From Stegostoma tigrinum (lineage: Eukaryota), in contig NC_081400.1 in the NCBI RefSeq assembly GCF_030684315.1, forward strand, positions 3,589,795-3,653,794: a stretch of 64,000 bases of DNA, given 5' to 3'. Below are positions 1 to 64,000 of the stretch, piece by piece. The notes below the pieces were generated by a model that saw only the letters and a list, made by a program, of their open reading frames with translations, had not been told where the DNA came from and searched no databases. The position numbers and the translations under genes are program-made. Position 1 is the stretch's first letter. Each line of letters opens with the position of its first letter.

Positions 1-540
1 TCCACCTTCACATACCTTCCAAGAAAGGTCAAGACATCAACTGCTGGCACATGCGGGTTGTACATGTGTACAGTCACCATAGAGTTCCTCTGCGCTGACA
101 TAAAGAACAGCGGGACAGCGGTCAATACAAAGAGGGGGCTCTCACCTCCTTTCTCCTTGAAAACCTCCAGGAAGCACTCACAAAGCTTGGCACTCCTGAA
201 GGTCACATCGTAAAAACCTTCTCCAGGGAAATCCTGCAGGCAGTAAATGTCCGCAGCAGCGAACCTGCAACAGTCCAACAGGACCCACTTCATGAAGAAG
301 GTGCGGTCCACAGGTGCACCTTCATCCACCTTCTTTACGGAAACACGGATGGTGTTCCGGACCCCCTGACCTGGGGCACGAGCACTCGCCGCAGCCATCG
401 TTGCAGGTTGGCTGCTCCCCTGAACCAGCGTTAGGCCGAAGCCAGCATTAAGATCCACTGGTGCAAGGGTGCACAGCCAACCCGACGTCTTCCTTTCATC
501 TCCAACCCAGCACTCTCCTCCTCTCGGTCCACAAGAGAGT
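1..540 (-). mobile_element. 5' end of a Tx1/L1-clade LINE: 5' UTR plus ORF1 N-terminus (ZCCHC3-like), ATG at 398, open off the left edge of the window
   Basis: Manual minus-strand translation from 398 gives MAAASARAPGQGVRNTIRVSVKKVDEGAPVDRTFFMKWVLLDCCRFAAADIYCLQDFPGEGFYDVTFRS...VTVHMYNPHVPAVDVLTFLGRYVKV with no stop. The IYCLQDFP..FYDVTF and VTVHMYNP motifs are typical of ZCCHC3-like Tx1 ORF1. The 5' boundary is approximate. Confidence 0.75.
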
Positions 541-552
541 GGGTCTTTATTT

Positions 553-1942
553 TGTTCCAGATGTAAGCTGGTTCACTGAGCTTGAAGGTTTGTTCCCAGA
601 TGTTTCGTCACCATTCTTCGTAGTTCCTTTGTGCTGCAGTGTGTAGTGGCCCGTTGGAATAATGTTCTAACGCAGCTTCGTTTGTACGTGTTGGGATGGT
701 TGCTCCTGTAGTTCAGTATTTGGTCCGTATGTGTTGTTTTCCTGTAGACGCTGGTTTGAAGTTCCCCATTGACTGTTCGCTCTACTGTGACATCTAGGAA
801 TGGCAGTTTGTTGTTGTTTTCCTCCTCAACATCAACAGTGAGCCTCCAACGAAGCGCTGGTGTTATGTCCCGCTTTCTATTTATCTGGTTAGGTTTCCTT
901 GGGTTGGTGATGTCATTTCCTGCGTTGGTGATGTCATTTCCTGTTCTTTTTCTCAGAGGATGGTCGATTGGCTCCAAATCAATGTGTTTGTTGATGGAGT
1001 TCCGGTTGGAATGCCATGCTTCTAGGAATTCTCGTGCATGTCTCTGTTTGGCTTGTCCTAGGATGGATGTGTTGACCCAATCAAAGTGGCGTCCTTCCTC
1101 ATCTGTATGTAAGGATACTAGTGATGGTGGATCATGTCTTTTTGTGGCTAGTTGATGTTCGTGTATCCTGGTGGCTAGCTTTCTGCATGTTTGCCCAATG
1201 TAGTGTTTGTCACAGTTCTTGCAAGGTATTTTGTGGATGACGTTCGTTTTGCTCGTTGTCTGTATAGGGTCTTTTAAGTTCATTAGCTGCTGTTTTACTG
1301 TGTTGGTGGGTTTGTGGGCTACCCCGATGCCAAGAGGTCTGAGTAGTCTGGCAGTCATTTCCGAAATGTCTTTGATGTAGGGGAGAGTGGTTATGGTTTC
1401 TGGGCCCGTTTTGTCTGTTCGTTTGGGTTTATTGCTGAGGAATCGGCGGACTGTGTTCATAGGGTACCCATTCTTTGTGAATACGCTGTACAGGTGATTT
1501 TCTTCTGCTGTCCGTAGTTCCTCTGTGCTGCAGTGTGTGGTGGCTCGTTGGAATAATGTTCTAATGCAGCTTTGTTTGTGGGTGTTGGGATGGTTGCTCC
1601 TGTAGTTCAGTATTTGGTCCGTATGTGTTGTTTTCCTGTAGACGCTGGTTTGAAGTTCCCCATTGGCTGTTCGCTCTACTGTGACATCTAGGAATGGCAG
1701 TTTGCTGTTGTTTTCCTCCTCTTTTGTGAATGTTATGCCAGTAAAGGGTATTATTGTTGGTCTTGAAGGTTTCCTCTAATTTGTTTTGTTTAGTGATGAC
1801 AAAGGTGTCATCCACATAGCGGACCCAAAGTTTGGGTTGGATGATTGGCAGAGCTGTTTGTTCGAGTCTCTGCATTACTGCCTCTGCTAAGAACCCTGAT
1901 ATCGGAGATCCCATGGGTGTACCGTTGGTTTGTCTGTAGTTT
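553..1942 (-). mobile_element. Penelope-like element, left (minus) arm: RT C-terminus, GIY-YIG endonuclease and 3' terminus, with an internal 210-bp insertion
   Basis: ORF 1561-2010(-) has GTPMGSPISG and WVRYVDDTF. ORF 573-1460(-) has NVIHKIPCKNCDKHYIGQT...RIHEH and REFLEAWHS. Bases 553-617 are the reverse complement of the right-arm terminus. Frameshifted. Confidence 0.9.
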
Positions 1943-3072
1943 GTCTGCCAATCATCCAACCCAAACTTTGGGTCCGCTAAGTGGATGACACCTTTGTCAT
2001 CACTAAACAAAACAAATTAGAGAAAACCTTCAAGACCAACAATAATACCCTTTACTGGCATAACATTGACAAAAGAGGAGGAAAACAACAACAAACTGCC
2101 ATTCCTAGATGTCACAGTAGAGCGAACAGTCAATGGGGAACTTCAAACCAGCGTCTACAGGAAAACAACACATACGGACCAAATACTGAACTACAGGAGC
2201 AACCATCCCAACACCCACAAACGAAGCTGCGTTAGAACATTATTCCAACGAGCCACTACACACTGCAGCACAAAGGAACTACGAAGAGCAGAAGAAAATC
2301 ACCTATACAGCGTATTCACAAAGAACGGGTACCCAATGAACACAGTCCGCCGATTTCTCAGCAACAAACCCAAACAAACAGATAAAACGGGCCCAGAATC
2401 CATAACCACTCTCCCCTACATCAAAGACATTTCGGAAATGACTGCCAGACTACTCGGACCTCTTGGCATCGGGGTAGCCCACAAACCCACCAACACAGTA
2501 AAACAGCAGCTAATGAACTTAAAAGACCCTACACAGACAACAAGCAAAACGAACGTCATCCACAAAATACCTTGCAAGAACTGTGACAAACACTACATTG
2601 GGCAAACATGCAGAAAGCTAGCCACCAGGATACACGAACATCAACTAGCCACAAAAACGACATGACCCACCATCACTAGTATCCTTACATACAGATGAGG
2701 AAGGATACCACTTTGATTGGGTCAACACATCCATCCTAGGACAAGCCAAACAGAGACATGCACGAGAATTCCTAGAAGCATGTCATTCCAACCGGAACTC
2801 CATCAACAAACACATTGATTTGGAGCCAATCGACCATTCTCTGAGAAAAAGAACAGGAAATGACATCACCAACGCAGGAAATGACATCACCAACCCAAGG
2901 AAACCTAAACAGATAAACAGAAAGCGGGACATAACACCAGCGCTTCATTGGAGGCTCACTGATGATGTTACCTAGAATGGTGACGGAACATCTGAAAACT
3001 AACCTTCCAGCTCAGTGAGCAAACTCACATCCAGAAACTCAACCTGAGCTACAAATCTTCTCAAAACTCGCC
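1943..3072 (+). mobile_element. Penelope-like element, right (plus) arm: RT C-terminus, GIY-YIG and 3' terminal (pLTR) region
   Basis: ORF 2066-2665 has LPFLDV, VYRKTTHTDQILNY.SNHP and HYIGQT. It is a near-identical inverted copy of 830-1852. The Y of YVDD is mutated to TAA at 1978-1980. Confidence 0.9.
2954..3020 (+). ncRNA. Minimal hammerhead-ribozyme motif in the Penelope terminus, core mutated
   Basis: GCTCA-CTGATGA(2959-2965)-TGTTACC/tagaat/GGTGACG stem II-GAAC(ATC)...TGAGC(3016-3020). The GAAA box carries a substitution relative to the left-arm copy (GACGAAAC). Confidence 0.6.
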
Positions 3073-3326
3073 AGTTCAGGTATGTATGAAATGAATTAGG
3101 TCGGACTTATAACATGTTGGAAAGAATTAAACACAGCAACCTCAATAGACAGATGGGAGCATTAAAGATAGCAAAGACATATGAGGCTCTTAGAGAAATT
3201 ATTGTCTTGGTGGAAATTAAAAACTCAATTCCAGATGTGATATGAACTTATGTTGAGGAATAGAAAGTTAAAACAGCATGAAGATCTGCAGAGAAAATGG
3301 AGACTGCAGATGCTGAAGAAGCCGGG

Positions 3327-3402
3327 ATAACAAAGTGTGGAGCTGGATGAACACAGCAGGCCAAGCAGCATCTTAGGAGCAGGAAAACTGACGTTTCGGG
3401 CT
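3327..3402 (-). mobile_element. Penelope-derived short repeat (3'-terminus family); related copies at 9467-9640, 19001-19090, 48454-48515
   Basis: GATAACAAAGTGTGGAGCTGGATGAACACAGCAGGCCAAGCAGCATC...GACGTTTCGGG recurs almost identically. Its reverse complement contains the CCCGAAACGTC hammerhead half. Confidence 0.7.
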
Positions 3403-4160
3403 GCAACCTTTTTGCTCTGAAGATCTGCAGAAATGGCAGATAAAGACACATTAGTGCATAAATTAACATCTAGCTCCTGACCGTAATTTTATTCCATGAA
3501 GGATAAAAATTGGGAAAACAGTAGATACTTCTATGAAAAACAAAAAAAACAGGTCACACTGGGGATGGTTTACTACATATAAAAAAAGAAACCCAAGAGG
3601 GTGGAAAAGAGGCTCAAGACATCAGGTGTTTTCACTGCAAATTAGGTGGGACATACAAAGTCGCAGTGGGGACAGATTAAGAAAAGCACTGGGGCAAAGA
3701 ATGTGGTAAAAGAGGCTAAACCATGGGATTAGTTGAGGTAGTGCTGGAAATCCCGAGGGAAGTCGAGGAGCTGCATGAGAGTACACGACCTAGTCATGGG
3801 CTGCTTCATAAGATAGAGCCCAATCTTTTCACAGGCTTCATCTGTATGGGAAAGACTGACTAAGGTAGAATGGAGGAGTAGATAGATTAGTTGAAATATT
3901 GAGAAAAACGGGACGGTGCTGTTTATAATAGTAAGAGATAAAAATATTTGCATTTCTTCTGAAATATTGCCCGAGTGAATGGTAATCTGTTGAGTAACTG
4001 GAGACAGGAGTAATGTTCCCCGTCTAAGACAACGTTAGAACGTCCAATTAATACTCGGAAAGTGATAGTGGGAGTCACGGAAAAATTGGCTACTCCGGAA
4101 ATACAGTTTATTCTTGGAAATAATGTAGCTGGATCACAGGTGGGAGTGACACCTATTGTC

Positions 4161-5864
4161 GAGTACTTTGCATTGGTATTCACCAAGGAGAGGGACATGA
4201 CGGATGTTGAGGTTAGGGATAGATGTTTGCTTAGTCTAGGTCAAGTTGACATAAGGAAGGAGGAAGTGTCAGGTATCCTAAAAGACATTAAGGTGGACAA
4301 GTCCCCAGGTCCAGATGGGATCTATCCCAGGTTAGTGAGGGAAGTGAGAGAGGAAATAGCCGGAGCCCTAACAGATATCTTTGCAGTGTCCTTAGACACG
4401 GGTGAGGTCCCAGAGGTCTGGAGACTTGCTAATGTTGTCCCCTCGTTTAAAAAGGGCAGCAAGGATAATCCAGGTAATTATCGACCAGTGAGCCTGACGT
4501 CAGTAGTAGGGAAGCTACTGGAGAAGATACTGAGGGATAGGATCTATTCCCATTTGGAAGAAAATGGGCTTATCAGTGATAGGCAACATGGTTTTGTGCA
4601 GGGAAGGTCATGTCTTACCAACTTTATAGAATTCTTTGGAGACGTGACAAAGTTGATAGATGTGGGAAAGGCTGTAGATGTCAGAAACATGGACTTCAGT
4701 AAGGTGTTTGATAAGGTTCCCCATGGCAGGCTGATGGAGAAAGTGAAGTCACATGGGGCCCAGGGTGTGCGAGCTAGATGGATTAAAAAACTGGCTGGGC
4801 GACAGGAGACAGAGGGTAGTAGTAGAAGGGAGTTTCTCAAATTGGAGATCTGTAACCAGTGGTGTTCCACAGGGATCTGTGCTGGGACCACTGTTGTTTG
4901 TGATATATGTAAATGGTCTGGAGGAAGGTGTAGGTGGTCTGATCAGCAAGTTTGCTGATGACACTAAGATTGGTGGAGTAGCTGATAGTGAAGAGGACAA
5001 TCCGAGATTACAGCAGAATATAGATAGACAGGAGAGTTGGACAGATAAATGGCAGATGGAGTTCAATCCGGCAATTGCAAGGTGATGCATTTTGGAAGAT
5101 CAAATTCAAGGGCGAACTATACAGTAAATGGAAAAGTCCTAGGGAAAATTGATGAACGGAGAGATCTGGGTGTTCAGGTCCATTGTTCCCTGAAGGTGAC
5201 AATGCAGGTCAATAGGGTGGTCAAGAAGGCATATGGCAGGCTTTCCTTCATTGGGTGGGGTATTGAGTACTAGAGTTGGCAGGTCATGTTGCAGTTGTAT
5301 AGGACTTTGGTTTGGCCACATTTGGAGTACTGTGTACAGTTCTGGTCGCCACATTACCAAAAGGATGTGGATGCTTTGGAGAGGGTGCAGAGGAGGTTCA
5401 CCAGGATGTTGCCTGGATTGGAGGGTGCTAGCTATGAAGAGAGGTTGAATAGATTGGGATTATTTTCATTAGAAAGACAGAGATTGAGGGGGGACCTGAT
5501 TGAGGTCTACAAAATTATGAGGCGTATAGACAGGGTGGATAGCAAGAAGCTTTTTCCAAGAGTGGGGGACTCAATTACGAAGGGTCATGAGTTCAAAGTG
5601 AGAGGAGGAAAGTTTAAGTGAGATATGCGTGGAAAGTTCTTTACACAGAGGGTGGTGGGCGCCTGGAACGCGTTGCCAGCAGAGGTGGTAGACGCAGACA
5701 CATTAGCGTCTTTTAAGATATATTTGGACAGGTGCATGGATGGACAGGGAGCAAATGGACACAGACGGTTAGAAAATAGATGACAGGTTAGACAGAGGAT
5801 CTTGATCGGCGCAGGCTTGGAGGGCCGAAGGGCCTGTTCCTGTGCTGTAGGTTTCTTTGTTTCT
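4161..5864 (+). mobile_element. 5'-truncated CR1 LINE (RT and 3' UTR) inserted in the Gypsy pol
   Basis: KSPGPDGIYP, NYRPVSLTSVVGKLLE, QHGFVQGRSCLTN, SGVPQGSVLGPLLF, SKFADDTK, HLEYCVQFWSPH; 3' tail (TTTCTTTG)2. TTGTC occurs at both ends (4156-4160, 5865-5869), and the Gypsy frame TPIV|MERP rejoins when it is removed. Confidence 0.93.
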
Positions 5865-6829
5865 TTGTCATGGAAAGGCCGAAAAAAAAATCAGGGAACT
5901 AAGGAGTTAAAAGAAAAATACCTTTCCAGACTGTATGGCGACAAGAACACATGGACATACATTAAATCAAGAAGTGAAAACAAATGAGAAAGATGAAGGA
6001 GCTGAGGTCCAGTTAGCTGACACTCTTTTTGCTGAGATGGCAAAGGAAAAACCGAAGCAAGTGAAGGATCTGATAGAGGTGTTTAGTTCTAGAAGATTAA
6101 TAGAATGACAAAAAAAGAGAGATGATAAATAATTAATATCATAAAGCCTACTCGGAAAGTAAATCAGAGTGTATTCTAGACAGCTATTATCCTGAGGATA
6201 AAATTGTAAAGCAGAAATGGGGACCTTTGCAGGGTAGTGTAGATGAGAAATGAGTGGAAGGTCACCAGATTGCGTTGCTGGTAGAAAACAGGCAGGGGGT
6301 ATTGTGGGAGCACACACAAATTTCCTGTAGGAGGGCATCTAGAAGGGAGGAATATTCAGGTTAAGATACGAAATCATCTTTATTGGCTTGGATTACATGA
6401 AGATGTGATTGAATATTGCCGTTCCCAGATGGTAAGAAAGCCACAAGCAGAGATAAACCCGGAGCCTTTGATGCCACTTCCTGCATTTGAAGAACCTTTT
6501 ACATGGGTTGTAAATGATTGTGTCAGTCTACTCCCTAAAACCAAATGGGAACCAATATTTGCTACTCATAATGGATGTTTCGCAAAATTCTGAAGGCAAT
6601 ACAATCACAGAATATCAAGACAAAAAAAAATGGGATGTGAAGGAGTTGCTTAATTTCTTTACCCATTATGGTGTACCCAGGGAAATTCAATCAGCCTGAG
6701 GGTCCAATTTACTGCCAAACTACTTAAGAAGATCATGGATCATTTATGTGTTAAACACTTTAAATCAAGTATGTACCATACTGAATACCAGGGAGCGTTG
6801 GAAATGTGGCATCAGACACTAAAGGCAAC

Positions 6830-7805
6830 AAAAATAAAGACAGAATACCCCTTGTCCTCACAAAGTGCACACCCCCCCCCCCCAACCTCCGCATCCAAAG
6901 CATCATTCTCCACTACTTCTGCCAACTATAATCCGACGTGATAACCAAAGAGATATCTCCCTTCCCACGCCCATCTGCCTTTCATAAGGACCACCTCCTC
7001 CACAACTCTCTCAGGCACTCCACACTTCCCACAAACCCCAACATCCCTGGCAGCTTTCCCTGCAACCGCATGAAGTGGTCTGGCTGCCCTGAGACCGACG
7101 CCCTCACTTTCATTCATGGCACAAAACAGACCATACGTGAGCAGGCAGGGGTTAACCTGTAAATCAATCAGCTTGGTCTACTGTATTCACTGCTCCCGAC
7201 ATGGCCTCCTCTACATTGATGAGTCCAAACGTAGACTCAGAAACATTTTCATAGAGCATCTGCACTCTGTTTGCGACAAAAGGCGACGCTTTCCAGTTGC
7301 CAACCATTTTAACACCCCCTCCCACTCGCTGGGTGACATGTCCATCCTGGGCCTCTTCCAGTGACACAATGAAACCACCCACAAATTGGAACAGCAATGC
7401 TTCATATTCCGTCTCAGGAGCCTCCAGCCCAATGGATTTCATCAGTTTTAAAATCTCCCACCCCCGGCCTCATCCTATGATCAACTGTCCCTTTCATCCT
7501 GCCTCCTTGATCTGACACAACCAGTCCATCTTCTCTCCTACCTATCCACCGCACCTATCCCACTGACCAAGCCTCACCACTCCCTACCTGCACTCAGCTA
7601 TCACCATTCCAACTGCACTCCCCAGCAATACCCTTCCTCTCTATAGTTATTTCCCAGCTCCCTTCCCTGTCCCCATTTCAGAAGAAGGGCCCCAACCTCA
7701 AATATCAACTTACCAGCTCCCCTGTTCCTGCCTGACCTGCTCTGTCCTTGCAGTCCCATATTGTGTTGTTTCTGGCTCTAGCATCCGCAGTTCTTACTAT
7801 CTGAT
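6830..7805 (+). mobile_element. Second Penelope-family 3' fragment (GIY-YIG) inserted in the Gypsy integrase
   Basis: TCKSISLVYCIHCSRHGLLYIDESKRRLRNIFIEHL...PVANHFN (7116-7364); degenerate hammerhead-like GAAGAAGGG..AAT ATCAAC at ~7680-7710. Confidence 0.8.
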
Positions 7806-10179
7806 CATTGAGAGATTATTGCCAGAGTTACTCAAATGATTGAGATAAAGCTATTACATTTATATTATGGGTTATTAGAGATGCTCCAAATGAATTGAAT
7901 CAGTTTACTCTGTTTGAACTGACATTTGAACACAAAGTCAGAGGTCCTTCAATGTTAATTCGGAAAAAGTTGATAGGTCTGAAGTCAGAAGTCTCACAGA
8001 TGGATTATGTAGCTGATGTAAGACAAAGATAATACAGAGTAGGTGAATTAGCTCGACAATATTTGAAGGTAGTGCAGCAACAGTACAAAGCAGAGAAAAA
8101 AAATAAAATTCGAGATTTGCCAGTGGGGATATAGCATCGGTGATGTTTTCAGTGGTAGGAGATCCTTTCAAATCAAGGTTTAGTTGTCCCTATCTGCTTG
8201 AGAACAATTTAAGTCAGGTGAGTAATCTGGTAAAGATGCCAGATGGGAAAAATAAATTGGGTATGTCATCTGAACATGCTGAAACATAACTGCGACAGGG
8301 AAAGGGAACCAGAGAAACGGGTGTTAGTTACAGTCACTCAGTGAGGGAAAAAATCTGAATGATTTGGATTCTGATGTGCATTACAGTAGTTTGAATAATG
8401 AGGAGGTACTTAAGGAGTGGGACAGGCTAGTGAGCTATGTGTCCCAGAAACAGAAATCTGAATTGAAAGACTTGTTACAGTGCTATGAGGACCCATGCAG
8501 AAATAGAATGGGGAGGGCTAATACCATTGTACTTGAGGTTGATGTATAGAATGCTGCTCAGATAAACCAACGTCTCTACTGCCTTAATCCTCTCAAAGCT
8601 GCACGGGTTTAGAAGAAAGCAGAAGCAATGGTCTAAGAAGACATTATGGAGGTGAGTCATAATGAGTGGATTTCGCTGACGGTGTTGGTTCCCACAGCTA
8701 ATGGTGCTGTATGTTTCTGCATAGAATATTTGAAGGCCAATGCAGTGAACAAAGCTGACTCATGCCCAACTCCAAGGCTGGAAGATTGAATGGAAAATGT
8801 AGGACAAGCCACATACATCACAAAATTAGACTTACTTCACGGTTTCTAGCATGTACCTTTGTCAGAGAGAGCAAAAGATGTTTCTGCTTTTGTAACCCCA
8901 AATGAGCTATATCAATTTAAAATAATTCCATTTGGAATGGAAAATGCACCAGAAACTTTTGAAAGGCTTTTGAACAGAAATGTTGTAAAATTGGCTAATT
9001 GTGTAGTCTACGAATATGACTTGTTGTCTTCAGCCATTCGTGGAAAGATCACATTTGGCACACTCTTTGAGACAGTACAGAAGTCAAAGTTGGTCATAAA
9101 CTTGGCAAAAGCGGAATTTGCTAAGGCAGAAGTGTTTCTTAGGGCACAACAACAGATACAGATGAATGACTCTGAGAACGTGAAAACAAAAGTCATCAAG
9201 GAATTTCCAAGATAATCGTCAAAGAAGGAAGTGCTATGATTTTCAGGATTCAGCAGATTCCACAGGAAATTTGTGCCATTCTTTCGTATTGTGGTGTCAC
9301 TGTTTACTGATTGGTTCAATAAGAACTCAAAATTTCGGTGGGCATATCAATGCCAGGTGGCATTTGAAAATTTACAACCAATGTTAACCACCACACCAGT
9401 TTTAGCCACGCCATTTTTTAAAAAAATTCAATATCTCCATCAATGCAAACAATGCTGGTGATTGAAGATAACAAAGTGTGGAGCTGGATGAACACAGCAG
9501 GCCAAGCAGCATCTCAGGAGCACAAAAGCTGACGTTTCGGGCCTAAACCCACAGCTGCTTGGTCTGCTGTGTTCATCCAGCCCCACACTTTGTTATGTTG
9601 GATTCTCCAGCATTTGCAGTTCCCATTATCTCTGATCACAATGTCGGTGATTGAGATGTGTTGTTACATAAGGATTATTGTGGAATTAAAATGCCAATCG
9701 GTTATTTTACAAAAGGAAAAACTTCACTAACCACCAGAAAAACGCTTTCAACCATTGAAAAAGAGCTATTGAGTTTGGTAATGGCTTCACAATATTTTAA
9801 TGTTAACGTTGCAAACAATGCAGCAGAGATGATTGTGTATATCGATCACAATCGTTTGAAATTTCTGGAAAGATTTATGAACAAGAGCACCAGATAATTT
9901 CGTTGGAGTCTCATGTTACAAGTATTTAGTTTACAGAATGTACATGTTGCGGATCGTGAAAATAGTACTGAGGATTCCTTGTCATAAGTTTAAAAGAAAA
10001 ATGCTTATATAACTCAGAAATGATAGTGTTTAATGTTATATACATTAATGAAATTAGTATAAAATATGCAAGACTGGATAAATCAGCTGTGGATTTCCTC
10101 ATATATTGGAGTTTCTTTAAAAAGGGGGGTAAATAAAGCCATCTTCTTATAAAAATGGTTCAGTTTTTAAGGGGGCAGG

Positions 10180-11166
10180 TGTTGCGAAGTTGGATGGAGA
10201 TCTTGTGGATTGGGAGGCAGAAGTTAGAACTTGGTGCTTGAAAAATATTAAGGGGGAAAGCATTGTGTGATCACTTTAAAAGATCTTGTGCTTTTACTGG
10301 GCTTAGAGATTTAAAATGAATGGCTGGGAGCAGCAGCTTGAAAGTTTGCAAGTAAGCAGAGAGCACTCGAATTGAAACTTCTGTATCAAAAGGCTGTACA
10401 GTTCACAGGCCAAGCAATATCTTTTTACCTCGACAACAGGCGTTTGAATTTTTTACAATTTAAAATCAATTTAATCCGGGTACTTACACAACAAAAACCT
10501 ATTAAATTTAAGCCTGGTGGATTTGACAATATAGGGCAAATCGTATTGTAAAAAATATTGATATTCCAACAAGGCTATAAAAAGAAGCGGGCAGTTGAAC
10601 AAAGACCCTTGACCTATCTGCTATTCGTCAGAGCTCATGGTCCTCAGTCTTCGTGGGAGAATTGTTGGTACTCGCAGCCTGCTCTATGTCTTTCAGAAAT
10701 CACCACCTAAATACCAACAGTACCAGTGGCACAACTAGTTAATATTCCTGGCAGAAGAATCGATGGAGAAGGCTCAAAACATTGTGCAAGGCACGCAAAC
10801 TGGCTGCAATTTCGAGGGACCAAATTCTTTTTATCATACATTTAGATGGGGCGTGTATTTATTGCAACAGTGTAGCATCAAAATCTCGATTTATTTGGGA
10901 ATTCTTAGTAGTAAGAGAGATTTATTCAGTTTGTTGAAAGTTTAGTTAATTTGTTCATTGGTAGACATAGATAAATAAATTTTTGCTTGTTGATTTTAAA
11001 GTATTAGTGATTCACTTCATTTCACGGCTAGAGGCCGCCAAAACGCGGATTACACCACTTTTCACACTACTTTTACGGATTATAGGTGGCGTGTTCCTCT
11101 TTGGGTATTCTGGTCTAAATTCTTAGAAAGCGTGGGGGGGTGGGGTTCAACCTCCACTTTGTAACA
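10180..11166 (+). mobile_element. 3' LTR of the Gmr1-like Gypsy element
   Basis: Polypurine tract AAGGGGGCAGG (10169-10179) is followed directly by TGTTG, and the LTR ends ...GTAACA (TGTT...AACA inverted termini). TATAAAA at ~10576 and AATAAA at ~10974. Confidence 0.75.
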
Positions 11167-12019
11167 ATAAAACCACAGAATATTAATTTGACAGAGCAGG
11201 GACGTTCTCTCTTTTTCTCTCACCCTTTGCCTTTTTGTGAAAATGTACAGTTGGATCGACAACGTTCTCAGAATCATCACGGCATTCCTCATTCATAGTA
11301 TTCATCCTGATTTTTTCCCGTTTGGAATAAGGTAGTCAATGAGGTAAGGATTAATATTATCAGGGGTCCATTGGCAATTTCTTATGCCTCGCTGCCCGTT
11401 CCCAGTTGTTAATTCCAGTTTCCAGTTCTGCCAGAGGGAAGCAGGAGACCCCACGATGAAAGGTGCGCATCTGAACCATTTGCAAAGTACATCACTGAGA
11501 CTCTCCAGTGGTTTAAGTATCAGAGATATACAAAGCACTGCGGGTTATGGAAATCTGAAACAAATACAGAGATTACTTGAGAAACTCAGAAATTGTTGTA
11601 GCAACTGCGGAGAAAGAAACAGAACTAATCTATCGAGTCAAGTATGACAATTCTTCAGGGCCAGTCTCTCAAGCATTTTCCATGTCAGTTTAGCCCTGGC
11701 ACTGATTCCTATCCATTATTATCTTGCACTATCTTTCCAGATTGATTCCGTGCCAGCTCAATACCTCCCTGTGCAGCTCTTTCTGGCACTCAAATGTAGA
11801 TTTAAGAAAGCTAAATGTAACCTGTAACTTTTTTTTATTTTTGTCTGCACTCAGTTATCAAGTGAGAGAGAGAACACAAAGAAGTAAATGAGAACAGAGA
11901 AAATTGGGATTGGCAGGTTGAACATCAAATGGAGAAATTCACGAGATTAGTGAATGCATTCCTCACTGTTAAACTGTTCTGTGAATAGTCCCATGCCTGT
12001 TTTCTTTTCTTTAAATCAA

Positions 12020-12370
12020 TATCCATCAATAACAGTGGTAATATTACGTCCGTATATCTGTGAGTTTCCTTCAAAATTTATTTATTTTTCAATGCAACAC
12101 CTAAGATTGTACTTATTCATAAATGCCAGCATTAACATTATACTTATTTTTAAATACCAAAGGTAACTGTTTTTATTTATAAGTACTAGCAGTAATATTG
12201 CATTTATTTATAATACAGTAACGTTGTATTGATATGTAAATACAATGCAGTTACATTATACTTATTTTTAAATACCAGAAGTAACGTTGTACGTATGTAC
12301 AATAACATTGTACTTATTTATAAATAAAAGTAACATTTTGTTCACTTACTAATGCCAGCAGAAATATTAA
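12020..12370. repeat. Degenerate AT-rich 31-bp minisatellite
   Basis: Unit ~TTGTACTTATTTATAAATACCAGCAGTAACA; repeats start at 12107 and 12138, among others. Confidence 0.7.
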
Positions 12371-12519
12371 TCTCTTGTCTGTTGGTTTTTTTTTTAAATA
12401 GTCTCATTGTTGTGTATAAATTTAGATTGTGGGATGTGTCACAAATGGGGTTTTCCGGAGTTTGGTATTAAGCTCCCTGATATTCGTAATAAAATTAATA
12501 ACTTAAACTTATGCACTCA

Positions 12520-13130
12520 GACGACATTGTTGCAATATTTATGGTGGACATGAAACTTGTAAGATTTTCGATCTATGAGGGAGTAGGGTCCCTCGTAAAG
12601 GATGGAGACAGTTTGATGGAATTGTGAAAGAGACAACGGATACATTTTGATGCAAGAATGTGAAAGCTGATTTGCTTTGGTTAGCTGAAATAGGAGGCTG
12701 TCATTCAAAGCAAGGAGTGTCGTTCCAAACTTGATGCCAAAGAGATTAATCTGGATTTGTCTGTGTATATATCATGTAACGTGGCAAGAATGGTGAAGAG
12801 AGAGATTAATACATACAGTGTCATAGGCTTCATAAATCATCATAAAATCATAAAACAGTGTATCATTCTAAAATTGTCTATTGTGAAAATTCTGTTCACT
12901 GCCACACACCATAGAAAGGATGTGAAGTCTTAAAAGAGAAAGGGCAAGGGAGAGAGAGAGAGAGAAAATGCTGAATTTACATATGATACTGGTGTCAGGG
13001 AAGAGGGCGTTCATGGAAAGAGATTGATCAGAGAAATTGCACCATTACCGTTGATGAAGACAACGGTGAGAGCAGATTTCATCAAGTTGTTTGAAATCAT
13101 GAGGGAATTGAATACAACAGAGAGGAGAAA
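12520..13130 (+). mobile_element. Very old CR1 RT/3' fragment
   Basis: Degenerate nucleotide similarity to the FADDTK-to-3' region of the CR1 at 4161-5864. Confidence 0.5.
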
Positions 13131-13699
13131 GTAGCTCCATCCGCAGAATTTTTTCTTTGTTAGCGTGGGTCAATGGAGTACGGGGTGATATTGATATTTT
13201 GATGAATAATGGTGTTTTGGAAGGATCAGAGATGTATTGATATGACTACAGTGATTGGTTAGACAAGGGAGTATTCGTAAGACAATCGTGCATTCATAGA
13301 ACAACGGTGTATTGTTAGTACAAAATTGTATTGGTATTTTAGTGTTCTATTGTTTGGACAATGGAATATTAGTAGAGAAGTAATGTATCGGGACGACTAT
13401 GGTGTATTGGTAGAACAATGGTGTTGTGAGAGGACCACAGTGTAATGCGATAATTGAATTTTGAGAGAACAATGATGTGATGAAGGAAGAAGGGTACCTT
13501 GGGAAAAACTTTGACATCCTTCGACAGAATTGATGTACTTTGTCTTTGTAATTAATTCTAGATAAGTCGCAGGCCGATAAATGTTTAGTTCACAACTTAC
13601 CCAAGAATACACATGTAACAACCATCAAATAGACATAAACTGGGTCCATGTGGATGCATTACAGGTGAGTTCACTGGAAGAGTGGTCACCATGCAAACA

Positions 13700-14450
13700 A
13701 CAGAACATGCAAATTAGAACCAGGAATGGGCCTTTCTGTCTCTCAAGCCTGCTGTTCCATTCAATAAGATCATGACTGATCAGATTACTCCACATTCCCA
13801 CTTATCTCTTTCACCCCCAAGCTTATCAAGAATCTATCGAACTCAATCTTAAAAGCATTCTGAGATCCTGCCTCCACCCTACTTAATGTCAGACAGTCTC
13901 AAATGCACGAGTCTCTGTGCGAAATGGAAAATTCTCCTGAGCTCTGTCTTAATTTGGTGACCCTTCATTTGAAAACTACAATGGCTGGTAGTTCTATAAT
14001 CTCCCATTTGGGAAAACATATTTTTTACATTCACACAATCAAGATCCCTCAGAGTCTTGTATGTGTCAATTAAGTCAAATCTTACTTTTCTAAGCTCGAG
14101 TCCATATAAGCCAAGGCTGTCTCCTCTTTCCCCATGTGCCAACACACCCATCCTGGATGTTAGTATGGTAAACCCTCTGCAAACTGTCTCCAAAGCATTT
14201 ACATCCTTTCCTGAATATGGTGACCAGTAGTGCGCATGATACTCCAGATGGTGTCTCACCAGCACCTTGTACAGTTGAAACATAAATTCCCCACATTGTA
14301 TTCAATTCCGCTCATGATAAATTATATCTTACCACTTGCTTTCCTGGTTGTTTATTGCACCTGCATCCTTGCCTTCAGCAATCCATGCACTAGGATGCCC
14401 AGATCCCTCTGCATCTTTCAACTCTGCAACCTTTCAATACCTAAGTAGTC
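13700..14450 (-). mobile_element. CR1 3' fragment
   Basis: ORF 13879-14283: QLYKVLVRHHLEYHAHYWSPY...DLIDTYK. Confidence 0.85.
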
Positions 14451-14494
14451 AGTTCTTTACTGTGTTGTCAATGTGTGGAACCCCAGAACATGGG

Positions 14495-16120
14495 AGAGAT
14501 AGTAAACAAATATTTCACCTGGTATTTACTGTGGAGAAAGGTATGGAGGCTAGGGAATTGGGGAAGTAGGTATTGATGTCTTGAAAACAGCCCACAGTGC
14601 AACAGAAGAGGTGCTGGGGGTTTTAAAAAGCAAAACGAAATGTTAAGCCTCCAGGAACTGATCAAGTGTATCCCGAGATACTGTGGAAAGGTCGGGAAAA
14701 ATGCAGGACCCCTAGCAGAAATATTTGCATCATCTACAGCCATGGGCATGGTGCTAGAAAACCGGAAGGTAGCTAATGTTATGGCTTTATTTAAGAAAGG
14801 CTGCAAGGAGAAGACTGGAAACTGTACCCTGTTTCATCTCAAATCATTGGCGAGTAAATTATTGAAGGGGATTCAAAGAGACAGGATTTACATGCATTTG
14901 GAGAGGCAAAAACTAATTAAGTGCAATTAGTATGGCGTTGTCCTTGGGAAACCATGTCTTACAAACTTGTTTGCATTTTTTTGAGGATATGGTCAAGAAA
15001 ATATATGAACACATTGACTTTAGTAAGGACCTTATCAGGGTTCCACATTGTAGATTGCTTAGTAAAGGTGATCACTTGACTGTAGGAGACAGATGGAGGT
15101 GGTGGTGGGTTGTTTCTCAAACTGGAGGCCTGTCACTAATGGTGCTGTGTAGGGACTGGTGCTGGGTCCACTGTTGTCTGTCATTTATACGAACAAGTTG
15201 GATAGGAATATAGGAAGCTTATTGATAAGTTTGTGGATGACACCAAATTTGGTGGTATCGTAGACAGTGAGGAAGATTCCTAAGGAAACAGAGGAATCTT
15301 ATTCATGTAGGTCAAAGGGCTGAGGAGTAGCAGATGGACTTTAATTTAGACTAATGTGAAGTGTCACATTTTGGTAAGATGACCAAGGGCAGGATTCATA
15401 GTAGGGCCCTGGGAGCCTTGCCAACCAGAGAAAACTTAGAGTTCAGGTCCATACCTCTTTGAAATTTGTGTCTCTGGTGGAGAAAGTGGCAAGAATGTGC
15501 CTTCATTGATCAGACCATTGAGTACAGGAGTAGGGACATCATGACCTGGTTCTGAAGGACGTTGATGAGGCCACTTTTGGGGAACTGTGTACAGTTCTGG
15601 TCACCTCGTTATGTGAAGGACATTTTTCATTTGGAATTAGTGCAAGGATGATACAGAGGAATGTTACTGGGCCTTGAGCGTTGGGTTATATGGAGAGGCT
15701 GGATTAGCCCAGACGTTTTTCCACTAGTGTGTATGACTTTGAGAGTTGACCTAACAGCGGTTTATGAGATAAAAATGAGGAAATTAAATACTAAATGCCA
15801 AAGATCATTTCCCTAGGGTTGGGGAGTTCCATATTAGTGGATACAAATTTAAGGCAATTGTGGAAAGATTTACAATGGCTCTGAGGGGCAACTTTTCACA
15901 CTGAGGATGGTTTGTATGTGGAATGAGCTGACAGGGAGTGGTAGATGCGGGTGCAGTTACTCATTTAAAAGATGTTTGGACAGGTACATGAATACAGAAG
16001 ACTTAGACGGATACAAGCCAAATTCAGTCACATGAGACTGGTTTAGTTTGGGAAAATTGTTAGTCATGGATGAGTTGAATATCAGGGTTGATTTCCATCC
16101 TGTGTGACGCTACGACTCTA
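14495..16120 (+). mobile_element. Decayed CR1 RT and 3' UTR
   Basis: AGPLAEIFASS..VANVMALFKKG, IDFSKDL.RVPH, AAGTTTGTGGATGACACCAAA (KFVDDTK), ending in a CTACGACTCTA tail. Confidence 0.85.
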
Positions 16121-16560
16121 TATTCTCATCCCTGTCACTGGATGGTATGGTACCTGATACTTGTCCTCATCCCGTTGGATAGATGAAACTGTAAGTGATG
16201 TATAGTAGAAATATAAACATACACGCATATTCATCCCTGCTGCTCGATGCTAATATGACTGAGATATTCATTTTTAAGTAAACACCCACACTCATTTCCA
16301 CCACTGGAAGACGCTGTAACTGATATGAGATCTGATCACTGGTGCCGAGTGGCACTGTAACTGAAGAAGGGTTTCAAATCAACCTATTGACTTTCCTGCA
16401 TTCCGACCTGCTGTGATTTTCCAGCCTCGTTCCTACAGATTATATCTGTACCCCAGTGACTGTGTGCTGCTGTGACTGATATATACATCCTCAGTTCCAT
16501 CCCAGGGTGACGTTGCAATTGGAGTGTTCATCCAGCCTTACGCATCACTTCCCTTACATT
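16120..16560. repeat. Degenerate 41-bp minisatellite (3'-flank marker); other copies at 24030-24200, 25320-25690, 52280-52492
   Basis: Unit ~TGTGACTGATATATATCCTCATCCCTGCTGCTGGGTGATGC, with exact 41-bp phase at 25473/25514/25555/25596/25637. Three arrays end in CATCACTT(C/T)CCTT. Confidence 0.75.
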
Positions 16561-16919
16561 CACAACAGGCCTGGAAGAGGTGTCAGAGAAAAGGAGGGGT
16601 GCAAGGCTGGAGGAAGTTACAGAAATGGGAAGTGGTGACATGGCTTCAGTAGGTTACAGAGATTAGAAGGGTGCTAGAGGAGATGCCAGAGACAGGGAAG
16701 TGGGTAGAAGCTGTTGGAGGTAACAAAGGATGGATGGGGTGTAGGAACTACAGCAGGTTTCAGGGACAGTGAGGGGTAAAGGGGATAGAGAGTGCTACAG
16801 AGGTAGGGAGAGGTGTAGGAACCTGAGGGTGTTACAGAGATTTTGAGTTTTGTCGGGGCTGGAGAATGTCACAGAGATAGGGAGGGATGTAGGAGCTGGT
16901 GTGATATCCAGTGAGGAAT

Positions 16920-17400
16920 CAAAGGGGTGGGAGCAAGAGTGAAATGGAGAATGACAGAATCCAGTGGATAAACAACAGGAGTCCACTTTGGTAATTTTGA
17001 GTGAACCACTCCTTGGCTGTTGGTCTGTTTGTGTAAATGTGTGACATGTCTGAGAAGGTGGGGCTTTGATAGATCCTCTGCAACTTCCCTCATGCTCGTG
17101 GGGGAAAGCACAGCTGCCTGTGTGATGTGTTGGAGCTGACCACTGATGGTGCCACGGGGTGCCGTTACTGGTGCTGCTGCTAATGTCTCAGTGATCAGAG
17201 CAGTTTTCAGTTCCTCAGACGACATGAACTTCCCCTTCCTGGCCTTCTGGGGTGAGTGACCACACCACCTGCAGCTCTTTCACAAACAACCTGAAAACAG
17301 CAAGGCTTCAACTCTGGGGAGCTAAAATGAGACTCAAAAGCCAAGCAGTTCCCCCGAGGTCGAAGTTGAGGGAGTGCCCTCAGTAAATTCAGATGGCGAG
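16920..17400. promoter_or_regulatory. Candidate B-cell enhancer, copy A (EICE, E-boxes, RUNX, ETS)
   Basis: Minus-strand TGAGGAACTGAAAAC 17203-17217; CAGCTG 17111-17116; ACTTCCCCTTCCT 17228-17240; ACCACA 17259-17264; CACCTG 17266-17271; TGTTTGTGTAAAT ~17026-17038. Confidence 0.55.
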
Positions 17401-18420
17401 GCAGCTTTGGTACTGGCTCTTCGCCTGTGTGATTCATCACTGGTGCGGCTTTAATCAGACTGCTAAGAGCAGTTGTTGTATGGTCACTTTCAAACTAACA
17501 AAACCTTTTAATGCAACCAGAGATTCCATCTAAGAAAGAGAAGGCAATGTAACCCAGCAACGTTGCTACATGATTTAGAACAATCAAGGCTAATTGCAAT
17601 ACAATTCTACTTTCCTCTCACATATCCCTCAATTCACTTTGTGCACCAAACTCTACCTATTAGAGTCTACCATAGGCAGAGAGAATGCCACAGATTCATC
17701 ATAATTTCTCTTCATCTCAGTCCAAATTGTCTGCTCCCTTAAACTGGAACATTTTCTAGACTCCCCAGCTGGTCTGGTTTGAATGGGAGGGCTTGAGTGT
17801 TGATGAACAGTCTCTCCACATCAACCCTGTCAAACTCTCTCAAACGTTTGTACATTTCAATGGGATCCCCTCACCTTCTAAGTGCAAAAGGTTATAGGCC
17901 CACTGTACTCACCAGACAGCCCTTCCCCTTGGTGAACTCCATTGTGTTCCTTCAGGGTTGGATCTTTCATTCCATAGGTGTGGAGACACAACTGCACACA
18001 TTGCTGCAGGAGAAGTCTTACCAACTCATTGTAAAATCTTGACTGCTGGGCATTCTTAATCCACCTGCTTAGATACGTCATGACAAATCTCTGAAATAGG
18101 TGAAACTTCAACTCAGAATTCCTCTCTCAAAGTAAAGAAACTATCTCTGCACCATAAAGGGCCTAAAGATCCTTCCAGTTACATCTTTCCCTCTCTCAAT
18201 AAACCTTTATACACTATTTCCACAAGCATTTGCTCTCTCCACCACCTACGCTCAATAGCAGCAGTGCATTCCAAATGCAAAATGCACTGCAGAAATTCGC
18301 CAAAGATTCTTAGCGTCTTCAAACCTATGTCCACGCCCATGTAGAAAGGAAAAGGTAGCTCATACATGGGAACAACTTGCCGTACGAGTTTCCCTCCAAG
18401 CCACTTACCACCATGACAAG

Positions 18421-18783
18421 GTAATGTATGGCTTGGAAAGGGTGGACGCTGGGAAGTTGTTTCCGTGAGGCGGGGAGACTAGGACCCATGGGCACAGCCT
18501 TAGAATTAGAGGGGGTAAATTTAAAACGGAAATGAGGAGACATTTCTTCAGCCAGACAGTGGTGGGCTTGTGGAATTCATTACCACGGAGTGCAGTGGAG
18601 GCCGGGACGTTAAATGTCTTCAAGGCAGAGATCGATAAATTCTTGATCTCACAAGGAATCCGGGCTACAGGGAGAGTGCAGGGAAGCAGAGTTGAAATGC
18701 CCATCAGCCATGGTTTAAATGGCAGAGTGGACTCGATGGGTCGAATGGCCTTACTTCCACTCCTATGTCTTATGGTCTTATGA
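18421..18783 (+). mobile_element. Young CR1 3' end inserted only in copy A
   Basis: RHFFSQTVVGLWNSLP..FKAEIDKFL; (TCTTATGG)n tail; absent from the paralogous sites at ~34965 and ~39960. Confidence 0.85.
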
Positions 18784-20679
18784 CTTGGAAACAGATCAGC
18801 TATTTCTTCAGTGTTGATAGGTCAAAATTCCCTCCCTCATGGCACTATAGATGTTCCTACACTACACAGACTGCAGCATTTCAAGAAGGCACCTTACCAC
18901 CAACTTCTCAAGGGTCAACTAAGGATGAATAATAAATGCTGTCCCAACCAGGGAGCTCACATCCCACATGTGAATAAAAGAAAAACCTTTGTTTTGCTAA
19001 GATAACAAAGTGTGAAGCTGGATGAACACAGCAGGCCAAGCAGCATCTCAGGAGCACAAAAGCTGACGTTTCGGGTCTAGACCCTTCATCTGTCTGTGAG
19101 GATGCTTGTTAACTTTCTCAATTCCCTTTAACTGAAATCGTTCTGACAATTCCTCTAAGAGCCAAAATATTCCAGCCCTTTCAGAAATAAACTGCCTGTC
19201 TATTCCTCCAACCGGAATGAACAACTCACATTTTCCCACATCAAAGTCCATCTTACACTTCCCTATGCAATTACTAATGCCAGCTATATCATTTTTCAGC
19301 CTTGCTCTTCCACTTCAAAACCTACTCCCTCCCTACTCTCCACCCCCGGGAGTTTCATATCTTCATCGCTTTGTGGCGATTTATCTTCACTGATGATTGC
19401 ACCATTAAAAATCGTTACAAGCCAGAGTTCAACAATAAATGTCCTCACCAAGGATTTGGACTCAAAAGCAGAGCTGTGAATAGGTACTTGAAAGGGATGT
19501 GATGGATATTTGAAAAATAATTGGAGGGTTCAATCAAAAATGAAAATCTTAGATTCATAAAGATCTCAAGCATAGAACAATGTATTTAAGCCCATCAATA
19601 TTGTGCCAATCAAAAACAACATCCTAACTATCCTAATTCCATTTTCCAGCACTTGGCCCACAACTTCGGCATTGCAACTGCACACCTGAATACTTCTTCA
19701 GTTATATGAGGATTTCTGCCTCTACCATCTTCAGAGGAAAGCAGTTACAGATTCCCACTGCCTTCTGGGTGAAAGCAACTTCCCTCACACATCCTCAAAA
19801 CATCCTGCCCCTTACCTTAAATCTATGATCCCTTGCCAATGAGCTCTCTACAATGGGGTAAAGCTCCATCCCGTCCATCCTATCTATGATCCTCATGATT
19901 TTATGCAGCTTGCAGCACTTCTGCCAATGAATAGGCAGCCAGCCCAGAGTGGCCTGCAAGCTTGGGACAGTTGCCAGATCAAGCCAGACACAGGATCCAA
20001 TCTGAACCATCCCCAAGTGTTTCACCAAATCTCCTCTGAGGTGGTATAATCGGACATAACAATGTTTAAGAGGGATTTAGACAGGCACACGAGCACGTAA
20101 GGAATAGAGGCATATTTGTCATGGATTCAGTTTGGAATGGCATTGTGGCCCACACGGACATGGTTGCCTAAGGGCCTAACCCTATGTTGTACTCTTTATT
20201 CTATGCTATATATCTTCGCACAGTTTCCTCTTCTCCAAGGAAAATAAGTCCAATGTATCCTCTGTATCTTAATGACTGAAATCTTCCAGCTCAGGCAACA
20301 TTTTGATAAATGTCCTCTGCACCATCGCCAGTGCTATCACGTTGTCCCTGTCATGTGGACACCCGAACTCTGCCCAATATTCTCTAGCTGTGGCCTAACC
20401 ACCATTTTATACAGTTCCCAACTCAATCTCACTATTTTTATTCTATTGAGCAAAGGTTCATTCTTGGGTCTGATTCATCCAGCATTTCTATTGGCCAGAA
20501 TCAGGATGTTAGTTGAATAAATTTCAGATGAATCACTGTCTTTTCTTAAACAATTGGCCACTTGAATGTATTAGACAAAAAGAGGAGTTGTGTGGTGAGA
20601 TATCCTGTATGGATTGGATTGTTAGAATTGCTTATGCTTCGGGTAGCAAAAGGCATTTTTTAGATTATTTGAAATCTCC

Positions 20680-21150
20680 AGGTCGGACTTACACAGTTAA
20701 CAGTAGGGCCCTAATTAGAGTTGAAAAACAGAGAGACTAGGAGTGCAGGTGCATTGTTCTTTGAAAGTGATCTCACAGGTGGACAATGTTTGGCGCACTT
20801 CTGTTCAGGACTGAGTACAGGAATGGGAGGTCATATTACAGCTGTAGAAGGCATTGGTAAGGCCCCGTTTGGAGTACCACACACAATCCTGGTTGTCCTG
20901 TTGTAGGAAGGATGTTAATAAACTCGAAAGGGTGCAAAAAGGTTTAGAGGATGTTACCACGTTTGGAATTTTAAGGAGAGGTTCAATAGGCTGGGCATGC
21001 GGCAGGCTGAGAGGTGACCTTATCGAGGTTTACAGAATCTTCAGGGGCATAGGTGAAGTGAATAGCCAAGGACCTTTCTGCAGGGTAGGGAAACCCAGAA
21101 CAGGAAGGCATAGTTTTAAGGTGAGAGGGAAAAGATTTAAAAGGGACCTG
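20680..21150 (+). mobile_element. CR1 3' fragment, paralogous to 42490-43255 but cut short at the deletion breakpoint
   Basis: VRPRLEYHTQSW...RLRGDLIEVYRI; ends at ...AGGGACCTGAG, whereas copy C continues to its tail. Confidence 0.8.
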
Positions 21151-24100
21151 AGTAGGGGGAAGAGTTAGGGTAAGCAATAGCCAGATCACTCCTTCATTCA
21201 CAGTACCAACTAACAGCAGGATGGAGATATGTCTACTCTCTGTGTTTTCATGTTTAAACCTTTGCGTTTCTTCTTGTGCCAGCACGTTGATGTGGAACTG
21301 AGGACAAAGCATTCCCCACCCAAAGGTCTGTCAAGTACCAAGGATTAATTGCTGCTCATTGGCAGACATAGGCTTTCAGAAGACTTGCCGGCAATGGAGT
21401 CATTTATTAATATATTTTAAAAAGGCTTTCCAAATTAAAAACTATAAACTTCATTCCATGCAAGTGGAAGCAACACCCGCTATCACAGACCCACAGAAAT
21501 GTGGTTGACTCTTAACTGCTGTCTGGGTAATTAGGGATGGGCAACAAATGTTGCCTGAGCTAGTGGCACCCGCATCCCGTGAATGAATAAAAGTAACCTC
21601 ACACCTACATTTCCACACATACATAGACACATCATATTGTCTTTTTTTACACACTTAACTCTCTCTCCCTCACATACACACACACCTTGTATCTTTTACA
21701 CACATTCTTTCTCATGATGAGGAGATGCCAATGTTGTACTGAGGAGAACCAAGTCAGAAGTGAAACATCATCAGGTCATAGTTTTATAAGCTTATTTGAA
21801 ATCACAAGCTTTCCAAATGCTGCTCTTTCATCAGGCCAGGTGCTCCTTCGTCAGCAGTGCTCAAAATGCTTGTGATTTCAAATAAGCTTGTTGAATTATA
21901 ACCTGGTGTTGTGCGATTTCTGACATGCTCACTTGAACACACATATATAAAGACTTTCTCTCACACACATACTCACATGTTCTCGCTTGCATGCACTCTC
22001 TCTGATTTGCCCCTCTCTCACACACACACACCCTTCCGCTCACACATGTGCACTTTCTCTCTTGCGCATACCCTCACTCCCTCTTTCTTACACGCTCACA
22101 CTTTCTTTTTTCGCATATTCTCACTGACATAGAGACACAATCTATCTCTTACATACTTTCTCTAACTCTCCCTCTCTCTTACACATCCTCTCTCTCACTC
22201 TGTCTCACATATGAACTCTCTACACACTCACACTTTCTCTTTTTCACACTGTCACTCTCACACATTCTCTTTCTCTTAAATGCTCTCACTGACTCCACCC
22301 CTCTCCTACCCATATTCAATCTAACTCTGTTTCACATATTCACTCTTTCATACATATTCAGACTTTCTCTTTTTCACATTCTCACTCTCACGCACACTCA
22401 TACGCTCTCTCTTTGACACACTCCCTCTAACCGTCCCCTCTCTCTTACATGTACAGTCACTAATTGTCTCACACACACACCCTCTCTGTCACACACATCT
22501 GTTCTCTCTTTCACAGTCTCAGTACCACATGATCTCTCATACACACACTTTCTTTCTCTTACATGCACTCTCTCTAATGCATTTTCTCATGTACATATTC
22601 ACATATTCTCTCCTTTTCACACACTATGACATGTAAAGTCCTGCAGAAATTCTCTTCCTCTCTCACACACACACTTCCTCAGGCAATCACTTTCACACAC
22701 TCATATTCAGAGCCCAGTACAAGGGGGGTGCTGTCTGTCAGGATATCGAGTGAGTCATTTGGAACTGAGATGAGGAGAAAGTCTTCACTCAGGGAATCGT
22801 GAACTGGTGGAATTCTCCAGCACAGAAGGTTGGGGAGGCCAAGTCATTGAAGATATTCCAGAAATATATAATTTTCCAGAGCTAAAGATGTTGAAGTGTG
22901 TAGTCAAGAGCGGAAGAATGCCATTGAGATACAGGTTGAAAAATGATTGCAATGAATTGCAAAGCAGACCTAGTAGACGAAATGGTCTAATACCATTCCT
23001 ATATTTTTTGTGTTTGATTCTGGTACATAGATGCACACATGCAATGCACGCATGTGTGTGCATGCGTACACTCATACACATACACACGTGCGCGCGCGCG
23101 CGCGCGCACACACACACACACACACGAGCCTTCACCACTGATAGAGGGTGGAAACTAAATTTGAACATAGTTAAAGTTTCATTCCAAAATTATCCAGGAA
23201 TTTGTAAGTCCTATACATGAACATAATAATCCTGGGGCTAAATGATTAGCAAAAACACACACCGGAAAGAGAAGAGACAAACTAGAAGTTGCTGGAAAAG
23301 CTCAGCAGGTCTGGCACCTGTGAAGAGAAATCGAGGTTAACATTTCAAGTCCTGTGATCCTTCCTCAGAACGAGGCGAGATTCGTCTTATGAGCAGTTTC
23401 GGCCTGTAATCATCAGTTCTTAGAAGAAAGAAAGGAGAACTAATTTAGGTGGATAAGATGTTGTAGGGATTGACAACGTAGACGTAGAGAGGATGTTTCC
23501 TCAAATGGGGCAATCTAGATGGAGAGGTCATGTTTTTAAGATAAGAGGTTACAGATTTAAAACAGAGATGAGGAGGAATGATTTCTCTCAAAGGGTTGTG
23601 AATCTATGGAGTGTGGTAGATGTTACATCACTGAGTAACTTTGAGGAGAAAATGGGTTTAAATTTAAGAATGGGTCAAGGGGACTATCAAGTGTGCGCAG
23701 GAAATTGCAGTTGAGGCTGAGATGAGATTAGCTAAGACTGTATTGTATGGAGGAACAGGCTAGAAGGGCTGAATGTCTCCCCCCTCTCAGATCTCATGCA
23801 ATTTTAAGACTCCTGCAGAGAATAGACAACCTTGCAAAATCTGGGTGTCCATAGCCTGAACAGAAACAGAGAGTCGATCCAGAATGTTTGACAAAACTCA
23901 TTTTTTCAGCTATTTCCCAGCCCAAAATCGAAAGAAAGTACACTGACTGAAGAAACAGCTCAATGCTACTATTAAGTGGTTCCTCTTGTTGGATTGGAGC
24001 CCAGGCTCGGCATCTACTGCAGGTGGGCACCATTATCATCCCTGCCACAGAGTGGCACTGTGACTGATGTGTGTGTCCACAGCAAAACCGATAATTGGCT

Positions 24101-24219
24101 CTGTGACTGAGATATATTTTCATCTCTTCCGCTAGGTAGTGCTGTGACATCTATCTACTGTGTGCACACACTCATCCCTGCTGCTAGATGGCGATGAGTT
24201 TTTGAGTTATTTGCTGTCA

Positions 24220-24880
24220 CACAAATTGCCTGATTTATTATTGTCACATGCAGCTAGAAACAGAGAAAGTTTTGTTTTGCATGCAGTACAGACAGATCAA
24301 AAGATACAACATGCATTAGGGTAACAACACAGAGAGAAGAATATCATGTTATCGCCACACAGAAGGTGCACAAAGAACGAGATCAACATAAAATTTACAA
24401 TGTGAGAGGCTCATTCAGAAGCCTAACAACAGCAGGGAAGAAGCTGTTCCTGAATCTGTTCACATGTGTGTTTAAATTTTTGCAACTTCTGCCCGATGGA
24501 GGACGTTAGAAGTGATTATAACTGAGGTGAGAATACATTTTAATTGTGCTGGCTACCTTCTCGAGGCAGTGAGAAGCACAGATAGAGTTAATGGAAAGAA
24601 AGTTGGCTTGCATGATTAATTGGGCTGTGTACACAACTCTCTGTAGTGTCTGCTGGTCTTCAGCAGAACCGGTGCCATACCAAACCATCTGTTAGATTGA
24701 TTTAAACGGCGCATCTGCAAAAATTACAAAGAATGTTTGCGGACATGCCAAATTTCCTTAGTGTGCGGAGGAAGCAGAGGCATTGTTGTGCTTTCCTGGC
24801 TAGATATGACAGGATGTTGGTGATCAACAATCCTCAGAACTTAATGCTTTGAACCCTCTCCACCTCAAAGCCATTGATGT
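24220..24880 (-). mobile_element. Rex1/Babar-type LINE 3' fragment
   Basis: WYGTGSAEDQQTLQRVVYTAQLIMQANFLSI; same family as 62100-62490. Confidence 0.7.
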
Positions 24881-25189
24881 AGAAAGGTAGGTGAAATGCA
24901 CTTTGTCACCATAATCCTGCGCTGATTAGAGTTAAACAAAGAATAAAAAGTAATTGCATCAACATGGTTCATTCTCTGTACAAGCGGTCTTCAAACAGCT
25001 CTCTGGCTTCTGAAAAGTGTCTCCAACGTTTTTGGGGCCCTGAGGAAACCCTGTTCCATATACGCTGATGATAACACCACCAGGAGTCCATGTTTCAGGC
25101 ATACTACAGCTAGTAGTACCCACTCAGGGCACCAGCTCCACCTCAGTGACCCACCACAACAATCGAGAATACCCACATCATTGCCACCG

Positions 25190-25285
25190 TTGATGACTGC
25201 TGACCCCAGTATTTGCAACTCAGATTGAAATCTGAATCCATTCCTCACAGTCCTTGCATGTCCACAGCTTCTCCTTGTTATAATG
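25190..25285 (-). pseudogene. Single decayed C2H2 zinc-finger remnant
   Basis: The minus strand reads EKLWTCKDCE, then after a 1-nt frameshift NGFRFQSELQI, matching the EKPWKCxDCGKGFxxxSxLxIH finger pattern. No further fingers are recognisable. Confidence 0.5.
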
Positions 25286-26025
25286 ATGTGCGCGTTGTGA
25301 ATATCCTCAACCCAGTGGTTGGACTGATATATATCCTGTTTCCCAATGCTATGCAGTGCTGTAGCTAACATACAAAAATATATAGACACATTAATCGCTG
25401 CAGCCAGGTGAGGATATGAGAGACTTTTTTATTTTAAATAAATATGAGCTCTCATTCTGCCGCTGGTGACAGTGTGACTGATATTTATCCTGATCACTGC
25501 TGCTGGGTGATACTGTAACTGCTATACATCTCCATCCTTAGTGCTGGGTGCTACTGTGACAAACATATATCCTCATCCCAACTATTAAAAGGCGCTCTGA
25601 ATGAAGTACATCTTCATCCACGCTGCTTTGTGATGCTGTGACTGACAGTTTGCTGCGCGGCTCCAATATTCATCACTTTCCTTACATGTTCCCCTAAGCC
25701 AGCTTTTCTGCTCTTGTGTGATCTCAAATCATATTCGCTGCAACTTCTCTTACACGTCTACTAGTTCAACAACATGACCAAACAGCCAGTCTGGGAAGAG
25801 GGGTCACTGGAGGGATCATCAACTGCAGTTTCACTAATTACATCAATAGTTTTAATGAAGGCATTATTTTCTCCTGCCTTTCCGAGGCATTGATTTGAGG
25901 GGTGGGAAATCTCTGTCTTCCTATGCACAAGGACTGGAAGTAAGACACTTCATTCCCAGTTCCTCCCGCTTGGATTACTGGAAAATTGTCTGCGTGCCCA
26001 CACTCCTTATTGCTCCTCTCTAGAA

Positions 26026-26039
26026 CCACTAGGTGGTGC
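26026..26039 (+). promoter_or_regulatory. CTCF-like motif (forward)
   Basis: CCACTAGGTGGTGC vs consensus CCASYAGRKGGCRC. Motif match only. Confidence 0.4.
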
Positions 26040-26219
26040 TTTGATATACACATGTCCACAGCCAAGCTGAGCTGACTGGCTCTAACAATTGCAGCTACAA
26101 TCGTCTGCCATTAATAGGAGGTCCTGGGTTTCCAAAGCGTGCAGATCCCCAAAGGTTTCCAAACAGCTTCATTGCTTTCTGTTTTTCTGCAACAACATCG
26201 ACACTAAACTTCAGTCTGT

Positions 26220-27000
26220 TTCTCTTTCTCCCACTTTCACTCACACTACCCCGACTACCCACCATTTCTATCTCTCCCTGTCAAGATCTTTCTCTGTCTC
26301 TTATCATCCCTCCATCTGTGCACTCTCTCTCACCGACCTTCTGTCACATTCTCCCCTTGCTCCCTTACATTCTTTCTGCCCAACACTTCACTTCCTCAAT
26401 CCTCCCTCACCCCTCGCTTCGCTCGCACTCCCACCTCTTTCTCACTCTCAACCTCTCTCCCCTACCTCCTTTCCTATCTCTCTCCCTTGCTTCTTCCGCC
26501 CGCGTCACTCTCTATGTCGATCTCAACACGCCCCCACATGCAAACTCTTACACTGTCTCACTCCCATCCCGCTCTTACCCTTCCTCTCCCTCGATCCTTC
26601 TGTATTCTCTCCATCACCACATTTTTTCAACACTCCTAGCTCTTCTCACTACTTACTCTCTCTCTTTGACATCTCGCCATCTCTCTCTGCCAGAATCTCC
26701 TCTTCCTCTCACTCCTGGTCTCTCTCTCTCTCTCACCTTGTTTATTACATATTCTCCCAAACTAATTCTCTCACTTCTTTCCTCCTCTATCCACCTTATG
26801 CACCCTATCTCTCTCTCACCCCCTCTCTTTCTAACTCTCTCAGTCTACACATGCTCTCCCTATCCCCTCACACCCTCCTTCTCCCTGTCTCTTGTTTTCC
26901 GTCTCCCTCACTCTCTTCCTCTGTCCCTCTCTCTTTCTCTCTCACGCAGTCTCGCTCTCTCATCCTCCACCACCTTAGTCTCCAGTCCTCCCTCTGTCTA
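26220..27000. repeat. CT-rich low-complexity tract
   Basis: Pyrimidine-rich TCTC/CTCC; similar tracts at 21920-22700 and 48715-48930. Confidence 0.9.
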
Positions 27001-28439
27001 GCCAAGTCTTCCTGGCTGCACCCTGCTAATATTCCATTGTTGATGCCACAGTCCTTCTCTCCTCCTTCCCCATGCGTTAAAAACCGAGGCACATTGCACC
27101 CAGCCTCGCAATCAGACTCAAGTCACTGCCCTCATGATGTACTCATGAATTCTGTAATTGCAGCTGGCAGACCCATGCGGTACTGAGTAAATGCAGCACT
27201 GTCAGAGGTGACATTTGGCTGTCCCTGAGCATGAAGTTTAAACCCAGGCTTTGTCATGTGTGTGCAAGAAGAAAAAGTGGATTCGTGTGTAGGGCAGGTA
27301 TATCCTTAGCACGACCAATGTATATCTGCAAATAGAGGCCCCTAGGTTGACACGAGGGGCAAGAGTTGAGGTAAGGTTCAGATTGAATGGTGGAGCAGGT
27401 TTTTCGGGCCAAATGGTCTTCTCCTGCTCCTAGTTTTGGTGTCACCCCTTTGGCTCTCTGGCTGTTGCTGTGCCTCACACGTGTCGAAGGGGTCTTTGGT
27501 ATCTCAGTGCCTGGTTCAAATTGATCGACTGAATTCAAAACGTGTTGACTTGGTAAAAACTGCTGCATGGCCTTTCAATACACAGATTTCAATTCAGGCA
27601 CTCTCTGTGCACGAGCAAACTTTCAAGTTGCTGCTCACAGACATCCATTTTAAATCCCCAAGCATATAAAAAACAAATTATCTTTTAAAGGATACAATGC
27701 TTTTACCCTAGCATTTTATAAATTTTAACCTCCTGCCTCCCAATCCACGAGCACTCCACCCAATTTCTCCACACTACTGACACCTCCTGAGCAACACTGA
27801 CCTCAGAAGTTCTTCATTAAGCCAGAAATGACTGAATTGAAAAATTAATTGAGCCCTGATGAATTCAGTCCTTGGCAAGGGAGTAGACTACCATTTACTC
27901 GAATAGGTTCACGGACAAGGGCTTCAGTCCCTAAAAAGATAGAGAGAAGCTAGGATGGTCGTTCTCGAAATAGGGAATGTCCAGGGAGAGATTGAAGTGA
28001 GATGTTCATCGCTATGAGGAAAGGGTTTCCAATCGAGAGAGTGACAGAGAAACCGTACCCATTGGAAAGAGGATCGTGAACAAAAGGATGGACACGGATT
28101 GAAGTGAATCAGAAAATGAACCTCAGGGTGGGGGGGGGGGGCGAGGAAAGAAGCAGTATTTGTGCTTTTGATGCAGCCAGCTGTTGTGATCTGGAATATG
28201 TTGTGTGAAAGACAACTAATTCAACTGAAACTTACAAACGTGAGAAGTGGTGGGGTGGTGGGAAACAGAGATACACTCGAAGAAGAAATATTTTCAGTGG
28301 ACGTTGGGTGGAAATACGTGTCATTAATTCAAGAGATCGTCATAACAGCCTGATGAAGGAACAGCTTGTGATTTTAAATACACCAGTTGGAGTATACCCT
28401 GGTGTCATGTGACTTCTGACATTAATGCCCCTCATAAAT

Positions 28440-28870
28440 TTATAAACTTTTGTAAGGCCACTCCTCAGCCTTCCATGTTCTAGGGTAAAACAGCCCCAGC
28501 CTATTCAACCTAGTCCTATCGCCCAACCCCTCCAATTCTGGCAACATCCTTGTCAATGTTTTCTGAAACTTTTCAAGCTCACCAACATCTTCCCGAAAAC
28601 AGGGAAATTCAAACTGAACACGTTTCCTCAAAGTTTCTCAACCAATAGCCTTTAAGGCCACAACCTGATATCCCAACTCCTAAACTCAATGAATTTTGAA
28701 CGAAGGTGAGCGTTCCAAACACTTTCTTCAGCCCACTGTCCAAATGCAACTTCACTTTCAAAAAACAACACACCTGAATGCCTTGGTCTCTGTTTGGAAA
28801 CACTCCCCAGGGGGCTGCCATTAACTGCAAAAGTCCGGTCCTGATTTCTCTTACCAAAATGCAATACTTC
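28440..28870 (-). mobile_element. CR1 3' fragment
   Basis: MHFGKRNQDRTFAVNG; REDVGELEKFQKTLTRMLPELEGL. Confidence 0.8.
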
Positions 28871-31800
28871 ATGAGGATGTAGGAGATAAAGGAGTGTATA
28901 GTGAGAGGGAGGTAACAGTGGCTGGAGGACGAGGGATCTCGTGAAGAATGCAACGGCTGGAAAGGATATCGGGGGGAGGGAGTGATGCAGGGGCTGGAGG
29001 AGGCCATAGAGATAGCAAGGATGTAGGATTTGAAGAAGATGTCAGAAACAGAGCAGGATGTCAGCACTGGAAGGAGTGAGAGAGGTAGGGATTGACATAG
29101 AGATTGGAGAAGGTTAAAGCAACAGGGAGTAGTATAAATGCAAGAAGGGGCTACGAACATAGGAACGAGCATTGAGACTGAACAGGGTTACAGAGATAAA
29201 GGGGGTATAGGGGCTGGAGGGGCTTACAAAGATAGTGAGGGAAGAAGGGGCTGGACAAGATTGCAGAGGTGAGGAGAGGTGTAGACGTGGGAGGAGGCGA
29301 CAGAGTTAAGGTGAGGTGTAGGTGTGGGAAGAAGTTACAAAGGTGGAGAGTTATGTTGGGGCTAGCATTACCTACAGAGTTGAGATGTGTAGTGACTGCA
29401 GAATATCGCAGAGATAGAGAAGGATGAAGGGCAGGAGGAGATGTCAGAGGTGGGGAAGTATGTATGGACTGGAGGTGGTGAAAAAAATAGGGAGGGATGT
29501 TGGGGTTGGTGCAGAGGACAGTGATGGTGAGGAATGTTGGGACTAGAGGGTGTAATAGAGATAGGGAGGGGTGTAGGGGTGGTGACAGAAATGCAGAGAG
29601 GTGTAGTGGCTGGAGCATGTGTCAGAATTAAGAAGAGTGTTGTTATTGGAGGAATTTACAGAGGTAGGGAGAGGTGTAGGGGCTGGAGGAGGTGCAGAGA
29701 TAGCGAGGGTTGTATGGACTGAAGGTGCTTAAAGGGATAGGAATTGGATGCAGGATTTGGAGTAAGTTACAGCAATGAGAGGCATGTAGGTGCTGAAGGA
29801 CGCTACAGTGAAAGAGAGGGAATTGTGGCTGCAGATGCTCACAGAGAAAGGGAGAGGTGAAGGGATTGGGGGCGTGACAGAGACTAGGCAGGGTGACAGT
29901 TCTAGAACAGGTTGCGGAGATCATGTGAGGTTGTAGGTGTTGAAAGAGTTTACTGAGATCTGAGGAGTGCAGGGAGAGGGTGTTATGGAGATAGGGATTG
30001 GGTGTAAAGGATAGACCGTGTTACAGAATTATCAAAGGATGTAGAAACTAAAGGATTCTGCAGGGATATTGAGGTTTGTAGTGGATAGAGTTGCTTACAA
30101 TGATTGGGAGATGAGAAGGGACTAGAGGGTCGTCAGAGAAAGGGAATGGTGTAGCGGCTGTAGAAAGTGACAGAGGTAACAGGAAGAGGTTATAGAGATA
30201 AGGAAGATGTTTGAAGAGGTGACAGAGTTAGATGATGGTGTGGGTATGGATGAAGTGACAGAAATAAGAAGGGTTGTTGGGGTGGAGGTGGTTACAGAGA
30301 TAGGGAGAGGCGAAAGCACTGGAGAAAGTGTCAGACATATGGAAGGTTGGAGAGGCTGCAGCAGTTTTCAGACATAAGGAGGGGTGTAGTGGTTGGGAAC
30401 GGTAGCAGAGTTGTGCAGGGGCTGGAGGAGGTTGCATAGACAGTGAGGACATAGGTGCTGAAGGAGGTGACAGAGATGGAGACGTGTATTTAAGTTTTAG
30501 GAGGTGCCTGGGAATGGAGGAGTGTACAAGTTGGAGGAGCTACAAGAGTTAGGGAATGCTGAAGGGAATGGAGGAAATTACACAGAAGGAGTTATACGAG
30601 GACTGGACGGGGCTTCAAGAATAGGGTGGATTTTAGGGGCTGGAGGACGTTACATAGACAAGGAGTGGTGTGGAGGAGGTGACAGAGTTAAGGAGGGGTA
30701 TTGGGCTGAAGGTGGCTATCAATATAGGGAGTAGTGTAGGAGATGATGCACGTTACAAAGGTAGGAGGGGTATAATAGCTGGAATAGCCTACAGGGATAG
30801 TGAGGTGTTTATGGAAGAGAGGAGGTTATAGAGATAAGGACTGGTGTGGACTTTAGAAGAAATGACAGAGTTGACAAAGGGTGTTGGGATGGAGGTGGTT
30901 ATAGTGAAAGGGAGTGGTTTAGGAGATGATGGACGTTACAGAGGTAAAAGGGGTGCAACAGCTGGAAGAGTCGAATGAGATACTGAGATGTTTACAGCAG
31001 GGAGGAGGCTGCAGAGATAAGGAGGTTTTGTAGGGGCTGAAAAACATAGCAGAGGTATGGAGGGATGCAGGATCTCAAGGAAGTTACAGAGACAGGGAAA
31101 GATGTTTGGGCTTGAGTTGCTGACGGGGTTAGGGAGGACATAGGGGCTGGAGGTGGTGACAGAGATAGGAAGGAGTATCAGGTCTGGAGGAGGTGACAGA
31201 GGCAGCGAGGGGTGTAGGGTTTGTAGGCGGTTTCAGAGCCAGGAGTGGTGCAGGAGTTGGAGGAGGTTACAGAGATAGCGAGGGGTGTAGGTTTTGGACC
31301 AGGCTACTGAGATAGGGTGGGTTATACAGGCTGGAAGGGTTTACAAAGATAGAGAGGGGCTTTTGGGCTGACGTTGCTTACATGGATACAAAAAGTTGTT
31401 GGGACTAGAGGATGAGGTGGTGTGCAGGAACTGGAGGAAGTAACAGACATAGATAAAATTGTGGGGCAGGAGGAAGTGATAGAGATAGGGAGGGATGTCA
31501 GGGCAGGAAGACGACATAGAGATAAGGAGTGAGTGTAGGGGCTGGGGAATTTCACAAAGATAGAAAGGTGGTGAACGGGCTGAAGGATGTTACAGAGGTA
31601 GGGAGGTGGGTAGGGTCTGGAAGAGATTACTGCGAAAGGGAGGGTTTGTAGAGATTGGTGTATGTCATAGAGATAGCAAGGGGTTGTTGTTGCCGGAGGA
31701 GGCAACAGAGAGGGGGAAGGGAGTTATGGCTGGAGTGACTAACAGAGTTAGAGGGAAGTGAAGGGACAGGCAGGAGTGACATTTTGGTGTATGGGCTGAA

Positions 31801-33660
31801 GGAAGTGACACAGATAAGCGGGATGTAGGGATGGAGGAGGTTAAAAAGATATGGATTGGTGTTGGAGATGGAGACGGAGACATAGGTAGGGATTGTTAGG
31901 CTGGAAGAGATGACAGACTGAGTATGGTGTGGGTGTTGAAAGAGGTGACAATGATAAGGACAGGAGTTGAGACAGAGGTAGTTACAGAAATAGGGAGTTG
32001 TGTAGACAATAGCGAAGATTCCAGAAGATAGTAAAGGATGTAGCGGCTAGAAGAGGCTACAGAGATAGGGAGAGGGTGTTGGGGCTGGAGGAGGTGGGAG
32101 AGTTAAGGAAGGGGTGGGGTGAGAGAGAGACATTACAGAATGGAGGAGGTTATAGAAATAAGGAAGACTGTGAGGGCGGAGGGGATTACACAGAGACTGA
32201 GGGGTTATGGGATGGAGAAGATGGCAGAGATAGGGAGGGGTGTCCGAACCGAAGGAGATTACTGTAATCGGGATTGTTGTAATACCTGGTGATGGTTTCA
32301 GGTTTTAGGTGGAATGAATGGGCTAGAGATGATTGCAGAGATATTGAGGGGCAGAGGGGCTGGTAAAAGCACTAGAGGAAGGGAGTGACATAAGGACATT
32401 GAAGAGGTGATACAAATAGGGAGGGGTGTAGGGGTTGACGGTGGTTACAGAGATAGGGAGAGGTTTGGGGCTCGAGGAGATTATGCAGGTCGAGAAGAAG
32501 TAGAACCCAGAGCTGGCTAAGCAGAGTGAGAAGCATGCAGTGGCTACAGGAGCTCACAGAGTTATGGAGGGATGTAGAAGATGCAGGAGGTTACAGAAAT
32601 AGGGAGCAATTTAGGAGTTGCAAGAGGTTGCAGTTACAGGGATGCGTGTAGGGCTGTGGATGCCTACAGAAATAAGGAGAAATGTTGGGGCTGTAGGTGG
32701 TAACAGGTAGGGGCTGGTGTGTTTAAAGAATGTTGCAAGACATGTTACAGGCAGCTATGGCTTTGCTCATGCTCTGTAGGGTAAAGGCAGACTCTACATC
32801 AAACGTTCACCTTCTCAGCCATGTCACACATTTACGCAAACAGAAGCATGGGAGACGGGTGGTGTGCAGGAACTGGAGGAAGTAACAGACAGATGTTTGG
32901 GCTTGAGTTGCTGACGGGGTTAGGGAGGACATGTGGCTGGAGGTGGTGACAGAGATAGGAAGGAGTATCAGGTCTGAAGGAGGGACAGGGAGGGATGTAA
33001 GGACTTGAGGTGGTTACAGAGATAGAGAAGGGTGTGGGCGTTGGAGGGGTTGACAGAAATATGTAGAATCTGGGGGCTGGAGGAACTGACAGACATAGGG
33101 AGGTGTTCAGGGTTGAATGCCATTGCAGAGACAGGGAGTGGTGCATGGATTGGGTGGTGGTTACAGAAATAGGGAGGATTTAGGGACTTGAGGAGGTTAC
33201 AGAAATGGGTAAAGGTGCATGGCGTGGAGGAGGTATAGAAGGTGCGTTTGGATTAGCGCAGGTGACAGAGACAGTGGAGGGTTCAAGACTTGGGTTTGAT
33301 TCCAAAAATGGGGAGGGGTGCCGTGCTGGAGGAGGCTACTGCGGTAGGGAAAGGTAATCACAACTATTGGAGATTACAGTGACAGGGGAGCCTTTTGGGG
33401 CTTAGGCTGTGACAGAAACTGACAGGAGCATACGGGCTAATGAATTTACAGAGATAGGAAGAGGTGTAGGAACTGTAGGTGGTTACAGAGATGTGGGAAG
33501 ATGTAGGAGATGGAGGGTTTCAGAATTCGGAAGGGTTATAATGGATGAAGTGTGCTGCAGAGACAAAGAGAGGTGTTAGGAATGGAGTGTGTCACAGAGA
33601 TATGAAGTGACATTGGAACTGGAGAAGTTTGCAGAAATAGAGAGGGATGTGGGAGCTAGA
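28871..33660 (+). repeat. Degenerate purine-rich 37-bp minisatellite array
   Basis: Consensus ~GGAGGAGGTTACAGAGATAGGGAGGGGTGTAGGGGCT; 37-bp phase, e.g. 31269 and 31306; strong G/A strand bias. A shorter array lies at 16570-16910. Confidence 0.9.
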
Positions 33661-33689
33661 TGATTGAAAGTTCCAGTGTCAGGCTCGAG

Positions 33690-34130
33690 TGTTTGGAACG
33701 GGAGTGAAATGGGGAATAACAGAGTTCAGAGGAAGATATCAGGTGTCCTTTTAGGTGGCCGAAGTGGACCCGTCTCCCATGCTTCTGTTTGCGTAAATGT
33801 GTGACATGGCTGAGAAGGTGAACGTTTGATGCAGAGTCTGCCTTTACCCTACAGAGCATGAGCAAAGCCATAGCTGCCTGTATCATGTCTTGGAGCTGAA
33901 GTCTGATGGTGCCAGCAGGTGCTGCTGCTGTTGCTAATCGCTCAGTGATCAGAGAGGTTTCAGTTCCTCGACCGATATGACACTCCCTTCCTCTCCATCT
34001 GGAGCTAGTGACCACACCACCTGCAGCCCCTTCAAAAACAACCTGAAAACAGCATCACTTCAGCTCTTGGTAACTAAAATGAGGTACTTGAAATGTCACC
34101 CATTTCCCCTGGGTTTAAGGTCGAGGGAAT
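33690..34130. promoter_or_regulatory. Candidate B-cell enhancer, copy B
   Basis: Minus-strand GAGGAACTGAAAC 33957-33969; GCAGGTG E-box 33915-33921; ACCACA 34011-34016; CACCTG 34018-34023; TTGCGTAA 33789-33796. Confidence 0.55.
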
Positions 34131-35462
34131 GTGCTGCGCTGTTCTGCACAACTGAGGCTGATTGTTACATAAGCATACATTCCTTTCACTGATGCCTCGT
34201 CTCGTTTAGTGCGCAAAATTTGACTCATTCGAGTGTCTATCGGGCATAGAGAATGCTACAGATTCACGAGGCTCTGAGTTAAAGGATTTCTCTTCATCTC
34301 GTCCAAATTGCCTGTTCACATAGGCTGGAAGGTGTTGTCGACTCTGCAGCTAGTGACTTTGGAATGGGCCAGTAGAGTGTTGCTGGCGGTGGGACTGGGA
34401 GCAATATATCTCCACATCAACCTTGTCAAACCCTCTCAAACTCTGATATCTTTCCATTCTAATTTTGCGAGATTTTCAGCCTACTCCCCTCATCGGGCAA
34501 GCCCTTCCCCTTGGTGGACCTCCATAGTGATGCCTCAGAGAATAATCTACCGTTCCATAACTGAGGAGACTACAATTCTGCACATTGCTGCTGGAGTATT
34601 CTCACCAACATACTGTATAACTGCAGTAAAATATGTGTTGTTTGGCATTAGGTGAGAGTTGAGCCCAGATTTCCTGGCTCAAAGGCAAGGAAATAATGAC
34701 TGCACCAGAAGGGACACTAAAAATTCTTCCTGTTATATTCTTGCTCTTTCACGATACGTTCTTGCACAGTCCTTCCACAAACATTCACTCCTGCCACTCA
34801 GTAGCAGCAGTGTGTACCCATCCACAAGATACACTGCAGAACTTCGCCAAAGATCATTTGCACTTTCCAAACCCACAGCCATTTCAATCTGAAAGGGCAA
34901 TGACCACTGTTACATGGTAACACCATCCCCTGCAAGTTCCCCTCCAAACCACTCACCATTCCATCATGAAAATTTAATGGCCATTTCTTCAGTGTTGCTA
35001 GGTCAAAATTCCCACCCTAATAGCACTGTGGTGGATGCATCTACACCAAACAGGGCTGTAGTGGTTCAAGAAGAGATCTCACCACCACCTTCTCAAAGGG
35101 CAAATAAGGGTGATAAATACAGTCCCAAACAGGGACCCCACATCCCTAATTTGTATGCTGTACAGCTTGTTAACTTTCCCTATTCCCTGTATCCGTAATC
35201 CTTCTGACAATTCCTCTGACGACAAAAATATCTCTGGCCTTTCAGGCATATGCTGTGTTGCCTTTCCTCTGACCAAAGTGAATAATTCCACATTTCCCAC
35301 ATCAAAGTCTCACTTCCTTACTCAATTGCTAATGCAGTCTCTATCCCTTTTCAACCTCGCTATTCCACTTCAAAGCCTGGTCTCCTTCAAATCTTCATCT
35401 CCTCCTTCTGCCAAGTTCTCTTCACAGATGGCCACACCATTACCAATTTAAAATCATGACAA

Positions 35463-36035
35463 TGAGAATCTGAAATTTGGGTCCAGGCACAAGATGGCTG
35501 ATGGTGCAAGTTAGCAACAAAATGGCTTCCAGCGTGGGAATTGTAAATTTTGCTAGAGCTGCTCTTTTAGACTGGGAACTCTGAGTTCTGCTAGACCTGC
35601 ATAAATAAAGCAGTAATGACAAGATAATGCAGTACTAACCATTCTAGCTGACCTTCGGTAGCAAATGTTATAGATCTGTATGGCGAGACAAAAAGTAACG
35701 TAAACATTGTGACGTAAGTTGTTAACCAGTTAATACTATAGGATAATAAACTGTCAATGAAGCAATATCATGTATTGATTGGTAATTGTTTGAATACACT
35801 ATGCGATCACACCATGTACCCTGCCTTAAGAAAAGTATAAAAATGTCTTTGTAGTAACCTATGATGTGCAGCTCCTCCGAGGAATATGGAAGTGCTCAAC
35901 TTCTGTGTTTTCCGGAAGATCTGTACCCAGCCAATTGAAGAAACAAAGAGTAAAGTCTTAAACAGCCAGACGGACTGCAAGTGTTCATTGACTGAGCGCG
36001 GAATCGAGAGACCCCACCGGGGGTCTAGATTTACA
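35463..36035 (+). mobile_element. Solo LTR, 573 bp, with 4-bp TSD ACAA
   Basis: Starts TG (35463) and ends CA (36035); ACAA at 35459-35462 and 36036-36039; absent from the paralogous sites (~19415, ~40795); internal TATAAAA at ~35835. Orientation is inferred from the TATA box. Confidence 0.8.
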
Positions 36036-36104
36036 ACAAGACCAAGGCCAGAAGTACATCCCGTTTGTCAAGGATCCTGACTCAAAGCAGAGCTGAATAG
36101 GAAG

Positions 36105-37680
36105 TGGCAGAGATAAGAGGGATGTAGGAATGGGAATGCTACAGAGATAAGGAAGGTGTGTTAGGGCTGAAGGAGGTGACAGAGATAGGGGTGGTGTGGA
36201 GGTCGGAAGGGCTGACAGTGGCAAGGACTGGGACTGTAATGGAGGCAATTACAGAGATATAGAGTGTTCTGGGGGTTGGTGGAGGTTACAGAGATTGAGA
36301 GCCTACAGAAATAAGGAGATAATGTATGGGTTGGAGGAGGCGACAGAGAGGGAATGGTGCATAACCTGGAGGAGTTTACAGCGATAAGGAAAGAGGTACG
36401 ATGAAGGGGCTTAAAGAGAGAATGAGGGGTTATAGAATGGAGGATATTAGAGAGGTAGGTTGTGGTGTAAGGCTTGGAGGAAGTTACAGAGGTAAGGATG
36501 GAGGGCATGGAGAAGACGATGGAGATAGGGAGGCATGTAGTATTTGGTGAAAGTCACTGAGAAAGGCATTGTTGGAGGAGAGTGCCACCCAGAGAAGTTA
36601 GCACAGACACTGTTGGGTGTAAGCGCTGCTGGAGGTAACAGGCGTAGGGAATGGAATATAGACTTAAAGAGGTGACACAGATAGAGACTATGTAGGGAAT
36701 GGAGAGAGGTAACAGGGGTAGTGAGGTGTTCAGGGATGGCGGAGGTTATAGAGATAAGGAGAGCTATAGTGAATGAAGAAAGTGACAGAGATAGGGAGTA
36801 GGTAGAGACCGGACCAGGTTACAGTGAGGGGAAAGAGTGTGGAGGCTGGAGGAGCTGACAGAGTGGTGCAGTGGTTTAGGAGCTGGAAGAGGTTGCAGAC
36901 ATATGGATGAGTGTAGGGTCTGGGAACGGTTACAGAAATAGGGAAGTTGCCTGGGCTGCAGGTGGTAACAAAAGTAGAGAGTGATGCAGCGTCCAGAGCA
37001 TGTTGCAGAGGTATATAAGCTCTGGACATGGTTGAAGAGATAGGGATGGGGTAGGCGCTGGAGGAGTTAACAGAAATCGGGAATCTATTGGCTGGAGAAA
37101 GTGGCAGAGATAGGGACGGGTGTAGGAATTTAAGCAGCGTGTGGAGATGAAGCGGGATATCGGAGCTGTAGGAGGTAACAATGATAGGGAGATATTTGTG
37201 GCTGGAAACAGTTGCAGAGGAAGGGTGTAAGGACTGGTAGTGGTTACAGGGACAAGTAGGGTTGTCGGGGCTTGAGGTTGTTACAGAGATGGGTGGGGTG
37301 AAAGGGATGGAGGGCTTTACAGAGAAAGTGGAGGGTAAAGGACTTGGAGTTGGTGGCAGAGACAGGCGGGGCTATGGGGCTGGAGGCAGTTACTGAGATA
37401 AGGAAGCTGTGTAGCAGATGACAGTGACAGGTAAGGTTTTCGGGGCTAAGGTTGTGACAGAGATACAGAGCGGAGTAGGAGCTAATGAATTTGCAGAAAT
37501 ATGGAGAAGTGTAGGAGTTGGAGGTGATTACAGAGATGTGGAAAGATATGGCAGATGGAGGGTGTTTCAGAGATCGCATGGGTGAGGGATGGAATGTGTT
37601 ACAGAGGCAAGGAGTGATGTAGAGGCCGGAGAAGTTTATAGAAATGGGAGGGGTGTGGAAGCTGGATTTTTGAAAGCAGG
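36105..37680 (+). repeat. Second array of the 37-bp purine-rich minisatellite
   Basis: Same unit; 37424-37680 is collinear with 33378-33660. Confidence 0.9.
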
Positions 37681-37689
37681 TGTGAGATC

Positions 37690-38130
37690 CAGCGTGGAAC
37701 TCGAGTGTTTTGGAAAGGAGAATAAGAGAGGGCTGAAGATAAACAGCAGAAGTCCATTTTGGTTACCTTGAGTGATGAGTCGCTTGCACGTCTGTTTGTG
37801 TAAATGTGTGACACGTCTGAGAGGGCGACCTTTTGATGGAACCTCTACATTTTCCCTTCCGCTCGTGAGTGAAGCCACAGCTGCCTGTGTGATGCACTGG
37901 AGCAAACAACTGACGATACCATAGGGTGCTGCTGTTGCTCATTGCTCAGTGATCAGAGGGGTTTCAGTTCTTCCACTGACATGATCCTACCCTTCCCCTC
38001 CATTTGGATCGAGTGACCTGCAGCCTCTTCACAAACAGACCAAGCACAGCATCGCTTCAGCTCTCGGGGGCTAAAATCAGGTGCTCAGAAACGCCACCCA
38101 GGGCTCCCACGTTTGTGGTCGAAAACCTGC
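37690..38130. promoter_or_regulatory. Candidate enhancer, copy C (gene-proximal, motifs decayed)
   Basis: The EICE GGAA core is changed (minus strand GAAGAACTGAAAC, 37961-37973). GACCACACCACCTG is reduced to GACCTG at ~38015, removing the RUNX site and E-box. CAGCTG 37878-37883 is retained. Confidence 0.45.
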
Positions 38131-38310
38131 ACTGCATTGTTCCCAGATACAGAGGCAGTCTTGAATCCAGCTCTTGTATTTTGTAAATCTTCATTGAAAT
38201 GGGTTTAACCAGACTATGAAATGATTATTGGTGTACAGCAGCTTTCATATATTTCCACAGCATAGAAGGATGCGATCCGTCCCATCGAGTCCACACCAAA
38301 TCCTGGGAAG

Positions 38311-38625
38311 CAATGGCCGAGTGGTATTATCGCTGGACTGTTAATTCAGTGACCCACACAACGTTCTGGGGGCTTAGGTTTGAATCCCGCCAAAACAGAT
38401 GGTGGAATTTGAATTCAGTAAAATATCTGGAATGAAGAACCTAATGATTACTATGAATCCAAATCAGTCGGGTTCCCCTTTGGGGAAGGAAACTGATATT
38501 CAATCCCTGGTCTTGCGACTCCTGACCCAACAGAAATGAGGTTGACTCTTAACTGCTCACGAGTGAATTAAGGGTGGGCAATAAATGCTGGCCTAGCCAG
38601 CTATGCCCTCATCCTGTGAATGAAC
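38311..38625 (+). mobile_element. tRNA-derived SINE (Deu/SacSINE-like); related copies at 40375-40690(-), 44705-44990, 45345-45590(-), 48933-49220, 53480-53790
   Basis: A-box TGGCCGAGTGG and B-box-like GGTTTGAATCCC; shared body GGTTGACTCTTAACTG and GGGCAATAAATGCTGGCCTAGCCAGC. Confidence 0.75.
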
Positions 38626-38639
38626 AGAAAGCACCAACA

Positions 38640-38910
38640 CTTCCACGAGCATCCCACCCAGACCATACACCTAAATTATCCATGTAATCCTACATTTCTC
38701 ATGGCTGGTCCACACAGCCTGCACATTCCTGGAAACTATGGGCCAATTTAGCATAGCGAATCCACCTAAGCTTAACATCATTGAACTGTGGATGGGAACC
38801 AAACTACCAGGAGGAAAACCACACAGACTTAGGGCGACTGTGCAAACTCCATCAAACCCGAGTCCCTGGCACTGTGAGGCAGCAGTGCTAACCACTGAGT
38901 CACTGCATCA
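38640..38910 (-). mobile_element. HE1-type elasmobranch SINE; second partial copy at 51893-52140(-)
   Basis: Minus strand CAGTGGTTAGCACTGCTGCCTCACAGTGCCAGGGAC..GGGTT and GGCCATGCTAAATTG body. Confidence 0.75.
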
Positions 38911-41900
38911 GCCCAATAAGAGGAAGACCTTAGGCCCCTAATCGTGCTCTGCTCTTCAGTACAATCATAGGTGATTGCCCCACAACTTCACTTTCCTGCC
39001 ATTTATTCCTTGAAACACTTTGTGTGTAAATTTGTACCCATCAGAATCTTCGACAGACACAGAGAATGCTGCAGATTCACCATCCTCTGAGCTAAAGAAT
39101 TTCCCTTCATCTCAATCCAAACTGGCTGAGCCCTTGTGCTGCAACATGTTCTCGACTCTTGAGCAAATGGGTTTGATCCAGAGGGGTTTTGAGTTTCACT
39201 GGAGGGCGGGGGAGTACAGACTCTCCACATCCACCTTGTCAAAACCTTTCAAAATCTGATACACTTCAATGAGATCACCTTTCATTCTTCGAATTGCAAG
39301 AGGTTATATGCACGCTCTCCCTGCAGGACAGCCCTTTCCCCTTTACGAAGCTTCATTCTGCTCCCTCAGAGATGGGCCTATCATTGGTAGGTGAGGAGAC
39401 CACAAGTATAATCATTACTGCAGGAGTACGCTCATCAACTCATTGTATAACAGAAGTTAAATCTTCACTACTAGATATTTTTCTGCATCTGCTCAAGTAC
39501 ATCATGACACATCTCTGGAGTAGGTGATAATTGAACCCAAACTTCCAGGCTCAAAAGTAAGGAAATTACGTTTCACCACAAGGGACCTAAAATTCTTTCC
39601 TGATATTCTCTTGCCCCCTCACAATAAATCCTTACATGCTATTTCTACAACACACTCCCTCGATCATGGACGCTCAGCATTCAGGGGATGAGGACATCGC
39701 TGGATAGACGGCATCTCCTACCCATCCCTAATTTCCCAGTGGGTAGTTGGGAGTCAACCACATTTCTGTAGGTCTGGAGTCACATATAGGCCAGACCAAG
39801 TAATGATGGCAGTTTCACTCACCATAAGATGCACAGCAGAAATTTGCCAAGAATCCTTAGCACCTTCCAACCCCATGACCACTTCCATCTGGAAGGACAA
39901 GAGTAGAAGATACATGGAAACATCACCTTTTGCAAAAAAGCTCCCCTCCAAATCACTTACGATCCCGACTTTGAAATATAACAGCTGTTCCTTCAGTATT
40001 GTTAGGTCAAAAGATTCTCTCTCGTCACACAGTGAGTGTCCCAGTGCGACACGGATGACAACGGTTCAAGAAGTCATCTCACACCTTTTCAAGGGGGAAC
40101 TAAGAACTAATAATAAATGCTGTTCCAACAAGATCCCCGTATCTCACAGCTGAATCTAAAAGTATAATTTGCTTTAAAAACTGTATGCAATGTTTGTTAA
40201 CTTTCTTTATTCCCTGTATCCGCAATTCCTCTGATAACCAAAATATGCCAGCCACTTCAGAAGTTTCCCCTTCCCTTTTACCAAGAAGAATAATTCCTCA
40301 CTTTTCCACACCAATGTCTATTTACCTCTTCCTTAACCAATTACTAATGTAGTCTCTCACTCTCCATTTCAAGTTTATTCCTTTAGGGGATGAGAGCATT
40401 GCTAGCAAGGCAGAATTTATTGCCCTTCCTTAATTTCCCAAAAGGCAGTTAGGAGTCAACCACATGAGGGCTAGGCTAGGTAAGGATGGCAGTTTCCTCC
40501 TCCCAACGGCATTAGTGAACCAGAAGGGTTCTTCCAACAATTGGTTCAGTCGATTTTTAATTCCAGATATTTATTAAATTCAAATTTCACTGTCTGCGAT
40601 GGTAGGATTCAAACCTGGGTTCGTGGAATGTTATCTGTGTTTCTGATTAACAGTCCAGGGGTAATACTACTAGGCTATCGCCTGCCCCTGATCGCACCCT
40701 TGCTATTCCATTTCAAAACAGACTTTCTTGCTTCGTGTTCTTCTGCCCAGTTTACTTTATTTATGGTTTCACCAATGCTGATTTAAAATCGTGTGAAAAC
40801 CGAGGCCAGCAGTACATCCCGTATGCCAAGAGTTCCGACTCAAAGCAGAGCTGTGAATAGGTTTTTGAATGGAGCGTGATTAATGTTGGAGGGCGTCAAT
40901 CAAAAATTAAAGTCGTAGAGTCATACAGATCTCCAGTACAGGCAAAAAAATCCTTCAGCCCATCATCTTAGCTGGTCAAAAAGATCCCTCTAATTGTTCT
41001 AATCTCATTTTCCAGTCCTTGAACCGTAGACTTGGCATCACATGTACATTTCTAAATACTTCTGAAGGGTTTTGCGCCGACCTGCTCCACAGGCAGTGGG
41101 TTCCAGATATCCCCCATCCTCTGGGTGATTACAATTTTTCTGACGTGTCTTCTCAAACTCCTGCCCCTTACTTTCAATCTATGCTCCTGGTCATTGATTC
41201 CTCTGCAAAGGAGGAAAGGCTCCTTGCTGTCTACCCTATCTATGCCTATCATAATTTTATACATCTCGCAGCACTTTTGCCAACGAATAACCAGAGAGAC
41301 CTGAAAGTCTAGGGAAGCTGCCAGGTCATGACTGACCCAGGTTTAACACTTGGGGACGTTTCATTCATCCTGAAACGTCCCCAAGTGTTAAACCTGATCT
41401 CCTCTAAGATGGTAGAATCAGACACAATAGCAATGTTTAAGAGGTATTCAGACATACATGTGTACAGGCAGGGAATAGAGCGATATGGGCCATGTGCAGA
41501 CAGATGGGATCAATTTAAAATGGTATCAAGGTCAGCACAGATATGGCAAGCCGAATGGCCTATTCCTGTGCTGTACTGTTCTATGGCCTATGGCCTCTTA
41601 CAATCTCTTCTGCTCCAAGGAATAAAGAACATTTTATCCATTTTACCATGTTGACTGAGACTCTCCAGCCAAGGCAACATCCTGGTAAATCTCCTTTGCA
41701 TCCTCTCCAGTATTGTCACATGCTTCCTCTCGTGTGGATTCCAGAACGCTGCACAAAATCCTATGCCTGTGACCTAATCTGTAATGCTCTGCCGTTACCT
41801 CCCTGCTCTTAGCCTATTGAGCAAGGGTTCATTCTGTGATCTGATTTGTCCAGCAGTACCATCAGCCAGAATCATAAAAAGGGGATTTGTCCAGGATATC

Positions 41901-42489
41901 AGTTAGGTGAGTGTAAGATGATTTTTTGTCTTTTCTTGAAGAATTGCAAGCTTGAATGTCATAGAGAGAAAGTGGTAATGTATGGTAAGTTTTCCTAATG
42001 GATTGCACTGTTAGAATGCTTTTGAACATTTTGGGAAGTAGAAGGCTTTTTTCTTCAGATTATTTCAAACCTTTGATGAACACTGAAGGGAGAAAGTTAC
42101 CAGACAAGTTGAAGGTAGAAACAAAAGCTGGATCCTGTGAGGATGAAATGCTCAAAGTGACTGTTGAAGATTTCAGGATCCTAAGGATGGAAATGGCAAA
42201 CTGAATGGCAAATTTCAAACTAACTATGATTTGAAAATGAACAAGTTTGAATTAGAGATCAAAAAGGAAAGGGAAATTAAAAAGGCTTCAAATGAAAGTA
42301 GAGGAGAAGAAAAGAAGATGGGGTGAAGGTAGCATGCTCCCATAGAACAGAAGATTGCTACCTCATTACAGAGGCAACCGGTAGCTGTTTAACCTGAGGG
42401 CCACCACACCGCGGGTGAGGAGAGAGGTTGGTCAGGAGGGTGTCACTCTATATCACAAACGTACCAGCTGAGCTGAAGGACTGGGATAT

Positions 42490-43255
42490 GACTTAAATAG
42501 TTAATGGTGGGGCCCTGCGGAATGTTGTCAGAGAGAGACCAATGAGTACAGGTGCATAGTTACCTGAAAGTGATGTCACAGGTAGACAGGATGCCCGAGA
42601 AAGTGTTTGGTGCAGTGGCCTTCATTGGTCAGAGCATTGAGCACAGGAACTGGGATGTCATGTTACAGTTATACAAGACATTTTTCATGCTACATTTGAA
42701 GCACAATTTGGGTCGCCGTGCTATAGGAAGGATGTTATTAAACTGGAAAGGGTTAAAAAAAATACAAGGATGTTAACAAGCTTAGATTATTTGAGTTATG
42801 GAGAAAGGCTACACAGGCTGGCACTTTTTTTCGGCTGGAGCATAGCAGGCTGAGGGATGATCTAATCGAGGCTTATATATCATAAGGCATCATAGATAAT
42901 GTGAATACATCATAGATAATGTGAATAGTCAAGTTGTGTTTCCCCATGGTGGGGAGTCAAAAAAATAGATGGGTTAGGTTTAAGTTCAGAGAGGAAAGAT
43001 TCAATATGGACCTGAAGGACGACTTGTTCACACAGAGGGTGGTGCGTATAGGGAACGAGCTGCCAGAGAAAGTGGAACAGGTGGGTACAGTTTCAACATT
43101 TAAAAGACAATTAGACAGGCAAATGCATGGGAAACGCTTAGATGAATAAGGGGTAAATGCAAGCAAAAAGGGGAGAATTCCATTTAGGAAATCTGATCTA
43201 CTTGGATGAATTGGGCCAAAGGGCCTAGTTCTATGTTATATATGCCTCTACGACT
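42490..43255 (+). mobile_element. CR1 3' fragment just upstream of the light-chain promoter
   Basis: WDVMLQLYKT; LFTQRVVRIGNELPEKV; CTACGACTC tail. Confidence 0.85.
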
Positions 43256-43604
43256 CCGTAAGTTGATGACCCCAGGGAAGCAGAGAAAACAAAAAGAGAA
43301 GTGTAACTGTTTTTCTTTATTGCATGCTTTGGAGAAGGAGTTGGATATGTTTCTTTGGGCTAAATTGGGAAGAGGGGAATGAGTTGAAAAATCAGACATG
43401 ATCCAGTTGAATTGATCCTAATGAAAGGCAAAGCTGCCTCAAAGAGCTGAATGGCCCATATCTGTCCCTATTTACTATGAACACGAAATCCATTCAGACA
43501 TTAAACATTCATAAATGCAAAAGTCAGAAGAGGGACAACGATGTAGGAAGCCAGAAATAGATCGGTGAAAACCCGGAGTGTCGATTTGCCTGGTCTCTGC
43601 CCCT

Positions 43605-43630
43605 TCATTTGCATTCCAGTGATTAAATAG
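43605..43630 (+). promoter_or_regulatory. Ig light-chain promoter: octamer/decamer and TATA-like box
   Basis: TCATTTGCAT 43605-43614 (octamer ATTTGCAT in light-chain orientation) and TTAAATA 43623-43629, ~140 bp upstream of the leader ATG. 7/8 octamer variants at 43515 (ATGCAAAA) and 43584 (ATTTGCCT). Confidence 0.85.
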
Positions 43631-43755
43631 AGCCGGTGGGCCCTCGCCAACTTACTGACACTGGGCGCAGAGCATTTTCCGGGAGTTTACAACAAACAGT
43701 TGGACCGAAGGTTACACTGGGGCGACTGGCTGCTTCCATGCATTCTCCAGCGAAA

Positions 43756-43804
43756 ATGTTTTGGACGCTGCATCTGTTGTGGGCTCTGCTGCTCCACGCC
43801 ACAG
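43756..43804 (+). CDS. Ig light chain exon 1: leader (MFWTLHLLWALLLHAT-G)
   Basis: Hydrophobic signal peptide; phase-1 donor ACAG|GTCAGA. An alternative in-frame ATG lies at 43738. Confidence 0.88.
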
Positions 43805-43885
43805 GTCAGAAATTGCCTTGGATTAACACCTGCCTGTTAAATACTGGTTGGCTTTGTTTCATCCTGTGTGTTTCTTTAATGATAG

Positions 43886-44233
43886 GTACCTTGGCTGATG
43901 TTGTCCTCAACCAGAGTCCAATTTCTGACCCAGTTTCTGTTGGTCAGACCGCCCAGTTGAAGTGTGTGCTGCAGAAAGGTATTGTGGACAGTTACGACAT
44001 GCGTTGGTACAGACAGAGTGTCGGAGAAACCCCGCAGTTTGTGCTCCAGCACAAGGCGGATGGCGCAATACACAGAGGCACCGGCTTCACTGACCGTTTC
44101 CAACCTTCTCGAAACTCCTCCACTAACAGTTACATCCTAACCATCAGAAACGTGGTCTCTGATGATTTTGCCATCTATTACTGTGAAGTGTGGGGATACA
44201 TCTTCGGAGGTGGAACTGCCCTGAATGTTCGGA
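43886..44233 (+). CDS. Ig light chain exon 2: pre-joined V-J, elasmobranch type I (NS5/sigma-cart)
   Basis: Acceptor ATAG|GT; GTLA/DVVLNQSPISDPVSVGQTAQLKC (Cys 43963), WYRQ (44005), GTGFTDRFQPSR, DFAIYYC (44182), EVWGYI, FGGGTALNVR; donor A|GTAAGT at 44234. No RSS or intervening DNA. The PISDPVS and RGTGFTDRF.PSR motifs match type I shark light chains as I recall them. Confidence 0.95.
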
Positions 44234-44249
44234 GTAAGTGATTCTGTTT

Positions 44250-44590
44250 TTCTCTCCTTCTCTCTCTGTTTCTCTATCTCTCTCTCTCTCGCTATTTATC
44301 TATCTATCTACCTATCTATCTATCTATTTATCTCTCATTCAGGTGAGTTCAATTTTTATCCCTTCAGAGGCGATACTGTTTTCCATATGTCACCAAATCA
44401 CAATTTAATACATTTTGCAACATATCTAACTAATACTCACAAGACAAATTATTATCTCAAAAATTCTGTCAGTCACAGATGCAAACAGAACAGTTGATTA
44501 TATTAATAATGGTGCCTCTCTCACACACACACGTGTACACACACACACACACACACTCACACACACACACACGCGCGCACACACACAATC
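44250..44590. repeat. (CT)n/(TATC)n and (CA)n microsatellites at the start of the J-C intron
   Basis: Visible at 44250-44335 and 44521-44587. Confidence 0.9.
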
Positions 44591-45594
44591 ATTGTTGTTA
44601 TTAAGCTGTTATGTTGACAGTGGCCTGTTCGGTTTTGCTATGTAAACTGTCACAGCCCAGCAGTGACACATATACTAACCACGCATTGTCTGCACTCAGG
44701 AGGAACTGCCTTGTGGTATTATCACAAGGGTGTTAATCCAGAGACCCAGGTAATATTCTGGAGACCCAGGTTTAAATCCCACCCTTCCGGAATTAAGATT
44801 TTACTGATGTCTCAGAAACCATTGCCAGTTGTCGGGGGAAACATCCGTCTAGTTCACCTGGGAAATCTGCCAACCTCATCTAGTCTGGCCTAAGTGTGAC
44901 TCCACAACGATGGGCTTAACTCTGAACTGCCCTCTCAGCAATAAATGGTGGCCTCACAAGTGGCACTCATATCCCATGAATGAATTTTTAAAAATCCTTA
45001 ACTTCTGGGTAATGAAGATCATGGGAGGCGAGAGGAGGCCACTTGGCCCCTCCATCCAGCTCTACCAATCAGTAAGTTCACTGGGGGAGGCGTGACTAGA
45101 TTTCCAAAGAAATGTCTCCTCAGCTCAGTCCAGAGGGCCACCCTGAGACCCCCATCTTCTAGAGCGGGGCTGGTAAGGCGAGGGGAGGAAGTGGTGCAGA
45201 CAGGTCCTCTATATTGCCGCGCTCGAACCCTCAAAGGGTTTCAAGTGGGTTCCCGTCCGCAGTCGCTGCCCAGCAGCTCTGAACCATTTGCCAGGCCTAC
45301 CCAGTCAAGTACCCAGGCACCAATCGCCGTCCACACTTTCGTTTTCTTATTCATTCACGGGATCTGGGCATCGCTGACTGGGCCGGTATTGCCTGTCCCT
45401 GTTTGCCCAGGCTGCAGCTGAGAGTCAGCCACATTGCTGTGGGTTTGTAGTCACGTGTAGGCCAGAGCAGGTCGGGACAGCAGTTTCCTTCAGATGGGGT
45501 TTTATGTTTCAACAAGCGGCAGTGGATTCAGGTTGTCACTGGCCTCCTAATTCCAGATATTTATTGAATTCAATCTGCTGTGGTCTAATTGAAG

Positions 45595-46154
45595 CTGGGT
45601 CTCCAGATTATGCTGCAACTGTACAAAGCGCTCGTGCGGCCCCATTTGGAATATTGCGTGCAGTTCTGGTTGCCCCATTACAGGAAGGATGTGGAAGCAT
45701 TGGAAAAGGTGCAGAGGAAATTTACCAGGATATTGCCTGGTCTGGAGCACAGGCCCTATGAAGAAAGGCTGAGGGACATGGGTCTGTTCTCATTGGAGAG
45801 AAGGAGGCTAAGAGGGGATTTAATAGAGACATACAAGATGATCAGAGGATTAGATAGGGTGGACAGTGAGAGTCTTTTTCTGAGGATGATGACTTTAGCT
45901 TGTACGAGGGAGCACAGCTACAAATTGAGGGGTGATAGATTTAAGACAGATGTCAGAGGCAGGTTCTTTACTCAGACAGTAGTAAGGGCGTGGAACGCCC
46001 TGCCTGCCAATGTAGTTAACTCAGCCACATTAGGGGCATTTAAACAGTCCTTGGATAATCAGATGGATAATGATGGTATAGTGTAGGGGAGGGGCTTAGA
46101 TTAGTTCACAGGTCGGTGCAACATCGAGGGCTGAGGGGCCTGTTCTGCGCTGTA
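45595..46154 (+). mobile_element. Young CR1 3' fragment in the J-C intron, nested in a SINE and running into an N gap (46155-46307)
   Basis: Uninterrupted MLQLYKALVRPHLEYCVQFWLPHYRKDV...FFTQTVVRAWNALP. Confidence 0.92.
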
Positions 46155-47062
46155 NNNNNNNNNNNNNNNNNNNNNNNNNNNNNNNNNNNNNNNNNNNNNN
46201 NNNNNNNNNNNNNNNNNNNNNNNNNNNNNNNNNNNNNNNNNNNNNNNNNNNNNNNNNNNNNNNNNNNNNNNNNNNNNNNNNNNNNNNNNNNNNNNNNNNN
46301 NNNNNNNTATCAATAATTCTCACGTACTGGTCAGTGTTTTATTAATAATTCTCTCTCTTTTTCAGAAACACACAGGGAAGAGAATTATTTCTGTCAATAA
46401 TTCTCTCTATCCCTTTCTCTCACACACACACACGCACGCACGCACACACACATGCACACACGCACACACATGCACACACACGTCAGAGATTAAATCAGTA
46501 ATCCTCTCTCGCATGTACAGCTCAGTGTTATATTAATAAGCTTCTCTCACACATGCGCATTGAGGTTAGCACCTTATTTGAGCCAATTATTCTCTTACAC
46601 ACAAGACAGATAGCTATATTTATAACTCTATCTTTCTGTCTCACACACACAAGTCACAGTGCTATTAGATGTACATTAATCAATCTCTCACTCTTGACTC
46701 CTCACACACAGACACACACACACACACACACAAATTCACACCCACAGGCCATTGATACATATTAATCTTTCTCTCCTTTTCACACACATGCACACAAGTT
46801 AGAGTGCTATACGTTAATATTTTTTTATCTCTGTCCTACACACACACACATGCACACAAACAGAGGCACACAGCCAGAGAATTACATATATTAATGATTC
46901 TCTGTCACTCGCACAATTCAAAGTTTTATATTTATATAAATAATTCTTCCTCACACACAAATATGAGTTAATCTTTTTCTTCATATATATAATTGTCTCT
47001 CTCTCTCTCTCTCTGTCACACACTCTCTATTTCAATCTCCCCCCCCCACCCTACACATACAG

Positions 47063-47391
47063 GTAGCGATGATCGGAAACCATCTGTACTTCTGCTTCCA
47101 CCTTCCCCAGAACAAATAGACACGGGATCAGCCACTCTGTCCTGTCTGGTGAGTCGCTTTAAGCCGGGCCTAGTGCAGGTCCTCTGGAGCGTGGATGGGA
47201 AAGAGACAGACAGTGGGGTGACCACAAGCGCAGTGTCCCCAGACAGTGATCAAAGCTACAGCCTGAGCAGTTACCTGACAGTCCCGGCCACTGATTGGAA
47301 GAAAGGTTCCAGATATTCCTGCAGTGTGAGGCACGGATCACTGACCTCGCCTCTCCTCAACACCATCAGCTCCAGCGACTGCTCGCTCTGA
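47063..47391 (+). CDS. Ig light chain exon 3: constant (C1-set) domain
   Basis: Acceptor ACAG|GT is phase-compatible with J (A+GT=Ser). SDDRKPSVLLLPPS..ATLSCLVSRFKPG..VLW..YSLSSYLTVP..W..YSCSVRH..SSSDCSL*, with a near-terminal Cys for the H-L bond. Spliced CDS 49+348+329=726 nt. Confidence 0.96.
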
Positions 47392-47681
47392 GGCATAAAA
47401 CGCAAATGTCAGTCACTGTGTGCCAAACGGCACAGTGTTGTTTGGATTTTGCTTTATAATGTAATTTTTGCAGCAATATCAGTATTTGGTGAACACATCA
47501 AACATTGAAGGGTTTCAGGAGTGGGGGAAATGATTGTTCAATTTGGTGAGTGGGGATTTCCTGTTGCAATTGTCACCAGACTGCTGTGTGCAAACTCTTG
47601 ATCTGGGTAGAATAGGGTGTAATCTCTCTTTTTTAGCATTGACCATGTTGTACTTGTGAACTTTCCAGAAATACAGCTCTG

Positions 47682-47687
47682 AATAAA
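47682..47687 (+). terminator. Likely polyadenylation signal of the light-chain gene
   Basis: First AATAAA, ~290 bp after the stop codon. Confidence 0.6.
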
Positions 47688-49652
47688 TATGAGATGATAC
47701 CACGAAATGACTCCTCTTGATTATTGAACACTGAAAGTGGCACTATGGGACTTAGCAGTGGATAGTTTACACCTGTAACAATATTACGCCGAATTACATC
47801 AAATGATGGCACAGGAACATATATCAAAAATATTTGCCTCAACCACTCCCTGCAGAAGCAAGCCCCTCATTGTCCCCCATTTTCCATGGGAGCGATTCCC
47901 CCATTCCCCACTATTTCCCATGGGAGCGACTCACCCTTTCTCTACTCACTCCCTGCAGGAGCAAGTCCCCTGTTCTCCTCCACTTCTGGTAGGAACGAGT
48001 GCACCATCCTTCCCCTACCCCCGTTGGAGCAAGTTCCACAATATCCTTGCCTGAGGATGTTTCTCCTGAATTCCTGACTGAATTTATCGGAATTGGGTGA
48101 TGTTGGCCAAATTCAGTTTTGTTTGCTGCAGAAGTGGAACATTCCACTCTATCAAACTCTCAGAATTTTCAAAACCTCAGTCAAACCTCATGCCAGTGAG
48201 CTGTCTATTTTTAGTCAGAAGTGTCCCAGCCTGATCACAGTCCTGATTCATCTAACCTTCCAGCTTGTCATTAATCTTGTTCATCATAGCAGCTTTGAAA
48301 TCCCTCTATAATTCTGATAGAATTAGGTTCCCTGGACTCTATACTTCAGTGCAGTCTAACTGACCAAGAGTAAATAGTGGGTGCAGTGTCTAAACCACGT
48401 GCTGAGTCAGGGGAAGCACACTGAGGGTCATAAAGGAGGTACCCACAGAGAGGTGCTCCTGAGATGCTGCTTGGCCTGCTGTGTTCATCCAGCCTCACAT
48501 TTTATTATCTTGGGTCTCTATCTCCTCCCTGTTTCCCAGTCCAGCTTNNNNNNNNNNNNNNNNNNNNNNNNNNNNNNNNNNNNNNNNNNNNNNNNNNNNN
48601 NNNNNNNNNNNNNNNNNNNNNNNNNNNNNNNNNNNNNNNNNNNNNNNNNNNNNNNNNNNNNNNNNNNNNNNNNNNNNNNNNNNNNNNNNNNNNNNNNNNN
48701 NNNNNNNNNNNNNNCTACCTTACATACTCTGTCAATTCCCTCTGACTCTCTTACACTGCCCCTCAATAACTCTCACACTTCCACTTTTTCACATACTTAC
48801 CTCTTCTAATTCACACACGCACACATATTCTCACAGACATACACACACTCGCCCTTCTCTTACATGCATTCTCTCTAACTCTGTTTCTCACACTCACCCT
48901 TTCTCTCTTTTACACACGCTCTCACTCCAATTGGCAATGGCCTAGTAGTTATTTTCGCTGGAATATTACTCCAGAATCCCAGATAATGTTCTGAGGACCC
49001 GGCTTTAAATCCTGCCATGGCGAAAAATCTGGAATTATGAGTCTAATGATGACCGTGAATCCATTGCCAATTGTTGGGGAGAAAAAAACTAATCTGGCTC
49101 ACTACTGCCCTACTTGTGACTCCAGACCCACAGCAATGCGGTTGACTCTTAACTGTCCAATGGGCAATTAGGATGGGCAATAAGTTTTGCCTAGCCAGCG
49201 ATGTCCACATGCTCTGAACAAATTTTAAAAATCTCTTCCTGTCTCACATGTCCATTCACACAAACATTCCCTTACTCTCACACAGTTTCTCTTTTTCACA
49301 CACCATCTTTCACACTCACGGGTCCGGAATTCAGTACAAGGGGACACAGACTTAGGATACAGAGCAAGCCAGTTACGACCAAGATGAGGAAAAATGTCTT
49401 CACTCAGAGGATGGTGAACCTGTGGAACTGGTTGTGGAGACCAAGTGATTGAATATATTTTAGAAAGACATAGGTAAAAGCTGTTGAGGTGTATGGGGAA
49501 AGCAGCAGAATGTCATTGAGGTCGCGGTTGAGCCATCATTGCATTTAATGGCAGAGCACATTTAATGGGCCATATGGTCTAATACTGCTCCTAAGTTTTC
49601 TGTGTTTGAGACAGGTACATAGGCATGCATGTGAAGACAGGGACACGGACAC

Positions 49653-49655
<3 letters not shown>

Positions 49656-49733
<78 letters not shown>
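49656..49733. repeat. (CA)n microsatellite, paralogous to the (GC)n(CA)n tract at 23088-23125
   Basis: Directly visible; the flanks are collinear between the two copies. Confidence 0.95.
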
Positions 49734-49734
<1 letters not shown>

Positions 49735-50126
49735 CTTATGCATCGGCCCGGGGTAGAAACCAAATTTCAACATTGACGAATAACTTCACAGTCGTCTAGG
49801 AATTTGTCTGCCTCCTTCATATGCATAATAATCCTGACGCTAAATGATTAGCAAGGGAGACCCACTAGTAAGAGCCAAGAATTGTCTTATTACGAGAGAT
49901 TGAGCAGTTTTGGCCTGCACACTATCAAATTTACAAGAATGAGAGGAGTACTAATTGAGGTGTATAAAATATGAAGGGGATTTACAAAGTCAACATAGAG
50001 ATAATGTTTTTCATGTGGGACAATCTAGACCAAGAGGCCATGGTTTTATGATTAGGGGTCGCAGATTTAAAGCAGAGATGAGGAAGAATGGCTTATCTCA
50101 AGTTGTGAATCTATGAAGCTCCATGT

Positions 50127-50855
50127 AGAACAAAGAACAAACAAAATTACAACACAGGAACAGGCCCTTTGGCCCTCCAAATCTGGACCAACATGGCGCC
50201 TGTCACAACTAAAACCCCCTACCCTTCCGGGGACCGTATCCCTCTTTTCCCATCCTATTCATAAATTTGTCAAGATAACTTTTAAAAGTCACCGTAGTAT
50301 CTGCTTCCACTCCCTCCCCCAGCAGCGGTTTCCATACACTTCACAATCTTGTAGAACTCTATCAGGTCACCCCTCATTCTCTGTCATTCCAGTGAGAACA
50401 ACCTAGGTTCCTCCAACATCTCCTCATAAATAATGCCCCCCCCCCATACCAGGGATCGAGCTGGTAAGTCTTTTCTGTACCCTCTCCAAAGCCAACGAAT
50501 CCTTCTGGTAGCTTGGTGACGAGAATTGAACACAATGTTCCAAATGTGGCCTAAATAAGTTTCTGTAAGGCTGCAACATTACCTGACAATTTTTTAACTC
50601 AATGCCCAGCCAATGACGACTAGCATGTCATATGCCTTGTTGACTACCTTTTCCACCTGTGTTTCCACTTTCAATGACCTGTGTACCCGTACACCCAGAT
50701 CCCTCTGCCTATCAGTACTCTTAAGGGTTGTGTCATTTACTGTATATTTTCCATCTGGATTTGACCTTCCAAAATGCATAATGACACATTTTCCTGGATT
50801 AAACGCCACCTGCCATTTCTCTGCCCAATTCACCAACCGATCCATGTCTGTCACT
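50127..50855 (-). mobile_element. CR1 3' fragment nested in an older CR1
   Basis: DRLVNWAEKWQVAFNPGKCVIMHFGRSN; absent from the paralogous site at ~23620. Confidence 0.85.
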
Positions 50856-52629
50856 TAACAACGGCCACTCCACAAACCACTTTCTGGAAACAGTGACTGC
50901 ACTGATGCAGATCTCCCCCACATCCGCCAATCAGCATCACCAGTCTGCTGCCCTTTCCAAGGGTATGCGAGGACACTGAGTAAATTCGAGGATCTTATAG
51001 ATTAGTAAATAAAAATGGGTTAAGGGGATGGTGGGGAATTGGCAGGAAACTGGAGTTGAGGTCAAGATGATATCCACAATGATGCTGTTGTATGGTGGAA
51101 CAGCTGGAGCATCTGAATGGCCTCCTCCTGCTCTTAGATGTTATTTTCTTAAGAGGCTCTCTGCAGAGATGAGGCAACTTTGTAGCCAAACTATAAAGTG
51201 CTGAGATTACATGGTGGACATACATCTGTCCCCAAAGCGTGAGCCCCCTACACTTTAATCAGCTTTGCTGAGTCTGAATGGCAGAGCAGCGTCTGGATAG
51301 TCTGCACTTTCTTTAAAGGAAATGATGCGTGCACACTCCCCATTCCCACTAACGAAACATGGAAAGTGTAATTGAGAATGATGAGATCAGCCACGATCTT
51401 GTTGAATGGTGGAGCAGACTCCATGGGGTGAATGGCCTACTTATGCTCCTACATGTGATATAAGTCAAAGCTGTACTAACCCAGGAGTACAAAATCTGCT
51501 ACTGGGGATAAACATTTTTCAGTTGACTCAGAATCAATCCTGAGACAGTATGAATTATATATTGATGGGTGGGGGGTGTGGGGAAGAAATAATGAACTGT
51601 ATCATTGAGATCAGTTTTGGAGGGGAACAAGTGGATTTCACTCTGTGTTTGGGAGCTGCGTAGAAAGCAGGAAGGGATATCCAGGCAAATAAGGAGTGCA
51701 ATGACTCCTTTCTACTCGCGTTGGTGAAATGGTGGAAATCACTGTCCGAGACTCTAACCAAATCAAGCCAGGGCAGCTTAGAGCATCTGAGTGGTTTCAC
51801 ATCTCCACTCTCTCAGCAACAGGGCTGTTAGGGTATGTTCAATGCTGAAACCGCGTGCACAAGCCTGTTTGCCACTTGGGTTGGGATGGAGATTAGATTA
51901 GATTCCCTACAGAGTGGAAACAAGCCCTTTGGCCCAACAAGTCCACACCGGTCTTTGGCCATCCCACCCAGACCCATCCCCCTATAACCCACACAACCCT
52001 GAACACGACAGGCAATTTAGCATGGCCAATCCACCTAGCCCGCACATCTTTGGACTGTGGGAGGAAACTGGAGCACCCGGAGGAAACCCATGGAGACACG
52101 GGGAGAATATGCAAACTCCACACAGACTCCAAACCGAGTGTGGCATAGTGAAGTTGATTCTGAATGTTTGATCTATTCGTTTTTGTGAAGATATCACTTT
52201 GCCACAATTTGAAAGAAAGTAGACTCATTGGAAAATCACTGCCAAGAGTTTCCTGTTGACGAATTCAGAGCCCACACTCAGTATTTCCTGCAGGAGAGAA
52301 ATATCCTCAAACCGTCCACTGGCACGTGCTATGACTTATATATTTGCCCCAGTAGGCGGGTACTGCTGTGACATATATGAATCATTATGCCTGCCTCTCG
52401 GTGTTCCTATGAATGATATGTATGTTCATCCCTGCCATTGGGTGATGCTGTGACTGACGATTTTATTTCCCCATCCTCATCACTTCCCTTCCATTCTTAA
52501 CTTCAGTGACTGAAACAATTGTTCATTCAGCAGTTTCATTCCTTTTGCAAATTTGTCAAATGTCTGGAAACATTCCTTTCTTGTTGTTCTAAACTTTAAT
52601 GTAGAAGTTTCAGGAAAAGCTTCATAAAG

Positions 52630-53400
52630 CCATAAAGTCATAACATTGAACATCACAGAAACAGTCCTTTAGGACCAAGTTTTCCATTCTGACCAGATGT
52701 ACTAAATGATCTAGTCCCATTTGCCAGCATTTGGCCCATAACTGTATAAGTCCTTCCTATGCATGTACCCATCCAGATGTCTTTTAACTGTTGTAGTTGT
52801 ACTCACCTCTGCCACTTCCTCTGGCATCTCATTCCATACACCACCTGCATGAAAATGTTGCTCCTTAGGCCTCCTTTAAATCTTTTCTCTTTCACATTAA
52901 GCCTACACCCTCTATTTTTGAATGTCCTACCCTGGGAAAATGACCTTGGTATTCAGTCTATCCATAGACAATAGACAATAGGTGCTGGAGTAGGCCATTC
53001 GACCCTTCGAGCCAGCACCACCATTCATTATGATCATGGCTGATCATCCACAATCAGTATCCTGTTCCAGCCTTATCCCCATAACCCTTGCTTCCACTAT
53101 CGTTAAGAACTCTATTTATCTCTTTCTTGCAAGTACCCAGAGAGTTGGCCTCCACTGCCTTCTGGGGCAGAGCATTCCATATATCCACCACTCTCTGGGT
53201 GAAGAAGTTTTTCCTCAACTCTGTTCTAAATGGGCTACTCCTTATTTTTAAACTGTGTCCTCTGGTCCTGGACTCACCCATCAGTGAAAACATGCTTCCT
53301 GCCTCCAGAGCGTCCAATCCCTTAATAATCTTACATACCTCAATCAGATCCCCCCTCATGTTTTATAGACTTCTATAATGCCACCCCTCAGCCTCAACTA
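52630..53400 (-). mobile_element. Nested CR1 3' fragments (young copy 52966-53360 inside an older one)
   Basis: MRGDLIEVCKIIKG..FFTQRVVDIWNALP; (TAGACAA)2 tail. Confidence 0.85.
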
Positions 53401-53799
53401 CCAGGAGATGCACTTTCTGTAATCTGAAATGTTACAACGGCTTATTGATAATGGATTTTTCAATCGTTTCCCTGCATTGGGCTAAATAGTAATGGGTTAG
53501 CATTCCAGAAGCCCACGCGAATATTCTTGGGTCAAGGACTTTAATCACACTCTGTCAGATGTTGCAACATGCATTGAACAACGATCAAAAATAAGGGTCT
53601 GGGTTTCAACCACATAACAAGTTATTCCCTGTTAAAATGCAAATGCTTCAGTTTATACTTCAGGGAAAGGAAATTTTTACATGGTCTGGCCTAAACGTAG
53701 TTTCAGGCATGCATTAAAATTGCTGACTCAACTGCATTCTGGGCAATCACTGGTATTCCATAAATGCTTGGGCCACCCACATTTTAAAATAAAAATCTG

Positions 53800-55030
53800 C
53801 ACATTTTTCATCTGAATAGCTTGTTTACATCATCATAGCTGTATCCACTAAAAATATTCTTTAACATGAAGATCCAAATAGTTTTTGGTCACGAGGTCGA
53901 CAGGACTGCCTGTTTCTTAATCCCCTTCTTTAATTCTTGTTGGAAACTGTTGAGGCCCAAAGTTAGGCATCGTAGAAAACACACCAAGGATCGGTAAATG
54001 TATCTATACACTCCTCAAGTTATCACATTATCAATGTTCTGACCCTATGCATACTTTTCCACAAGTTGATAGAATTAACTGCACGACCACATGTGGTATG
54101 GAAAACTCTGTGGAGATAATGAGCAATTAATTCCGATAATGTTGGAAACTGATACTTCCATTCATTTTATTCATTAATGGGATGTAGGCGTCCTGGGTGG
54201 CCAGAACTTATTGCTTGTCCCTAGTTGCCCTTGAAAAAGTGATGGTGAGCTCCTTCTTGAATCACTGCAGTCCGCATACTGTAGGTCGACCTACAATGCC
54301 ATGAGGGAGGGAATTCCAGGATTTTGCCTCAGTGACCGTGAAGAGACCGTAATATTTTTCCCAGACAGAGTGGTGATTGGCTTGAAGGGAACCCAAAGGA
54401 GGTGGTGTTTCCATACATCTGCTGCCCCCCTTCATCGAGATAGAAGAAGTCATGGGTTCGGGAGGCACTGTCTGAGAATCTTTGGTGAATTTCCGCAGTG
54501 CATCTTGTAGATAGCACACACGGCTGCTAGCGAGTGTTGGTGGTACTGGAAGTGGGTGCTTGTGGAGGTAATACCTATTAAGCAGGCCGATCTTTCCTGG
54601 ATGGTGTCAAGCCACTTGGGTATTATTGGAGAGGCACTCATCCAGGCAAATCGGGGGGATACCATCGCACGACTGACTTGTGCCGAGCAAATTTCAAATG
54701 TAGTTGATGGCAAGATGTTATTTCCAGATACACTTGTCAAATTCACTAGCAAAATTCGAATGAAATAGCATGAGTGAAACATTAGTTATCATTAACACAA
54801 ATAAATTCCTATGTAAGTATGTAAAGGCTACCATTTGGTAAACTGTTCTCTTCTACAGTGTTGAGAGTATAAAGGCTTGGCTGATAATGGAGTTTACTGA
54901 GTGTGCTATTTCCTTTATGATACGGATACCACAGGATGATAGAGAAACAAGTTGCTGATCCGAAAACCACTTCTACCATCAGAACAAGCAGAAAGATTAA
55001 TTGTTCACTGCTACCATTGCAACAGGACAA
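53800..55030 (-). pseudogene. Heavily decayed GT29 sialyltransferase (ST8Sia-like) pseudogene, interrupted by a LINE fragment
   Basis: In order on the minus strand: a type II TM-like segment LIFLLVLMVEVVFGSATCFSIILWY (~54925-55000); TCGRAVNS (54071-54094); GQNIDN (54027-54044); FLRC/NFGP (53953-53978); ETGSPVDLVTKN (53881-53916). Together these resemble sialylmotif L (C-AVVGNSG..G.EID..FVFRCNFAP..DVG.KTDLVT.N) with frameshifts. Confidence 0.5.
54161..54721 (-). mobile_element. CR1/L2-group LINE 3' fragment with a Deu-type tail; related pieces at 18230-18980, 34790-35150, 39660-40150
   Basis: WMSASP..LDTIQERSACLIG..AAVCAIYKMHCGNSPKILRQCLPNP; TTCCA at both ends (54156-54160, 54722-54726). Confidence 0.75.
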
Positions 55031-55159
55031 GAATCACATGGATATTGCCATCCTGTCCTGATTGCACTTCACTGGTTGCCATTCATGAAATTCATTATAT
55101 ATAGAAGAGCCAGTGTTTTGTGAATATTACCATAGGATATTGTTTGTAATGCAGCATAA

Positions 55160-55550
55160 ACCTGGTCCACAACCTCTGTCTTTTACGCTCCCCACCACGG
55201 ACAGAAAAAAATGCTCCAGGACACCCTTGTGATGTTCTTGACCCTGGCACCAAGGATGCACAAAACCATCCTCGACTCTCATCAATGTCCCCCAAAAGTG
55301 CCTACCTGCGCCCCTAACTAATGGTTTCCTGATCACTATTACACCACCCTACTTGTTCTTACTCCCAGTACAGCCAAGTCCACTTGGGGTGCCACATCCT
55401 GGCTCTGACTGTACCACCTCTAGCTGCCCTCAGCTGCTTTCAAAACATAAATTTTTGATCAGAACATTCGGACACCCCTACACTACCTGTATGTTTACCT
55501 TGGACACCCTGGCTGTCAATGATTCCCTTTCTGAAACTTATCTTGTGGCA
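55160..55550 (-). mobile_element. Decayed CR1 ORF1 (SGNH-esterase-like) fragment
   Basis: Minus-strand VRGAGRHFWG..ESR..C..PG pattern across frames. Confidence 0.5.
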
Positions 55551-55569
55551 TGACACAGCGTGTCTGTGC

Positions 55570-55584
55570 GTGCCATCTAGTGAA
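55570..55584 (-). promoter_or_regulatory. CTCF-like motif (reverse)
   Basis: Minus strand TTCACTAGATGGCAC. Motif match only. Confidence 0.35.
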
Positions 55585-56401
55585 CGCTCAGTCTTGTAGG
55601 TATGCAACAGTGAGTGCAGCTGCCACTTGAGCTGGGAATCTGGGAGCTCGTTTTTCTGCAGTTGTTGTCTCTTGTGAGAGGCTCTTCCTGCCCGTGATAA
55701 TCGAGGACACTATATTCTCTTACATAGGAGAATGTATGACTACCCACGTATTACCAAACACACATTCCTCTAGGCCGAGTGGACTTGAATTTATATCACT
55801 TTTGCAAACATCTCTCGGCGTGAAATAAGAAATCACATTGGCTCCAATTTCCTCTTAATCTTCACGTTTCACAGTTCTATCCACGGATAGCTGTCTTCTT
55901 TTAAAATAACATTATTTTAAATTTTACTGCTATGTAAGAACAATCCCAAGAGCCACTTATTAATAACCAATGAACTTAAAGCTTTTCTTTGATGTCCCCA
56001 TTTATACTTTTCACTTTCCTTTCAATTTTGAGCTCTGACCATTTCTGAGTTGCCAACTGCTGTGCCACCCAGATTCCCAGGAACATGATGCAGACCTGAC
56101 GTCTAAACCCAGATTTGTGCATTCACTCCCCACACTGGTCTTGAAGGTCAGCTGTCTCTCGGACTTACCCGTAAGTGACTTCATGCAGAATAACTCAGGT
56201 ATAATTCAGCTAATACTCTACATCATCCTCAATGATAAGGGAGAAATGCAGCTGTCTATGAAATATTATATCATTGAATAAAATGAGCAGTTACTCTGCC
56301 CTCCTGGGAACATTGAGATCTGAAGTGACACACGATCAATTCAATGGCATCTAATTTTATTGTTGGATCCATGTGTGGGCTCAGAAATCCAGTGAAATGC
56401 A

Positions 56402-57333
56402 TTAGATTGCTGTGAGTTGAACTTTTTCGTTTGATTTATTAATTAGCTGCATAGTTAATTGAAGAGGCAATTGCATAACACTCCTTAAGTTGTCTCTGAA
56501 CTTGGCCTGAGTCACGCCATAAATAAATGTGTTTATGCAGCAACATAAGTTCCGCAGCATGAATCCGACTTGTCCAAAGATATACAAAGAATCATTATAA
56601 TATCGTGGATTTATTCCTGCAATGCTATAATACAAGAAATCTATAACATATGTGAACCACAGAAGAATGAAGCTCCCCGATATGGCGAAGAGTAATATCA
56701 CAGACCTCCTTCTGCTCTCCATCTCTGTGTCACTATGATTTTCTCTCTTGGTCTGACCCTTCAGCCTCTTACGGATTTGATTGGCGACTAGGATGTGTCT
56801 GACTGTCAGAGCATTGAGTAAGAGAATTAAAGTGAATGGTAGCAGTGGTGTTAAAATCTTGTCAAACCAGTCAAACCCTACCCAAACAGGAGCAGTGTAA
56901 TAGCTTGGCTTCTTATAACAGAGCCATGGCACGTTGTCAATTATCTCCCCAGGTTCTTTTGTAAAATAGAATGGAACATTTTTTAAAGACAGCAGAATGG
57001 AAGCTGTTACTAGAACGACAGCCGCTGTTTTCTCATTGCAATATTTTGCTTTTAGTGCCTGGCAACAAATTGCAACATATCGATCAATGGAGAAAGCGAT
57101 GGTGAACCAAACAGAACAGTCCATTGCTGAATGAGTCCAGGCATAGAGGAGGCTACACACAGGTGTGATATCCAGAACAGATCTCGGGAAATAGTAATAA
57201 CTGATCCGAAACAGGACAACATCAATGACAATGAACATTAAATCTGCTGTGGACATGGCCACCATGTAGCGAATGGTGCAGATAGATAGACCACACTTCC
57301 GCCGTGCTAGGATCACAATTGCAACTAAGTTCA
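56402..57333 (-). CDS. GPR139/GPR142-like class A GPCR, exon 2
   Basis: Acceptor TCACAG|TG; VNL (TM1), MSTADL (TM2), SVWFTIAFSIDRYVAIC (TM3), TPLLPF..LLLNAL (TM5), FILLWF (TM6), INTFIY (TM7); open to the stop at 56402. Confidence 0.92.
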
Positions 57334-57451
57334 CTGTGAGAGGAAAAGGGGAAAATTAAACTGAAACTACTGACAAAAAAATTTCTCATACCAAACATAC
57401 AAGGGATAGAATAAGAAGATAACCACAAATGAATCGAGTGTTGACACTTAC

Positions 57452-57518
57452 CAGGTACACCAACGACAGCAAGGAGCATGTAGAATATTCTCTTACTTCT
57501 GTAAATTACTTCACGCAT
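57452..57518 (-). CDS. GPR139-like GPCR, exon 1 (MREVIYRSKRIFYMLLAVVGVP-)
   Basis: ATG at 57518; phase-1 donor G|GTAAGT; 118-bp intron; joins as GVP-V-NL; 67+932=999 nt (332 aa). TATA-like TATATAT at ~57597-57604. Confidence 0.88.
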
Positions 57519-57859
57519 TTTGTGCTTCAAATAATATGTCTTTTCCTTCTGGCGGCGATCTCTCAAAATTAACCAATGAAGTGATGCCTTCACAGCATAT
57601 ATAATGTATACCTATGGTAAGTCTCGAGAGAGTCAGGAATTGCAGCATTGTTTAAGTAAGATGTTTTAATTGGAACCAACAGGTTACAACATGTATTAAT
57701 CTCTGTTTGTGCTGGAATATGCTTCATGACAAACTAAGTTAGGATATTCCACAGTCCAAGTAATTTTGATCACCGTAATTACATAAATAAAATTGTAAGA
57801 TGCTTTATTCCATCAATGACAATATTCATGCAAATTCAGACAGAAAAGTAAAGCAGAAA

Positions 57860-58360
57860 CACATTATGTAAATTATGGAAGGTTGTTGAGTTCCAAGATG
57901 CGAATGATCTTGGTGTCCTGGTGTACCAACTACAGAATGTTCCTGTGCGGGGACAGCAAGTGACCAGGAAAATTAATAGAATGTTATATTTTGTTGTGAA
58001 GGGGATTGAATGCAAGAGTAGGGAGATTATTATTTATTTATAGAGGGCATTTGTGAGATTGCTTCTGGAGTACTATGCACAATACTGGTCACCACACTTA
58101 CAGACACATGTTGATCTGTTGGAAGTAATTCAGAGAAATTTTTCAAGAACAGTATCTTGAATGATTAGATTGTCTCAGAGCAAAGGAGAATCAGACTAGG
58201 CCTGTACCCCGGAGCTTAGACCAATCAGAGGTGACTTAATTGAAATATAAAAGTGCCTGAGGACACTTGACCTGTCAGATGTGGAAAGAAAATTTCCTCT
58301 TTCTAGAGAATCTAGAACTAAGGACATAGCTTAAAAATAAAGGGTCACACGTCTGAAACA
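57860..58360 (+). mobile_element. Old CR1 3' fragment
   Basis: CTGGAGTACTATGCACAATACTGGTCACCA (LEYYAQYWSP) and AGAGGTGACTTAATTGAA (RGDLIE). Confidence 0.75.
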
Positions 58361-58699
58361 TAGCAGGGCCACAAGAGAGAAGAGTGAGGGAAGGAAGTAG
58401 CATTTTACAGTTTAAGAGGGAGAGAGATGGATATAATCCCCACATGCTTTACACATGTGTAATAATGTCTCAAAGCAGTTTGATTAGCAGTACGGGCTTC
58501 CATTCGAAAGAGTCCAAATACATAAGGGCATGGTAAGGTTTTGAAGAAGGATCATTCAAATTCATTCTGATCAAATTTTTCGAAATGACTTCTGAATGGG
58601 AGAAAAGACAGGGCATGTGTTTTCAGGCATCAAATATTGCCTCTGTCAATGAATTGTGCTTCTCTGTTCCATCATTCTGTGCTCAACCAGTGCCTCCCT

Positions 58700-59000
58700 G
58701 AGTGAGCATGTTTGATGGGGAAGTTGTATTTTCAGATCAAAAGAGTAGAGCAAACTTTCCTCTTCATCGAAACCTGCGCTGCCCATGTCGTGGAAGTGTT
58801 TGATGGCTACACTTTAGAAAGTTTTACATTCTATATAACTGACATTGTCGCTGGTATTGAGGACGTTTGATGGGGACAATGTAGAGAGAGATATGCTTTG
58901 AGTTTGGAAGAATAGAGAGAGCTTTAAACCGTAGCTAACTCCAAAAGTACCTGTCCTGTAGGGTGCTTCATGGCGACAGCTTGACTTGCCGTTTTAAAGG
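58700..59000. repeat. Degenerate short tandem repeat (TGTTTGATGGGGACA.TGTAGAG.GAGCTTT family)
   Basis: TTTGATGG recurs at ~58711, 58799 and 58866; an inverted copy lies at ~59500-59545. Confidence 0.55.
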
Positions 59001-60439
59001 AGCAGAAGAATCTTTAGGGATTCTAGTAGGTCAGTGATACTGAGCCAGAAGGCCCAAGTTCACGTCTCACCTGTTGCAGATATGAACAGGTTGACTAAAT
59101 TTCCAAGCAATTGTTTCCAGTTGAATNNNNNNNNNNNNNNNNNNNNNNNNNNNNNNNNNNNNNNNNNNNNNNNNNNNNNNNNNNNNNNNNNNNNNNNNNN
59201 NNNNNNNNNNNNNNNNNNNNNNNNNNNNNNNNNNNNNNNNNNNNNNNNNNNNNNNNNNNNNNNNNNNNNNNNNNNNNNNNNNNNNNNNNNNNNNNNNNNN
59301 NNNNNNNNNNNNNNNNNNNNNNNNNNCTGTATGTGTGAAGCTGATGTCACCACTGAGCTTCATGTCCCTCTGCTAATGTTCAGACCCTGGTGCAGTGCTT
59401 CAAACAGAGCAAGTAGCTTCTTTCTGTTTAACCAGACCAGATATTTTAAACACCCTAATCATCATGAATAGACAATGTGGCTCTCTTCTTAATCACTCCC
59501 AGGACAGGGACAGCACAGGGTAAGATACAGAGTAAAGTTCTATCCAGAGATTTTATGATGAACCTGTTTGGGCATGTTACATAGCACTGGAGCAGGCGAA
59601 ACTCGAACGTTGGCCTCCTGGATCAGAGGTACAGAATAATAATAGGAAACGCTGTGTCGTCTATCCTCACAATGTGACTGTTTTAACCCCACCACTAATC
59701 CACAGAATCATCATGCAATATATAATTTCTGACCTTCAGCATCCGGATCGATACTTACCGCTTTCAGTCCTGCTAATATGTCAAATATTGCCACTTTGTA
59801 TTGGGAGTGATGGAAAGTTTAGTAGACTTTGGCAGCCAACACCGCTGCTCTTAAACATTTGTTGCAAAACAGATGTAAGGAAAACGTACTAAGAAAATGA
59901 AACTACATTCTTAACTGTTCTGTTTGTTCACATAGTTGCGATTTCTCTGTCCATTTTCCCGAACTGAAGAGAAGCGTTAAATATTTATAGAAAGGCACTG
60001 ATCTGGTTAATCAGAGTCCGAGGGGAAACAATCAGCACAACAATCTGCAGAAGGAGCTGTAGAGGCTTTTAGATTCATAGCATTAAGGGAGCTCCCCATC
60101 TGACTGCCGATTCCTGCGGCAACATGCTTAAAATGTTGAGAAAAATCAACAATAAAGCTCTAAAAGGCAAACAGCTTCTGGTGGCTCTGGAGAAGGCAAA
60201 TGAACTCTTTTAATAAGCCATAACTGAAGGCATCGAACAATCTAGAGGAGAACTACCCCACACCAACTCACACAGGTAGATTTAAGCAGTCAATATTAGA
60301 CTTTTCAGCATCTCTAACAAAATTAACTGCAGAGAAAGTGTATCAATTGGGATGTGATTGATCAAGATAGAGAGTGAGATGGATTCGTGTGTTTATTTAA
60401 TGGATTGGGTGTCGCGGCCTAGGTCATAAGGGCAGAATT

Positions 60440-60900
60440 AGCCCAAAATGCCCTCCAAGCCTGCTCCACCATTCATAATGATCATGGCTGACCATGCAAT
60501 TCACATGCCAGTTTCCACTCCCACCCCCAACTCCCAAATATCCTTTGACCTTATTAGCAGCAAGTGCTAGCTCCAACGCTTTGAAATCATACAATGTTTT
60601 AGCCTAGACTGTCTTCTGTTGAAGGGAATTCCATCAGCTCCCCACGCTTTTGGTGACGAAATTTATCCTCATCTCAGTCTTAAATAGCCTAACCCATATC
60701 CTTACACCATAATCTGTGTTCCTGACTCCCAAGTCATCGGGAATATCTTTCTTCCATTTGCAGCATCAGGTCCTGTTAGAAATTTATAGCTTTCTATGAG
60801 ATTCCTTTTCTTCTTTTTCTGGGATCCATCAAATGTAATCCGAATCGATTCAACCTCTCCTCATAAGTCAATCCCACCATCATAGATATCAATGTGATAA
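60440..60900 (-). mobile_element. Old CR1 3' fragment
   Basis: Similar to other minus-strand CR1 3' ends (AAGCCTGCTCCACCATTCA, TCCTCATCTCAGTCTTAAAT). Confidence 0.7.
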
Positions 60901-62099
60901 ATCTGTGTATATTTATTTCTAATTCTTGTTAATATGAATCCCAAATCCATCCCGTTATTATAATTTTTCAGCATGTGCTTGAACCCATGGCAATCTAATC
61001 TAAAATCCCAGAATATGTAATATGAATATGTATCCCAGCCTTTTTTTCCAAGACTGCCGTACCCTTTTATTTAGCCCCTTTGCTGGAGAATTCCATATTT
61101 TTCCCTAGACCTTCTTATCATGCAATTTATCAAATATTGTTGGGGTTTCACAATATACGTGTTTCATTTTTATCAAGACTTTAAGTGTACAATTGGGCAA
61201 CTTTTCAAAAATGCTGTGAAACCTATGCTAAAGATGCTACCATTTTTTCAACCAGGTGCCAGGTCTTCCTTAATCGACTGTCGTCAAGTTCAGGTCCCAC
61301 CAACATGTCTGAACAGGTTGTTTAGAATAATAGACTAATGCTTTCCTAGTGCTGAAAAGCAATACGCACAATACTGCTGCATTGTTACAAAAACAGAAAT
61401 TGTTTGAGAAAAGCAATAGGTCTGGCAGCACCTGTACAGAGAGCGAAAGCAAAGTTAACATGTGGAGTCCAGTGACCCTTCCTCAGATCTGTTCATTAAG
61501 CATTAACTCCTCTTCCTCTGCCCCAGATGCTTACAGACCTGATGATTTTCTCCAGCCTTTATCATGCTTCAAATTTTGAGCAACCACAGTTCTTTGTTTT
61601 ATTTTTTGGCTGTTAGTTTGGTTTGGTGACAATACAGGAGGCTTTTGTGTTTCTAAGTTAAAACCAGTGTTAAATTTCACCAGCCTTGTTCTCCATTTTA
61701 ATGCTTCATTTAAAAAAAACTTGCCCAGTTGTCGATCTTTAACTATTAGGTCGATGTGAGCACCGCATTAAGCAGCCAAATCAACGTTATATCAGAAGAA
61801 GGGCCATGAGACTCAAATGTTAAGTCTGTTTCTTACTCCCGAGATTCTGCAATGGCTGTGTATAAATTCAATGAAACGATATGTTTGAAAAGAGCCCCAT
61901 GTACTGCAAATGTTGGACATCTGATATTAAAACAGAAAGTGCCAGAGAAACTCAGTAGCATCTGCAGAGAGAGCGACAGAGGTAGTCACAGAGAGCGCTA
62001 AGCTTTTCAGCTAAGTAATTCTTCTTTGGAACTGAAGGGGGCTGAAAATGGTGTTTTTACACCGTTTGTGGGACAAGCAACAAGTGGAGCAGATCACCC

Positions 62100-62490
62100 A
62101 AAACAAAAGACAAATAGGGAGCGCCAACAGTCTGCCCTGGATCACCCACAGTGATGTGACAGCCAAGAGGGCACAACAATATCTTGACTTCTTCGGGAAG
62201 CTAAGCAAATTCGGCATATCCATAAAGACTCTTACCAACTGTAAAATATGCATCATAGAAACCATTCTACCCAATAGCATCATGGCTTGATATAGTAACT
62301 GCTCTGTCCAGGACTGTGAGAAACTGCAGAGAGTTGAGAACACAGCCCAATCCATTATGCAAGCCAACCTTCCATCCATTGACTCCAACGACACTTCTCG
62401 CTGCCTCGGAAAGGCAACCAATATCATCAAAGATCCCTCCCACCTTGATTGTAATCTCTTCCCACCATCAGGCAGAAGATACAAAGCATA
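62100..62490 (+). mobile_element. Rex1/Babar-type LINE 3' fragment
   Basis: WITHSDVTAKRAQQYLDFFGKLSKFG..LTN..CIIETIL..SIMA*YSNCSVQDCEKLQRV. Confidence 0.8.
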
Positions 62491-62951
62491 TGTAGTCTTT
62501 ACCTGCCCTCCAGTCTTTAATAGCTGAAAGGCCATTTCGAAATGCATCTCATTACAAGGTAAAGATGACATAGAGTGCAGGGAAATAGATTGTCACCTAT
62601 CCTTTGTGAAATATTGTCGGTTGTGAAATGTCTTCACAGAATGGTATAAAAATAGAAACTGATGGAGAAACTCAGTAGACCTGGCTGCAGCTGTTGGAAG
62701 AAATCAAAATTCTGTTTTGCTTGACTGAATGGTTTTTATAGCCTTGACAAGACGTCTTCTTTAGCATTTTTCATTTCTTTGTTATTAATAATACTCAATC
62801 ATTCAAATGAGATTTTTTTGGAAATGTAACTAAATAAGGACAAAGATCAAAGAGGGCATCTGCGGCACAATGGCATTGTCCCTATCTCTGAGCTAAGAGA
62901 TCTAAATTCAAGTCCCAAATAAAACCAAAAGGACTGCAGATGGTGTAAATC

Positions 62952-63170
62952 AGGAACAAAAGCAGAATGTGCTGGAAAAGCTCAGCAGATCTGGCACCAT
63001 TGGTGAAGAAAAAAAATCAGAGTTAGCATTTTACGTTCGGTGACCCTTTTTCAGTTCTGAGGAAGTTCTAAGGAAGGGTCAGCAGAATCGAAACACTATC
63101 TCTATTTTTTTTTCTTCACAGATGCTGCCAGACCTGCTGAGCTTTTCCAGAAACTTCTGTTTTTGTTCCT
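62952..63170. mobile_element. Palindromic Penelope-derived short element (two inverted terminal halves); related pieces at 23280-23370 and 61390-61600
   Basis: AGGAACAAAAGCAGAA..CTGGAAAAGCTCAGCAG.TCTGGCA is mirrored by TGCCAGACCTGCTGAGCTTTTCCAG..TTCTGTTTTTGTTCCT, with a CTGAGGAAG/GGGTCA..CGAAAC core. Confidence 0.65.
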
Positions 63171-64000
63171 AAGTTCAAGTCCTACCTGCTCCATCTCTGG
63201 AAAAACTGAGTTAAAATGTCAACACTAAGACATCAGATAAAGGGTAATTGTAGTCTTTTACCCAAAAACTGAGACCTCATAGATTTTTAAAAATGCAGGA
63301 TCAGCTATATTTTATCTCATTTGTGAAGTTTACCTAACGTTTCAATATGCACTCAAATTCAACAAGTCTTGACGGAAGGGTAGAGGCCTTGTATATTTAA
63401 GGCAGAGAAAGATAGATTCTTGCTTAGGACAGGAGTCAAGGTTGGAAGGAAAAGGCAGAAAAGTGGACGCGAGGGATTTCGGATCAGCCATGACCTTGTT
63501 GAATAGTGGAGCAGGCTTGAGGAGCCAAATAGCACATTCCTGTTCCTATTTCTTATGATCTTGTGCCATCAACAAAAACAACAGAGCACAGATTTATAAA
63601 CGGATTAAACATATTTATTTTCTTTCATATCCTTCAGTTCATATTCAATGACACCTCCCGAGAGGGCACTGTGTAATTGACATCTGCTGAGTGTGTGTGC
63701 AGTGAGGTCAGTGCAGAAAATTGGCTGACACATCCCTAGGAGAGACTGCACGATTAAAAGCGGCAATGTGCATACAACCTGATCCATACAAACAGTTCTA
63801 ACACTTGACAGCAGGAGATCATTTCAATGTATTTTGTATTGTTCATGCAGGAAAACATGAGAAGTGCTTAGAGTGCTATGCGCGAGAGATAGCACGTGGT
63901 GTACCATTGATAGTGTGAACAGGAGCATAAGGTCTGAAATGGGGTGGGGGTTAATTTGCCACTGAAATGCTGAGTGAGCAGGAGCTGAGGTCATTTAAGC

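What the first reader, a model, noticed from the sequence alone, without database searches (positions are those of the whole stretch)
16920..38130. Triplicated non-coding block carrying a kappa-3'-enhancer-type PU.1/IRF site, E-boxes and RUNX: candidate shark light-chain enhancer
Seen: three paralogous ~400-bp unique blocks (16920-17400, 33690-34130, 37690-38130), each directly after the 37-bp G-rich array. Copy A has minus-strand TGAGGAACTGAAAAC (17203-17217) with ETS, ACCACA and CACCTG sites within 55 bp. Copy B has GAGGAACTGAAAC, GCAGGTG, ACCACA and CACCTG. Established: GGAAnnGAAA is the ETS-IRF composite element, and GAGGAACTGAAAAC is, as I recall, the PU.1/IRF4 site of the mouse Ig-kappa 3' enhancer. 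E2A and RUNX are core B-lineage factors. Inference: this is a per-cluster light-chain enhancer sharing motif grammar with mammalian light-chain enhancers. I know of no description of it in sharks.
Basis: partly seen in the sequence, partly recalled or inferred. Interest (0 to 1): 0.8.

Follow-up and report, generated by a model that had tools for sequence, protein, structure and literature searches.

The report
Candidate upstream antibody light-chain enhancer
Three old copies of a 300-base non-coding stretch lie upstream of a single antibody light-chain gene, probably a shark's; they have changed more slowly than the DNA copied with them and carry binding motifs typical of B-cell enhancers, so they are a plausible but untested control switch for that gene.

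Summary
The three blocks and the motifs in copies A and B are real, and A's 15-mer equals the mouse kappa 3' enhancer PU.1/IRF4 site. The blocks are not stand-alone. They lie inside multi-kb segmental duplicates upstream of the window's only Ig gene, an intact germline-joined light chain with sigma-2-like CDR lengths (not kappa). Segment A is a copy of that gene's unit with the gene missing. A ~300-bp core is modestly more conserved than the co-duplicated flanks (69% vs 57% three-way invariant, scan-corrected p~0.003), with invariance clustered in runs. The finding's whole interval is not (p=0.07). Against the reading: copy C, nearest the gene, has lost the EICE's ETS half, the RUNX site and the CACCTG box, so the named motifs are no better conserved three-way than the rest of the core. 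The 15/15 match also owes bases to A alone. Best reading (~0.5): a duplicated, partly redundant, 5'-positioned B-lineage enhancer of the light-chain gene. Main rival: a passenger of segmental duplication. 'One enhancer per cluster' and 'kappa 3'-type' are not supported. Genome-wide copy number and activity were not testable.

The parts
17024..17331 (.). Core copy A (in the gene-less duplicate); EICE reads on the minus strand
17203..17217 (-). EICE of copy A, 15 of 15 identical to the mouse kappa 3' enhancer PU.1/IRF4 site; the 5' T and the fourth A are private to A
17235..17271 (.). Second ETS core (kept in A, B, C), RUNX ACCACA 17259-17264 and E2A box CACCTG 17266-17271 (A and B only)
17026..17046 (+). 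Forkhead-type TRTTTRY match kept in all three copies, followed by a 14-bp three-way invariant run (factor unknown; forkhead consensus recalled)
17187..17200 (+). 14-bp three-way invariant run next to the EICE, factor unknown
17322..17331 (+). MEF2-like CTAAAATNAG in all three copies: 9 of 10 with the mouse lambda 2-4 enhancer MEF2 site, but fails strict YTAWWWWTAR at position 8
33784..34083 (.). Core copy B: intact EICE 33958-33967(-), CAGGTG 33916, RUNX 34011, CACCTG 34018; 9.8 kb upstream of the ATG
37791..38080 (.). Core copy C: orthologous EICE broken (37962-37971), RUNX and CACCTG deleted; a different consensus GGAANNGAAA at 37851-37860(-); CAGCTG 37878; 5.8 kb upstream of the ATG
32736..32860 (-). 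Partial inverted copy D of the 5' part of B (123 of 125 identical), 907 bp from it; lacks the EICE cluster
16564..16898 (+). G-rich ~37-bp array before A
29186..33654 (+). G-rich ~37-bp array before B (interrupted)
36139..37650 (+). G-rich ~37-bp array before C
16564..23834 (+). Segment A: colinear with 37.3-43.0 kb and then 49.35-51.2 kb, i.e. the light-chain unit without promoter, VJ and C
43607..43614 (+). Octamer of the V promoter
43756..43804 (+). Leader exon
43886..44233 (+). Germline-joined VJ exon; CDR1 8, CDR2 7, CDR3 6 residues (sigma-2-like lengths); no RSS found near it
47063..47391 (+). Constant exon (C1-set), in frame; AATAAA at 47682

Best explanation
The ~300-bp core is a B-lineage enhancer module of a sigma-2-type light-chain minilocus, placed 5' of the V promoter. 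An old burst of duplication (shown: three roughly equidistant copies) multiplied the head of the unit, and one copy lost its gene (inferred deletion). The copies now act as partly redundant distal enhancers on the surviving germline-joined gene (inferred). PU.1/Spi-B with IRF4/8 would bind the EICE, helped by ETS, RUNX and E2A sites, and loop to the octamer promoter to drive transcription and possibly hypermutation (inferred from mammalian and chicken enhancers). B is the best candidate for the working copy; C has lost or turned over several sites.
For: Core 199 of 289 columns invariant vs 634 of 1119 in flanks. Permutation scan over all columns gives p=0.0028 (300 columns) and 0.0036 (200 columns). 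The excess survives CpG masking (190/261 vs 616/1044), gap trimming (p 0.0004-0.04) and base-composition adjustment (76 variable vs 115 expected). All three branches are shortened (JC 0.131/0.126/0.141 vs 0.183/0.201/0.205), and private changes are balanced (25/24/27), so no pairwise conversion is seen. Sequence just outside the core falls to 45% and 43%. Invariance clusters in runs: 86 columns in runs of 8 or more vs 44 expected, p=0.003. A and B rank joint first among all 300-bp windows for EICE/ETS/RUNX/E2A. The same motif classes build the kappa 3', lambda and chicken 3'Core enhancers (PMC3972084). The gene is intact with an octamer promoter. Irf4 is up in nurse shark plasmablast and plasma-cell clusters (PMC10529500).
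Against: The effect is modest. The finding's whole interval gives 260 of 427, p=0.073, and the 80-column scan gives p=0.12. A-C alone is 76.9% vs 70.6% (p=0.013; 0.052 after trimming), and one flank piece reaches 76.6%. The copy nearest the gene lost the EICE ETS half, RUNX, CACCTG and a second IRF-like half site, yet its branch is as short as the others. Named motifs are 16 of 24 invariant vs 183 of 284 elsewhere in the core. The best EICE is in the gene-less copy. No NF-kB, octamer, EBF or strict MEF2 site lies in any core. With a wider motif set two other windows (53551, 3651) outrank the blocks. Flank neutrality is assumed. There are no functional data.
Confidence: 0.5

Rival explanations
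1. Passenger DNA: the block is ordinary sequence (possibly an old repeat relic attached to the minisatellite) copied in segmental duplications. Its small identity excess comes from early three-way homogenisation, local rate variation or faster-evolving repeat flanks, and the motifs are chance.
For: Segmental duplication alone explains the triplication and the position after the array. The whole-interval excess is not significant and A-C is borderline. The consensus EICE is not enriched, and a strict EICE arises in 43 of 300 shuffles. C lost the motifs. Two of the 15 matching bases are private to A.
Against: Scan-corrected excess, sharp edges, run clustering and balanced private changes. No independent full copy elsewhere in 64 kb (nhmmer).
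Confidence: 0.25
2. A real constrained cis-element with another target or role: an Ig cluster upstream of the window (to which it could be 3'), the GPCR gene at 56.4-57.4 kb, or a myeloid or interferon programme. The light-chain gene's own enhancer would then lie elsewhere, e.g. near 53.6 kb.
For: Constraint persists in the gene-less copy. The longest invariant runs are not the B-cell motifs. EICEs also serve non-Ig genes (PMC3291551), and Irf4/Irf8 also mark shark myeloid clusters. An octamer+EICE-like+RUNX+AP-1 window lies 6.2 kb 3' of C.
Against: The block is part of the duplicated light-chain unit. No other Ig exon was found in the window. The light-chain promoter is the nearest intact promoter identified.
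Confidence: 0.17
3. A decayed protein-coding exon.
For: One frame pair shows a synonymous bias (best frame 0.46; 3.4% of 2000 neutral simulations reach it; phase test p=0.037).
Against: Those frames carry 17 and 4 stops in 54 codons across three copies. The only nearly open frame (1 stop) has 8 synonymous vs 46 non-synonymous changes. There are frameshifting indels around the EICE, no conserved splice site was seen at the core edges by eye, and the three long ORFs have no Pfam hit.
Confidence: 0.06
4. A structured non-coding RNA.
For: Conserved non-coding sequence of RNA-gene size.
Against: No Rfam match at gathering score and no tRNA. The RNAalifold covariation term is a penalty on both strands; 2 of 78 and 3 of 76 pairs have a two-sided change. 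Only three sequences, so power is low.
Confidence: 0.02

Closest known systems
Mammalian Ig kappa 3' enhancer (3'E-kappa)
   Same: PU.1/IRF4 composite site: A matches the mouse site at 15 of 15, B at the central 12; E-boxes nearby.
   Different: Lies 5' of V, not 3' of C; the gene is not kappa (CDR2 7 vs 3); no NF-kB site; three copies; no flanking likeness seen by eye (no alignment was computed).
Ig lambda enhancers (mouse E-lambda 2-4 and 3-1, human, chicken)
   Same: EICE with an E-box downstream, an E-box upstream and a MEF2-like word upstream (9 of 10 with mouse 2-4); occur as duplicated copies in a duplicated locus.
   Different: No NF-kB site; the MEF2-like word fails the strict consensus and is about 108 bp from the EICE; the near downstream E-box is in B only; upstream position.
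Chicken Ig lambda 3'Core and other DIVAC elements (hypermutation targeting)
   Same: Clustered E-boxes, a core-binding-factor (RUNX) site and a putative PU.1 site; multiple partly redundant elements.
   Different: No activity shown here; upstream of the gene.
Duplicated IgH 3' regulatory regions of mammals
   Same: Enhancers multiplied by segmental duplication and retained; an inverted duplication is associated (PMC9936319 passages).
   Different: Heavy chain, 3' position, different elements; the inverted copy here is 125 bp and recent.

Membership tests
Ig kappa 3' enhancer | PU.1-IRF4 composite site | tested here: met
   A and B intact; broken at the orthologous place in C
Ig kappa 3' enhancer | Located 3' of the constant exon | tested here: not met
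   All copies are 5.8-26.5 kb 5' of the ATG; none between 47.4 and 64 kb
Ig kappa 3' enhancer | Linked gene is kappa (CDR2 of 3 residues) | tested here: not met
   CDR1 8, CDR2 7 vs isotype lengths in PMC5985310
Ig kappa 3' enhancer | NF-kB site | tested here: not met
   No GGGRNNYYCC in any core
Ig lambda enhancer | E-box, NF-kB, MEF2, PU.1-IRF4 in series | tested here: not met
   E-box and EICE present, NF-kB absent, MEF2 one mismatch in all three copies
B-lineage Ig enhancer (general kind) | Cluster of ETS/IRF, E2A and RUNX sites near an Ig gene | tested here: met
   A and B; 7 of 300 shuffles give such a cluster; C only partly
B-lineage Ig enhancer (general kind) | Purifying selection on the element | tested here: met
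   Core vs flanks among paralogues, scan p~0.003; modest
B-lineage Ig enhancer (general kind) | Named motif columns more conserved than spacers | tested here: inconclusive
   16 of 24 vs 183 of 284 three-way; 24 of 24 vs 212 of 284 for A-B, which is circular
B-lineage Ig enhancer (general kind) | B-cell accessibility, factor binding, orientation-independent activation | not testable with these tools
   Needs ATAC-seq, EMSA and reporter assays
Per-cluster enhancer | One copy per V-J-C cluster across the genome | tested here: inconclusive
   Three copies and one gene in the window; no vertebrate genome collection available
Sigma-2 (NS5, type I) light chain, for the linked gene | CDR1 8 and CDR2 7 residues | tested here: met
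   the lambda ranges also include these lengths
Sigma-2 (NS5, type I) light chain, for the linked gene | Groups with sigma-2 in a phylogeny | not tested
   No named fish light chains were retrieved (no hit; none in 12 of 15 supplementary files)
Dispersed high-copy repeat | Many independent insertions genome-wide | not testable with these tools
   In the window every full copy sits at the same place in the duplicated unit
Ig switch region (for the G-rich array) | AGCT-rich repeats | tested here: not met
   0-7.9 AGCT per kb vs 3.6 window average

The most novel reading that the evidence does not exclude
A cartilaginous-fish light-chain minilocus is driven by a 5'-positioned PU.1/IRF-RUNX-E2A enhancer. 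Copies orphaned by birth-and-death of clusters stay under selection and are pooled by the surviving germline-joined gene into a multi-copy control region. The EICE grammar of mammalian and bird light-chain enhancers, perhaps including hypermutation targeting, would then date to the root of jawed vertebrates.
Probability: 0.25. Interest if true: 0.75.

Novelty: new variant of a known kind. Interest (0 to 1): 0.5.

Why it matters
Cartilaginous fish keep their Ig genes as many independent miniclusters, and how each is activated is modelled only in general terms (PMC2435157 passages). A defined 300-bp candidate, with three natural variants that differ in EICE, RUNX and E-box status, makes this testable with small reporter and binding experiments. 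It would also date the light-chain enhancer grammar. Four searches aimed at shark or fish Ig enhancers and one on cod listed no description of a shark Ig enhancer. I saw only the top listings of the larger result sets, and most subscription journals are not in the library. Enhancers at Ig loci are expected, so the surprise is moderate; the upstream position and the retention in a gene-less copy are the unusual parts.

Tried and rejected
Protein homology search with the VJ domain found 1 candidate and no hit. The PDB search gave 3256 matches; the 60 shown were engineered or mammalian-type antibody chains. So isotype rests on CDR lengths, and 'shark' rests on recalled repeat and gene-family style, not on a call; germline-joined sigma-2 also occurs in gar, coelacanth and turtle. 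tblastn found no V or C remnant in segment A or elsewhere. Coding exon and structured RNA readings were tested and largely rejected. A switch-like role for the G-rich array is not supported by AGCT content. Simple pairwise gene conversion was rejected because private changes are balanced. Upstream flanks of the three arrays show no colinear homology. PMC2192671 was the only paper listed with the 14-mer, but the held text lacked it and no supplement was readable; the site was confirmed from PMC3972084 instead. The count of motif instances shared by two or more copies (8 in 308 core columns vs 7 in 1577 flank columns, p=0.001) is circular because the core was picked for its motifs, and is not used as main evidence. 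No alignment to mammalian or chicken enhancers was computed; that comparison is by reading. The available DNA collections hold no vertebrate genomes, so copy number and orthologues stayed unchecked.
Full report
OBSERVATION. The three blocks exist where stated, each after a G-rich ~37-bp array. Their best-conserved cores are A 17024-17331, B 33784-34083 and C 37791-38080, 72-77% identical by blastn. Every motif listed for A and B is present. The recalled mammalian site is right: A's minus-strand 15-mer is letter for letter the mouse kappa 3' enhancer PU.1/IRF4 site in PMC3972084 Fig S5B. An exact 15-mer is expected 0.00015 times in this window and the 12-mer shared with B 0.009 times. Two of the 15 bases are private to A, so the 12-mer is the fair unit. 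The bare consensus is not enriched (6 seen, 3.04 expected). A cluster of EICE, ETS, RUNX and E-box within 70 bp appeared in 7 of 300 locally shuffled windows, and in 0 of 300 with a stricter EICE; these definitions are post hoc.

Copy C has AGAA instead of GGAA in the EICE and an 8-bp deletion that removes ACCACA and CACCTG. It also lacks a second IRF-like word that A and B share. It keeps the IRF half and the second ETS core, and has a different consensus GGAANNGAAA about 110 bp away (37851-37860), which may be turnover or chance. A fourth, partial, inverted copy lies at 32736-32860 (123 of 125 identical to B).

CONTEXT. The window holds one Ig gene: octamer 43607, leader 43756-43804, joined VJ exon 43886-44233, C exon 47063-47391, in frame. 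No RSS was found near it. CDR1 has 8 and CDR2 7 residues, the lengths reported for sigma-2; kappa has a 3-residue CDR2 and sigma 9-10, while lambda ranges overlap (PMC5985310). Protein searches gave no named fish relative, so isotype is probable, not proven, and 'shark' is recalled from the repeat landscape.

The blocks are parts of larger duplicates. Segment A (16.6-23.8 kb) is colinear with 37.3-43.0 kb and then with 49.35-51.2 kb, including a shared (CA)n tract and its flanks. It is the light-chain unit without promoter, VJ and C. A LINE-like 3' end runs on across the breakpoint in the gene-bearing unit (42961-43235 matches another copy) but stops near 21150 in A, which favours deletion in A (inference; LINE label recalled). 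B is a shorter tandem copy ending near 35.4 kb. Flank distances are star-like (JC 0.38-0.41). So duplication explains the three copies, and the count is three blocks to one gene.

CONSTRAINT. I used the co-duplicated flanks as a baseline, assumed neutral. The core has 199 of 289 gap-free columns invariant (69%) vs 634 of 1119 (57%). Because I chose the core edges, I ran a scan: p=0.0028 for 300 columns and 0.0036 for 200, but 0.12 for 80. The excess holds without CpG columns, after trimming around gaps (p 0.0004-0.04) and after base adjustment. It appears on all three branches (about 30-37% shorter), has sharp edges (45% and 43% just outside), and is clustered in runs (p=0.003), equal to about 81 strictly held columns.

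Against constraint: the finding's interval (16920-17390) gives 260 of 427, p=0.073. A-C alone over 3664 flank columns is borderline (p=0.013, or 0.052 trimmed; one flank piece is as high as the core). The two longest invariant runs (17033-17046, 17187-17200) are not the named motifs.

MECHANISM. Shown: duplication history, modest constraint, motif content, an intact neighbouring gene. Inferred: a B-lineage enhancer in which PU.1/Spi-B and IRF4/8 bind the EICE with ETS, RUNX and E2A partners and contact the octamer promoter 5.6-26.4 kb away, with copies acting redundantly. Redundancy would explain constraint in the gene-less copy and site loss in C. The motif classes match those needed in kappa, lambda and chicken enhancers (PMC3972084). 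A CTAAAATNAG word in all three copies matches the mouse lambda 2-4 MEF2 site at 9 of 10 but fails the strict consensus; NF-kB, octamer and EBF sites are absent. Confidence 0.5. Rivals: passenger DNA 0.25, cis-element with another target 0.17, decayed exon 0.06 (synonymous bias p=0.034 but many stops), structured RNA 0.02.

COMPARISON AND NOVELTY. It may work like a kappa 3' or lambda enhancer, but it is not a member of either: position, isotype and NF-kB tests fail. Searches listed no described shark Ig enhancer (18 of 18, 20 of 93, 20 of 176, 13 of 14 and 20 of 64 listings seen). Papers seen: passages of PMC2435157, PMC3291551, PMC13307996, PMC12227049, PMC5192425, PMC5985310 (plus a term search of 12 of its 15 supplementary files), PMC10529500, PMC9936319 and PMC13639285; abstract passages only of PMC2192082 and PMC2192671; passages and supplements S4 and S5 of PMC3972084. 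Older work in subscription journals may describe such elements and could not be seen. Consensus patterns for RUNX, forkhead, MEF2, EBF, NF-kB and AP-1 are recalled.

VERDICT. A real, modestly constrained, motif-rich non-coding module in the duplicated unit of a sigma-2-like light-chain gene. It is a reasonable enhancer candidate with a ready-made allelic series, but the 'per-cluster' and 'kappa 3'-type' labels should be dropped. Interest 0.5.

Noticed in passing
window 16564-23834: A gene-less paralogue of the light-chain unit: upstream and downstream flanks joined with promoter, VJ and C missing, a trace of cluster birth and death.
   Followed up: yes
window 43756-47391 (+): Intact germline-joined light-chain gene with a 6-residue CDR3 and sigma-2-like CDR lengths; the leader splice donor is the less usual GTCAGA.
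   Followed up: partly
window 53550-53850: Octamer (53637), consensus GGAANNGAAA (53664), RUNX and AP-1 matches 6.2 kb 3' of the C exon; top window in the wider motif ranking and a rival enhancer candidate.
   Followed up: partly
window 32736-32860 and 33768-33892: 125-bp inverted duplication, 98% identical, 907 bp apart; recent event or assembly artefact.
   Followed up: partly
window 56405-57355 (-): 317-codon open frame of a rhodopsin-family GPCR (Pfam 7tm_1).
   Followed up: no
window 1-3000: ZCCHC3-type RNA-binding ORF at 3-572 and an element duplicated in inverted form (828-1852 vs 1944-2969, 97%); Penelope-like by recall, no Pfam hit.
   Followed up: no
window 4014-5716, 45589-46083 and others: Many broken LINE-type reverse-transcriptase fragments (RVT_1 hit at 4014-4955); LTR-retrotransposon-like pieces near 6285-6590 and 8850-9458 (label recalled).
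   Followed up: no
window 29186-33654 and 36139-37650: G-rich ~37-bp arrays with GC skew up to 0.66 on the gene's sense strand; not AGCT-rich; R-loop or G-quadruplex potential untested.
   Followed up: partly
window 26000-27200: Strongly pyrimidine-rich low-complexity tract (GC skew -0.65).
   Followed up: no
window 46155-46307, 48548-48714, 59127-59326: Assembly gaps (runs of N), one inside the J-C intron, so an intronic element there cannot be excluded.
   Followed up: no
window 9451-9614 and 62952-63170: Self-complementary (palindromic) stretches in the self-comparison.
   Followed up: no
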